Origin: Mytilus edulis
Taxonomy: Eukaryota
Length of the DNA: 64,000 nt
NCBI RefSeq assembly: GCF_963676685.1
Contig: NC_092351.1
Span: 9,362,001 to 9,426,000 of the forward strand
Reading direction: 5' to 3'
Part shown: one piece after another, positions 1 to 64,000 of the stretch
Layout of the letters: the number at the start of each line of letters is the position of its first letter
Numbering within the stretch: position 1 is the stretch's first letter
Program-made: the position numbers and the translations under genes
The notes under the pieces: generated by a model
The model's input: the letters and a program-made list of their open reading frames with translations, nothing else
Databases searched by the model: none
Told to the model about the DNA's origin: nothing

Positions 1-1542
1 TGGGAAGGAGCTGGAACAGAAACACTAACTATTTTGAAACACTTCGGGGCTCTAAGTGTTCCTGACAAGTTAGGTCAATTACCATGCCAGGTTGCTTATT
101 TTAACCGTTACAAGGAAGCATTTGATAACTTATGTTTGTGCAAAACTAACGTTCACGGTGACGTAATGGCTAACTTTTGTGTTAAAAGTGAAACAAGACT
201 AATACAAACGTTCACGGACTTGCAGTTTGAAGATTTAATAGAACGGTTTAGTAGATTTCGTGGTAAACTGAGATCTACACTTCTCAATTTACCAGACCTT
301 GGTCATGTGTCATTTCAAGAAGAAGCACACATGATTTATGCTTTTGTCAATAACCTAGTTAGCAATTTGTGCAGACAAATTGCAGAAACAGATAGACTTT
401 TAGCGAATATTGTTGTCGAATCAGGCAGCGTGGGTGAAAGAACAAAAGTTGGAAGACCAGATGAATTTGATTTTGTATGTATTTTTCAAGAATTTAGTAG
501 ACTTTGCGAAGTAGATGAAACTCTCTCCTCTGAAAATCCTGGATTTGCATATTTGAAATTAAAGTCAGAATATGTTAATGGTATCGATCAAGATTATTTT
601 AATGCCGATGGGTATTTCCAGACGCATTCTGTTTGGCATAAGTGTCAAACATTACTAACAGAACTATTGCAAATAGGTAATTTTTTCAGTCATCCAAATG
701 TAGTTTACTGTACAGAGCAAAGAACACCAAACTTTACAATAATGAGACCTACATGTCATTTCTCATTTTATTGGTCAGGACCATATTTCAAAAACATGAA
801 AATAAACGTTGATTTGGTACTAGCTTGTCAAATAGAAGGGTGGTGGCCACAAGCAACGAAACTGGAAAATCTGCCCAGTCAACTTCAACGTAATGCTCTA
901 CAAGAGGGGTGTATACTTATACTTCAAACCGAAATGAATGAAAATAAACACCAACTTCGAGTTTCTGCTTTGAATGCCGAGACAGCCTTGGTGAAATTGT
1001 TACCTCAAGTAGCTCGAGATGCATATGTTGTTTGTAAAATACTCTGTGATGAAAGAATATGTCCAAGTGTATGTGAGGAAGGAGAAGAAGATGACTGTCA
1101 TGACTGTAAAGAATATGTTACCAGCTATCAACTGAAGACGTGCATGTTTGAGGTCTTTAACAATTTTTATAATGAAAATATATCTCATGGAGAGGCAAAT
1201 TCTGAGGCTAACCTTCAGGACTTCACAGTTCAAATTCTCAAAACATATAAGAAGTATTTAACACTAGAAAACTTACCGTCGCATTTATTTCCCTGGCAAA
1301 ATGTGTTTACATTTTTAACATCGTGTCATTATAACGACGAACATCTGCGGGTTTTATGTTCGATGAGGAAATTGTTCACGACAATAATACTGGTGCTTTT
1401 AGGGGAACCACAAGACTTCAACGATGTTGATGTTGAAAGTATAAAGAACCATTGGAATGAATCAGAAGATGACAACATGATATCGGCAACAGAATATTGG
1501 AATAAATCAGAAGAAATGATAAGGGAATTAGAGGAGACGTAA
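1..1542 (+). CDS. Mab-21/cGAS-like receptor (cGLR) nucleotidyltransferase, 5'-truncated by the window; N-terminal ankyrin repeats inferred from the paralog
   Basis: The frame is open from base 1 (WEGAGTETLTILKHF...), so the TTG at 34 is not the real start. It has the NTase signature VESGSVGERTKVGRPDEFDFV (about 415-477), a third acidic residue in INVDLV (811), and Mab-21 C-terminal motifs LRVSALNAE, TSYQLKTCMF and LPSHLFPWQNVF. The paralog at 31326-33968 shows ankyrin repeats upstream of the same sequence. Confidence 0.9.
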   Translation, partial: WEGAGTETLTILKHFGALSVPDKLGQLPCQVAYFNRYKEAFDNLCLCKTNVHGDVMANFCVKSETRLIQTFTDLQFEDLIERFSRFRGKLRSTLLNLPDLGHVSFQEEAHMIYAFVNNLVSNLCRQIAETDRLLANIVVESGSVGERTKVGRPDEFDFVCIFQEFSRLCEVDETLSSENPGFAYLKLKSEYVNGIDQDYFNADGYFQTHSVWHKCQTLLTELLQIGNFFSHPNVVYCTEQRTPNFTIMRPTCHFSFYWSGPYFKNMKINVDLVLACQIEGWWPQATKLENLPSQLQRNALQEGCILILQTEMNENKHQLRVSALNAETALVKLLPQVARDAYVVCKILCDERICPSVCEEGEEDDCHDCKEYVTSYQLKTCMFEVFNNFYNENISHGEANSEANLQDFTVQILKTYKKYLTLENLPSHLFPWQNVFTFLTSCHYNDEHLRVLCSMRKLFTTIILVLLGEPQDFNDVDVESIKNHWNESEDDNMISATEYWNKSEEMIRELEET

Positions 1543-3321
1543 AATTAAATAAGTTCTTTTCTGTCGAATAGTTTCAGAAAGTTAAATTAAAAAAAACAGA
1601 AACGAAAAATAAGTATGTAAATATAGTTCTGTTATAATAGAACCTTTGGTATTTTAGAACCGCACATATATGATCAACCTAGCTACGATTTTAAGACATT
1701 TTCTCCCCATTGTATGTGTATTATTATCACCCTTGGTTCGATCGACAGCTAAAAAACAAGGATTGCCAACAAAAGATACCGCGTGAATTTGTATGCCTAT
1801 TCTTTTATTTTCATTTTGACAGACATCAGTTATTTACCAGCCATCGTCTAATGACATAGGTTACAATCAACACTGTTAATATGTGAAACTGTTTGAGCTG
1901 GAAAATGTGAAGTAAATTTGTTCGGAACAGCTTTTTTGTCTCAGTTTCTAAAGGTATATCTAGGGAAGAACGAATACGTGAAAGTTTGTACAGCAATTCT
2001 GAAACAGAGCAGTGTTACTGATACTCGACTATACACATTTTAAGAAGGTTCATTTTCGAAAGGTTTAAATGAGAATAAATCTTTTTAGCTAAAATAATAT
2101 GTTTTATTAACCAATTTATTGGCGCATATTTGTACTACCTTTTCTATTTAACTTCATTTCTCTACGCTTTTGTATATTTTAGAGAAACTATTCATCAAAA
2201 TGCTAGTTCTGTTAAATATTCGTTCAAACAATATTTATTTATTTTTTATTAAACAATATTAATAAATCAATTGGTTTATATCAAAATAATACATTTTTTA
2301 CTAAATCGACAATACAAGATAGATACTTCACTGATACAGGGACTTTCTATTTTCTTAGTATAGAAAAAGTAAAATCATAAAAATACTGAACTCAGAGGAA
2401 AATCTAATCGGAAAGTCCATAATCACATGGCAAAATCAAATGACAAAACACATCAATAACGAATGAACAAGAACAGTCATATTCCTGACTTGGTTCAGGC
2501 ATTTTCAAATGTAGAAAAAAGTTGATTAAACATAGTTCTATAGCGCTAAACCTCTCACTATTTTGACAGTCTCATCAAAGTCCCTGACTGATAAGTAATC
2601 TCATCAAGACCTCAATGTATCGAATATAAGGCTTAGTGGTATGTGCAAATATGAAATACATAATTATGTAATATATACAAGAATGTACTTAGCAACACAA
2701 TAATTAAAAACTAACATTGGTAATCCATGTTTCGTTGATCTCCAAGGTTTTATTGAATTCTTGTTTAAAATTAAACAAAAGATACATTTGCTGAACATCA
2801 ATTTCTGTTGACTGCATCCGAAAAGACATTTGGCTTTATTATAATGTTCTAATTATTCAAACCATGCCAACGTAGCTTTATATATCCTGATTAAACAAAA
2901 ACAAATGTGTTGTAGGGGTAAATTCAGTAAAGAAATATACGTCATCAGGGACCGCCAATTTGGTGGAGAGCTTTCTTTATAAAACTGAAGACATGTGCTC
3001 TTCTGATTGGTAGATAATGTTTGTAATAAATATTTTTTGGTAGATAGATCAAAACTAGAGTTGAAAAAAAAATGCTAAATGTACTTATTTTTTTCCCCTA
3101 CAGGGTTGACAAGTAATGGGGGTCAGTATAGGAATTCAGTACGAATCTAAATTGTTTGTAAACAAGGCCATGTGAATGCTCAAAAATGCCGCATGACTCT
3201 ATGCTTTTATTGTTGCAAAAGATAGTGCTACATTTGTATTTCATGGATGATATATGAAAGATTCTAATTTCTACAGGTGAATCAGGTATAAATTTATTTC
3301 CATACCTAGATTAGCATTTAA

Positions 3322-5420
3322 GGTGGCACGGTAGTATTTGCATTCCAGAATTTAGGTTGCTCTTTTGTGTACCCTACTTAGGTAAATGTATCTAAACAGT
3401 GTGATTGGACAAAAAATACAGTATCAACTGAACATACTTTCCCAAACTGAGGGATGAATCAGGTGTAGAAAAATATGAAATAATAAATAATTTTACATAC
3501 AGATGAAAATGAATTTTTGAGAATTTGTTTTAAATTTTGTATTCACTGCACCATAAAATACCTAAAAGTACTAGTGGCCTTAGGTTTTTAAAAATAGCAA
3601 AAAAAAAAGTAAACGGTCATGATACTTATTCAAATTCATTTCTGAATAGTAAAATGAAAGTACTTCAGTTAACTGTGAATGTAGAATTTTTTGCAGTGTT
3701 AGAAAGTGGTGAAAATTCTAAAAAGGCTATCATTATCCCTTATGGGCAAGGAAATACTACCGTGCAACCTGAAGGGGGATATATACTTTTACACTAACAT
3801 CAATAAAGGAACTTTTTTTTACCTATGCAATTTGTTAGTTTATCAATAAAAAGTTGATTAAGGGCAACTATGATAAAAACAAGCCTTAAATTCCACCCCT
3901 GAGAGTAAAAATTGCTGATTCAGCAAATTTTGCCTGATGTGTAGGTAATAATGTAAAAATTTACGTAGAAAGTAGAACTTCATTATTTTTATGTAACTTG
4001 CAAAACATTTTTAATTATAAATGCTCGCTCTAACTTTTCGCAGTGTCTGACACATGTGCAACCACTGAAATTTGAGACGCGACATTCTTCTGTTGCATGT
4101 ACATCCTATTATTTTCACCGAAATAAATAAATTGCATAATTTCTTATTTTGTTCATTACAAGTACATTTGTACAGCTATACTAGTTTTCTTGAGGTTTAA
4201 TTTGTAGTTCTGACGTAAAATGACACCAGTAGGAGCTTTTGGGGAACCAGTAAGTGGTTAAGGGGTTCTTACTTAGTCATTTATCTCTCATATTGGTCTG
4301 AAATAGAGATAGAAATAGGGGTTTCTGTACATTGACTAGACATTTTTTTTCACAAAGAATGTATTTATGATGCTATATCAGCAAGATTAAATGGTTTATT
4401 CATTTTCAATGCAAATACCATTAGTTGTTAATATTTTCTGACAGTGAAAAGTACAATAGAGGCAAATTGATTATGTAAGGGGACATAAATCAACTTAATG
4501 CATACATGAGAAATAGACAAACAGTCAACTTAGAGATGTATTCTAGTACATGTATTGTCAAACAGATTTTGGAATAATAGTTAACTGCAATCTAAAGACT
4601 CTTGTTGTATTACCCTCATAATCTGGAAATGTTTAAAGTAATATAAGGCATGCTGTAAAATGTGGAATGGACTTTAATATCAGTTTTCATGATTTGGTGC
4701 TTAAACTGTTTCTTTTAGTCAGATTAACCATAAACATAGTTGGCAATCCAATAATTCCTCCTGAATCACCATGTTTGACTTCTGTGTTGATTTGAAACAT
4801 AATATATTTGGGTTTTGTTCACTCCTTAAGTAAAAATGGTAAAATGAAGAAAAAGTAATGTTTCGTTTGTTTTGGTAAGAAATGAGTGCAGACTAGTATT
4901 CTTTATTGTAATATGTTCTAAAGTAAGAAGTCTATGAATCATAGGTGTCATGACTGGTTTCAAGTTTGTTATGTCTTGGTTAAGGTGGCACGGTAGTATT
5001 TGCATTCCAGAATTTAGGTTGCTCTTTTGTGTACCCTACTGAGGTAAATGTATCTAAACAGTGTGATTGGACAAAAAATACAGTATCAACTGAACATACT
5101 TTCCCAAACTGAGGGATGAATCAGGTGTAGAAAAATATGAAATAATTTTACATACAGATGAAAATGAATTTTTGAGAATTTTTTTAAATTTTGTATTCAC
5201 TGCACCATAAAATACCTAAAAGTACTAGTGGCCTTAGGTTTTTAAAAATAGCAAAAAAAGTAAACGGTCATAATACATATTCAAATTCATTTCTGAATAG
5301 TAAAATGAAAGTACTTCAGTTAACTGTAAATGTAGAATTTTTTGCAGTGTTAGAAAGTGGTGAAAATTCTAAAAAGGCTATCATTATCCCTTATGGGCAA
5401 GGAAATACTACCGTGCCACC
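3322..5420. mobile_element. Non-autonomous composite-like DNA transposon (KolobokP-like): two ~440-bp terminal direct repeats, each with its own TIRs, around a 1.2-kb non-coding core
   Basis: Direct repeats 3322-3769 and 4984-5420 are near-identical. Each starts GGTGGCACGGTAGTATTT after TTAA and ends AAATACTACCGTGC(A/C)ACC. The whole 2.1 kb is absent at the paralogous site (~35736, agcattaaagtc). Confidence 0.8.
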
Positions 5421-5545
5421 TAAAGGCAATGGGAGATTTTTTTTACTGAATTTACCCCTGTATTATAATTATCAGAGTTGTCCTTCCTTTGACGATCATA
5501 GAATGTTTTACTAAAAATGGCATTGAGGATAATTTCAAAATAGTT

Positions 5546-5815
5546 AAAAAAAAAAAGGGCAACAGTAGTATACCGCTGTTCAAAACTCATAAATCTATGG
5601 ACAAAAAAACAAAATCGGGGTAACAAACTAAAACTGAGGGAAACGCATTAAATATTAGAGGAGAACAACGACACAACATTAAAATGTAACACACACAGCA
5701 ACGGACTAAGCATTAGACAACATCCGATGAGAATAACCAATATAAGATCAAAACCAAATACATGAATTTGGGATAGAAAAGTACCGTGAAACGTCTTATA
5801 GTAATGTGAATTCAC
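5546..5815 (-). repeat. Short interspersed repeat insertion (retroelement 3'-end-like), copy 1 only
   Basis: Starts with an A-run followed by gggcaacagtagtataccgctgttc. Absent at the paralogous position ~35858. Boundaries approximate. Confidence 0.6.
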
Positions 5816-7252
5816 ACAGTTTTCTTTGTTTTTTTTAGAGCGGGCAGATTTTGGTATATAAATTACAGTACATTTTTCAAAAGCTAAAATACTCCAATAA
5901 CAAATAATAATGATTACTTGAGAAATTGTATCTTTCAAGATAATACAGAACATATGAGAATAGTCTAAGAACATACAGTAGACTAACAACAGATTTTTTT
6001 TCTAAAGTGTTCTCTTGTTAAAAAAAGAATGAGAACAAAAAAAGAACAAGCACTGGTATGTTTATTATAATGCATGGATTTCATGACATGATTATTTTGA
6101 GTAGAATATTCATTTTATGAAAACTTGTATGATTGAAATAATTGACATGATCATGATATGATCAAGGACAAAGTATTACTATACTTACTATTAAAACCTT
6201 TTTTTATTTACTGTAAACTTAGAAATTATTGCGATTTAAAACAAATAAATATCCGAAATACGAGATTAACTATTGCAATTTCAGGGAAATCTGAATACAC
6301 AGATATATGTACCACATGAGAGTTCTTATAACTGCGATACTCACCCAGTCGCATTATTCGCATTTTAAAAACATCTTGCCATAATTTCTGTAATAATTAT
6401 GTTGGGTCATTAATCCGATTAATCTATAATGTTATCTTTTTATTCATAGATATGCATTGATACTAATAAAACTATCCACAAAAGTCAGAATGAAGTAAAT
6501 TTAAGAAATTATAGGTCATCATATGGCCTTACAAAATGATCGTAACAATACCATCAATAAGATTTAATCATTAAGCATTAAATCAATTAATAAATTTAGA
6601 GTATCGTCTGCTAAACTAGAGTTAACTTTTCTTTAATTTTGACGGACTTAAGCGTCTTTTGTTAACCTACATTTTTCATAAGCGGTTTTCCACTTTCATT
6701 TGGTATAAAATCGCATGCTTTTCCTGATTTTGATTTGAACTCTGAAGGAACACAAAAACCCACCTAGCCCACCTTTGAGAATATTTTTCTGGTGCTTCTT
6801 GTATATTTTCAGATATTGTCAAAAGAAGCGTCATGGATTGGGCAGAATGTTACCTGAGTACATAGTTTAACTGAAGGGCTGAATTTATCACAGTTGGCGT
6901 CTGGTAGCCCAGTCGCTAGTTGGAGAAAACATATGATGGTTACCCGTCAATGTTTTTATCTTGGAAATTAATGAGAAATTGTTGATGAATGCAAATTCGT
7001 TGGCCGGTTGATACATAGTTGAACTGGCCTAATAAATCCATGACAAAAAATTGTCAAAATTCACACTTACTATTTGTTGTTTTTTTATGATCATATATTA
7101 GTTTGTCTTACAATTTGTTTTCATTTGTATAACGAAGTTAATCTGGAGGCGTTGGAAATATTACGAGGGATTTCAACGAATTTGGGTTATCTTTTATCTG
7201 GTATATCGTATTCCTAAATTGACTTCTATTGGTTTCTTTCGAATATTTAATA

Positions 7253-7390
7253 AGTGAATATATGCATTAACTTAAGGGTCACCATACGGCCTTCAACAAT
7301 GATCTTAACCAATACCATTAAGTGAATATATGCATTAGCTTAAGGGTCACCATATGGCCTTCAACAAATATCGTAACCAATACCATAAGT
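7253..7390. repeat. 68-bp tandem repeat, 2 units
   Basis: Units start agtgaatatatgcatt at 7253 and 7321. Confidence 0.85.
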
Positions 7391-9054
7391 GCACACATAC
7401 AAAATGATTGTGACAAGTATGTGTTTATTATTTTGTTGTGTACCTATCAAATGCAAATATTGTTTGTAAATGAACAAAAGATACAAAATAATATTGAAAC
7501 GGTATAAAATATAAAGAAAATAATTGCTAAGTAACTGTTGTAATTATATATTGAGAAAATCAATCTTTACCACGCCTAGTTCCCACGGTCATATGATAGT
7601 ATACTGATGTACAGAATTCAGTCAAGATGTACAGAAAACAATATGGAGGAAGAAATTAGCATTTTAAATACGATAACACTCATAAATATGTCTCCAATAC
7701 AATTACATCTTAAGTATATAAACTGAGAACTTCATTGCTATATCTGTAACTTGTTTACGTAACAAACACTTGTTATAGTCACCTTAATGCTCAATTGTTC
7801 CTCTCTTGTTAATTGGTTGGTTTTAGTTTATGGGTTAAAACCGTTTTATCACGTCTTTGGTGTTCTGTCTATAGACTCTCATTATGCGTCGTAATACATG
7901 ACTTGCAAATCCAGAAGTAACATAGAAGTATGGAACTCTCGTCTACAGTTACAAAATTTAGTAATCTATATCATATTGCACATTTACGTACATAATAAAA
8001 GATATTTGGCCAAATTTATCAATTTGACATTACAGTGGTATTCTTGAAAATCGCCTGTCCCGAATCAAAAGCCCGAAATTCATTGGTTGTCGTTTTTTGC
8101 TTTGTTACATATTTGTATTTCGATCCTTGCTTGTACATTATTTAGACCGTTAGTTTTCTATATTGAATTGTTTTACAATTGTGAATTTGGGGCCTGTCAA
8201 TGCTGACTATGCGGTATGGGCTTTGCTCATAATTATTGACGGCCGTACGATGAACTATCATGGCTATTATTTTCTGTGTCATTTAGTCTCTTGTGGAGAG
8301 TTGTCTCATTGGCAAATTGGCAATCATACCACAATCATACCACATGTTTCTTTTTTTTTATATTAATCGATACTAACATTTTTATCAATTTGAGATAATT
8401 TCATGACTTACTTAACATGTATTGTTATCTAGTTATTAATATGAGTAGTCTGATATCCTATCAATCCCTATATGTTTGCATTGTACAAGTTTGTGGTTAT
8501 CTGTTTCTGTTGACCTGATGCAGACACTTATAGTTGGTTCGTTAGTGGAAATTTGGAAACAGCCATACTTTCAGCAATGACAAGTACTTTTAGATACGAA
8601 CTTTTGGTTCATGTGTTTATCAGAGTTTTTCTGCTTGAGTGGAAACCTCTTCAAATGACTTTTTCAATTTGTTTTTTTTTTTTGTTTTTTTTTAAGTAAT
8701 TTTCTAGTGCTGCTTGGTTGAATAACGCTACTGCTAATGACATGGTTTATTGATATACATTTCTGTTTTTAGTTAATAAAAGAAAATATTAAGAAACTTG
8801 GTTTCCAAGTCCCTCGTGCAAATATGACTTTGGATGTTTTTTCTACTATTCTATTTATTTCCCTTTTGGACCAAAAATGCAACAGAATTGACCTCTAGCT
8901 TTCAATACACATTTCCTTTCTGGGGCATTCCTGATTATAGTAAATCCAGAAAAAGCGTTTATGTGAGCACCAATAGTATAAAGTGTTGCTGTTGTGCAGT
9001 TATCCTACTCTATGAGGAGAATTGGAGGGTTAAACGCTTACAGAAAGGTCTAAC

Positions 9055-10360
9055 AGAGGGACGAAAGATACCAAAGGGACAGTCAAACTCATAAATCTAA
9101 AACAAACTGACAACACAATGGCTAAAAATGAAAAAGACAAACAAACAACAGCACACATGATACAACATAGAAAACTAAAGAATAAACAACACAAACCCCA
9201 CCAAAAAAACATAGGGGTGATCTCAGGTGCTCCTGATCCACATGTGGCACCCGTCGTGTTGCTTATGTGGTAAATAGTCTAATTCGGTAGGTCACATTCA
9301 TGAAAAGGAAGGGGATTGTAGTTACGACGTAAGGAACATATCCGATATCATTTGTGAAACGGTTATTCCATAACGGTCAACCAACTCGTGATATCGTCCG
9401 TAAAATTTACGAAGGGATGATTTCAACTTCACCATTTTGGAACTCTTGGTTTAATAGTTTCCTTGTGAGCAGCATCCCTCTATCAAGAAAATCATGATAG
9501 GAAATACAAGCACGGAAATATCGTATCAATTGGGAGATATATACCCCGTATGCAGGTTTGCTGGAATAATGCTACTTAGAAATAAAAAGTTCAAAATTGG
9601 ACAGCTGGAATCATCTGTTTTGTCGTAAAGTTTTGTTTTCAACCGACCCTAATTGTCAATTTCTAGATGTAAGTCAAGATATGAGGTCGACTTAACTGTA
9701 TCTGTAGTATCCTTTATCTCTAGCTCGATGGGATAGATGCGTTCCACATAGTCACCAAATTTTGAATTATTTAGTGAAAGAACTTCATCTCTATAGCGGA
9801 AAGTGGAGTTAAAGGATATTGCTAACTTCTTATCTTTCTTCCTCAGAAGTTTTTGCATGAAGTCAGCCTCATAATTATAAAGAAACAAGTCGGCACAGTT
9901 TGTTCCCATTGGAATGCCGACAGTCTGTTGAAAAACACGTCCTCCGAACGTAACAAATATGTTGTCAATCAAGAAATCAAGCATCTTGATAATATCAGTT
10001 TCAGAGAATTTTTTGTTTGAATCAGAGTGATCCTTTACAAAGTAGGATTTATCCCACCCTAAGACAAGATATTTGTATCAATGTTGGCCATTCTTTTTTA
10101 TGAATCAAAGCAATACCAACTCTTTTAATTTGTCTTTTAGTTTGGAATGTGGAATACTTGTGTAAAGAGTAGAAAAGTCAAATGTTTTAATACTGTTACA
10201 GGCTGAGAGAGAGTTAGATTGTATGTACTCCATAAGATCTTTGGAATTCTTAAGTATCCACATCTGATTCACGCCAACTCTAGAATAGTTTCACAATAAC
10301 TTTGAAGCCCGTCTTTGATTGCTGATAAAATAGATGTTAATAATTTAGAAAAAGGTTTCG
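9055..10360 (-). mobile_element. Degenerate, 5'-truncated Penelope-like retroelement (RT fragment plus 3' region)
   Basis: ORF 9649-9984 reads FQQTVGIPMGTNC...ADLFLY.YE...FRYRDEVLSLNN...SYLDLHLEI, the PLE-type RT core with the catalytic YxDD decayed to YRDE and an internal deletion. Segment 9055-10623 is absent from copy 2 (ggtctaac|ctcggaac at 39118). Confidence 0.8.
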
Positions 10361-10473
10361 TAGACGACATTTATCGATTAACAATTCAGATCACCGTAAC
10401 TTCTGATAAATTATGACTTCTTGGTCAAATTGCTAGTGAATTCAGCATCTGTAATTAAAATTGCACAAGATTT

Positions 10474-10623
10474 GCAGCCTTTGGTCTCACATTTCAAAAT
10501 GCGACTGTGTTGTTGCAGCCTATGGTCTCACATTTCGAAATGCGACAGTGTTGTTGCAGCCTTTGGTCTCACATTTCAAAATGCGACGGTGTTGTTGCAG
10601 CCTTTGGTCTCACATTTCGAAAT
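10474..10623. repeat. 41-bp tandem repeat, about 3.7 units
   Basis: gcagcctttggtctcacatttcaaaatgcgactgtgttgtt starts at 10474, 10515, 10556 and 10597. Confidence 0.9.
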
Positions 10624-12509
10624 CTCGGAACATTCAGTATATGTCTAAATCACTCTTAAGATCAAGTGGATGTTGTTGGTTGAAGTCAGCTGTATCAAAT
10701 ATGTTTGTTATTTGCTTTATCATAAATGAAGCTGTTACTTTTCTGTTTCGATTTTAGCCACGTTTTTGTCAATACCTGATTGCAGGTTTTTCTGATCATT
10801 GTAAAACGGTGAAATATTGCTTTCACATGCTTGTCCGTTTATATTTGATGATTACTTTCTTACCTTTGTTTTTATACATATATGTCTATACATGCAAAAT
10901 TTGATACACTTAAAACTAAAGTAAAAATTGCAATGAAATGAAATGTTGAAAATGAATCGTAGTGTTTGAGTTTGACTTCATTGAACTAATATATTATTTT
11001 CTAAAATTAGAATAAAAAGCATTAGTCACTTTGATAGAAAGTGATAAATTTGTCAGTAAAATTTTAACAAGAAACAAAACACAGTGTGACATGACACCAT
11101 ATTTATATTAGTATACACGATAAAGAGGAAATAGTAGACGATATCTGACATTTTATAACGTTCTCCCACTAGTTGTTCTCATTTTATCACGAAAATAGTC
11201 TTATGTTTTGGAAATTAGATATTTATGTGTATTCTTACTACCATTAACCCCTATCCAGGTAGATTAAATATGACACATAGGTTTATTTTCAAAAGAATAT
11301 TTAGGTACTACGAAATAGATGAATTTAAAAACGGTTGAAGGTTGTATTCATAGTATTATCAATGTATCGCATACGAGTATTCATTTAAAGTACATGTATT
11401 ACAACGGTTACTCACTCTACCGGACAGGGGTGAGATTTTAGCGGCTGGTGACCATAAAGACATTGATGTTTTATTAAATTTCGATACAAATGAATTAATT
11501 ACAAAAACTTAATTAAGCTCTTTACAGAGCTTTTAACTGACACAAGATGTTAGTATAACAGACATGATGTGATTTGCGAGAACCGGTACAGATTTTAATC
11601 TAACTGGTAAATCAAATGACTTGTATAGAAATAAGAATAATGATGTAGTTCGATTGCAAATCGAACATATAGATATAGGGAGATGCGATATGAGTGTTAA
11701 TAAATACAACTCTCAATCCAAGTAACAATTTATAAAAATAAACAGTTTAAGGTCAAAGTACGCCTCATCACGGAGCATTGGCTTACACCGAACAGCAAGC
11801 TATACAATGCCTAAAAAATTATAAGTGTAAAACCATTCAAACGGTTATGTCCACCTGACACCAAAAGACGAAAAATTAAGTAACTAATGATCATCGTTAG
11901 GATAGAACGTAACATGAACAAAACCATATAGCATAGAGGCCATTTAAGCACAGTCTTGACAAAGACAAAAACAAATTAATCGAGAAAATTTATAACCTGA
12001 TTCATGTTAAAAAACAATCCAACGTAAAACAGCAAAATACAACAAAAAAAACCTGGGACAGGGGTGTAACAATCAAATGTTATATCCGTTAGAGCTTTAT
12101 TAAAGTTTACAAACTGCAAAAAAAATCTTATAAGAAAAGAATAACACTTTATGTTATTGCATGAAAGTTATTTGATTGTTACGGATAATAAAATAATATC
12201 TTTTACATCAGAGAATCATTAGTTGTGTTTGTCCTGTATTGAAGCACTTTAATATCCCTTATCAATTTACAAATCTTTAATATAACGATTAAACGAATCC
12301 TCATTATCTTCAAAATAGTGGTCTTATCTAAAATGTCAAGCCATAAAATGCTTGACTGTAGATTATTGCCGATTTGCTAAAGTAAATCATTACAATAAAA
12401 TATTTAAAATGTAAAACATCGCAATGTATGTTTAATTTATGTGAAAAAAAGCATGCCAACAATATAATTCAAATATATCAGGCTGAGTATAATATATTAT
12501 ATGTTTTCA

Positions 12510-12810
12510 ACAATGATTGATGAAACAACAAACAGTAGTTTCTCCTAGTTTATAAATATGTTGAAAGCTACACGATTCCAGCCATATTTATTGTTAAAGC
12601 AACCAACAGTAGATTCTCCTGTTTTATACATACTGTGAAAGTTACAAGATTCCAGCCACAATGATTGTTAAAACAACAAGCAGTAGGTTTTCCTGATTTA
12701 GTATTATGGTGAAAGCTACAATGTTCCAGACACAATGATTGTTAAAACAACAAGCAGAAGGTTTTCCTGATTTATAGATATGGCGAAAACCACAAGAATC
12801 CAGCCACAAA
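12510..12810. repeat. ~74-bp diverged tandem repeat, about 4 units (paralog at ~40857-41200)
   Basis: Recurring caatgattgttaaaacaac...ttcctg...aaagctaca...ttccagcc; two unit starts at 12659 and 12733. Confidence 0.8.
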
Positions 12811-14124
12811 CCGAAGATTAGGACGCTATAGAGATTTTACCAAGTACCTTTGACTTTTTTCAAAAGTTAGAAACCTTCCACTCGTGTCATATCTTACTCG
12901 TATAATAACAACTATAGAATTCCTACACCTTCTTATAAATCATAAACCCAAACGTTGCATCGCAACATTTTACACTTTAATTAACAAAACCATACACTAA
13001 GAAAAATACACAGCCATAAAATAATTTAACATGTACTTTATGCTGTTGAAAATCACAATTGTGTGATTCAGGATTAAAAATGCGTTATTTCTGAACCAGA
13101 TCTATCTTTGCCACTGAATTATAGAAAAATATTATCCAACAAGCAACCAATCAATCAATCTGATAAATCCGAACAATGCTAAGCAAGCACTGATTGCATA
13201 AACACTTCATTTTGCAAACCAAATTAAATCACATAAAAAAATAGTTAGTTGTAATGTATTGCCATTAAAATTTAAAAATTAACTTTAAAGATTTGAACAA
13301 ATTGCGAGGAATGAAATCCTATTTTATCACACAAAAATATTAACAAGGATGATGATCATACAAGTATTTTATAGCTACACGAGAGACTCAAACAACATAC
13401 ACTTAAGAACTTTACTTTAATAAATCAGGTTGTTAAAAATACATAAATCATAAATCATAGATTAAACATATATAACTAAGTATGATATACTGATAAAGAT
13501 TTTTTTTTGCTTTTCATGCGCCTCGAACAAATATTAAACAATTAATGTTATCTATATAACCGAGCTTATTGTGCTTCTTTAAATCTGTATCCATTTCCTC
13601 TATAGTTGAATCAAGGCAATTAAATTCATATTTATCATTTATTTCTGGTATATTTTAATTATAGTGTGTATTAACATGTTTTTACTTTTATTTGCTGAAT
13701 AGCCGTGTTTACATAAAAAGTTATAATATGACTGTTGAACGAAGAACCACACTATAGTAATTTCGTCTTAAGCAATTATTGTTCACCGTGTAGACGTCAA
13801 CAATTAAAAAAAAACTAACCGTATAGTCGGGTACAGTCTCTATTTTCATTCTCAATTTTATTCCTGAGTCAGAAAAAAAATATTTTGCACCACGGTTTCA
13901 TCTAAGATTGCAACACAGTATATATAAAAAGTAAATTCACAAAAATACTGAACTCAGAGGAAAATCAATTCGGAAAGTTCATAATCAAATGGCAAAATCA
14001 AATAACAAAACGCATAAAAACGAATGGACAAGAACTGTCATATGATGTATTATGTCCAGGATTAAGTATGAAGATTTAGTACGCCTAGGATCAGCTGATC
14101 CTATCTTTTGTTAAGTGGTATATT

Positions 14125-15548
14125 TGTAACACTCCCAAACGTGTCCTTCCCCCCAAACGTGTCCGATTCCCCCAAACGTGTCTTTTCTCCCTAAACGTGT
14201 CCGAAATGTACAATATTCCCCAAACGTGTCCGAATTCATAACCCCCAAACGTGTCCGATAAATGTTATTCGCCAAAACGTGTCCAATATTTAACGCCAGA
14301 ACGTTTCATGTCTTTTAGCGTTAATACATGTATCTCCTAAATAAAATCGCTGATAACGTTGACGACAATTTTATAATGGGGACACAGGTGACAAAGTTTT
14401 TATTTAATAGCTTTATTTAATTAAATGGAGGTTTTTAATGAATATCATAATTCAAAATTTAATCTGTAATTGTTAATTAATTTTTGACTGAAATTGCTTA
14501 TTGTTCAGTTGCAAGTATTTCAAACTCATTAAGAGCGAACCTGCACATAGTCATAGAGTTGAATTAATCGGTGACTTTGTAAATTATTTTGTACTTATAA
14601 ACTCCAATGATGCGTTTTAAATTTATCCGAATATTGCCTGGCGGGAGTTAAGCCGCATTTTTTTTTAAACTTTTGTTAATAGTTCTCCATCTGAATTTGT
14701 GTGTATTTCATAAACTCATCAAATCATAAACTGGTTATCCGTTTTTTTGATAAATTTTAGGTTTCCAGCATCACTAAAGAGACACGATCAAGAGACATAA
14801 CGTCCAGTGCCAAATATTTCATGCATTGGTTTTATAGATTCTTTTTATCAATATGAATGTTATGTGATCAACGCCGGTTATTAGTGGTTACCGTAATTAC
14901 AAATTTAATTTGCACTGTATAAATTCACTTTCTAGACTGTTGATAGCGTATTGTCCAGTTGCAAGTACTCTATGGATATTTAGAGCGAAATAGTTTTACA
15001 TTTGCTGAATAAATTAACTTTAAACTGATGATTGTATATTGTCCAGTTGCAAGTATTTCATATATATTAAGAGAGAACATAGGTTACAAGTTTTTATTAT
15101 TTTACATTTGTACTGATGCATTTATTTTAGAATGTTGATCGTCCAGTTGCCGGTGTTTCACAATATTTAGAGAGAACATACAAATTTTAATGTTCAGAGA
15201 AAGGGACACTTTCATCCGTTAACTGTACAGTTTAACTAAACATGTTTGCTTACAATTTACATACGACATAGCCGAAATGACGCCCCCACTTTTATTTTTC
15301 GTGAAATGGTAAAATTAGTATACATTAATGGAATAGCAATAACCAAATAACGCTTGATATGGACACGTTTTTGGGATTGGACACGTTTGGGGGTTTGTTG
15401 AAAATCGACACGTTTGGGCGTTTATACAAATCACACGTATTGGCGATGTTTTTAACTAGACATGTTTTGCAGTTCAGTGACGTCAATATGGACACGTTTG
15501 GGGGAATCGGACACGTTTGGGGGGAAGGACACGTTTCTGAGTGTTACA
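14125..15548. mobile_element. Non-autonomous TIR element with TGT...ACA termini and 4-bp TSD (Ginger-like)
   Basis: TATT|TGTAACACTCCCAAACGTGTCCTTCCCCCC ... GGGGGGAAGGACACGTTTCTGAGTGTTACA|TATT. The ~180-bp TIRs are built from repeated CCAAACGTGTCC motifs. No transposase ORF. Confidence 0.8.
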
Positions 15549-17198
15549 TATTTACTATGCAGTAAATTTAATATGTTTTTTTCATTCGTATTAAAATGTG
15601 ACAACTCAAAATCTTACAATCCCCAGCTGAAAACCGAGGCTAACATTATACCATTACAAAAGCTTTGAAAGGCATTGAAGAAAGTAATTGTTATCCTAAG
15701 TGTTGCATGCTTAAACGTGCTAGCTATTTCCAAGTCTTAAAAGTCGATCGTTTGGTCTTATCAATTTGTATGGAATTCTCGGAGTTTGAAATTAACAAGG
15801 AACAAATATGTGTAGACCTTTTTTAAATTATGAATACAAATCAGCTTTCTAATCAAATATATATCATTATTCAACAATGACTTCTGACGGATGTCGCATT
15901 TTCACTACAAGCAAGTAATTCGAATATACAAGACTCAAATATTTTATCTCCTTTTTTTCAATTTGGTTTTATTTGTTTTTTGAAACATTTTCTGAAAACA
16001 AAATTACTGTTGTCCATTTCAATAACCGGTATTGTATTAAAGTTTCTATTAACCTTATATAGATTGACACTTCACAACTAGATCGAGCTAGAAATTGTCA
16101 TGGATTTTAGGTTGATATTCTACCAATCAACATTGACGGTCTTTTGAACAGTTATCCGTCAAACAGTACAACACAAATTAACATTGTAACAATATAAGGT
16201 ACAGGTAAGGAGATACTATCATATAATAAAGTAATCTTATATTTCCACCAATTAATGATGCTATCAGTCTATTTTGAACGGTACTTAAGGTGAAATATTC
16301 AAATTTAAAAAAAAAGTCATTTTATTTCTTATACAATACAATGTTAACGGTTTAAATTCTTTAGAATGTTTTTATTTTTTTCAAAAAAGCAATTATTAAC
16401 TTTTAATAACATTTTAAATAACATCTTCATATAATATTCAATTACATCTAGTATATCAGATGTCTTGAACAGCTTTTTAATTTGACCATTTGGTTCTGAA
16501 AGCATACTTCGTATGAATCATACGAACAGGAAATAGAAGGATCATGCATTCAGCTGACATAAAGGGGTCTATCTCGTCTAACGTCAACCTCTAAGTTAGA
16601 CTGTCACTGTGTAAGTCGTCATATAAACATATAGAAGATGTTGTATGTTTGCCAATGAGACAACTATCCACCACAGTTCAACTGAAGTGGGTGTAAGCAA
16701 TTATGGGCAAAGGCACGGCATTCAACAATGAAAACCTGTACCGTTAAGACGGCTGTAAAAGAACAGTATAACAATATAACACATTAACAATTCAATTGGG
16801 AAAACTAACGGCCTAACTTTGTAAAATAATTTACGAAAAACAAATAGAATAGACATGAATCAACGACAACGATGAAACTACAGGATCTTGACTTTGGACA
16901 GTCACATAAGGAATATGTTTAGCGGAGTTAAAAATGTTTGCGATCTCTCAATCCTCCCCCTAACGACTTGGGTCTTTTGATGGAGCATTGCTTTTTAATT
17001 TATTGTCGTTTTATTAGATAGTTTATTGTACAATAATACTTGCTCATGCTGGTAGTAATATACTGAAATCAGCACTTGAAAAAGAAATTTGAAGATCCTG
17101 ATTTGATTTTCAGCGATTAGAACGAAGGCTTACATTGATAATGTCTAGGCAAGTAAAATTTTTATCATTTTGTTTTAACAAAATTATGGTTTCATACA

Positions 17199-17545
17199 GA
17201 AAAGAAATTGAGAACGAAAACGGCGAATATGTAAAAGAGACAACAACCCAGCCAAAGAGCAGACAACAGCCGAAGGTCATCAATGGGTCTTCAATGTAAC
17301 GAGAAACTCCCACAACCAGAGGCTTCCTTCAGCTGGCCCCTAAACAAATATGTATATTAGTTCAGTGATAATAAACGTCATACTGAACCCCGAATTATAC
17401 ACAAGAAACGTAAAATTAAAAATCATACATGACAAAGGCCAGAGGCTCCTGACGCAAAATGTAGCGGGGTTAAACATGTTTTTGATATCTCAACCCGTCC
17501 TCTATACCTCTAGCCAATGCAGAAAAACAAACACACAACATTAAG
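17199..17545 (-). repeat. Dispersed repeat family A (aattgagaa..gg...tgtcaaagagacaacaaccc...); this insertion is copy 1 only
   Basis: Related copies at ~18505, 18757-18908, 28367-29000, 45235 and 50840. Empty site in copy 2 at ~44513. Probably retroelement 3' ends; family not established. Confidence 0.65.
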
Positions 17546-19122
17546 CCGGTTAGTGTCAGGGTGAAGTTTTATTTTTGAGTCGTTATAAAGACTGAACTAA
17601 TTTGTTATAACGACCTACCTTATCTAACTCGTTGGTGTATTTGGTTGAATTGTTTTACATTTTTTCATGTCGGGTCATATCATTATTTGACTTTACGGTA
17701 TGGGTTTTGATCATTGTGTTGACAACCTTCGGAAACCTTCACGTTATGTAAACTCTGTTGATATAATATATAGCTTATTCTTTCTATAACTTACTGATTA
17801 TAAAAAGAGTACTAACAAGTTAGAATTTCTTACCAGAATACCCATTTATCTGTTTATGTTATTGCATCATCATGTTATCTTGTGTTAACTAAGTGATTAC
17901 ATTAACACGTATCACCACCCTAAGCGCAACAAAAATCTGACAGATTTTGTTTGAGTCAAATCAACCCGGAACGTATATAAACAGTATAGTATTTCTTCTG
18001 ATGCAGTAATAAATAAGCAATTGACACCTATCAGGATGAATCTTAGTAATAAACTGTTAATAAATTATTTTTACTTTTATGGTATTAAAAAAATCTTTAC
18101 ACATAACAAACTTGAAAACAAACACAGAATTTGAGGCCAAAATACTGTACATTTTCTAATAGGAATATACACGGTATCAACACCTTTTGATATTGTCGTT
18201 CAACTTACTGGAACGGTTCCAACAACAACATTAATCCTGTTTACCTTATCCATGTCATTTTCTTTTTTTTCCTCACAAAATAAAGGTCCTTTTTACACAT
18301 CCTATCACAAAAAGAAAGAAGCTGAAGATTTCATGTCACTGGGTGCCCGTATATTCTTCTGTTCGGCCATTCGTTATATACATTATATGTCCTCTGTTTT
18401 AGATTTTCATGGCATTGAATGGTATTTGTAATCTCCTGACATAAGTTGTGTTTACTGAGTGAGCAATCGCTATAATTAATAGGTTTTGAATGAAAATTTA
18501 AATTTAAATGGAAAATGAAAATGGGGAGTGTGTCAAAGGGACAACAACCCGACCAAAAAGTAGAAATCAGCCCAAGGCAATCAATGGTTCTTCAACACAG
18601 CGGGAAATCCCACATTCAGAGGCAACACATGTTAAGTCGGTCAAAAATTTAACTAAAGCCGTATGCATTTTAAGATTTATCAACATTATACTATTAATTT
18701 CGTTTGACGTAAGACGTTTCTTTGCGATGTTTCAACTAATTGTACCTCGATATAGAATAAAATTGAGAAAGGAAATGGTGAATATGTCAAAGCGACAACC
18801 ACCCGACCATAGAGCAAACAACAGCCGAAGGCAACCAATGGGTCTTCAATGTAGCGAGAATTCCCGCACCCGTAGGTGTCCTTCAGCTGGCCCCTAAAAT
18901 ATGCATAATAGTCAACATAAGAAGCTATGTCATTTTGGAGAGATACGATCTACCCAATCTGATAAATAAGTAAAATTACTAAGAAAAACAGAACTCAAAG
19001 GAAAATTAAAAAACTGAAACTCTCTCATCAAATGGCAAAATCAAGAGCACATCAAAGAAAAAAAGATGTATTTATTTGGCTGTGTTGTGTATATTGAAAA
19101 AGACTCGGCAATGTCCGCTACG

Positions 19123-19345
19123 AAAAAGTAAAACCAAAAATAAATACTGAACTCCGAGGATTATTCAAAACGGAAAGTCCCCAATCAAATGGTAAAATCA
19201 AAAGGTTAAACACATCAAACGAATGGATAACAACTATCATATTTCTGACTTGGTACAGGCATTTTCTATTGTAGAAAATGGTGGATGGAACCTGGTTTTA
19301 TATATAGTTAAACCTCTCATTTGTATGATAGTCGTATCAAATTCG
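19123..19345. repeat. Dispersed repeat family B (aaaaagtaaaatcacaaaaatactgaactc...gaggaaaat...ctgacttggtacaggcatttt)
   Basis: Related copies at ~2365, 13927, 18970, 34795, 42115, 43537, 45720 and 45880. Confidence 0.75.
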
Positions 19346-21440
19346 GACGGGGATCCGAAGACAAATCAACATTCTTCTGTGATGCGAGTTTCACAACTTT
19401 ACGACAATGTATAGGGTTTATTGGTGGCCTGATACAAAGAAAAATTGTTCGCCTTTTCCAACATTTCATCAACTTTTCGTGGCTCGTCTTGTTCCATAGA
19501 AATCGACCAATTATGAAAAACCAATATTTGTGGTGTCATTTTTGTTATTTGTGTTCTCGTTCTGGATATGAATGAAAATACTTTCAACTGGACGTTATCT
19601 GAATAATAATCGATTAATCGCGATCAATATAATTGAGGTTCCTGGGATCCATATAGATGTTACAAAAAAGTGTTATCAATGTATGGAATTTACGACCAAT
19701 AAATAGGGCCTTCATATTTTTACAAAATATACAGAACAACTCAAAAATCATTAGCTAATTAATAAATAATAGTGTTTTCCTCTTTGGTATGTATGTACAT
19801 ACAGCCAATTTTTTCATGTTTGTGACATACAGTGTACACTACAAAAAAAACCCACAAAGTGTAAAGAAAGATTTGAGTTCAGACATAATGATTGTTTATT
19901 GCAGTGCATATGCATCATTTCTAGGGAAATATCTTGAATTCTTCCTCGGTTCATCTTATTGGCAGTGTCAACAAGTGTCAACAAGAGCTAAGTTTAAACA
20001 TCTGTATCGATTGTTATAATATAAATATCACATCGCAAAACTGTTTCTCCTTTTTTTTTTTGAAAGGTATAATTCGTGCTAGTATCGTCCTTAGTAATTT
20101 AGACAATAAATTAGAAATATGAAATTACTTTTCTACTTTAGTGTATAACCTCGATTCTTTAGCATACGACAGAGTACATCTCAGATGTACATTACGGGCA
20201 AATGTGAATTGAAAAAAGTGACTATAAGTATCATATTTCTGGTTTAAAAACATATATTCGTGATATATTATGAATTTTTAGATAAAAAGGAACGTTATAA
20301 AATGTCAAAATATCAGCTTTTATTACCCTTTCAAAAAGTGTAAAAGGTTTGGTGGGCTACATACTCAGGTGTTCAGGAGATATAGTATTCCTTCTTTATA
20401 TCACAAATTATAATATGATCTTCGTCAGCTTTGTGACTGTTCGATGTCATTACCTACAAACATTAGAATATACAAGACTTTAAAAAAATAAGATGTCTTT
20501 AGTAATCATCGCAATAATTCTATTGATTGATTGCTTGTTGGTAATTAACTCACATTAAAGCACTCTCAGTTTGAATTGTTGGAAAACACTGGAGTACCCT
20601 AAGAGAACCAATGACATTCGACAGAAACACTTGCAATCATATAGTCAATTGAAATAGGGATCGAACTCACAAACTCAGAGTTTGCAGGCTAGTTTATATA
20701 CACTACATGGATCAAGGCAAACGAGAAAGTTTTATTGAATTTTCAGACATGACTGGAACTGAATCAAAGTCGATTTTTGTGCTAAGAAGTAAATGAGTTG
20801 CGTTAAAAAAAAACTATGAAATACTATATGAAAAATATCAAAAAAGAAAATTTGGCACACTCGTAACTGATATAATATAAAAGCACGAGATACAGAAAGA
20901 TGGAAACAATACTGAACATCCCTTTTGGTATAATATTCCTTACCAACTACAAAAACCTAGCATTTTTGTTAAACATATTTTCTTATTTAATCAAATGGTC
21001 TTTTTATAAGAAATCTTGATGTAGCTACATGTATAGGTGTTGTAGTTGTTACAGTTTTTTTTAATATACACCAGCTAGACAAGCAGCGACATGATAAAAG
21101 CCATATTATATTACTTTTATAAAAAATGATGCAAAAGATACCAAAGGGACATTCGAAATTTATAGAAAATCAAATGACAACGGAATGGCAAGAAGAAAGA
21201 AAAAATACCAACAGACAAACAACGGTTACCAAAGCACACAATTGAAAACTAAAGACTGAGCAAAACGGACTGGACTCCCTACAAATCCCTGGGGAGATCT
21301 CATGTGCTCTGGTAATTAGTTATGTATATTTTATGTGATACCATATAACTTCAAGTCATCAGCATCCGAATAGGACATTTGGTACTATCGTGTGTGTTTA
21401 AATTATCTTTTGCATCAAATCATAGTAAATGATCAATCAT

Positions 21441-21634
21441 TGTCGTGAATATAGGCCAAGAGACTTTAGATCGTTTTCTTATGTAATTGTTTCCCGTACT
21501 TTCGCGTACACTATTGTTAATGTAACGTAACGTTATTGTTACGTATATATATATATCATCTTACGATCATAAAGCATCTGAACTAGCAAGACGTTATTTT
21601 TCTTCCACTACAAAAGTGAATAACCCTCAAGATA
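21441..21634 (+). repeat. 5' LTR (TG...TA)
   Basis: tgtcgtgaatatagg...taaccctcaagata; identical by eye to 27110-27303. Confidence 0.95.
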
Positions 21635-21635
21635 T

Positions 21636-21647
21636 TGGTGCCGTGAC
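21636..21647 (+). promoter_or_regulatory. Primer-binding site complementary to the tRNA-His 3' end
   Basis: TGGTGCCGTGAC lies one base after the 5' LTR and is complementary to ...GUCACGGCACCA. Confidence 0.85.
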
Positions 21648-21664
21648 GAAAACCTCAACTAGAG

Positions 21665-24600
21665 ATGAGTTCGAAACTCAAAACAGTACGAGCCGCACAT
21701 CGACGAGCAGTAATAAAGCTACTGAAAAAAGCAGACCCGACAGAAGAACCGCAACAAGATGTTGTCAACCTCAAATCCATGATGGAGCTTATCAAAACCA
21801 AGAAACAGACATTGTCCGACCTCAATGAGAAGATTTTAGAATCTATTGAAGAAGAAGAAGACCTCGACGAAGAAATTGAAGAAGTTGACAGATACGAGTT
21901 AGAGATTCAAATTGGAATAACGAAAATTGAAAAGTTCATAAAAGAAGTAAGTGTTAGTCAGTCTAAAAATCAATCAGCTCTTAACCCTAATGCATCAGAT
22001 TTTATATGCAATAACCCCAGCGTTCAAGAACATTCTAACCAGATAATTTTCAACTCAGAGCAGACAAGCCTAAGCCAGTCAAGCATGCCCACCTCCACAG
22101 TGTCAAGTCATTATAACAAATTGCCTAAACTCAACTTGCCAACTTTCGGCGGAAATCTATTGGAATGGTCAGCCTTTTGGGATTCCTATAATAATTCCGT
22201 ACATGAAAATCCTTCATTGAGTGACGTGCAACGATTTAATTATTTAAAATCGCAACTTTATGGAGAAGCTAGCCAGTGTATTTCGGGAATGCAAATGACT
22301 AATACAAACTATAATCAAGCAATACAAATTCTACACGAGAGATTTGGCCAACAACACAAAATAGTAAACGCATACATGCAAAATTTGCTAAATTTGCCTG
22401 CACCAACGCCCGGAATTAGGGGACTGAAATCGTTCAGTGACACAATAGAAAGTAATATACGTGAATTAGAAGGAATGGGTCGATATCAGGAATCGTACGG
22501 AAGCCTTTTAATACCACTAATACTCAACAAGCTTCCATGTTTTGTCAGACAAAACATTACTCGAGACCACGGTAATGATGATTGCGATATTTCAAGTTTA
22601 CGCAAAGCAATAAAGAAAGAAATTTGTATCCAAGAGGCCGCTAACGCCAATCCTATTGAAACCGATATTATCCCCACCGCATCGTTCGTGACAGAAACTA
22701 CAAATAAAAGATGGAAGTCAACAGGGTCTAAAGATAGTAACAACAATAGTTCCGTTAAGACTAAAAGGCCGTGTTTGTTTTGTCAAAGCCCGCATCACCC
22801 AAATGAATGTACAAAGATCACCGATATAAACGCCCGCACCCAAATCGTAAAGGAAAAACGAGTTTGCTTTAACTGTTTCGGTAATCACAAGGTTTCGGAA
22901 TGCAAGTCAAAATACAGTTGCCGAAATTGCAGTAAGAAACATCACAGTAGCATCTGCCGTAATAATTTACTAAATGAAAACTCCACTTCAAATGAAAATA
23001 AAGCCGTAACAAAACCTGTCAACGAAGAGCTTCAAAGTACCACAGAAACAAAGAGCGCCGCTATGCATTCTGCAGTTACAGCACATACCGAAATTCTATT
23101 GAAAACCGCCGTAGCGCCCGTATGGTACCATGATGAAAGTGTTATGACTAACATTCTACTCGATGAAGGCGCCCAGAATTCATTTATTTCTCAAGAACTA
23201 GTAGAGAAACTCCATATCAAACCAACTGGTATAGTAAGCATGCAAATTTCTGCATTTGGCGGGAAAGAAGGTGATGTACGCAACCTGGAGAAAGCAACAT
23301 TATCCATTGAGACCGAAAGAAAAGAAAGAATTCCAATGGAAGTAATTATTGTTCCAAAAATTGCCGCACCGATACATATGAAGAAACGGGTAAACATTAA
23401 CAGCTTGCCCTATTTACGAGGATTACAACTTGCCCACCCAGTCACGCAGGATGAAAAGTTTTCCATTTCACTTCTCGTTGGAGCAGACTATTACTGGTCT
23501 TTAGTACAAGATGAAATTATTCGAGGTGACGGACCAACAGCTGTTAAATCTAAAATAGGCTATTTGCTATCAGGACCACTGAACACAGATATCAACACTC
23601 AACAATGGAACTCTACGATGATGAATGTCTTAGTTGCGCACAAACCCGAGGAGTGCGATTTACAGAAATTTTGGGAAATTGAGTCGAGCGGATTAGAGGC
23701 GGATTCTGATGAAAACACAAAAAATGTACAAAACCTAATGCTTGAGTACCAAAACTCTAGCATAACATTTAAGGAAAATAAATATGTCGCAAAACTACCA
23801 TGGAAACAAGATCATCCCGAGTTACCCACTAATGAATATATAGCAAGAAGGAGGACCCAGAATGTTATAGATAGGTTGGCTAAAGATCCGGATATGTTAA
23901 ATCTATACGACAAGATTATCAAAGAACAGGAGATGAAAGACTTCATAGAAAAGGTACCCATTACAGAAATAGATCGCGAGCATGGAAGAATCCACTACAT
24001 ACCACACCATCCCGTTAAGAAAGATTCAAACACGACCCCTATTAGGATTGTATATGACTGCAGTTGCCATGGAAATCCAGATTTACCCAGCCTTAATGAC
24101 TGCCTATCTTCAGCACCACCTATTTTAAATAAATTGACAAGCATACTTACAAGATTTAGATTAGGAAAATATGGCATCACAACGGACATAGAAAAAGCAT
24201 TTTTACAAGTAAGACTTGACAATGATGACCGAGACGCCACACGTTTCTTTTGGTTATCCGATTCAACTGACCCAACAAGTGAATTGATTATGTACAGATT
24301 CAAAGTTGTTCTTTTTGGAGCAACGTGTTCGCCGTTTATTTTAAACGCAACATTACTGAAACATTTATCCACGAGTCAGAGCAAAGTAGCAACAATTCTA
24401 CAAGAAGATCTATATGTTGACAATGTACTATCTAGCATTAACTCGGAAGAAGCCACAATTAAATACTTCAATGAATCCAGAGAATTGCTAAAACAGGGAG
24501 GCTTCAACTTACGTTCATGGATGTCGAACAGCGACAAACTCAGAGATTTAGCCTTATCGGAAAAAGTACTGGATGCAGACAAGGTGACAAAAATATTGGG

Positions 24601-26959
24601 AATGCGCTGGGATGCAAACTCAGATACACTCAGCTTTGCCGAAACAAAACAATTAAAGATGGACACACAGTTGACAAAACGTGAACTTTTGAGACAGTCT
24701 TCTGCTATATATGACCCGTTAGGACTACTCGGACCGATAACCATTAGAGCAAAAACACTCATTCAAGACCTTTGGAAAAAAGGTTATGCATGGGACGAGA
24801 AACTACCAAAAGAAATTGAAAACGAATGGACCGATGTGAAGAATGACATCTTACAGATAACTACGAAACTTCAAATACAGAGATACTATTTTTCAAACGA
24901 GGACGAAGAAACTACCGAGTCTACTCTACACATTTTTGTTGATGCAAGTCAGAAAGCATACGGAGCTTCCGTTTACTTGAGTAAAGGCACAGGGTCGACA
25001 CTTGTTATCGCGAAGAACCGTGTAGCACCGTTAAAATTAATAACTCTACCAAAATTAGAATTAATGGCTGCAGTGATTGGAGCACGACTCTCAAAAGATG
25101 TAATCAAAAACTTAGGAATCAAAAGAGCAGTATTTTGGAGCGATAGCCAAATAGTTCTACATTGGCTCACCTCATCGAAATCGTCAAACAAGTTTGTAAA
25201 AAATCGTGTTAGTGAAATTAAAGAACTAACTGAAACTCATGAATGGAAATATGTACCCACAGAAATGAACCCAGCTGACTTACAAACACGTGGATTGACT
25301 GCATCGCAATTTGAAGATTCGACATTATGGATGAATGGACCCCAGTGGTTAACGGACGAGTGTAAATGGCCTACGTGGACAGGACATGTGGAAATAAGCA
25401 CTCAGCTATCTAATATCACCGGACCAAAGACACACAGAAGTGACGATAAAGTACCAAGTGATCCGCAGCGAATATCACAAATCATAGACATGAACAGGTA
25501 TTTTGATCTAAATAGACTTTTAACTGTAACTGGATACGTCTTGAAATTCGTTAAGAACTGCCAGAAAAAACGTCCATATCGACTACGGAGTTCACAAGGT
25601 GACAGGAACCTAAGAACAAGTCTAACAGAAGAGGAAATTTCATTAGCTATGAATTTATGGATCAAAGATACACAGCAAGACAGGTTCGTGAAAGAGCTAG
25701 AACATATTTCGTTAAACCCGAAAGTTAAATCACTACCGCTTGTACAACAGTTACGTTTATATTTGGATGAAAATGGAATCATACGATGTAAAGGCAGAAT
25801 ACAAAATTCATCTATAGAAGAAAACGCGAAGTTTCCTATTTTACTACCAAAGAACCACAAAGTTACAGATTTTGTCATTATGGACGCACATCTAAGAAAT
25901 CTACATACAGGAGTCGGTCAGACAATAACACATATAAGGCAATCTTACTGGATACCAGCAATTCGACAATGTGTGAACAGTGTCTTACGTAAATGCATAC
26001 AGTGCCAAAAAATAATTGGTAAACCGTATAACAGCCCGGAACCACCACCACTACCAAAGGATCGAGTAAAAGACACCATACCATTTTGCACAACTGGGAT
26101 AGATTTTGCCGGACCTCTACACATCAAGGATACATCAACACAACCGCGAAAGGTATATATATGTTTATTCACATGTGCATGTATACGAGCTATACATTTG
26201 GAACTTGTACCTGATTTGTCATTGAACACTTTTATCCTAGCATTTAGACGTTTTATCAGTCGAAAAGGAATACCGCAAACTATTTATTCTGATAACGCAC
26301 CTACATTTGTAGCCGCATCAAATGCACTTCAAAGTCAGCTGAATTTACATATCAACTGGAAATTCATTCCGAAAGGAGCGCCGTGGTATGGCGGATGGTG
26401 GGAACGTCTAATTGGCTTAACGAAAATGACATTAAAGAAAGTATTTGGTAAAGCACTCGTCAGCGAACAATCTTTGACAACAATACTCACTGAGATTGAA
26501 ACTATTATAAACAATCGCCCACTTACATATATATCTTCAGATATAAGAGATCCCGAACCCTTGACGCCATCTCATCTTTTACACGGGAGGATTATTACGA
26601 CCACAGAGATGCACAACGACAAACACAACGCAAATATTCAAGAACTTGATACGATCACAGCAAACAAACTATTTGAGAGAAAAGGACTCTTATTAGATCA
26701 TTTCGCAAAACGCTGGTCTAATGAATATCTTACCGGATTACGTGAATATCATCGAGCCTCTGGAAAACATACTGGACAAGTTAACATCGGTGATGTAGTT
26801 CAACTAGGAAGTGAATCGCCACGACTTTTATGGAGATTAGGAACAATAGAAGACGTCATCAAAGGAGGAGATGGACTTATTCGAGCAGCAAAAGTACGGA
26901 CTTCTAGAGGACTAGTTACCACGCGACCAATTGTGAAGTTATATCCATTAGAACTATAG
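21665..26959 (+). CDS. BEL/Pao gag-pol polyprotein, 1764 aa
   Basis: Gag KLPKLNLPTFGGNLLEWSAFWDSY; three Cys/His knuckles (CLFC..H...C, CFNC..H...C, CRNC..H...C); protease LLDEGAQNSF; RT DIEKAF, LFGATCSPF, YVDN; RNase H FVDASQKAYG; integrase HHCC plus GIDFAGP, SDNAPTF, WWERLIG. Confidence 0.97.
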   Translation: MSSKLKTVRAAHRRAVIKLLKKADPTEEPQQDVVNLKSMMELIKTKKQTLSDLNEKILESIEEEEDLDEEIEEVDRYELEIQIGITKIEKFIKEVSVSQSKNQSALNPNASDFICNNPSVQEHSNQIIFNSEQTSLSQSSMPTSTVSSHYNKLPKLNLPTFGGNLLEWSAFWDSYNNSVHENPSLSDVQRFNYLKSQLYGEASQCISGMQMTNTNYNQAIQILHERFGQQHKIVNAYMQNLLNLPAPTPGIRGLKSFSDTIESNIRELEGMGRYQESYGSLLIPLILNKLPCFVRQNITRDHGNDDCDISSLRKAIKKEICIQEAANANPIETDIIPTASFVTETTNKRWKSTGSKDSNNNSSVKTKRPCLFCQSPHHPNECTKITDINARTQIVKEKRVCFNCFGNHKVSECKSKYSCRNCSKKHHSSICRNNLLNENSTSNENKAVTKPVNEELQSTTETKSAAMHSAVTAHTEILLKTAVAPVWYHDESVMTNILLDEGAQNSFISQELVEKLHIKPTGIVSMQISAFGGKEGDVRNLEKATLSIETERKERIPMEVIIVPKIAAPIHMKKRVNINSLPYLRGLQLAHPVTQDEKFSISLLVGADYYWSLVQDEIIRGDGPTAVKSKIGYLLSGPLNTDINTQQWNSTMMNVLVAHKPEECDLQKFWEIESSGLEADSDENTKNVQNLMLEYQNSSITFKENKYVAKLPWKQDHPELPTNEYIARRRTQNVIDRLAKDPDMLNLYDKIIKEQEMKDFIEKVPITEIDREHGRIHYIPHHPVKKDSNTTPIRIVYDCSCHGNPDLPSLNDCLSSAPPILNKLTSILTRFRLGKYGITTDIEKAFLQVRLDNDDRDATRFFWLSDSTDPTSELIMYRFKVVLFGATCSPFILNATLLKHLSTSQSKVATILQEDLYVDNVLSSINSEEATIKYFNESRELLKQGGFNLRSWMSNSDKLRDLALSEKVLDADKVTKILGMRWDANSDTLSFAETKQLKMDTQLTKRELLRQSSAIYDPLGLLGPITIRAKTLIQDLWKKGYAWDEKLPKEIENEWTDVKNDILQITTKLQIQRYYFSNEDEETTESTLHIFVDASQKAYGASVYLSKGTGSTLVIAKNRVAPLKLITLPKLELMAAVIGARLSKDVIKNLGIKRAVFWSDSQIVLHWLTSSKSSNKFVKNRVSEIKELTETHEWKYVPTEMNPADLQTRGLTASQFEDSTLWMNGPQWLTDECKWPTWTGHVEISTQLSNITGPKTHRSDDKVPSDPQRISQIIDMNRYFDLNRLLTVTGYVLKFVKNCQKKRPYRLRSSQGDRNLRTSLTEEEISLAMNLWIKDTQQDRFVKELEHISLNPKVKSLPLVQQLRLYLDENGIIRCKGRIQNSSIEENAKFPILLPKNHKVTDFVIMDAHLRNLHTGVGQTITHIRQSYWIPAIRQCVNSVLRKCIQCQKIIGKPYNSPEPPPLPKDRVKDTIPFCTTGIDFAGPLHIKDTSTQPRKVYICLFTCACIRAIHLELVPDLSLNTFILAFRRFISRKGIPQTIYSDNAPTFVAASNALQSQLNLHINWKFIPKGAPWYGGWWERLIGLTKMTLKKVFGKALVSEQSLTTILTEIETIINNRPLTYISSDIRDPEPLTPSHLLHGRIITTTEMHNDKHNANIQELDTITANKLFERKGLLLDHFAKRWSNEYLTGLREYHRASGKHTGQVNIGDVVQLGSESPRLLWRLGTIEDVIKGGDGLIRAAKVRTSRGLVTTRPIVKLYPLEL

Positions 26960-27109
26960 TAACTGTTCTAGGATTTTTGTGAAGGACAGTTAACGTAAAG
27001 TGAAATTACAAAAAAAACTTTCAATGTGATCCATTTATAGAACTTTAAAGTTTTGATTATTTATCATTTAAAATAATTTTATTTCTTATGCATTTTGAGG
27101 CCCCCAGAA

Positions 27110-27303
27110 TGTCGTGAATATAGGCCAAGAGACTTTAGATCGTTTTCTTATGTAATTGTTTCCCGTACTTTCGCGTACACTATTGTTAATGTAACGTAAC
27201 GTTATTGTTACGTATATATATATATCATCTTACGATCATAAAGCATCTGAACTAGCAAGACGTTATTTTTCTTCCACTACAAAAGTGAATAACCCTCAAG
27301 ATA
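27110..27303 (+). repeat. 3' LTR (TG...TA)
   Basis: Identical to the 5' LTR; preceded by gaggcccccagaa rather than a pure purine tract. Confidence 0.95.
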
Positions 27304-30300
27304 ATCATCATTAAAACCAAACGTATAATCAAAAGTTTCGTCGCATTCTCTGCCAAAAATATATTTAAAGGTATACAACTGAAATCTTCCCCCAACCCCT
27401 TCCCCTCCCTTAACAGTCTCTTTTATAAACATATGTTAATCGTGACATGTAATTTTTGGCTCTCATTGTTTGAAATTTTTTGAAACTCAAAAGTTATACT
27501 TAATAGTCTACTTTTTATGGGAGGATGTAAACAATTGTTATATCATATTTGAAAAGTTTCATGCAAAGAATATCAAATATTATAACATTTATCTTTTTAG
27601 TATATTTATTGCATTCCGTTTAATAAATTTATATCTATATCTGTGATAAAAGCAATTTATCATGTTTATATCTTGTAATAAATGTTTAAGCATTGATCAT
27701 ATTGCTTTTATTGACATTTGAAACGTTAATGAAACAAAGTACATATCGAACCAACTGTGATCGGTGTTTTGAAACAAGAACCACATGCATGTCTGACCTT
27801 TCTGTTGTGAATCACTGTTGCTGTAGCTCATGTTCTTGGTTCTTCCTGTTACTTTTGTTAAAGTGCAGCTGCCAACATTAGAGTGCAGGATGCATGGTTT
27901 GATATAAAAAAAAATTCAAAGTATGTTTAAAATGCTTTAGTAATTCTATTCAAATCTTTTTACATACTTTAAAAAGAATTGTCAACTGTTTTAAAATGTG
28001 TAAGTGTAAGCAGCCTGAACACAAATATGCTATAGATAAAAACTTCATATTCATTAGACTCATTCTCGTTCAATACATGTACATACACATTATAAGTAGC
28101 ATACGTGCTAAACTCAGTCAGAAATGCTGATAAATTATGGAAAGATAACTAACCTTCTACTATGTCACTTGACAAAAAAGTGTATGATTATACGAGAAAG
28201 AAAAATCAGATTGATAGTTTCTTGCTTATTGTCCGTTGGCAAATATTTCATGGAATGTCATGAAGATGATAAATTGACATAATGATCGGTGCTTTCAATA
28301 AAGTTATATATGATATTTGTACATCAATCATTATTGATTAGGGACACAAAGCCCTCTCGGTAATCCATAAAATTGAGAAACAAAATGGGAAATGTGTCAA
28401 AGTGAAAACAACACGACCATAGAGCAGACAATAGACGAAGGCCACAATGGGTCTTCAATGTAGCGAGAAATGTCCGCACCCGTAGGCGTCCTTCAGCTGG
28501 CCCCTTAAAAATATGTATAATAGTACAGTGAAAATGGACGTCATTCTTAACTCCGAATTCTACACAAGAAACTAAAATTAAAAATCCTGACTTGGGACAG
28601 GCGCAAAAGTTTGCGGCGGGGTTAAACATGTTTATGAGATCTCATACCTCCTCCTATACCTCTTGACAATGTAGAGAGGTAAATGCATAACAATACGCAC
28701 ATTAAAATTCAGTTCAAGAGAAGTCCGAGTCCGATGTTAGAAGATGTAACAAGAGAAAATAAATAAAATGACAATAATACATAAATAACAACAGACTACT
28801 AGCAGTTAACTGACATGTCAGCTCCAGACCTCAATTAAACTGATTGACAGATTATGTCTTTTATGTCTTCATCATATGAATATTAGGCACAATCCCTCCC
28901 GTTAGGGGTTAAGTATCATACTTTCATAAAATGTATGAGAAGAACATAACCCGTGTCATGCCAACAACTGTTTTTTAAATAAATGTGTTTAGTTCCGATT
29001 CAATATGTATCTTGCTCTCCAAACCAACCCCGCTCACATATATAAGTTTTATCACCTATATTTAGGTTCGTCTCATAAAACCAGCAGAATGTTGCCCATA
29101 ATATTTTCACTATTCCAGTCCCTTATCGTAGCCGGACCAACAGGACATAAGGTGGCATGTCGGAAACAATTGTATGATATTAAAGCATGGTCTAGGTAAT
29201 AAAAGCAGGGAATGGATTAACATAATGACCAGTCCAAGACATGTTTCATTTATCATAACCAAACTATCGCCTTTGCTGATCTAAAATGAGTAGAAGTGGA
29301 AGTGTCAGTTTAGACGAATTTGCTTTGGACAGTGATATGTTTTTATTTTAACCATATACAGAAGTAAGTAAAAATGTGCTTTAATTAGTATTAACAAACC
29401 TATTAGTTACACTACTATTAGGGAGTGCGTTATTAAGAGATTAAAACTAGTTGCACTTGAATTGAATCGTGTGTTGCATTAGCTTAGGTATGATGGTGCC
29501 ACTATGGTTGCAAATTCAGGTGTTAACGAAAAGTGCTTGAAGCGCCACGGTAGAGGGAAGAGTTATACAAGCAAAGACGGCTATATATCCGACTACGTAG
29601 AAAGTAGGTTAGCCGTATCAAAGACTTTTTGCTTGTAGTTTACTTAGTTTTCATATCTTTCAATCTTTGTTGCTCTATGCAGTATTCGAGCTAGTCAACA
29701 ACAAAAGTTTGTGTGTGTTTTTCTTTAAAATAGTTGAGTTTAAATGTATTAATTGGAAAGAAGACTAAACAATTCCTCGGGCACATAAGTATAACGGGTA
29801 TTGATTGTCTTCTTGCGCATGTGTACATGTAATACATGTAAGTGTAGGCGTATAAATTCTTGGTTGTAAAGCGGCGGAGTCGCATAGTAATTTCTAGTCT
29901 GTACAGCGTACTGTGAACATCGTATTTTTTAATGGATTTTAGGGAAAAAGATTTACATACTTTTGTATTTTGATAGATATGTTGATTTAAATCTAGGTGG
30001 ATTGGCTATACAAACGTAATCGTATTTCGACTTTTGTACCAAATAAGTTATAGCCGGTGAGTTCTTATAACTCGATTTCTTTCCTATTTCAATATTTACA
30101 AACAAAATTATGTTTCTTTTCATCAGTGTGGTACATAGTGTGGTCCAACACGTCGAGTTTCGTTGACAATGACAAAAGGAGAAAGGTTTCCCAAATGTTT
30201 TTTTTTTCTTTTCTGATCGGCAACGACGCATTCAGTTATTCAGTTATTCTTACACAAAAGGTTAACATGAGTTTATTTTTATTAAACAATGGTGTTATTG

Positions 30301-31260
30301 TATTCACATTGTATAATATATGAAATGTTAATATTGATCATTTGTCTTATTAAATCAGCAGCTTACAATAAATATGCAGTACTCGAGCTAGTCAACAACA
30401 TAACTTATGTTGTGGTTTTCTTTAAATAATTGAGTTGAAATATATTAAGTGGAAAGAAGACTTAAATAGAAGTTTGCTATAATCCCATTTGAATTACCAC
30501 CGAAGTATAACATCATGTGATTAAATGCCCACGAAAAACAAGGAAGTGACTTTACATTTTGCATTTTGTGAATTGATTGTGGTAAGTAAATTATTTATTT
30601 ATTCTATTTATTCAATTGTCTATTTTATTATTTATTCAGATAAGCGTTATTCATTTATCTATACATTTATTTTATTCAATTCTTTACAAGTATTAACGTT
30701 TATATAATTATACAAACTAATGTTGATTTGAATTCAGGCGGAAACCAGAAACAAATAAAATGACAATTTTTTGCTCATTCAAAATCCTGAGTTTTGATTG
30801 GTTGATAGCCAGTGTATTTTTCACCAATTTACTGTTATCAAATGAATACCGTTCATTTTTTAACGCCGCCGCAGTATATGCAAGAAGGATATGCCTTTAT
30901 TTACCCTCTCTGCTGTGGTTTTTGCCAAAAAATACTCTATCTGACTGGACGCTTGTAATGACACGATCAACAATGCGTTTTTGAACGTTAACATTCGGTG
31001 TAATTAAGCAGATATAAATGTATCATGTTAAGGAGGGGTATTTGTGAAAAATACCAGTTGAGAGAATGTTAAATTGCGCGAGCTGTAAGGTATGAAATTC
31101 TTTTTAAATAAGAGTTGTCATAATAGTTTTATTGTAATGGGAATCAGTAAAAGTACTAGTATACTATCCTTTAAAGAGTCAACACTGGATGACAAATGAA
31201 TAGGAAAAGCGAACTTGGTTATTGTTTATGACTTATTATTTACTACAATTGATGTCACGT

Positions 31261-31279
31261 CTTTTGTTTTCTTCAGCAG
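31261..31279 (+). promoter_or_regulatory. Probable 3' splice acceptor of a 5'-UTR intron
   Basis: Pyrimidine tract cttttgttttctt followed by tandem CAGCAG, about 50 nt upstream of the ATG at 31326. Confidence 0.45.
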
Positions 31280-31325
31280 AATGTATGAGTTCAAGTTTCC
31301 AATAAAATCTGTGTAAAAAATCACA

Positions 31326-33968
31326 ATGGAACAAGCAATAAGAGTAAATGATCTACAGTCATTGGATAATAATCTTGCAAGTGGAGGAGATGTGAACGTA
31401 AACAATGAAAATGATAACACTCTACTTCATATCGCCATCTCAGTCTCTGCTAATATTAGTATCATTCAAACTCTTCCTGAAAATAATGCTGATCCAAAAC
31501 TGTCAAATAACAATGGAGAGTGACCTCTGCAATGCATACGACAAGATGATATTCAAATGATAGAAAATATTTTAAAATCGTTCGATCTTAGAGATGAAGA
31601 GGGGAATACCTGTTTGCTCACAATACTGAAATTTAAAAGAAGATATGTCATAGACATTCGGCAATTTTGGACAATGATAATAAAAAAAACATCAAATCTC
31701 TGAACATTGATTTCAACATCAGAAATAAAAATGGCGACACATGCTTAATAGAAGCTGCACGTGCTGTATTTATGCCGGGTGTTAGTCTACATATCGAATT
31801 TATCTTGATCAAGTTAGAAAATGTAAATATTCTTATTAAAAATCGAGACGGTGATACATTTTTGGATTCATTTTGCCGTTTGGTAGCTACAGAGGTTGAA
31901 TCTGAGCTAATACAGAAAATATTTCTATGACAATTGTTAAACTTCCCAAAAGCTTTATTAAAACTACTTCTGTCACGTAAAAACAACACCGGTGATACCC
32001 TTTCCTTCAATTTACACAGAACACAAATGCGATCATTAATCTCATTTTTGCTCAAATTATTTATTGATGCGGGTACAGACATTAATGGTAAAAATATAAG
32101 AGGTGAAAGTGCTATTCATAGAATGGTTATTCGAAGTGAAGGAGAATTTTGTTGCGAAGACGAGGACTGCATTCCAAACATAATGTATTTAGTGCGTGAA
32201 GGAGCTGATGTTAATGCACAAGACATTACTTCGTCGTCACCAGTAATGCTTGCTAACGAGTCAAGAACTATAAAGGCTCTATTAAACGTAAATAGGAGTT
32301 TGAACATGCCAAATAAATTTGGCCAGACTCCTTTAATTCTTAAGTTGACCAGCAACGAAATAAATACCTCAGTAATACAAATGCTACTTGAATATGGTAC
32401 TAATGTTAATGCGTTAGATGACTACAACAGCAATGCTTTACATTACCTTGCATGGGAAACAGCTGGAACAGAAACACTAACTATTTTGAAACAATTCGTG
32501 GCTCTAATCGTTCCTGACAAGTTAGGTCAATTACCATGCCAGGTTGCTTATTTTAACCGTTACAAGGAAGCATTTGATAACTTGTGTTTGTGCAAAACTA
32601 ACGTTCACGGTGATGTTAGGGCTAACTTTTGTGTTAAAAGTGAGACAAGACTAATACAAACTTTCACGGACTTGCAGTTTGAAGATTTAATAGAATGTTT
32701 TAGCGAATTTCATGGTAAAATGAGATCTACACTTCTCAATTTACCAGACCTTGGTCATGTGTTATTTCAAGAGGAAGCACACATGATTTGTGCTTTTGTC
32801 AATGACCTTGTTAGCAATCTTTGCAGACAAATTGCAGAAAGAGATAAACTTTTAGCGAATACTGTTGTCGAATCAGACAGCGTTGGTGAAGAAACAAACG
32901 TTGGGAGACCAGATGAAATTTTTTTTGTATGGATTTTTCAAGAATTTAGTAGACTTTGCGAAGTAGATGAAACTCTCTCCTCTGAAAATCCTGGATTTGC
33001 ATATTTGAAATTAAAGTCAGAATTTTTTAATGGTATCGATCAAGATTATTTTAATGCCGATGGGTATTTCCAGACGCATAAATGTCAAACATTACTAACA
33101 GAACTATTGCAAACAGGTAATTTTTTCAGTCATCCAAATGTAGCAAAGAACTACAAACTTTACAATTATGAGACCTACATGTCATTTCTCATTTTATTGG
33201 TCAGGACCATTTTTCAAAAATATGAACATAAACGTTGATTTGGTTCTAGCTTGTCAAATAGAAGGGTGGTGGCCACAAGCAACGAAACTGGAAAATCTAC
33301 CCAGTCTACTTCAACGTAATGCTCTACAAGAGGGGTGTATACTTATACTTCAAACCGAAATGAATGAAAATAAACACCAACTTCGAGTTTCTGCTTTGAA
33401 TGCCGAGACAGCCTTGGTGAAATGGTTACCTCAAGTAGCTCGAGATGCATATGCTGTTTGTAAAATACTCTGTGATGAAAGAATATGTCCAAGTGTATGC
33501 GAGGAAGGAGAAGAAGATGACTGTCATGACTGTAAAGAATATGTTACCAGCTATCAACTGAAGACGTGCATGTTTGAGGTCTTTAACAATTTTTATAATG
33601 AAAATATATCTCATGGAGAGGCAAATTCTGAGGCTAACCTTCAGGACTTCATAGTTCAAATTCTCAAAACATATAAGAAGTATTTAACACTAGAAAACTT
33701 ACCGTCGCATTTATTTCCCTGGCAAAATGTGTTTACATTTTTAACATCGTGTCATTATAACGACGAACATCTGCGGGTTTTATGTTCGATGAGGAAATTG
33801 TTCACGACAATAATACTGGTGCTTTTAGGGGAACCACAAGACTTCAACGATGTTGATGTTGAAAGTATAAAGAACCATTGGAATGAATCAGAAGATGACA
33901 ACATGATATCGGCAACAGAATATTGGGATAAATCAGAAGAAATGATAAGGGAATTAAAGGAGACGTAA
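31326..33968 (+). pseudogene. Ankyrin-repeat + cGLR/Mab-21 pseudogene (about 880 codons when repaired)
   Basis: Ankyrin motifs GGDVNVNNENDNTLLHIA, DFNIRNKNGDTCLIEAA, GTDINGKNIRGESAIH, GADVNAQD, NKFGQTPL, GTNVNALDDYNSNALHYLA, followed by the paralog of 1-1542. Lesions: TGA at 31521, 1-nt loss in the A8 run at ~31682, TGA at 31928, 12-nt in-frame deletion at ~33079, 14-nt frameshifting deletion at ~33143, and SGS...DEFD changed to SDS...DEIF. Confidence 0.9.
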
Positions 33969-36900
33969 AATTAAATAAGTTCTTTTCTGTCGAATAGTTT
34001 CAGAAAATTAAATTAAAAAAACAGAAACGAAAAATAAGTATGTAAATATAGTTCTGTTATAATAGAACCTTTGGTATTTCAAAACCGCACATATATGATC
34101 AACCTAGCTACGATTTTAAGACATTTTCTCCCCATTGTATGTGTATTATTATCACCCTTGGTTCGATCGACAGCTAAACAACAAGGATTGCCAACAAAAG
34201 ATACCGCGTGAATTTGTATGCCTATTCTTTTATTTTCATTTTGACAGACATCAGTTATTTACCAGCCACCGTCTAATGACATAGGTTACAATCAACAAGG
34301 TTAATATGTGAAACTGTTTGAGCTGGAAAATGTGAAGTAAATTTGTTCGGAACAGCCTTTTTGTCTCAGTTTCTAAAGGTATATCTAGGGAAGAACGAAT
34401 ACGTGAAAGTTTGTACAGCAATTATGAAACAGAGTAGTGTTACTGATACTCGACTATACACATTTTAAGAAGGTTCATTTTCGAAAGGTTTAAATGAGAA
34501 TAAATCTTTTTAGCTAAAATAATATGTTTTATTAACCAATTTATTGGCGCATATTTGTACTACCTTTTCTATTTAACTTTAACTTCATTTCTCTACGCTT
34601 TTGTATATTTTAGAGAAACTATTCATCAAAATGCTAGCTCTGTTAAATATTCGTTCAAACAATATTTATTTATTTTTTATTAAACAATATTAATAAATCA
34701 ATTGGTTTATATCAAAATAATACATTTTTTACTAAATCGACAATACAAGATAGATACTTCACTAATACAGGGACTTTCTATTTTCTTAGTATAGAAAAAG
34801 TAAAATCATAAAAATACTGAACTCAGAGGAAAATCTAATCGGAAAGTCCAAAATCACATTGCAAAATCAAATGACAAAACACATCAATAACGAATGAATA
34901 AGAACTGTCATATTCCTGACTTGGTACAGGCATTTTCAAATGTAGAAAAAAGATGATTAAACATGGTTTTATAGCGCTAAACCTCTCATTTATTTTGATA
35001 GTCTCTTCAAAGTCCCTCACTGATAAGTAATCTCATCAAGACCTCAATGTATCGAATATAAGGCTTAGTGGTATGTGCAAATGTTAAATACCTAATTATG
35101 TAATATATACAAGAATGTGCTTAGCAACACAATAATTAAAAACTAACATTAGTAATCCATGTTTCGTTGACCTCCAAGTTTTTATTGAATTCTTGTTTAA
35201 AATTAAACAAAAGATACATTTGCTGAACATCAATTTGTGTTGACTGCATCTGAAAAGGCATCTGGCTTTATTATAATGTTCTTATTATTCAAACCATGCC
35301 AACGTAGCTTCATATATCCTGATTAAACAAAAACAAATGTATGGTAGGAGTAAATTCAGTAAATACATATACGTCATCAGGGACCGCCCATTTGGGGGAG
35401 AGCTTTCTTTATAAAACTGAAGACATGTGCTCTTCTGATTGGTAGATAATGTTTGTAATAAATATTTTTTGGTAGATAGATCAAAACTAGAGTTGAAAAA
35501 ATAAAAGCTAAATGTATTAATTTTTCCCCTACAGGGTTGACAAGTAATAGGGGTCAGTACGAATCTAAATTGTTTGTAAACAAGGCCATGTGAATGCTCA
35601 AAATGCCGCATGACCCTATGCTTTTATTGTTGCAAAAGATAGGGCTACATTTGTGCTTTCATGGATGATATATGAAAGATTCTAATTTCTAAAGGTGAAT
35701 CAGGTATAGATTTATTTCCATACCTAGATTAGCATTAAAGTCAAAGGGAGATTTTTTTACTGAATTTACCCCTGTATCATAATTATCAGAGTTGTCTTTC
35801 CTTTGACGATCATAAAATGTTTTACCAAAACTGGCATTGAGGATAATTTCAAAATAGGTATCAGTTTTCTTAGTTTTTTTTTTAGAGTGGGCAGATTTTG
35901 GTATATAAATTACAGTACATTTTTCAAAAGCTAAAATACTTTTATACCAAAATAACTTCAAATACAAATAATAATGATTACTTGAGAAATTGTATCCTTC
36001 AAGATAATACAGAACATATGAGAATAGTTTTTAAGAACATACAGTAGACTAACAACAGAATTTTTTTCTAAAGTGTTCTCTTGTTAAAAAAAAGAATGAG
36101 AACAAAACAAGAACAAGCACTGGTATGTTTATTATAATGCATGGATTTCATGACATGATTATTTTGAGTAGTATATTCATTTTATGAAAACTTGTATTAT
36201 TGAAATAATTGACATGATCATGATATGATCAAGGACAAAGTATTACTATACTTACTATTAAAACCTGTTTTTATTTGCTGTAAACTTAGAAATTATTGCG
36301 ATTTAAAAAAATAAATATATCCGAAATACGAGATTAACTATTGCAATTTCAGGGAAATCTGAATACACAGATATATGTACCACATGAGAGTTCTTATAAC
36401 TGCGATACTCACCCAGTCGCATTATTTGCATTTTAAAAACATCTTGCCATAATTTCTGTAATAATTATATCGGGTTATTAATCCGATTAATCTATAATGT
36501 TATCTTTTTATTTATAGATATGCATTGATACTAATAAAACTATCCACAAAAGTCAGATTTAAGTAGATTTAAGAAATTATAGGTCATCATATGGCCTTAC
36601 AAAATGATCGTAACAATACCATTAATAAGATTTAATCAAAAAGCATTACATCAATTAATCAATTGAGAGTATTGTCTGCTAAACTAGAGGTAACTTTTTT
36701 TTAATTTTGACGGACTTATGCGTCTCTTGTCAACCTACATTTTTCATAAGCGGGTTTCCCGCTTTCATTAGGTATAAAATCGAATGCTTTTCCTGATTTG
36801 TTCCATTGCGTGATTTGAACTATGAAGGAACACAAAAACCCACCCTAGCCCATCCTTGAGAATATTTTTCTGCTGTTTTTTTTTTGTATATTTCAGATAT

Positions 36901-37335
36901 TATCAAAAGAAGCGTCATGGATTGGGCAGAATGTTACCTGAATACATAGTTTACCTGAAGGGCTGAATTTATCACAGTTGACGTCTGGTAGCCCAGTCGC
37001 TAGTTGGAGAAAACATATGATGGTTGCCCTTCAATGATTTTATCTTGGACATTAATGACAAATTGTCGATGAATGCAAATTCGTTGGCCGGTTGATACAT
37101 AGTTGAACTGGCCTAATAAATCCATGACAAAAAATTGTCAAAATTCACACTTACTATTTGTCGTTTTTTTATGATCATATATTAGTTTGTCTTACAATTT
37201 GTTTACATTTGTATAACAAGGTAGTCTGGAGGCGTCGGAAATATTACGAGGGATTTCAACAAATTTGGGTTATCTTTTATCTGGTATATCGTATTCCTAA
37301 ATTGACTTCTGTTGGTTTCTTTCGAATATTTAATC

Positions 37336-37543
37336 AGTGAATATATGCATTAGCTTAAGGGTCACCATATGGCCTTCAAAAATGATCGTAACCAATACCA
37401 TTTAGTGAATATATGCATTATATTAAGGGTCGCCACACGGCCTTCAACAATGATCTTAACCAATACCATTAAGTGAATATATGCATTAGCTTAAGGGTCA
37501 CCATATGCCCTTCAACAATGATCGTTACCAATACCATTAAGTG
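37336..37543. repeat. 68-bp tandem repeat, 3 units (paralog of 7253-7390)
   Basis: Units start at 37336, 37404 and 37472. Confidence 0.85.
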
Positions 37544-40500
37544 CACACATGCATAATGATTGTGACAAGTATGTGTTTATTATTTTGTTGTATACCTATC
37601 AATGCAAATATTGTCTGTAAATGAACAAAAGAGACAAAACAATATTGAAACGGTATAAAATATAAAGAAAAAATTGCTAAGTAACTGTTGTAATTATATA
37701 TTGAGAAAATCAATCTTTATCACGCCTAGTTCCCACGGTCATATGATAGTATACTAATGTACAGAATTCAGTCAAGATGTACAGAAAACAATATGGAGGA
37801 AGAAATTAGCATTTCAAATACGATACAACTCATAAAGATATCTTTAATACAATTACATCTAAAGTATATAAACTGAGAACTTTATTGATATAACTGTAAC
37901 TTGTTTCCGTAACAAACACTTGTCATAGTCACCTTAATGCTCAATTGTTCCTCTCTTGTTAATTGGTTGGTTTTAGCTTATGGGTTTTATCACGTCTTTG
38001 GTGCCCTGTCTTTATACTCTCATTATGCGTCGTAATACATGACGTGCAAATCCAGAAGTAACATAGAACTAGGGAACTCTCGTCTACAGTTACAAGATTA
38101 AGCAATCTATATCAAATTGTACATTTATGTCCATAATAAAAGATATTTGGTCAACTTTATCAATTTGACATTACAGCGGTATTCTTGATAATCGCCTGTC
38201 CCGAATGAAAAGCCCTTAATTCATTGGTTGTCCTTTATTGCTTTGTTACATATTTGTATTTCGGTCCTTGCTTGTACATTATTTAGACCGTTAGTTTTCT
38301 ATATTGAATTGTTTTACAATTGTGAATTTGGGTCCTGTCAAAGCTGACTATGCGGTATGGGCTTTGCTCATAATTATTGACGGCCGTACGGTGAACTATC
38401 ATGGCTATTATTTTTTTTTTATATTAATCGATACTAACATTTTTATCAATTTGAGATAATTTCATGACTTACTTAACATGTATTATTATCTAGTTATTAA
38501 TATGAGTAGTCTGTTATCCCATCAATCCCGATATGTTTGCATTGTACAAGTTCGTGGATATCTGTTTGCGTTGACAAGATGTAGACACTTATAGTTGATT
38601 CGTTAGGTGACATTTTGAAACAAACCAGTCTTTCAGCAATGACAAGTACTTTTAGATACGAAGTTTTTGTTCATGTGTTTATCAGAGTTTTTCTGCTTGA
38701 GTGGAAACCTCTTCAAATGAATTTTTCAGTTTCTTTTTGTTTGTTTTTTTAATTTTCTTGTGCTGCTTGGTTGGATAAAGCTACTGCTAATGACATGGTT
38801 TATTGATAATATACATTTCTTTGTTTAGTTAATAAAAGAAAATATTAAGAAACTTGGTTTCCAAGTCCCTCGAGCAAATATGACTTTGGATGGTTTTTTT
38901 TACTCTTCTCTTTATTTCCCTTTTTGACCACAACTGCAACAAAAGTATCTATTGACCTATAGCTTTCAATATACATTTCCTTTTAGGAGCATTCCTGATT
39001 ATGGTAAATCAAGAAAAAGCGTTTATGTGAGCACCAATAGTATAAAGTGTTCCTGTTGTGCTGTTATCCCACTCTATGAGGAGAACTGGAGGGTTAAACG
39101 CTTACAAAAAGGTCTAACCTCGGAACAATCAGTATATGTCTAAATCACTCTTGAGATCAAGTGGATGTTGTTGGTTGCCGTCTGCTATATTAAATATGTT
39201 TGTTATCCGCTTTATCATAAAAGAAGCTCTTACTTTTCTGTTTCGACTTAAGCCACGTTTTTTTCAATACCTGATTGCAGGTTTTGCTGATCATTGTAAA
39301 ACGGTGTAATATTGTTTGCACATGCTTGTACGTTTATATTTGATTGCTACTTTCTTACCTTTGTTTTTATTCATGCAAAATTAGATGGACTGAAAATCAA
39401 AGTAAAAATTGCAATGAAATGAATAGTTGAAAAAGAATTAAATAGTGTTTGAGTTTGCCTTCATTGAACTAATATATTATTTTCTAAAATTAGAATAAAA
39501 AGCATTAGTCACGTTTGATAGAAAGTGATAAATTCGCCAGTAAAATGTGAACAAGAAACAAAACACAGTGTGACATGACACCATATTTATATTAGTATAC
39601 ATGATAAAGAGGAAATAGTAGACGATATCTGACATTTTATAACGTTTTCCCTCTAGAAAATAGTTTTATGTTTTGGTAATAAGATATTTATGTGTATTCT
39701 TACTGCCATTAACCCCTATCCAGGTATATTAAATATGACACATAGGTTTATCTTCAACAAAATATTTGGTTCTATACGAAATGGTTGAAGGTTGTATCGA
39801 TAAGGTTATCAATGTATCGAATACGAGTGTACATTCAAAGTACATGTATTACAGCGGTTACTCACTGTACCGGACAGAGGTGATATTTTAGCTGCTATTG
39901 TCAGATGACCATAAAGACATCGATGTTTTATTTAAAATTGGTACAACTAAATTAATAACAAAATCATAACTAAGCTCTTTATAGAGCTTGAAACTGACAC
40001 ACAACATTAGTATAACAGTCATATGTGATTTGTAGGAGCCGGTACAGATTTTGATTTAACTGGTAAATCAAAAGGCTTATATAGAAATAAAAATAATGAT
40101 GTAGTGTGATTACAAATGGTACATATGTCCACCTAATACCACAAGACGAAGAAGTTAGTAACTATAGGTCAACATTTGGTCAGAAATTAACATGATCAGA
40201 ACCATAATGCATAGAAGCCATAAAAGCACAGTCTTGGAAAATATATAAAACAAATCAAACGAGAAAAATTAAGGCTTGATTCATATGAAATAAATCCAAC
40301 GTAAAACAGAATCAAGCAACAAATTACTGCGCTTAAGGTTTCTGACTTGTGACAGCGAGGATAAACATATATGGGCACACCCTAGCCTACCCTTAACTTG
40401 GGACAGGGTTGTTACAACCAAATTCTAAATACGTTAGAGATTTATTAAAGATTACAAACTGAAAAAGAGATCTTATAAGAAAAAAATAACACTTTATTTT

Positions 40501-43500
40501 ATTGCATGAAAGTTATTTTGATTGCTACAGATAATCAATAATATCTTTTACATCAGATAATCTTTAGTTGTGTTTCTCTTGTAATAAAGTACTTTCGTAT
40601 CGCTTATCAATTTACAAATTTTTAATGTAACAGTTAGAAGAATCCTCATTATCTTCAAAATAGTGGTCTTATCTAAAATGTCATAGACATAAAATGCTTG
40701 ACTGTAGTTTATTGCCGAATTGGCAAAAGTAAATCATTACAATAAAATATTTAAAATGTAAAACATCGCAATGTATGTTTAATTTATGTGAAAAAAATCA
40801 TGCCAACAATATAATTCAAATTTATCAGGCTGAGCATAATATATTATATGTTTTCTACAATGATTTATGAAACAACAAACAGTAGTTTCTCCTAATTTAT
40901 AGATATGATGAAGCTACATGATTCCAGCCATATTGATTGTTAAAACAAACAGCACTAGGTTCTCCTTGTTTATACATACGGTGTAAGTTACAAGATTCAA
41001 GCCAGAATGATTTTAAAACAACCAACAATAGGTTTTCCTGGTTTATAGATATGGCGAAAACTACAACAACAAGCAGTAGGTTTTCCTGATTTAGAAATAT
41101 GGTGAAAGCTACAATGTTCCAGACACAATGATTGTTAAAACAAATAACAGTAGTTTCTCCTGGTTTATAGATATGGCGAACACCACAAGATTATAGCCAC
41201 AAACCAAAGATGAGGACGCTATAGAGTTTTTACCAAGTACCTTTGACTATTTTCAAAATTAAGAAACTTTCCACTCGTGTCATATCTTCCTCGTATAATA
41301 ACAACTATTGAATCCATACACCATTTTATAAATCATGATACTTAAAGAACCCAAACTTGGCATCGCAACATTTTACACTTAAATTAACAAAACCATACAT
41401 TGTTAAAAATACACAGCCATGAAATAATTTTACATGGCCTTTATGCTGTTGCAAATCACAATAGTGTGATTTTAAATAACAGTCTTAAAAATCCCCAGAT
41501 CTAACTTGGCCACTGAATGATGAGCAAATTTCAACAAATAACCAATCAATCAATCATTCCGATCTATCGGAACAATTCTAAGCAAGCACGGGTTGCATCA
41601 ACACTTCATTTAACGAACCCAATAAACTCACAAAATGAAGTTAGTAATATTGTATTGACACTAAAAAGTCAAAAAATAACTTTGATGATTTGAACAAATT
41701 GCGAGGGATGCATACAAATATATCATTAAGGGTGATGATCATAACAGGACACAAACATGAAAGAATGAAAACATACACTTAAGAACTTTTAAATCAGGTT
41801 GTTAAAAATACATAAATTATAGATTAAACATAATTATTTCATGCTTTTCATGCGCCTTGGACAAATTAACAATTGGTGTAATTTTTATAACCGACAGTCG
41901 TTGTGCTTCTTTAAAACTCTGTCCGTTTTCCTCTATAGTTAAATTAAGACAATTAACTTCATATTTATCACACTACATTATTTGTGGTATACTTTTATTA
42001 GAGGTGAAATTACATTTTTTCCTTCTATTTGGTGAAAAGCCGTGTATATAAATATATAAATAAGAAGAAAATGTTTTATTTTCCATCAAATAAACGAGGT
42101 TAACAGATGGGGTAAAAAGTAAGACAACTAAATTATCAAACGCGAAGGAAAATTCTAAACAGAAAGTCTCTAGGCAAATGCCAATGACAAAATCAAAAGC
42201 TAAAAACAAAAAACAAATGAAACGAATGGACAACAACTGTCATATTCCTGACTTGATACAGGCATATTATTTAGTAAAATGATGGATATAAACTTGTTTT
42301 ATAGCTAGCAAAACCTCGCACTTGTATGACAGTCGCCAAATTTTTTTATATGGAGTGTGGAAACAGAAACACAAATAAGTGTAGTTTATTTTCTTATGAA
42401 TACACATATTAGCTTTCAAGCTGTTCACAATTTACAACATACAAACAACTTGCTAACGGTTTATATTGATAAATAAAAGAATAATAGTCTTTTTTACAAA
42501 CGGAAGAATCAAATAAGCGAATGAAAGATCGAATCGTTTTAAAACAGCGCAAAAGTCATACGCCCGTTTTTGTCATTTCAAAGTTATATAATAATTTACA
42601 CTGAATTTTGACGAAAGTCACATTTTCACTTAAAGCATGTACATGTACTTCGAGTTCAAAAGTCAATCAACATTGACTATCAAACAGTACAATAACAATT
42701 AAAATTGTAACTATATAAGGTACAGGTAAGGAGATACTATCAATAAATAAATAATCTCATATTTCCACCCGTTAATGAATTATTTGTTGATGCTATTTGT
42801 CTTCTTTGAACGGTGCTTGAGGTTAAATATTCAAGCTTATATTATTATTACTTGATTTCATTAAATAATCATACTTTCAGAATATGACCAACATCGGGCA
42901 TATATTTAGGAAATATAGTGTGTAACGATTCTTTTGGGACACTTATAAATATAAGACTAATATCTGAAGCAGTCATTTACAACATTAATCGCCCAAGTGA
43001 ATTAAATTTGTTAAATAAACTTTTTATGTGGAGCTGTGGGTTGAACAAATATTTAACCCAAAATACCAGTACATGTTTGTCCATGTAGTTGGACACACCA
43101 AGCATGGTTATTTTGTCGGTGGCCTAACGAGGCATATTGATTTACAACATGCGCATTTCTTTAAATTGAGATTACTGAAAGAGCTGTTATAAATTTATAA
43201 CATATATTGCATAATATTAAAACTGAAACGAGGTCCTATTTCAGACAAAATGACACAAGTCATTTTATATCTTATATAATACAATATTAACGGTTTAAAT
43301 TCTTTAATATGTTTTTATTTTTTTCATAAAAAGCAATTATTGACTTTTAATAACATTTTAAATAACATCTTCAAATAATATTCAATTACATTTAGTATAT
43401 CAGATGTCTTGAAAGGCTTTTTAATTTGACCATTTGGTTCTGCAAGCATACTTCATGTGAATCATACGAACAGGTAATAATAGAATCACGCATTCAGCTG

Positions 43501-45264
43501 ACATAAAGGAGTTTATCTCGGCTAACGTCAACCTCTAAAAAGTAAAATCACAAAACTACTGAACTTCAAGGAAAATTTAAAACGGAAAATCTCTAATCAA
43601 ATGGCAAAATTAAAAGCTCAAACGCATAAAACGAATGGATAACAACTGTCATATTCCTGACTTGGTACAGGCATTTTCTTATGAAGAAAATGGTGGATTG
43701 AATCTGGTTTTATAGCTAGCTAAACCTCTCACTTGTATAATAAATAAACTCATCATAGATACCAGGACTAAATTTTTTATATACGCCAGACGTATGACAG
43801 TCGCAACAAATTCCATGATATTGACAACGATGCGTGAACAAAACAAATAAATATGACAAGAATACAGCGGTCAACATGTGTTATAATTTTAATCACTTAA
43901 AAAAACTCCCAAAAAAACCAACATACACATATTTAGCAAAATAATATTTGGACGTTGTAATATGATCATAATTTATGAAGATGGGGTTTGTTTGCCAATG
44001 AGACAACGATCAACCAAAGTGCAAATGAATTGAATGTTAGCAACTATAATCAACCGCACGGCCTTCAACAATGAAAAAACCCATACCGTATAGTCGGCTA
44101 TAATAGACGCTGATATAAAATAATATGACACATTAACAATTCGATAGTGAAAACTAACGACCTACATGTTATTTTGAAATAATTTACAAAAAATAAATAT
44201 GAATCAAGGACAACCATTGAACTACACGCTCCTTACTTGAGACAAGCACATAAATAATGTGACTGTAAGCTCTCAATCCTCCCCTAGCTAATTGTGTCTT
44301 TTGATGGAGCATTGCCTTTAATTAATTGTCGTAGGATAGTTTATTGGTTCATACTGGTATAAATATACTGAAATCAGCACTTGAAAAGGAAATTTGAAGA
44401 TCCTGATTTGATTTTTCAACGAGTAGATAATGGAGATTACATAGATAATGTCCAGGCAATCGTAGTTCTTGAGTAAAATTGATATCATTTTGTTTTATCA
44501 TGTGGTTTCATACGGAGGCCGTTTATTGTCAGGATGAGGTTTTATTTTAAAGTCGTTATAGAGACTTACCTAATTAATTATAACGAATTCAAGTTACCCT
44601 CGTTGGTGTATTTGCTTGAAAAATTTCGTGTTGATTATATTAACACTTATCTCCACCCTAAGCGCAACAAAATGTGACAGTTTTTGTTTGATTCAGTGCT
44701 ACCCGGAACGAATATAAACAGTATAGTATTTCTTTTGATGCGGTAATAAATAAGCAATTGACACCTATCATGATAAATCTTAGTAATAAACTTTTTATAA
44801 ATTCTTTATACTTTTATGGTATTAAAAAAGTCTTCACACATAACAAACTTGAAAACAAACACTGAATTTACAAGGTAAAAAAAACTGTACATTTTCTAAT
44901 AGGAAAGTAAGGATATACACTGTATTAACACCCTTTGAAGTTGTCGTTTATCTTACTGGAACGGTTTCAAACACAACATTAAACCTGTTTTACTTATCTA
45001 TGTCATTATCATTTCTTCTAATAAAATTATATTTTTTTAAACATCCTATCAAAAGAATGAAGTGGCTGCAGATTTCAAGTGAATTGGTGCCCGTATGTTC
45101 GTTTGTTCGGCCATTCGTTGTATACATTATCTGTCCTCTCTTTTATGTGTTCATGGCATTGAATGGTATTTGTAATCTCCTGACCTAAGTTGTGTTTACT
45201 GGGTGAGCAATAGCTATAATTAATGGGAATAGAATGGAAATTGAAATTGAGAATGGAAATGGGG

Positions 45265-45424
45265 CGGAGGCGGATGTAGGGGGGCGGAGGCAGGGAGCCC
45301 GCCCCCCCCCTTTCTGGGAAAAATTTGGTTGCTTATATAGAAAATCACTGAAGCATGACCTGAGCGGGCCCCTCTTAGGCAGTCAACGTGCCCCCACTTA
45401 TGAAAATTTCTGGATCCACCAATG
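45265..45424. mobile_element. 160-bp GC-rich MITE, copy 2 only
   Basis: Imperfect TIRs cggaggcggatgtag ... ctggatccaccaatg, flanked by a duplicated TGGGG. Empty site at ~18522 (atggggagtgtgtc). Confidence 0.7.
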
Positions 45425-46463
45425 TGGGGAATGTGTCAAAGGGACAACAACCCGACTAAAAAGTAGAAAACAGCCCAAGGAAATCAATGGTTCTTCAGCA
45501 CAACTGGAAATGCCGCATCCAGAGACAGCACATGTTAAGTCGGTCAATTATTTAACTAAAACCGAATGCATTTTAAGATTTATCAACATTATGCTATTGA
45601 TTTCGTTTGACGTAAGACGTTTCTTTGAGATGTTTCAACTAATTATATCTCGATATAAACTAGTCAACATAAGAAATAGTGTCTTTTTGGAGATATTCGA
45701 TCTACCCAATCTGATAAATAAGTAAAATTACAAAGAAAAAAAGAACTCCAAGGAAAATTAAAAACTGAAATTCTCTCATGAAATGACAAAAATCAAAAGC
45801 TCACGCACATCAAAGAAAAAAAGATGTATTTGTTTGGCTGTGTTGTGTATATTAATAAAGACTCAGCAATGTCCGCTACGAAAAAGTAAAACCCCGAGTA
45901 AAATTCAAAACGGAAAATCTACAATTAAATGGTAAAAACAAAAGGTTAAACAGATGAAACGAATGGATAACATCTGTCATATTTCTGACTTGGTACAGGC
46001 ATTTTCTCCTGTAGGAACCTGGTTTTATATCTAGCTAAACCTCTCACTGGTAGGATAGTCGCATCCAATTCGGAATTGGGATCCGAAGACAAATCAACTT
46101 TCTCCTGCAATGAGAGTTTCACAACTTAACTTTACGACAATGTATATGTTTATGGATGGCCTGATACAAAGAAAAATTGTTCGCCTTTTCCAACATTTCA
46201 TCAACTTTTCGGGGCTCGTCTTGTTCCATTGAAATCGACCAATTATGAAAAAACAACCTTTTTGGTGTCATTTTTGTTATTTGTTTTCTCATTCTGGATA
46301 TGAATGAAAATACTTTCAACTGGACGTTATCTGAATAATAATCAATTAATCGCGATAAATATAATTGAGGCTTCTGTGATCAATATACATGTACATGTAA
46401 CATAAAATTGTTATCGATGTATGGCATGAACGGCCAATAGGGCCTTCTAATTTTTAAAAAATA

Positions 46464-47207
46464 CTAGAACACACCCGTGATATCACAGATCTGTGACTGA
46501 ATTAAAGTATACAACTATGCGCAAGCCTTATTTTAGTATTAGTATTGTCATCTGATAAAATCATGTCAATTATAAGATACACAGTTTTTTCTCTGCTTTC
46601 AAGTCTTTCTGTTTGAACCCGTTGAACTGGAACTTATCAGTTATTGGTAATATTAATTATTTTGAAAACATAAGGTCCTGGAATGGAGTATTTTTTAATC
46701 AACAGCATTGTCCTATATAAGTTATAAATAAAGTTGAATTCTTTGCTTTGCTGTTTTACGTCATCCCCACTAACAAATTGAAAACTGTACCTATACGCCT
46801 TATTTTTAGTCCCGATTTTTAGTATTCGTATTGTTATCTTAGAAAGTCTTACTGAATAAAATACTACAATAGGTAACAATTTGACAATTTAGTAGTGTCA
46901 ACCCTGTGGTTATGACCCGTGTATATGGCATATTAGTCCTGAATACAACGTTTGGTGGTGCGCCTGTCAGATGCGGAACGTACAGATAAGGTAATAGGTA
47001 ACAGGTGAATATACTATTGGTATCGGACTCGACCCGGAACTTCTAAATTATTGGCAATATTAATTACGTGGAAAACAAAAGGGCCTGGAGTGGTGTAATT
47101 TTTAATCTACACCTTTGTACTATATTATATAAAGTTGAATTCTGAGATTCGTCGTTTTAACGTGATGACGGCTGACAAATTGGACCTCGTAATTTTAGTA
47201 TTATAGA
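46464..47207 (-). mobile_element. Non-autonomous Helitron, copy A
   Basis: Minus strand starts TCTATAATAC and ends with a degraded hairpin plus CTAG. Inserted between A and T with no TSD; exact empty site aaaata|tacagaac at 19729 in copy 1. Confidence 0.9.
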
Positions 47208-48169
47208 TACAGAACAACTTCCAAATCATTAGTTAATTAATAAATAATTGTGTTTTCCCCTTTAGTAAGTATGTACATGCAGCCGACTTTAGATTTTTTC
47301 ATGTTTGTGACATACAGTGTATAATACAAAAAAAACCCGCAAAGTGTTAAAAAAGATTTGAGTTCAGACATACATGTAATGATTATTCATTGTAGTGCAT
47401 ATGCATCTTTTCTATGGAAATATCTTGAATTCTTCCTCGGTTTATCTTATTGTCAGTGTCCAGAGCTAAATTTAAACATTTGTATCGATTGCTATAATAT
47501 AAATCTCACATCGCACAACTGTTTCTCCTTTTTTTGAAAGATATAATTCGTGCTAGTATCGTCCTTGGGGATTTAGACAATAAATTATAAATTTGAAATA
47601 ACTTTTTTACTTTCGTGTATAACCTCGATTCTTTAGCGTACGACAGAGTACATCTCATATGTACATAACGGGCAAATGTGAATTGAAAAAAGTGACTATA
47701 AATATCATATTTCTAGTTTAAAAACATATATTCGTGATATATTGTGAATTTTTAGATAAAAAGGAACGTTATAAAATGTCAAAATATCAGCTTTTATTAC
47801 CCTTTCAAAAATTGTAAAAGGCTTGGTGGGCTACATACTCAGGTGTTCAGGAGATATAGTATTCCTTCTTTATATCACAAATTATAATATGATCTTCGTC
47901 AGCTTTGTGACTGTTCGATGTCGTGACCTACACACATTTAAATATAAAAGACTTTAAAAAAAGATATAACCATCGCAATAAATCTATTGATTGATTGATT
48001 ATTGATATTTAACGCACATTAAAGCACTCTCAGTTTGAATTGTTGGGGAAAAACGAAGTACTCTGAGAGAACAAATGACAATCGACAGGAACACTTGCAA
48101 TCATATAGTCAATTGAAATAAGAATCGAACACATAAATTCAGAGTTAGCAGGCTAGTTTATATATTTTA

Positions 48170-49319
48170 CAGTGAATATGTATAATCAGGGATTATGTAG
48201 AATCCCTGATTTTTCAGGGAATATGTAGAATCACTAAAAGCATTAGTAATTATATATAATCCCTGAAAATTACCAGTGATTTAACATAATCACTGAACAT
48301 TTTAATAATTATTCTACAAATTCCCTAATATGATAACAGGGCTTATCAATAATTTAAGGATCCTTTGTTTGCTAATAAAAATTAATATAGACACATTATC
48401 CTTTTAATCTTTCATATTCCTTGCCAAATGAAATAATTTAGCTTTTAAACACAGAGGATGATCTTAAAGATATAACCAACACTGGGTTTCGAGATAAAGT
48501 TGAAGATTTCAAAATTAATAATATCAACATTCCCTTAATAGCAATAACTTTACTTGTATTGGTCGTTTGTATAAAGCTAATATCAAATGGATATTCATGT
48601 TCTATTTGTAAATTCACAGAGCATGTTATTTGTTGTACATGTAAAACAAAGGGAGAAGAAGATTATGAAACATCGGTTTTGTGTTTTTTTGTTTGTTCCG
48701 ATGAACAAGAAATTCAACCTGAGAGAACTTACCAATATAAATGTTTAGAAAAACAGGCAGAACTAAGAAGATTGCATTTGGTGTAATATACTCATTATAA
48801 TTCAACTGGATAAAAAAGGAAAGGAAAAAAAAAACAAACATACATACATGCAATGGCAATTGTTCACAAAAAATATCGCCTGGCAATTTCGAGGTTTCTA
48901 ATTCCCTTTTTGGGGAATTTTTAGATTTCTAAACACTTTATTTCTCTCACGCGTGTCGTAAAATCTGATTTGATATGTGAAGGATTTATTTTTTTGAATG
49001 TAGGTATTTTGTTTTAAAAATAGATGTGAAGCATGTTATTTTAATATATTGTGTTGAACATTTTAATATATTGTGTTGAACATTTTAATATATTGTGCTT
49101 AACATTTTAAAAAATTGAGGTTATCCTTTTGATATATTGTGCTTAACATTTACAATTTATGTTTATAAAGATGTTTTAATATGATTTGATAGAATAAATC
49201 ATTTGACTTTAATCAATTTTCTTTGTAAAGAAAACATTTTCTTCCTTTCAGCTATTATGTATAATCCCTGACGTTTTTTTCAGGGATTCTACATAATGAC
49301 TGATTATACAAATTCACTG
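48170..49319. mobile_element. Non-autonomous TIR element with TA TSD (Tc1/mariner-like termini), copy 2 only
   Basis: TA|CAGTGAATATGTATAATCAG...CTGATTATACAAATTCACTG|TA, with repeated subterminal gattatgtagaatccctga motifs and an internal ~22-bp tandem at ~49040-49150. Absent at ~20697. Confidence 0.85.
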
Positions 49320-51314
49320 TATCATATACACTACATGAATCTAGGCAAACGAGAAAGTTTTATTGAATTTTCACTGACATGACTGGAACTGAATCAAAGT
49401 GGATATTAGTGCTAAGAAGTAAATGAATTGCGATAATACAAAGCTATGAAATACTATATGAAAAATATAACAAAAGAAATTTTGGCACACTCGTAACTGA
49501 TATTATATAATAGAACGAGATACAGAAAGATGGAAACAACACTGAACATCACACATCAAAATTGGTATAATATTCCTTACCAACTACAAAGACCTAATAT
49601 TTTTTGGTTAAACACATTTTCCTATTTAATCAAATGGTCTTTTTATAAAAAAAATGTTGGTGTAGCTACATGTATAGGTGTTGTAGTCGTTACAGTTTTT
49701 TAAATATACACCAGACAAACAGCAAAATGATAAAAGCCATATTTTTTTAACTTTTATAAAAATGATGCGAAATATACCAAATGGACATTCAAACTCATTT
49801 ATAGAAAATTAAATGATAACGCCATGGCAAGAATAAAGGAAAAAGACCAACAGTCAACAACGGCTACCAAAACACAAAATTGAAAACTAAAGACCGAGCA
49901 ACACGGACTGGACTCCCTACAAATACCAGGGGCGATCTCATGTGCTCTGGTAATTAGTTATGTATCTTTTAGGTGATACCATATAACATCATGTCATTAA
50001 CATCCGAATAGGACATTTGATACTATCTTGTGTGTTAAAATCTTTTGCATTAAATCATATTAAATGACTAAAACTCATTAAAACCAAACTTTACACCACT
50101 TTATAGATATAATCATAAATTTCGACGCATTCCCTCTAACAAATATATTTTCAAGGTATACAACTGAAATCTCCCCCGTCCCCTCCCTTAACACACTCTT
50201 CCATTAATGTATGTTGATCGTGACTTGTAATTTTTAGCCCTCATTATTTTAAATTTTCTGAAACTCATAAGTTATACTTAATAGTCTACTTCTTATGGGG
50301 TATACAGCGGTCACAGTTGGTTCGATATGTACTTGGTTTCAGTAACGGTTCAAATTTCAATAAACGCAATATTATCAATATTATCAATGCTTAAACATTT
50401 ATTACATGATATACATATACTAAATTGCTTTTATCACAGATGTAGATAAAAAGTTATTAAACGGAATACAATAAACATTCTAAAAACATACATTTATAAC
50501 ATTTGATATTTTTTGCATGAAACTTTCAAAATATGATATAACAATTGTTTACATCCTCATGGTCTGGTATCTGACGGATGGTTAACTTATTGGCAATCAT
50601 ACCTCATTTCCTTGTGTGCATATTGCAAATCTTTTAAGATAGTCTTATTTTCTAATGAAAGTGATGTTGGCCTCCTAAATTGTCATGATGACATACATTG
50701 TATGTTTTGTAGCATAATTTATATATACAAGTTAGGGAATGTCATTTTATTTATTTATTTATTTCTTCAAAGACCTCAGAAAATAATAAAAACAAAAATA
50801 CTTTTTTGTTCAATTATTGCGCTGATTCATGGCTTCAATAGAATTGTGAATGGAAATGGGGAATGTGTCAACCAGACAACAACCCGACCATAGAAAAAAC
50901 AACAGCAGAAGGTCACGAAACACGACTCACATACATGTTTAATCTTTCTGTTTTGAATCACTGTTGCTGTAGCTCATGATCCTAAGTATTCCAGTTTTGT
51001 GTGTGCCATTTATATGGCTGAATTAAAACAGCCGCCAACATAAGAGTGAAGGATGCATGGTTTAATACAAAGAAGTTGAAAGTACGTTTATTTCGATTAT
51101 TTTGTGTACATGCCTTAGAATGTTAGTTTTACTCCTTTGAATTGATTTACATTTATCATTCCAGGGCCTCTTATAGCTGACTGTGCAGCGTGGACTTTGC
51201 ACATTGTTATAAGACGTACAGTGACCTATAGTTGTTTTATTTCTGTGTCATATGTTCTCTTGTGAAGTGTTGTCTCATTGGCAATCATTCCTCATCATCC
51301 TTTTTATATATATA

Positions 51315-52053
51315 CTAGAACACACCCGTGATATCGCGGGTCCGTGACTGAATTAAAGTATATAACTATGCGCAAGCCTTATTTTAGTATTAGTACTGTC
51401 ATCTAGTAAAGTCATGCCGATTATAAGATACACAATTTTCTCTGCTTTCAAATCTTTCTGTTTGAACCCGTCGAACTGGAACTTATCAATTATTGGTAAC
51501 ATTAATTATTTGGAAAACAAAAGGTCCTGGAATGGAGTATTTTTTAATCAACAGCATTGTCCTATATTAGTTATAAATAAAGTTGAATTATCTGATTCGC
51601 TGTTTTACGTCATGCCCGCTAACAAATTGAAACTTATTTTTAGTCCAGATTTTTAGTATTCGTATTGTTATCTTAAAAAGTCTTACGAATTAAAATACTA
51701 CAATAGGTAGCAATTTGACAATTTAGTAGTGTCAACCCTGTGATTATGACCCGTGTATATAGCATATTAATCCTGAATATACCGTTTGGTGTTGCGCCTG
51801 TCAGATGCGGAACGTACAGATAAGGTAATAGGTAACAGGTGATTATACCATTGGTATCGGTATCGGACTCGACCCGGAACTTCCTAATTATTGGCAATAT
51901 TAATTACGTGGAAAACAAAAGGGCCTGGAGTGGTGTAATTTTTAATCTACACCTTTGTACTATATTAGTTGTATATAAAGTTGAATTCTTTGATTCGTCG
52001 TTTTTACGTGATGACGGCTGACAAATTGGACCTCGTAATTTTAGTATTATAGA
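51315..52053 (-). mobile_element. Non-autonomous Helitron, copy B
   Basis: Same family as 46464-47207. Intact hairpin cccgtgatatcgcggg next to CTAG, TC 5' end, A|T target. Confidence 0.9.
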
Positions 52054-52609
52054 TATATACTCAGACGAGATATGGTTAGATAAAAAGACAATACAAATTG
52101 ATAGCTGCTTGCTTAACGTAAAGTGGCAAATGATTTATGGAATTTCATGACGATTGCAAATAAACAATTAATATCAGATTATGCAGGTTTTGCAAGATAG
52201 ATGGAATTAGAAGGAGTGATGGAAATTCGCATTGTACAGTGTATTTTCTACATAAATGTTATATAAATAATTATTTCTATTAAATTTCTACAGTAACATG
52301 CGACCTAATTAAACTCGAATGACTTACACAGCATATATTATGCAATAACAACATCTTTTGTTCTTCCCATAATCTTCCATGTAGGAATAGCCAGAATACT
52401 AAAATACAAATGTAGAAATAGCCAGAAGACAACGTTCAAGACAGTTTATCAATAGCTATAAAGCTAGCTGGCAGAGTCTTGATAATTTTAAATGAGTAAG
52501 GCGTAGAAGGATACTCAGTATTGAGTGCATTTAACTCTGGATTAAAATACACGCCATTGCTTGAACAACATACACTGCAACTCTTTAAGATCTTTGTTTC
52601 AGACTTTTA

Positions 52610-53066
52610 AGCTTCTTTTGAACCGATCCGTTGGGCCCCATGTGAGCTTATGCTATCACTTGGCGTCCGTCGTCGTCTGTCGTCTGTGGTCTTCTGTCTT
52701 CTGTCACCGTCGTACCAAATACCTTCAATCTTTAACTAAATGTGCCATAGGGTATCTAGTTTATAAATTGTATTCAATGTTTGAGCCATCAACACACATG
52801 GCCGCCATGGTTTAAATCAGCGTAGAACATAGTGGTCAAATGCAGTTTTTGGCTTATATATCAGAAACAAAAGCATTTAGAGCAAATCTGACATGGGGTA
52901 AAATTGTTCAAAAGGTCAAGCTCTATCAGCCCTTAAAATTTACAGGCAAACTGTGGGTTGCTGCAACAAAATTGTTTATTTTAAGGAAATTGTGCAGTTT
53001 TTGGTTATTATTTTGATTATTATTGAAGATAAAAATAAACAGCAAAAATGGCCAGCAAAGTAAGAT
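52610..53066 (+). mobile_element. Truncated Helentron-associated (HINE-like) element with GTC-type microsatellite
   Basis: tgtgagctt...atcacttggcgtccgtcgtcgtctgtcgtctg followed by a satellite-like core (atggccgccatgg...tgcagtttttgg). Family assignment is from resemblance only. Confidence 0.5.
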
Positions 53067-53430
53067 TTACCTTGAAGTTTGCGATCGCTATTTTGTTTTC
53101 TTTTTTTTAAGCAGTTTTAGATAGTACGTATTGTGTATTGCTGCTTTGCTTTGGCTTAACGGCAGGAAAGTCGTCACCAGTTGAATTTAGTGATATTTCA
53201 TTTTCTTTATTCAGTCTCTATTCTTTTTTTTTTTTTTTTTTTTAACAACATAATAATATTTATTCATCTAATCTTGCTTGTTACAAGTTTCACCAAGAGT
53301 CCAAGCTTCTCTTGATTTACCCTGTTACACTCCACTGATTATCCAGGGAAATAAACAGCTAATCAAACTTATTAAGTTATAAAAAATAATATAAAGTTGT
53401 ATAGTTGTCTTATGCAGAGATTTATCAATG

Positions 53431-56400
53431 CTAAAAATTCTTTCTAATTGACAATAATATTGGACATCTTGTATTATATGCATCTATTCTTTTATTAAAT
53501 TCATTTTCAAAAATGCTAAAGACATCAACAGTTTGTGTTCTCTGCTCGGATACATAGTATGACTTATATATAGAAAAACTTAATACTGTTAGTATATAAT
53601 TCAGAAAATAATAATTACTATCTGCGATTTTATATCCAAATACCAGATGTTGCAATTTAATATCAAAATCTATTTTACTTCTTCTAAAGAGTTCATAGAT
53701 TTTTTGCCAAAATTTATTCAAATATCTACACTTCAAAAAATAGTGAGCATAATCTTCTTCTTGCTTACAAAAATTACATTTATCTGTCTTAGTTACTTTC
53801 CACTGCAATAACAGTTTTTTAGTTGGAACAATATAATGTAATAATTTCCATCTAAATATTTTTAATTTATTTTCAGTCATATATTCAAAAATAAATTTGT
53901 ACAATGAATTCATATTAAGAGTTTCTTGTATTGGTAGGATTCTAAGCCATCTGTTTATCCCTATTGACGACTCTAGTTTTGTATTTACCAAAGAGTTGTA
54001 TAACATTTTATTTGTTAATAATGTAGTCTCAATAAAATTATTTTTCCATACGATTTTATTTCTCTGAATATTTATTGTAGTTTTGACAGAACTCTCTTTT
54101 TGAACAATTTGAATCCATTCTGCTGGTATAGATTTTTTTAATTTTTGAAACTCGGCGATCCAGTTTATTTTTAACTTTAATTTGTTTAGAATGTAGATTT
54201 CTGATAATGACAATTTATCATCTAAGATATCATTTATGTAAATTAAATCACTCTTAATCCAGTTCTCAAATATGATTGGTTTATTATCAAATTTTATATA
54301 TTTATTTCCCCATATTACTTGCTTTCTAATATCAAAAAATGTGTCTGGTTGTTTTGTTTGCCCCCCGCCAGTCAAATTCCAAGACTTTATTACTTCTTTA
54401 TAAAACGCAGGAATATCTTTAAGATATCTTAAAGATTTGATATCACTAAAATTCATATTAAATATTGACAAAATATTGTTTGAGACATTTAAGTATTTAA
54501 ATGGTATAAGCTTCCAAGTCTCAAGTTTACCATTTACCAATCTATTTACCCATGATGCTTTTAAAGCCACAAAATAACTTTTAAAGTCTACCATTTTAAG
54601 ACCCCCCTTCTCATATGGACCAATCATCATGTTTCTTTTAATCTTGTCTGGTTTCCCATCCCAAATATATTTATAGCTACTGTTTTCTATTTCTTTTATA
54701 TAATTTTCTGGGGTTAGACATACGCTTCCCAAGAAAGTAAACAAAGGCAATATTAAAGTCTTTATAATTAGGATTTTTCCTAAAATAGAAAGATTTCGTT
54801 TTTTCCATATCATAAATAATTTATTCATCTTTTCTATTTTACCATTCCAGTTTAACTTTTTGCATTCTTCTTTGTCATGTCCGAAAAACACCCCTAAAGC
54901 TTTAATAGGTTTATCTCCCCACTTAATCCCGACAATTTTATCTTTACAAGATTTCAATTTTCCAATCCATAATCCCTCTGTTTTATTTCTATTTAGTAGT
55001 AAACCTGAAAAGGAACCAAAAATTTCTATTTCGTTCATTGCAGCTACCACATCGTTTTTATCCTTGCAAAATAGTGTTGTGTCGTCTGCTAATTGTGAAA
55101 TCTTGATACTATGACTTTTCCCATCTAATTTTATATTAATTCCTTTTACATTTTTATTATTTCTTAATCTCTGGGCCATAATTTCAACAGCCAAAACAAA
55201 TAAAAGAGCCGATAAAGGACAGCCTTGTCTTATTCCACGTGAATTTTTGAAAGTTTCTGATACCCACCCATTGTTCATAACACATGTTTGTATATCTGTG
55301 TACATTGCTTTAACCCAGTTAATAAATGAATCGTTAAAACCAAAATGTTTCAATGTTCCAAACATAAAATCCCATTCCAATGAATCGAACGCTTTTGTAA
55401 AATCTACAAAAACTAATGCCCCCTTAATATTATATGTGTCTGCGTAGTCTATTACATCTTGAATTTGTCTCAAATTAAACCCAATAAATCTGTTTTTAAC
55501 ATAACCGGTTTGGTCTTCATTTATAATTTTTGGCAGTACCTTTTTTAATCTTTGAGCTAGAACATATGACAAAAGTTTAAAATCTACATTTAAAAGTGAA
55601 ATTGGACGGTAGTTTTCCAAAAGTAAAGGATCTCCTTTTTTAAATATTAAAGTTAATATACTGGTACGTTGTGAGTATGATAAACTTTGTTTATCGTAGC
55701 CAGTATTTAGAACATCCACAACTAAAAATTTAAGTTTATCCCAAAATTGTCTATAAAATTCAACCGTTAGACCATCAAGCCCTGGTGATTTATTTAGTTT
55801 CATTTTATAAATGCCTTGCGTGCATTCCTCTACTGTAACTTTTCCATCGCATATCAGTTTATCCTTTTCGTCTACTTGATTTTCTAATTTTGTGTCATTG
55901 ATATATTTTTCAGTTAAATTTTTATTTGCAGATTTTACATTATACAAGTTTTCATAGAAATTTTTTATTTTATGGAGTAAATTTTCTTGATTAGTAATTA
56001 ATTCCCCATCCTCTCCTTTTAGTTTGCTTATTGATTTTTTCACTTGCCTCTTCTTTTCTAGACCGAGGAAGTAGGAATTGTTCTTTTCCCCAAACTCAAC
56101 CCATTTTTCTCTAGATCTAATTTGTGCCCCTCTTGCCTTTTCGTCATAAATGTTACTTAATTCTTTTTCTATATCTTTAATTTCTTTTTCCAAATTTTGA
56201 TTTTCATCATTATTTCTCTCATCTATAAGTTCCATCTTTTGTTCCAGATCTTGTTCTAAACTACGCCTTCGCTCTCTTGTTAACTTCGCTTTATTTCTAC
56301 AGTAAGTTGTAGTTACTTCCCTTACCTCGATTTTAAATCCATCCCATAAAAGCCTACAATCTATTGAGTCTTTTTTAAATGTATATTTATCAATTAAACA

Positions 56401-57213
56401 TTTTATACATTCTTGATAATCTTTATTTTGTAATACTGAGTTATTTATTTTCCAATACCCATTTCCCCTTTCTGATAACCCTGGCTTAAATTTTAAAAAT
56501 ACACTTTGGTGATCAGTAGACTGTATAACAGCCGGTTTAATTTTACACCATTCTATAAGAGGTAAAAATTCTGACCCAATAAAAATCATGTCTAGTCTAC
56601 TAGCTTGTGATTTATCTTTTCTTCTCCATGTAAATTGCTGTTTATTTGTGTTTAAATTTCTCCAAACATCCGTTAATTTGTTAGTTTTTATTAATTGCTT
56701 TAATCCGTTAACAGGTTGAATAAATTTACCAGTACATAAAGACTTTCTATCGATTGGTTTAAGTGCATCATTAAAATCTCCCCCTAGTATATGTATACCA
56801 AGACTGTATTCTTTCAAATTATCGCTTACTTTTTTAAAAAAAGAATTTCTTGAAGTTTTACAGTTCGGTGCATATATGCTGGAAAATGTGAAAATAGTAT
56901 TATTTAATTGCACATTAATAAGTATAAATCTCCCTTCACTATCACTAAATTTATTTATAAATTCAAAGCTCAGTGACTTTTTAATTAAAATAGCTACTCC
57001 CCTACTAGCTGTTGTACCGTTACTGCAAAAAGTTTCATATTCTGTTTTATTTTTAATTTCTCTTTCAATATTTTCGTCAAAATGTGTTTCTTGTAAAAAT
57101 GTAATTTGACTTTTCTGTGCTTTTATCCATTCTATTACTCTATTCCTTTTCCCTCTAGAACCGATGCCATTAACATTGAGACTACATAAGTTAATTGTAT
57201 GTGCTAAAGCCAT
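53431..57213 (-). CDS. LINE ORF2: APE endonuclease + reverse transcriptase + C-terminal Cys/His finger, 1260 aa
   Basis: EN motifs SLNVNG, LQETH, IYAPN, GGDFN, SRLD, TDH; RT motifs KSPGLDG, YRPISLLN, DFTKAFD, GIRQGCPLS, LADD; C-terminal CNFC...EDYAHYFLKC. Confidence 0.97.
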   Translation of the reverse strand: MALAHTINLCSLNVNGIGSRGKRNRVIEWIKAQKSQITFLQETHFDENIEREIKNKTEYETFCSNGTTASRGVAILIKKSLSFEFINKFSDSEGRFILINVQLNNTIFTFSSIYAPNCKTSRNSFFKKVSDNLKEYSLGIHILGGDFNDALKPIDRKSLCTGKFIQPVNGLKQLIKTNKLTDVWRNLNTNKQQFTWRRKDKSQASRLDMIFIGSEFLPLIEWCKIKPAVIQSTDHQSVFLKFKPGLSERGNGYWKINNSVLQNKDYQECIKCLIDKYTFKKDSIDCRLLWDGFKIEVREVTTTYCRNKAKLTRERRRSLEQDLEQKMELIDERNNDENQNLEKEIKDIEKELSNIYDEKARGAQIRSREKWVEFGEKNNSYFLGLEKKRQVKKSISKLKGEDGELITNQENLLHKIKNFYENLYNVKSANKNLTEKYINDTKLENQVDEKDKLICDGKVTVEECTQGIYKMKLNKSPGLDGLTVEFYRQFWDKLKFLVVDVLNTGYDKQSLSYSQRTSILTLIFKKGDPLLLENYRPISLLNVDFKLLSYVLAQRLKKVLPKIINEDQTGYVKNRFIGFNLRQIQDVIDYADTYNIKGALVFVDFTKAFDSLEWDFMFGTLKHFGFNDSFINWVKAMYTDIQTCVMNNGWVSETFKNSRGIRQGCPLSALLFVLAVEIMAQRLRNNKNVKGINIKLDGKSHSIKISQLADDTTLFCKDKNDVVAAMNEIEIFGSFSGLLLNRNKTEGLWIGKLKSCKDKIVGIKWGDKPIKALGVFFGHDKEECKKLNWNGKIEKMNKLFMIWKKRNLSILGKILIIKTLILPLFTFLGSVCLTPENYIKEIENSSYKYIWDGKPDKIKRNMMIGPYEKGGLKMVDFKSYFVALKASWVNRLVNGKLETWKLIPFKYLNVSNNILSIFNMNFSDIKSLRYLKDIPAFYKEVIKSWNLTGGGQTKQPDTFFDIRKQVIWGNKYIKFDNKPIIFENWIKSDLIYINDILDDKLSLSEIYILNKLKLKINWIAEFQKLKKSIPAEWIQIVQKESSVKTTINIQRNKIVWKNNFIETTLLTNKMLYNSLVNTKLESSIGINRWLRILPIQETLNMNSLYKFIFEYMTENKLKIFRWKLLHYIVPTKKLLLQWKVTKTDKCNFCKQEEDYAHYFLKCRYLNKFWQKIYELFRRSKIDFDIKLQHLVFGYKIADSNYYFLNYILTVLSFSIYKSYYVSEQRTQTVDVFSIFENEFNKRIDAYNTRCPILLSIRKNF

Positions 57214-58540
57214 TATTAAAGTTACAAATTAATGATCTTATTAGCTTCAACAATGATATATTAACTATAGCATGCATAGTACTGCTCATATTTACTATAA
57301 GATTGACATAAATATACATCATTTTAATAAAGTCATATTTATAGCACAATTTTCTATAAAATAAAAACATATAATATTTACCAGTAGGTATACCCTGGTG
57401 TGACCTCCACATAATTATTGATACGCTACTAAACCACGGGTCTATCGTGTGCCCTTTAATACATGTTGATACATACCAATAAAGATAATTGGCTAAGTTC
57501 GGAAAAAAGACATACATAAATTTTATACATTCCCTGTGTGAACTATGTGCTTTCGATTGTGTATACAATCTATTCGATATTTTATTTATCAACGCATTAT
57601 GTATTCGATTGAGTTGTGTAATGGAATATCTTTGTGAAAGTTCGAAACAAAAAGATTCTTCCGCTTTGTGTGTGCATGATGATGTAATTGTATTTACAAG
57701 TCTGCCAATTTTATAAGACAAAATTTCAACCGGGATATAAGTTATTTGTGTATTATACACTTCTACACTGCTTTGTATTTTTAGCTCAACAAATTGAATC
57801 TGAAGTTTATCAAGTGTTGGATTGTATAAATATGTGTGCGGTTTTTCAATCAATTGTTTTGGATTATATAACCATGAGTGGTTCATGTGACCATATCTAT
57901 ATTTTGCAGGTAAGTAACTATTTTTGATAAACATTTTATTATCGTATGTTTTATTGAATTTCAGGTGTTGTTGAGAAAATGTTGTACTGAGACTAACGAA
58001 TCTCGTGTATGGCTTATCGTTGATTGACACTGCGTGTTGTGTTACTAAAAATAGCATAGGTAAAAACCCAAATAGTCTACTTGTCAGTTTGATAATATTG
58101 AACAGCTGATTTCTAAAAGTTTGTTCTATACAAGATTGTTCTATACGAGAGTCATTACTATAACTTTCAATAGTTTTGTAGCAATTTGTACATATTGATT
58201 TTACTACTAAGTCGTTAATCTGTCTAAAGATTGTTATACCCGTACATAATATTGGTACATAGAAGACATATAGTATTTTAACAACTTTTAACACATTCAA
58301 TTTTATCACATTCAATTTGTTACATCTGTTATACACTTCTCTACAACATGATTGAACTCTTTCAAAGAGCTTAAAACTTTTATATACTTTTATTAATTTT
58401 TTTTTCATGTATTCATGGTATTTGATATAAAATAAAATTTCAGCAAAACAAAAAAGTAAGCTGAGACATATAAAACATTCACTAATGTTTTTTATGTATG
58501 ATTGGTTAACTCTTAATCTGAGCTTGAATTTGTTGTACAT
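57191..58540 (-). CDS. Extra 449-aa ORF of unknown function between LINE ORF1 and ORF2; several hydrophobic segments
   Basis: ATG-initiated, on the element's sense strand, fills almost the whole inter-ORF space and overlaps the ORF2 start by 23 nt. No recognisable domain. Confidence 0.6.
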   Translation of the reverse strand: MYNKFKLRLRVNQSYIKNISECFICLSLLFCFAEILFYIKYHEYMKKKLIKVYKSFKLFERVQSCCREVYNRCNKLNVIKLNVLKVVKILYVFYVPILCTGITIFRQINDLVVKSICTNCYKTIESYSNDSRIEQSCIEQTFRNQLFNIIKLTSRLFGFLPMLFLVTQHAVSINDKPYTRFVSLSTTFSQQHLKFNKTYDNKMFIKNSYLPAKYRYGHMNHSWLYNPKQLIEKPHTYLYNPTLDKLQIQFVELKIQSSVEVYNTQITYIPVEILSYKIGRLVNTITSSCTHKAEESFCFELSQRYSITQLNRIHNALINKISNRLYTQSKAHSSHRECIKFMYVFFPNLANYLYWYVSTCIKGHTIDPWFSSVSIIMWRSHQGIPTGKYYMFLFYRKLCYKYDFIKMMYIYVNLIVNMSSTMHAIVNISLLKLIRSLICNFNNGFSTYN

Positions 58541-58627
58541 ATTTTAAATATTTTTGTAGTTTAATTTATATGATAAAACTATAATACAATCCTTTAATGT
58601 CATTAAGATATTAATTTGAACATTTGA

Positions 58628-59917
58628 TTATGCTTTAGTCTTTTTAGTTCCATGAACTCCAGTAGTTTTCTCATGTAGAGCTTCAGTTGGTGTTGGTGGT
58701 GTTCTGTCTCCTGCATTAACTGTTCTTCTATGTGGTGTTCTGACAAACCTCTCCATAGATGGTTGTGTTTTGTCTGTGTTACCACTATTGCCAAGATTGG
58801 TTTTTTGTTGTCCTGACTTGTTTGCATGTTTCTTGCTACCACCTCTTGTGTTTTCAGATGTTTTTGAAGAAGGAGATTTTGTTGGAGTTTTTGTAAGTTC
58901 TACACTCTCCTCCTGTACATTGTCATCACCAGACTCAATGCAATTCTGCTCTAATTGCTGATTATTCTCATCTTTGTCCTGGAAGTTTTTTTGACAGTCA
59001 ATCATTTTGTGTCCACTCTCTTTGCAAATTTTACAAGCCCAATCATTAGGGCACTGGAACAGCATATGTCCTGGTTGAAGGCATTTGTGACAAATTCTTT
59101 CTTCTGAATTGTTATTTCTGTTTTCGAATTCAGGTTGGCCCGAATGGAAAATTCTGCCCATGTATTTTCCAATTTGCAAATTTCTAGGTATAGGTTTATC
59201 TAGTGTCTTACTAATCACTAGTCTATCACCAGTCTCACAGTTGGTTACTTTTCCGTCTATGCGCAAACGCTCCCTAAACAATCCCTGAATTTTACAGCCT
59301 TGAAGGGATAGGGCTCGATGTATTTGCCCATCGTCCGCAGAAAGGGGGATGTTCTTCACCTTTATGCGGATTGTGTCACTTTGTAACGTAGATGGATTGT
59401 GAGGGTTTTGTGAGAGAAGGGGTACTTGCCTGCCACGTAAGTTTAACCCCTGTACTAACAAAGACAGTCTGTCACCCTCATTGTCCATGTATATACGCCA
59501 CATCTCTCTTATTCTTTGTATCCCCTTAATGCACTCTTCTGGGACTTTAGCACCAATTGACTTGTATATTTCGACATTTGTGAGCCATTGGGTGCGAGGA
59601 GGTTTGACCGAGCCATGAACATCTTGATCTTTCAAGAAAATAGGTTTTACAAAATCGCCCGGGTCACTTTGTTCTCTTGGTGCTTTATAGTGAGTATTAT
59701 TCTCTGTATATGATTGATCAGATTGAATGTTACTTTGATTTTTGTGAATATCTGAAACTGCCTCGGCGTACGTCGCCATTTTGTCATTGTTTACATCTGA
59801 ACTGACCGTCGCTTCATTTTGTAATGTAAATGTATCAGTACCCTGTAGACCTTCTATAAGCCTTTGAAGGCGATCCTGAGTCATTTTTCTGCATAATGCT
59901 TCTACTTCTGCATTCAT
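58628..59917 (-). CDS. LINE ORF1 (gag-like RNA-binding protein with two CCHC knuckles), 429 aa
   Basis: TYAEAV motif, CHKCLQPGHMLFQC and CKICKESGHKMIDC, low-complexity C-terminus; first ORF after the 5' UTR. Confidence 0.92.
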   Translation of the reverse strand: MNAEVEALCRKMTQDRLQRLIEGLQGTDTFTLQNEATVSSDVNNDKMATYAEAVSDIHKNQSNIQSDQSYTENNTHYKAPREQSDPGDFVKPIFLKDQDVHGSVKPPRTQWLTNVEIYKSIGAKVPEECIKGIQRIREMWRIYMDNEGDRLSLLVQGLNLRGRQVPLLSQNPHNPSTLQSDTIRIKVKNIPLSADDGQIHRALSLQGCKIQGLFRERLRIDGKVTNCETGDRLVISKTLDKPIPRNLQIGKYMGRIFHSGQPEFENRNNNSEERICHKCLQPGHMLFQCPNDWACKICKESGHKMIDCQKNFQDKDENNQQLEQNCIESGDDNVQEESVELTKTPTKSPSSKTSENTRGGSKKHANKSGQQKTNLGNSGNTDKTQPSMERFVRTPHRRTVNAGDRTPPTPTEALHEKTTGVHGTKKTKA

Positions 59918-61341
59918 TTTCAGCTTTTTCCAACTAGTTAAATCACTTTTTTTATGGAGTATTGTACGATACGTCTTAACATATCAAGGGACGTTACTCA
60001 TCTCTATTCTTGAATTTTGTTTTTTGTTTTTATCGAAGGCTTTTCTGTGATGTAAATAGTAGTTTGAACCACTAAAATCTATCTACTTTTCTTTTCTTTT
60101 CAAAAATGCGTTTAATCCAGTAAAATGCACTTTTACATATTTTAGTTATTTCTAAAGTCACCCCAAGGGATCAAAGTCAAAATGACATTTCCCAAAACCT
60201 TTGATTTTTCAATTATCGAATACTACTATCATAATCAAAATTGTTAAAAGCCCAAATTAACGAGTTTTAACTTTGTTCTTAGTAAAAAAAAATCATTGGT
60301 GGCGTGTGGTGTTTATCGAATGTATGTTTTTATGCAAAGAATATTTCAACTTCAAGGTAACTATCAGCTCCAATAAAAGGTATTTTCCCTATAGAATTTG
60401 ATGTCATCCTTTCTATTTGAAAGCCCTAAGTCATGATACAGTACTTAATTAACGATCAGATTACAATAATAAACCTAACATTATAAATGTCAATCCATTT
60501 GTCGTTCTAGTTGCTTTTGTTGTGATTACAATTTTTTATTATTTTTTTTTAAAGATACGCAGCATAGTTTAAACATAATAATGGGAGTCTTAAATATACA
60601 TTTCGTGCTTTGGGTTATAAAAATTCTTATTTTTTTTGAAGAATTATACTGATTCTCCAAAACAATATAGTAAATATGATATAATCCAATTGTTGAATTT
60701 TTTTATCAATTTTTTTTTTGTTGATTTCAGGTCGGTGTTCTAATGGGTTTAGATAGTGCTACCTTCTGGTCGACTTGTTTTTGTACTCATATGAAGCAAA
60801 ATTAATTTAGGAACTTTTAGAAGACAAATAAAAGCGTCTATGCGTACTGTGTTTACTCATTGTTGAAGGCAATACGATGACTATAGCTGTTTTAAATGTC
60901 TTTGTCATTTGGTCTCTTGTTGAAAGTAGTAGCATTGACATTCATATCATACCTTATTTTCATATATCGTGTCTGCTTCTTTTTAAAAATTATACAGTTT
61001 TAGAAATTTAATTATATTTGTTCCACTTTTTTGGAAGAAGAAATGATTTTTTATATGATATCTGCGACAGATTCGGAGAATTTTAAGCATACTCCGCTAC
61101 ATTGTAGAAAGTGCGAAAACTATCTATTGGATATTTGTTTTATTGTTTTCAAGCATGGACTGTTTCCTTTAACGTTCTAAATGTATTAAATGATAATTTA
61201 ATTTTGGATGTAACGAGTCTTCTGATTGGCTGATAGTGTTTTGTCTATCAGCTCATAGTCATGTTTTTTTCATGTGACCGTGACGTCATCAACGCTTTCA
61301 TGGATAACGTCGGTTTAAAATGATCTTTTAAAATTGAATTA

Positions 61342-61494
61342 TAAGGGATGACTGTAATATTTTTTCTGTCTATTCGAAACAACATAAAATGTAGTGCACA
61401 CTTAAGAATAACTCGCTACGCAGGATATTCAGTGTGCACCACATTTTTATGTGTTTTGTTTTATAGACATAAAAAATATTTCAGTTATTCCTTA
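61342..61494. repeat. Long imperfect inverted repeat (hairpin), probably part of a small non-autonomous element
   Basis: taagggatgactgtaatattttttctgtctat...gtgcacact pairs with agtgtgcacc...atagacataaaaaatatttcagttattcctta; arms about 60-65 bp. Confidence 0.75.
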
Positions 61495-63685
61495 ATTCAT
61501 TTTAATTTATGAAAATTTAATCGTTCTTCGTTGTTTAATGCTTTTTTCACTTTAAAATGTCAATTTCTGTAATATTTTCCTTTGATCATTCAACCTCAAA
61601 ATATGTATATATAATCATAAGAACATAAAAAAGAATATCATTTATTGTTACGACAAAAAATATGCAATGTGTGTGTTATTGAAACAGCAGCACAACAACA
61701 TAACCTGAAAAAAAAAGGAAACACACTTTTTGAGATTAGCTTGAAAAAAATAGAATGAGGTCACTTAGAGCTTCAAACTTCATGCGCTAATTGTCAAGTA
61801 TTATAGAGAAGTTATATCGCCGTTAGATTTAAGTGATATAACATTAAACATAGGATTTTACTGCCTTCCTTACAGTTTATGATGATCATTAAATATATAT
61901 TAATATCAATATCGAAAACTTACATAAATATTTTTTTTTCACTTCCCAATAATAAAACCAGTACTTATTCAAGTTGTTTGAATTTCAATAACGTTGCACA
62001 CACATCATAGTTTAGTTATTTAATTATTTTTGCTCTCTACCTTTATGTACAGAATACTTTATATCCTAAGTTTTGTTCGGCCACTGCAAATGTTGTATTG
62101 TTGTCTGACTATATATGTCTGTGATATAGTTTGAAGCAACCTGTTTTTACTCGAGATCGTTGAGGGCTTACCATATTTTGCGGTCGTTTTCTTAATTCTA
62201 GTTTTCTGTTCCTATTTAGGTCATTCTAGTCTTATTATTGTAATAGTAATACACAAATTCTTAGCTCGGACATGTAAAGAATGTGTGTATGAGTTGTCAA
62301 GGGTGGGCGATATATTTTTGTGCCAAAAATTAACTCATTTTGAGTCACAACCTATTTCCGACAATGCAACTTCTGCACCATTTCATTTTAAAAGCTATAG
62401 GTATCCTTTGCACTAATTGAAAAATCATTTTATTGCGCCAATTTTATGACCAATATCACCAAGAATTCTGTGAAACTAGCTTGATTGTTTGGTTGAGATG
62501 AGTGCCGTTTCCTTCTTTCACTACATGAACTGAAAAGGGGGGGGGGCAGAAAAATGTCGAATAAAGCAGGATGTCAGAATACTCAGGTTCTGTAAGGATA
62601 TTAGGTATATTTTGTGTCGGTTAAAGCTGCATGATGCTGAAGTACGCAGGTGTCGGATTAGGCAGGTTACACTGTATTAACATATCAGTTGCTTTCGTTT
62701 GCATCTTGTATTCAAAATCTGTCCATCTAGTTTTGAGAATAATTTTCATGTAAATGATCTAATGCCCTACAAGAGTCATTTGTAAACATTTTAGCACACC
62801 TCGACTTAAGTGTACTTTTCCATCTAATTTCTATATTTTTCTGAACAAATGATTTACGAAATATGTGTTCTTCGAGAACGATGGCAGGTTTTCCTCTATC
62901 AAACTTGTCTTTCTATTTTCTTTAACGATATATCAGAAATCGTTACATGTGAAAAACTATTCTGTTACTGAACAATTTATTTCTTGGTGATTTTTCTCAA
63001 TTTTCATGAGTGCTGAGTTGAATCTTAAGTTAATTGGTTATTCACAGTACATGTTACATTTATCCTATAGATAAAAGTCTACGTCAGGTGAATGTGGCAC
63101 AATTTGAATCTATTTATTGGCGCAATTGATATCATCCGAAAAATAAAGAGTGGCGCAATTGATCCCTTGTGAAACTATAATTAGCGCAAATTAATTCTGC
63201 CCTCGAGGCCTAGGGTTAATGCTAGTATTGCAGAACTGCATTAGTTTAATGTATGCATTTTAAATTTTTAATTGAGTTGGTGTTTTGTCTATTTTGATTC
63301 GAGTGTCACGATGTTGCGCATGGACACACGTCTACTTGTATTCTTGAAGCATGGAATCTATTATTTTTTTTCTGAGTAAAATCATCATTATGTTGTCGCA
63401 AATACTCGTTCGTGTATCAGTATATAAAAGAAGTGTGATTGTTATTGAGACAATTATCGCGGGCCCCGTTATCCACCAAAAGCCAATCGACAAGGATGAG
63501 AACAACTAAATGTCACCATATTGTTTTCAACAATGAACATAATAAAATCTGATAAAGTAAATAACATGAAACATACACAATTGTGAAAGACAGAAATCAA
63601 CGACAGACACTGAAGTACATGATCCTGGCTTAAACTGGATATAAATACGAAAAAGACTTTGTTAAACATGCTCACGGGCGCTTAA

Positions 63686-64000
63686 CCCTTGTATCTATGA
63701 TAATTTTATTTACAACCACTGGGTCAATGCCACTGCTAGTGGAGTTTTTATTCCCCGAGATTATCACCAGCCCAGTAGTCAGTACTTTTGTGCTGACATG
63801 AAATATCATTGATATGGTTATATTTATAAATTAACTGTTTATAGCAAATCTTTGAGTGTTTTGAAAAACTAAGGTCATTTGACCAGGAAAAGATTACCTC
63901 ATCTGTATTTTGCAAAACTTTTAGGAATTTTTGGTCCTCAGTGCTCTTCAACTTCGTTCTTTATTTTGCCTTTTTAACAAGTTTTGAATCGAGCGTCACT
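63686..64000 (+). repeat. Probable retrozyme-type (hammerhead-associated) repeat monomer, cut by the window edge
   Basis: Shares gtatctatgat...ttattta with the reverse complement of the 43739-43791 insert. Ends gagcgtcact, as expected just before a CTGATGA hammerhead core; the core itself is not in the window. Confidence 0.45.

Follow-up and report, generated by a model that had tools for sequence, protein, structure and literature searches.

Ankyrin repeats fused to a cGAS-like receptor (cGLR) are named in the text and in the Fig. 1C and 4C legends of Li et al. 2023 (PMC9980059), and three of the six accessions looked up in the supplement of that paper (VDI69555.1, CAC5412544.1 and VDI03470.1) are listed there as cGLRs with ankyrin domains and a pI of 5.4-5.8. 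The architecture is already known, and the catalogue includes an ortholog 97% identical to the protein described here. According to the accessible text and tables of the same paper, three Mytilus species encode 218, 119 and 55 cGLRs and 9, 8 and 5 STINGs, nucleic-acid-sensing cGLRs have a pI >8.5, and non-nucleic-acid ligands are proposed for acidic cGLRs. The screen reported there covered 140 enzymes supplied with dsDNA and poly I:C, of which 15 were marked active, and ligand-free activity was found for six cGLRs. The screen table contains the name Mytilus 0 times, i.e. no Mytilus protein was screened. It does contain four coral proteins with an ankyrin-like N-terminus and Mab-21 (XP_022799095.1, XP_027058778.1, XP_015747416.1 and XP_020624487.1; samples 84-87), which were screened as catalytic domains without ankyrins and are absent from the 15 marked active; an unlabelled row does not equal inactivity, as the 15 were "selected" from "many" active enzymes and most of the 140 are unlabelled. 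The accessible parts of two further papers describe other Mab-21 fusions in oysters (PMC8195603) and the binding of c-di-GMP by M. coruscus STING (PMC11190208). A functional study of an ankyrin-cGLR was not found in a literature search for which most subscription papers were beyond reach.

The window analysed here, a stretch of 64,000 nucleotides from Mytilus edulis, starts within such a gene (copy 1; Table 1). The ORF listing gives a 5'-open frame of 513 codons with a TAA stop at 1540-1542, which enters the protein inside ankyrin repeat 11. Tandem helix pairs stand in frame with the enzyme, and the upstream record of copy 1 adds 110 residues. We are confident, close to certainty, that the locus is a single-coding-exon gene for an ankyrin-repeat cGLR (ANK-cGLR), so that the identification given in the preliminary description, a bivalve fusion of ankyrin repeats to a cGLR with intact catalytic residues, stands.

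Table 1. Features of the 64-kb window, in order of position.
Feature	Position	Strand	Details
Copy 1	1..1542	+	3' part of coding exon; residues 379-891 of 891-aa form; 97% to P0001 over 513 aa
Ankyrin repeat 11 (end) and repeat 12	1..141	+	P0001 379-425; helix pairs in full-length model; Pfam Ank_2 310-389 on P0001
cGAS-fold catalytic domain	322..1398	+	Acidic; made up of a spine helix (322-390), the NTase core and a helical lobe at the C-terminus
GS motif, G142 S143	424..429	+	G invariant in 54/54 rows of alignment A2
E155-F-D157, two metal-binding acids	463..471	+	Both invariant in alignment A2
D271, third acid	811..813	+	Invariant in alignment A2
Duplication block 1	1..27929	+	Collinear blastn blocks 72-96%; later transposon insertions
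High-identity tract	927..2427 vs 33353-34850	+	98-99.7% between copies; 93-94% over 1-600, 81-96% for the distal blocks
450-nt element pair	3318-3775, 4980-5426		96%; 1.2 kb between them; each with 29-nt terminal inverted repeats whose first letters are TTAAGGTGG
142-codon frame	9649-10077	-	Reverse-transcriptase-like fragment by eye, no Pfam match; insertion absent from block 2
BEL/Pao LTR retrotransposon	21441-27303	+	Open 1770-codon frame (DUF1759, RT, Peptidase_A17, integrase)
Copy 2	31326..33968	+	Full-length intronless pseudogene, ATG 31326 to TAA 33968
Copy 2 ankyrin-repeat region	31326..32593	+	P0001 1-425; Pfam Ank on three pieces; tblastn 83-86% to P0001
Duplication block 2	32453..51090	+	blastn; block end 51090
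LINE	53431-59983	-	Open ORF1 451 codons (zinc knuckle), ORF2 1265 codons (endonuclease, RT, zf-RVT)

A full nucleotidyltransferase (NTase) signature had been claimed for the open frame, and it is there: the catalytic residues by which Li et al. 2023 define cGLRs in the accessible part of their paper (GS, [DE]h[DE]h and a distal h[DE]h) are all present, as G142-S143, E155-F-D157-F and V-D271-L. Read literally, their pattern h[QT]GS X8-20 ... X50-90 is matched by the first spacer (11); the second spacer is 111, and E-S stands ahead of GS. The 97% ortholog, whose letters here are identical, was accepted by the authors as a cGLR, and the active Cv-cGLR1 likewise has S before GS, so that they did not apply the pattern literally. 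C-terminal Mab-21 motifs had been claimed as well. The Pfam Mab-21 model scores 36.3 bits over residues 145-330, above its cut-off of 24.1, but Mab-21_C gave no match on copy 1 at E 0.1, and on copy 2 reached 15.7 bits, below its cut-off; among relatives it was matched in 21/54 and 16/52 members of two sets by profile scan. The catalytic domain of copy 1 (aa 100-470) is acidic, with a pI of 5.08, 29 K+R, 47 D+E and a net charge of -18, and its spine helix has one Arg and no Lys. Judged from pI and net charge, it appears to lack the basic ligand surface of the nucleic-acid-sensing cGLRs, which have a pI >8.5 (PMC9980059, accessible part). Pd-cGLR and Sp-cGLR2, acidic enzymes of the same paper, resemble it in their low pI and proposed non-nucleic-acid ligand, but differ in that the screen detected their activity with no ligand supplied. 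The C-terminal lobe contains an acidic Cys-rich loop (window 1060-1119, aa 354-373), of which just the first Cys-Pro is conserved across the family.

Structure prediction bore out the cGAS/Mab-21-like fold. The catalytic-domain model (residues 91-471, built on 77 sequences, pLDDT 93) had mouse cGAS as its best match (Z 30.4, rmsd 3.0 Å over 326 aligned residues), with both lobes covered (model 1-379), including the one in which Mab-21_C had gone unmatched. In Foldseek, cGAS structures came first (top E 9e-15), with Cv-cGLR1 (8GJW, E 1e-13) and Sp-cGLR1 (8GJY, E 3e-13) slightly lower; among the structure matches listed, cGAS entries filled the rows and no Mab21L chain was present. Cv-cGLR1 and Sp-cGLR1 have the fold, the GS motif and the acidic triad in common with copy 1, but are 18-19% identical to it and their solved chains are without ankyrins. 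Vertebrate cGAS shares the two-lobed NTase fold (Z 28-30), whereas copy 1 is 15-18% identical, acidic, devoid of the zinc thumb and preceded by ankyrins. The zinc-thumb insertion is a feature of cGAS; compared by eye, mouse cGAS has a His/Cys insertion following its RLSFS..E helix, to which nothing corresponds at aa 320-346 of copy 1. The full-length model of VDI69555.1 (pLDDT 88.8, pTM 0.87) opens with 12 helix pairs (residues 1-425), which a linker joins to the spine helix (486-508) and the catalytic domain, the latter extending to 844; its ankyrin part resembles AnkB repeats (TM 0.72-0.74 by target length). The pTM value, which is no contact map, fits a fixed arrangement of ankyrins and enzyme in the predicted structure.

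The closest proteins are all from Mytilus, namely VDI69555.1 of M. galloprovincialis, followed by proteins of M. coruscus and M. edulis at 82-88%. VDI69555.1 (97% over 513 aa; Ank_2 13-293, Mab-21 523-796, pI 5.42 in the accessible supplement of PMC9980059) has about 12 ankyrin repeats in 891 aa, in contrast to the 623-aa model of copy 1; the part of copy 1 in the window differs from it at 16 residues, of which 0 fall on GS/E/D/D. A phmmer search against 1.84 billion representatives returned 347 matches at E 0.001, the best 150 of which were analysed. GS and the three acids are kept in 127 of the 133 relatives, among these best 150 of 347, that cover the five active-site columns. Ankyrins were scanned for in the 103 of the best 150 with long N-termini and in three others, leaving out 47 shorter or partial proteins, and were matched in 105/106 (54/54 and 51/52), including Capitella and a coral-type protein; as the query held 1.5 ankyrin repeats, the set of relatives was not fully blind to ankyrins. 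Names are attached to 7 of 20 representatives looked up, Mercenaria, Mytilus, Mizuhopecten and Capitella among them, and Crassostrea virginica is also among the relatives. The four screened coral proteins have the family motifs by eye at about 25% identity to copy 1, and a coral look-alike (P0090) matches the window protein at E 1e-16. The 107 family domains with lengths of 330-450 aa have a median pI of 5.79; 86 lie below 7 and nine above 8.5.

Among Mytilus paralogs the ankyrins (84-92% identity) and the catalytic domain (87-91%) have diverged alike, so that the sensor shows no mark of an arms race. The linker between them, 60 residues long, is poorly conserved (top-residue fraction 0.22). 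A motif ahead of the spine was counted in 79/172 of all proteins gathered. Five members of alignment A3 carry zf-MYND (P0009, P0017, P0024, P0030 and P0032), and in P0009 and P0017 (>2200 aa) two separate regions align with the window protein, which suggests tandem cGLR domains. In a tree of 47 rows (quick method, no outgroup), copy 1 stands beside VDI69555.1, a single origin of the fusion being outside the reach of that tree. Metagenomes contributed seven loci among 166 pattern matches, six with one intronless frame of 894-961 codons and one a fragment; none of the seven reaches the Mytilus locus. A prokaryotic or viral origin was considered and dropped, narrow pattern scans having given 0 relatives among 72 matches in GTDB genomes and 0 among 82 in IMG/VR. 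A search for longer fusions was uninformative (87 generic ankyrin proteins, 0 listing Mab-21). In the ESM Atlas the first match is probably the protein's own cluster, and rows 3, 5 and 8 are clusters in which ankyrin repeats are fused to an MTPAP-like nucleotidyltransferase domain, a parallel ankyrin-NTase architecture.

Copy 2 lies 32,452 bp from copy 1 within one tandem segmental duplication. The tandem cluster of the preliminary description thus shrinks to a duplication of two, no third gene copy being present within the 64-kb window. Beyond it, the consecutive M. edulis accessions CAG2216463.1 and CAG2216464.1, whose contigs have equal lengths, hint that a third copy, 87% identical, may lie nearby. 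Copy 2 has two stops (31521 and 31928) and four frameshifts (near 31690, 31997, 32040 and 33141, the last a 14-nt deletion), and two shorter losses, 9 nt at about 31575 and 12 nt at 33075, leave the frame unchanged. Its ankyrin region had been described as lying in the same intronless frame as the enzyme; about 378 ankyrin codons without an intron do follow the ATG, but they are spread over three frames, broken by both stops and three frameshifts. With its active site reading DS...EIF (changes G142D, K149N, F156I and D157F), copy 2 is, from its sequence, a pseudogene with a dead active site. Its 3' part was probably refreshed by recent gene conversion, to judge from the identity of the tract shared with copy 1. 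The locus is a birth-and-death pair, comprising one copy with an intact catalytic domain and one pseudogene.

Upstream of copy 2, a promoter scan found 0 ISRE-type and 0 kB-type sites, and GAAA-N3-GAAA occurs twice against 0.37 expected. Splice-like sequence and low cover in two runs suggest a 5'-UTR intron at about 31090-31279, for which no splice joint was among those listed. The same upstream region holds very high-copy repeats (28367-29033 and 30783-30970; depth 10^4-10^6 in run X6).

The window holds further elements. The two LTRs of the BEL/Pao retrotransposon, 194 nt each, are identical, and its target duplication is 5 nt long (ATCAT); the element is absent from the second block and therefore a recent insertion. 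The 450-nt elements are either a MITE pair or the outcome of recombination between two MITEs (3318-5426), and the second block has at most one copy's worth of them. In the LINE, a gap of about 1.4 kb between ORF1 and ORF2 holds a 450-codon frame (57191-58543) with no Pfam match.

Whether the ankyrins of copy 1 extend upstream of the window had been left to a check of the flanking sequence. The database protein P0157 (623 aa) is, from residue 111 onwards, identical at every letter to the frame in the window; its first 110 residues are identical to VDI69555.1 at 109 positions and carry Pfam Ank_2 (42-120), and ankyrins therefore precede the enzyme in copy 1. P0157 begins, however, at Met269 of the 891-aa form, past Met1, 78, 120 and 152, which suggests an upstream break; one of the refutations set out in the preliminary description, copy 1 with the stops of copy 2 or without ankyrins upstream, is half borne out by this. 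Copy 1 could accordingly be a broken or truncated allele, in which the frame is closed or shifted somewhere from codon 152 to codon 269 and the product has at most 623 aa and about 4.5 repeats, and we rate the chances of this as even. The M. edulis model CAG2216463.1 jumps codons 25-234 and ends at 806, and in copy 2 a stop (codon 204) and a frameshift (near 228) fall into the interval 152-269. Against this, a gene model is not DNA, and a short one can be due to annotation or to an indel in the sequencing; copy 1 is lesion-free over 623 codons with all catalytic residues kept, and full-length forms of 891-893 aa occur in three Mytilus species. Contigs of other runs point the same way. Those matched to copy 2, from 4 of 24 listed public runs (X15, RNA on record; X1 and X13, guessed RNA; X6, guessed DNA), span ankyrin and catalytic parts with gap counts as for an unbroken frame in X1 (11, 2, 26) and X13 (2, 12), and of 3, plus 10 against 9 expected, in X15; these are counts rather than gap places or stop positions, and contigs are no proof of transcription. 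If copy 1 is truncated, both copies here may be non-functional, which would concern the locus and not the family.

For the family, we propose an ankyrin-gated cyclic-nucleotide synthase responding to a non-nucleic-acid cue. The ANK-cGLR would be inactive at rest, a protein or other non-nucleic-acid cue would bind the ankyrin array, and the array, coupled to the catalytic domain, would switch the enzyme on; the enzyme would then cyclise two NTPs to a cyclic dinucleotide (2'3'-cGAMP being the commonest product among tested cGLRs), which would signal via one of the mussel's several STING proteins. Taken as a whole, this mechanism has in our estimate as much against it as for it. In its favour we count the fold, the kept active site, the family-wide ankyrins, the acidic pI, the Lys-free spine, the pTM of 0.87 and, from the accessible part of PMC9980059, the unlabelled coral domains and the 5-9 STING genes per Mytilus species; against it count the nine family domains with basic pI, the equal divergence of ankyrins and enzyme, and the perhaps truncated copy 1. 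The preliminary description had seen in the ankyrins a protein-sensing or an autoinhibitory module, and the two halves of that suggestion fare differently: a non-nucleic-acid ligand is favoured because the catalytic domain is acidic, whereas simple autoinhibition is weakly disfavoured by the coral domains.

The best-surviving alternative, which we nevertheless find rather unlikely, is a nucleotidyltransferase outside STING signalling, which would make a linear oligonucleotide, nucleotidylate proteins or act in development or housekeeping, the ankyrins recruiting its substrate. Fold and triad indicate the chemistry and not the product, and non-immune roles are noted for Mab21L1-like proteins in the accessible part of PMC9980059; yet cGAS and cGLR1 enzymes head the structural matches, and duplication with pseudogenisation and the 55-218 cGLRs per Mytilus genome reported there fit, by general knowledge, immune genes. 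Less probable again is autoinhibition of the guard type, by which the ankyrins would keep the enzyme off until cleavage or modification by a pathogen frees it. The apparently fixed packing in the predicted full-length model and the poorly conserved linker between the modules would suit it, but the four ankyrin-less coral relatives are not among the enzymes marked active, though six other cGLRs in the screen showed activity without ligand (PMC9980059, accessible part), and simple autoinhibition is weakly disfavoured for that reason. A conventional sensor of dsRNA or dsDNA, with ankyrins that serve just for localisation or as a scaffold, is very unlikely, since although the nearest solved relatives by sequence are, weakly, Cv-cGLR1 and Sp-cGLR1 (E 0.003 and 0.014), the net charge is strongly negative, the spine is almost without basic residues, no zinc-thumb insertion is seen by eye against mouse cGAS, and the coral relatives carry no activity label although dsDNA and poly I:C were both given in the screen (accessible part of PMC9980059).

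The gene is catalogued and will not surprise a cGLR specialist; the interest lies in the family and not in the locus, and VDI69555.1 is a better reagent than the possibly truncated copy 1 allele. Reaching beyond the ankyrin-gated synthase proposed above, we offer tentatively, as a possibility we would doubt sooner than accept, that the ANK-cGLRs form a single ancient group of receptors found from corals through annelids to molluscs. A variable array of ankyrins would do the sensing in place of the nucleic-acid groove, and the group may represent a protein-sensing animal cGAS that has escaped notice because assays removed its sensor. As far as the accessible text and tables of PMC9980059 go, the family retains its ankyrin array along with an intact active site and was seemingly screened only without the array, and its value is as a handle on the question that Li et al. 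leave open there, namely what activates the acidic cGLRs.

Follow-up and report, generated by a model that had tools for sequence, protein, structure and literature searches.

A long, selected open reading frame between ORF1 and ORF2 of an L1-superfamily LINE from Mytilus edulis, and its possible role in relaying ribosomes to ORF2

Introduction

How ribosomes are delivered to ORF2 of LINE elements is a long-standing question, and work on it has been confined almost entirely to mammalian L1 and a few insect elements. The ORF2 of human L1 is reportedly reached by an unconventional termination-reinitiation, and that of mouse L1 is said to be reached through an inter-ORF IRES. The ORFs of mammalian L1 elements either overlap or are separated by at most 63 nt, and the inter-ORF region is non-coding. 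In SART1, an R1-clade LINE of Bombyx, ORF1 and ORF2 are reportedly coupled through a UAAUG stop-start. The element that we describe here belongs to the same superfamily as human and mouse LINE-1 and shares with them the problem of bringing a few ribosomes to a far-downstream ORF2 on a polycistronic RNA. Yet its inter-ORF region is 1.4 kb in length and consists of a single selected ORF, which we term ORFm; since the inter-ORF is itself an ORF, two successive restarts would be called for. The similarity to SART1 is that an upstream stop overlaps the ORF2 start, and in both cases initiation at ORF2 would hinge on termination of the frame before it. In SART1, however, it is ORF1 that is coupled, by an overlap of 1 nt, whereas ORFm is an extra, orphan cistron with an overlap of 20-23 nt.

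Additional ORFs have been described in L1 elements: primate ORF0, an antisense frame of 71 aa within the 5' UTR, and the antisense frames of some mammals (PMC5203782). Like ORFm, these are lineage-restricted, additional frames without a known domain. They are antisense or upstream of ORF1, in contrast to ORFm, which is in the sense orientation between ORF1 and ORF2, has 408-517 codons and is found in several families. Tx1 or L1-Tx1 elements are reported to be widespread in molluscs (PMC10294476, PMC11203168), and resemble the present element in the CCHC knuckle of ORF1 and in the APE, RT and zf-RVT domains of ORF2; the passages searched in these reports contain no mention of a third ORF. Our literature search brought up no account of a third ORF on the sense strand of L1/Tx1 elements.

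Results

The window analysed is a stretch of 64,000 nt of M. edulis DNA, and the parts of the element described below all lie on its minus strand. A LINE of the L1 superfamily occupies window positions 53226-60000. The target-site duplication AAGAATAGAGA is present on the 5' side at 60001-60011, and the same 11 nt recur after the poly(A) tail, at 53215-53225. A 5' UTR of 83 nt (59918-60000) precedes ORF1 (58628-59917), which by ORF call and Pfam encodes 429 aa with a CCHC zinc knuckle. As judged from the sequence and from alignment, ORF1 is separated by a spacer of 87 nt containing two mini-ORFs (58541-58627) from ORFm, the orphan, basic and weakly constrained middle ORF of 449 codons (57191-58540; the ATG is at 58540 and the TAA ends at 57191). 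The ATG of ORF2 lies upstream of the ORFm TAA, such that the two frames overlap by 23 nt (57191-57213). ORF2 (53431-57213; 1260 aa, ORF call and Pfam) encodes an APE endonuclease, a reverse transcriptase and a zf-RVT domain, and is followed by the 3' UTR (53244-53430) and a poly(A) tail of ~18-20 nt (53224-53243), of which the final two A are possibly part of the target-site duplication. The 5' end of the element was fixed at 60000 from contigs of four sequencing runs, which leave the element at 59999-60001 and diverge there into four different flanks. For so small a number of insertion sites, the differing flanks would tend to speak against a single fixed target of the sequence-specific kind associated with the Tx1 subclade.

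An original prediction, made from the DNA letters, had described here a complete element (target-site duplication, poly(A), intact ORF1 and ORF2) carrying an uninterrupted sense-strand ORF of 449 codons that starts 87 nt after ORF1, in the same frame but behind a second in-frame TAA, and that ends 23 nt inside an ORF2 in the +1 frame. Every part was found where it had been placed, the positions are exact, and the element is a genuine three-ORF member of the L1 superfamily.

The assignment to that superfamily follows several lines of evidence. Within ORF2, Pfam recognized Exo_endo_phos at residues 10-235, RVT_1 at 525-775 and zf-RVT at 1100-1169 (E 6e-11), that is, APE followed by RT and a C-terminal zinc domain, and the element has a poly(A) tail and an 11-bp target-site duplication. 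Among solved structures the best relative of ORF2 is human L1 ORF2p, which is collinear over residues 7-889 (E 1e-96), and R2 gave a weaker match (1e-16 to 1e-17). A CCHC-type ORF1 is compatible with placement in the Tx1 subclade. The departure from the usual L1 organization is the inter-ORF region, which is ordinarily short or non-coding but here extends over 1414 nt and contains the 449 selected codons of ORFm. A scan of the whole element against Rfam gave no match.

Base composition predicts a stop frequency of 0.085 per codon, and hence a probability of ~5e-18 that 449 codons would be open; this probability excludes chance as the source of the open ORFm frame. Other ORFs of at least 130 aa in the window belong to a BEL/Pao element, a Mab-21 ORF and an ankyrin ORF, and the remainder are one of 266 aa without a Pfam match and three of 144-163 aa. 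In neutral simulations, the probability that ORFm would still be open was at most 0.0003 at 0.1 substitutions per site. We also considered the inter-ORF DNA as a spliced-out intron, and set this reading aside because the contigs of four runs contained no joints. Contigs from RNA libraries span parts of ORFm only, and are no proof of transcription.

In the window copy, ORFm starts in the frame of ORF1, and there are at least two in-frame stops between the two ORFs, including a TAA two codons before the ORFm ATG. Across lineages, ORFm begins 76-87 nt past the ORF1 stop and runs 20-23 nt into ORF2, with an overlap of 23 nt for the window copy, L062 and the L061 family (from the ending of P0002), and of 20 nt for L069. 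The end of ORFm thus overlaps the start of ORF2 in the manner of a stop-start coupling. The frame relationships are less regular than these distances. Between ORF1 and ORFm, no two lineages have the same offset (0, -1 and +1). Relative to ORFm, ORF2 is shifted by +1 in the window copy and L062 but by -1 in L069; in all lineages, ORF2 retains its own AUG and a conserved N-terminus. Because the frames are inconsistent at both junctions, each ORF must have its own initiation. Within the spacer, a core of the form TTGTA..ATAGTTTTATCATA.AAA is conserved with respect to the sister lineages (alignment z 4.8-6.5 against shuffles), although synonymous sites are saturated between these lineages. The motif of a calicivirus-type TURBS (UGGGA) was not found: in the window copy and L062, the 150 nt that precede the ORF2 ATG contain neither TGGGA nor GGGA. 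The UGGGA motif is not required by all termination-reinitiation systems.

Openness of the middle frame was read directly in four lineages, and more distant families are known from match tables. ORFm is open in two sister lineages, represented by L061 and L062 (413 and 408-429 aa), which show ~30% amino-acid identity to the window copy in ORFm and 70-77% in ORF1 and ORF2. At the nucleotide level the aligned ORFm sequences differ by 25% between L061 and L062, and by ~43% between the window copy and either of them, and all are open over 408-449 aa. A fourth family, whose ORF1 is 61% and whose APE domain is 63% identical to those of the window element, has an open frame of 513 or 517 codons at two genomic places. 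At one of these (C1) the frame lies between its own ORF1 and ORF2; the other place (C4) is not tied to flanking ORFs. Metagenome contig L069 belongs to this family, and its middle frame ends 20 nt inside ORF2. The fourth-family frame has no detectable similarity to ORFm. Thus, to the question posed with the original prediction, whether the spacer stays open in other copies, the answer is that it is open in four diverged lineages.

The organization is also not the peculiarity of a single element, as had been supposed, but is common to a group of related families in the genome. All 58 ORF1/ORF2 pairs detected there (ORF1 identity 37-100%) have an estimated spacer of at least ~870 nt, mostly 870-1750 nt, with a median of 1312. 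Wherever a match to ORFm in its own genome could be placed, it lay within a copy of the same LINE group, and those matches for which both flanks were seen were always between ORF1 and ORF2. The ORFm profile, at a relaxed threshold in the same genome, gave no match in the spacers of the distant families, and in DNA searches nucleotides 7-219 were the sole part of ORFm that found further diverged copies.

Selection on ORFm was evident in several comparisons. The dN/dS ratio was 0.55-0.66 for ORFm (bootstrap upper bound 0.86-0.91), 0.16-0.24 for ORF1 and 0.07-0.14 for ORF2, and the shifted frames of ORFm gave 0.9-1.5. Under a null model in which the frame is only kept open, the mean was 0.97 (sd 0.145), and none of 300 simulations gave a value at or below the observed 0.64; some selection at the amino-acid level therefore acts on ORFm, which a pure relay of ribosomes does not need. 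Insertions and deletions respect the frame: the three indels that separate the window copy from 98% relatives are of 9, 3 and 6 nt and recur in contigs of other runs, 11 of the 17 gaps in the nucleotide alignment of L061 with L062 have a length divisible by 3, and the sister lineages show an in-frame length difference of 47 aa, whereas the gaps in decayed copies are mainly of 1-2 nt. Both signs of constraint that had been proposed as checks, a dN/dS below 1 and indels mostly in multiples of three, were therefore observed. Among young copies, synonymous and non-synonymous differences are in a ratio of ~1:1, against a rough, uncomputed neutral guess of ~1:3. Between L061 and L062, the first 180 ORFm codons had a dS of 0.13-0.33 and the remaining ones of 0.42-0.72, and in ORF1 dS was ~0.4. 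In the aggregate, the ORFm frame is kept open by selection across the whole ORF1-ORF2 interval, and its amino-acid sequence is weakly constrained and unrecognisable between families. It seems to be the open frame, rather than a defined protein fold, that matters most.

The predicted ORFm product is basic (K+R 57, D+E 23), with a net charge of +28 to +35 in all three lineages compared, and is rich in I, L, F, Y, K and N. The view that this composition resembles translated AT-rich DNA was upheld: it is near the expectation from nucleotide composition, and first codon positions show no G excess. Database comparisons bore out the lack of a known relative. Pfam gave no family for ORFm at E up to 0.1, no PDB entry was matched by the ORFm profile at E up to 1, and the ESM Atlas gave no usable match. 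A search for homologous proteins returned one match, P0001 (97% identical; an unnamed ENA record), and a profile search of 1.84 billion representative proteins returned 5, all of them fragments of the same element families. Comparison of the ORFm profile by hhalign with ORF1 and ORF2 of the same element showed no similarity, which ruled out ORFm as a decayed duplicate of either. AlphaFold2, from a 7-row alignment, predicted no fold (mean pLDDT 29).

About five hydrophobic stretches had been noted in this product, from which a membrane-associated accessory protein was suggested. With a cut-off of 1.6 on the Kyte-Doolittle mean of 19 residues we observed only two, at residues 19-37 and 81-104. 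When the window and L061 copies were compared with composition-preserving shuffles, neither the number of segments (P 0.31 and 0.78) nor their maximum (P 0.16) was in excess. The stretches are thus what composition predicts, and lend no support to a membrane-associated protein. The ~95-residue N-terminal part, with a hydrophobic segment at 19-45, keeps its position across three lineages, and the motifs LKLFERV, FLPMLFLVT, NYLP.EY.Y, RSHQ and P.LANY are shared by lineages that are only ~30% identical.

Discussion

The original prediction had offered ORFm either as a membrane-associated protein or as a frame kept open to deliver ribosomes to ORF2. Its selected middle ORF stands and its coupling to ORF2 fits best, as the properties that are conserved are openness, the position of the start and an end just inside ORF2; the membrane protein is not supported by the hydrophobic stretches. 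From these comparisons we give about an even chance to the explanation that ORFm is the third cistron of a tricistronic L1-superfamily LINE, common to related families, that would relay ribosomes to ORF2. The interval between ORF1 and ORF2 holds 37 ATGs, and with that many AUGs to pass, scanning to ORF2 should be impossible for ribosomes. Those that have finished ORF1 would restart at the AUG of ORFm and read through this frame, and termination just past the ORF2 AUG would permit reinitiation at ORF2, a sequence of events that would set a low ORF2 dose. The ORFm polypeptide would probably be a tolerated or mildly useful by-product, a status that would explain why dN/dS is near 0.6 instead of 1. 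The length of the interval counts against such a relay, which does not need 450 codons and leaves the origin of that length without explanation. Also, the 20-23 nt overlap may be partly a by-product of AT-rich ORF2 codons, which soon yield an out-of-frame stop.

A possible though doubtful alternative is that the ORFm product is an accessory protein in the true sense, which serves the life cycle of the element in a role of its own, and that its rapid turnover reflects an arms race or a loose structure. The roles could be, for example, RNP assembly or nucleic-acid binding (from the charge), targeting to a membrane or organelle (from the N-terminal hydrophobic segment) or antagonism of host defence. 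This explanation accounts directly for a dN/dS below that of the open-only null, for the shared motifs, the fixed position of segment 19-45 and the constant positive charge in three lineages, and for the ~1:1 ratio in young copies. It is less easily reconciled with the absence of homologues from 1.84 billion representatives, the PDB, Pfam and the ESM Atlas other than those of the element family itself, with a pLDDT of 29, with a composition that equals the nucleotide expectation and carries no coding signature at first codon positions, and with hydrophobic segments within shuffle expectation. Moreover, in the family whose ORF1 is 61% identical, the slot is occupied by a sequence unrelated to ORFm, and length varies from 408 to 517 codons.

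We regard as improbable a third explanation, by which an RNA element in the spacer and 5' part of ORFm (for instance an IRES, or a signal for packaging or cis-preference) is the main object of selection and the frame is secondary. The spacer core that is kept despite saturated synonymous sites, the low dS over the first 180 codons between L061 and L062 and the restriction of distant DNA matches to nucleotides 7-219 are all consistent with such an element. However, it would not explain the avoidance of stops over 1.2-1.5 kb or the in-frame indels, there is no Rfam match, and the low 5' dS could stem from recombination between lineages.

Two further explanations are very improbable. Fusion of ORFm to either neighbouring ORF, through readthrough of a stop codon or a programmed frameshift, is suggested by the frame shared with ORF1 in the window copy and by the constant end of ORFm within the first 7-8 ORF2 codons, but is largely refuted by the inconsistent frames at both junctions, by the two or more in-frame stops after ORF1 in the window copy and by the conserved AUG and N-terminus of ORF2. 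A functionless frame, whether a chance or very recent de novo ORF or a captured host or foreign sequence, agrees with the orphan status of ORFm and with its likeness to random AT-rich DNA, but a chance origin is refuted by the probability of 5e-18 and by retention in four diverged lineages, where drift would have closed the frame at 0.1 substitutions per site, and the in-frame indels and the confinement of placeable genome matches to copies of the same LINE group also speak against a functionless frame.

With somewhat less than even confidence, we propose from the genome comparisons that a whole clade of L1/Tx1-type LINEs in this genome is obligately tricistronic. Its hypervariable orphan cistron of 400-500 codons would either be a ribosome relay, whose translation ORF2 synthesis requires, or encode a fast-evolving accessory protein that is in conflict with its host. 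In these active-looking families of L1 type, ORF2 is preceded by a long, selected and sequence-labile cistron, and under either of these functions it would represent a LINE expression strategy not described so far. If ORFm relays ribosomes to ORF2, it would provide a natural system for long-range reinitiation in animals, and would show that selection for an open frame alone can make protein-like ORFs from AT-rich RNA. An accessory protein would be the first case known to us in which an L1-type element has a third protein encoded on the sense strand, and an obligately tricistronic clade would be a natural case of selected openness with drifting sequence. The finding also bears on annotation, since gene prediction in mollusc genomes will list frames of this kind as orphan 'membrane proteins', of which P0001 is an example.

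Organization of the element

The minus strand of the window carries a complete non-LTR retrotransposon (53226-60000), with the 11-bp duplication AAGAATAGAGA on both sides of it and an A run of ~18-20 nt just ahead of the 3' copy of the duplication. We observed three ORFs, all on this strand: ORF1 (58628-59917; 429 aa), for which the domain search gave a CCHC knuckle; the middle frame, ORFm (57191-58540; 449 aa), for which the Pfam search gave no family; and ORF2 (53431-57213; 1260 aa), with the Pfam domains Exo_endo_phos, RVT_1 and zf-RVT. ORFm begins 87 nt past the ORF1 stop and overlaps ORF2, which lies in the +1 frame, by 23 nt. The original prediction of a three-ORF LINE was exact in the coordinates of ORFm, in the spacer, overlap and frame, and in the 11-bp duplication. 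Human L1 ORF2p aligned collinearly with the window ORF2 (E 1e-96) and R2 proteins far more weakly (1e-16 to 1e-17 at best), a difference that argues solidly for membership in the L1 superfamily, the level at which the assignment is made, Tx1 subclade aside. Contigs from four public runs exit the element at 59999-60001, each into another flank, which fixes the 5' end of the element and shows that it occupies several insertion sites. Runs with element sequence are labelled as mollusc, marine, invertebrate-gut and fish-gut metagenomes and as three coded organisms.

In mammalian L1, ORF2 is made by reinitiation or from an IRES over a short non-coding spacer, and in SART1 the sequence UAAUG couples ORF1 and ORF2. 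The additional L1 ORFs known so far are either antisense or located in the 5' UTR (PMC5203782). The searched passages of mollusc L1-Tx1 surveys (PMC10294476, PMC11203168) do not mention a third ORF, and our literature search found no description of the three-ORF layout.

Conservation of the middle frame

The base composition of ORFm predicts 0.085 stops per codon and a probability of ~5e-18 that 449 codons would be open. Retention of the frame over diverged lineages is, however, the stronger argument. The original prediction had asked whether the spacer stays open in other copies, whether its indels come in multiples of three and whether dN/dS is below 1. In the same genome, two of the three copies ~98% identical to the window copy have an open ORFm (444 aa), and the third has a 1-nt indel and a TAA in ORFm together with stops in ORF2; copies of ~90% identity are decayed in ORF1, ORFm and ORF2 alike. 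ORFm is also open in two sister-lineage copies, L061 (413 aa) and L062 (408-429 aa). Identity to the window copy is 71-73% for ORF1 of both, 76-77% for ORF2 of L062 (that of L061 ends after residue 69, cut by other ORF-bearing sequence with ORFs at L061:5652-8399) and 29-32% for ORFm, which is 58% identical between L061 and L062. Aligned nucleotides differ by 25% between L061 and L062 and by about 43% between the window copy and either; in neutral simulation, 0.1 substitutions per site closed the frame with a probability above 0.999.

Three indels, of 9, 3 and 6 nt, set the window copy apart from all its relatives and recur in contigs from runs of other coded organisms. Of the 17 ORFm gaps in a nucleotide-level alignment of L061 with L062, 11 have a length divisible by three, and the remaining ones combine in pairs to such lengths; gaps in decayed copies are mostly of 1-2 nt. 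ORFm dN/dS was 0.64 (NG86) or 0.55 (ML) for L061 versus L062, and 0.62-0.66 (NG86; bootstrap upper bounds 0.86-0.91) for the window copy versus either, compared with 0.9-1.5 for the same alignments in shifted frames, 0.16-0.24 for ORF1 and 0.07-0.14 for ORF2. Simulations at the same divergence that forbade only stops gave 0.97 ± 0.145, with none of 300 at or below the observed value, and amino-acid-level constraint on ORFm is therefore present but weak. Selection for openness is strong and selection on sequence is weak. Synonymous divergence is lowered in the ORF1-ORFm spacer and the ~180 first codons (window 58000-58627, minus strand, and the L061/L062 equivalents): dS is 0.13-0.33 in the first 180 codons versus 0.42-0.72 in the rest (ORF1, ~0.4). 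An RNA-level element may account for this, as may recombination between the lineages.

Three-ORF layout in other families

Pairing of ORF1 matches with ORF2 endonuclease matches in own-genome hit tables yielded 58 elements, with ORF1 identities from 100% down to 37%. The ORF1-ORF2 interval, as estimated from these tables, is at least ~870 nt in all 58, mostly 870-1750 nt (median 1312); four intervals exceed this range, at 2.7-4.9 kb, perhaps owing to insertions. A metagenome contig representing a fourth family, L069 (endonuclease 62% identical), has a 248-codon open frame that ends 20 nt inside ORF2. Its 212-aa ORF matches C1:9218837-9219472 and C4:97259415-97260050 of the own-genome assembly at 96-97% identity, within open frames of 517 and 513 codons, respectively; the C1 frame fills the whole ~1.6-kb interval between its own ORF1 (61% identical) and ORF2 (63% identical). 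Similarity between the L069-family middle ORF and ORFm was undetectable (hhalign probability 0.2), and an ORFm profile found no match in spacers of distant families in the own genome. The three-ORF layout thus extends beyond the clade of the window copy, L061 and L062.

Proposed expression of ORFm and ORF2

The core of the ORF1-ORFm spacer (76-87 nt) is conserved (alignment z 4.8-6.5 versus shuffles). At the other junction, ORFm ends past the ORF2 AUG, and never ahead of it, in the four lineages read, the L061 copy excepted. There, a ~47-nt tandem duplication (L061:5020-5160; C8, about 20115520-20115660) alters the ORFm ending and abolishes the overlap; the database protein P0002 shows the normal ending of this family. 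The reading that we favor, with evenly balanced confidence, is that the element RNA would be tricistronic and ORFm mainly a translated bridge, from which ribosomes would be handed to ORF2 by termination-reinitiation, its product being tolerated or mildly useful. RNA-library contigs, in which no joints are seen, cover portions of ORFm and of ORF1 and are no proof of transcription.

The main rival, that ORFm encodes a fast-evolving accessory protein, seems to us possible but doubtful. The weak constraint described above and a hydrophobic segment at residues 19-45, constant in position in three lineages, may be set beside several indications that the protein is under hardly any constraint. Its amino-acid composition is approximately that predicted from nucleotide composition; first codon positions show no G excess, unlike those of ORF1 and ORF2, their sole shift being the T depletion that stop avoidance requires; and AlphaFold gave a pLDDT of 29. 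Searches of Pfam, PDB, ESM Atlas and 1.84 billion protein representatives found no relatives outside these elements, and hhalign no similarity to the element's own ORF1 and ORF2. The hydrophobic stretches, earlier taken to suggest a possible membrane-associated protein, do not exceed shuffles in number or strength.

Scanning from ORF1 to the ORF2 AUG past an untranslated ORFm is implausible under the standard scanning model, because the interval contains 37 ATGs. Fusion of ORFm with ORF1 or ORF2 by readthrough or frameshifting is unlikely, since the ORF1-to-ORFm offset takes another value in each lineage and ORF2 is +1 relative to ORFm in the window copy and L062 and -1 in L069, so that each ORF needs separate initiation.

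Other features

The edge of the window carries a 502-aa ORF (34-1542, plus strand; listed with a TTG start) that matches the Mab-21 nucleotidyltransferase domain at E 7.5e-9 and, from this match, would be a cGAS/Mab21-like gene or exon. An apparently intact BEL/Pao LTR retrotransposon ORF of 1764 aa (21665-26959, plus strand) contains Peptidase_A17, DUF1759, RVT_1, integrase zinc-binding and core, and DUF5641 domains. The segment 31934-33968 (plus strand) holds a 434-aa ankyrin-repeat ORF and an overlapping 266-aa ORF without a Pfam match. Elsewhere in the genome, the middle region recurs on one strand of G000:C10:73.52-73.75 Mb in at least five decayed and nearly identical copies, including L067 and L068, spaced tens of kb apart; they look like a segmentally duplicated block carrying an old element copy.
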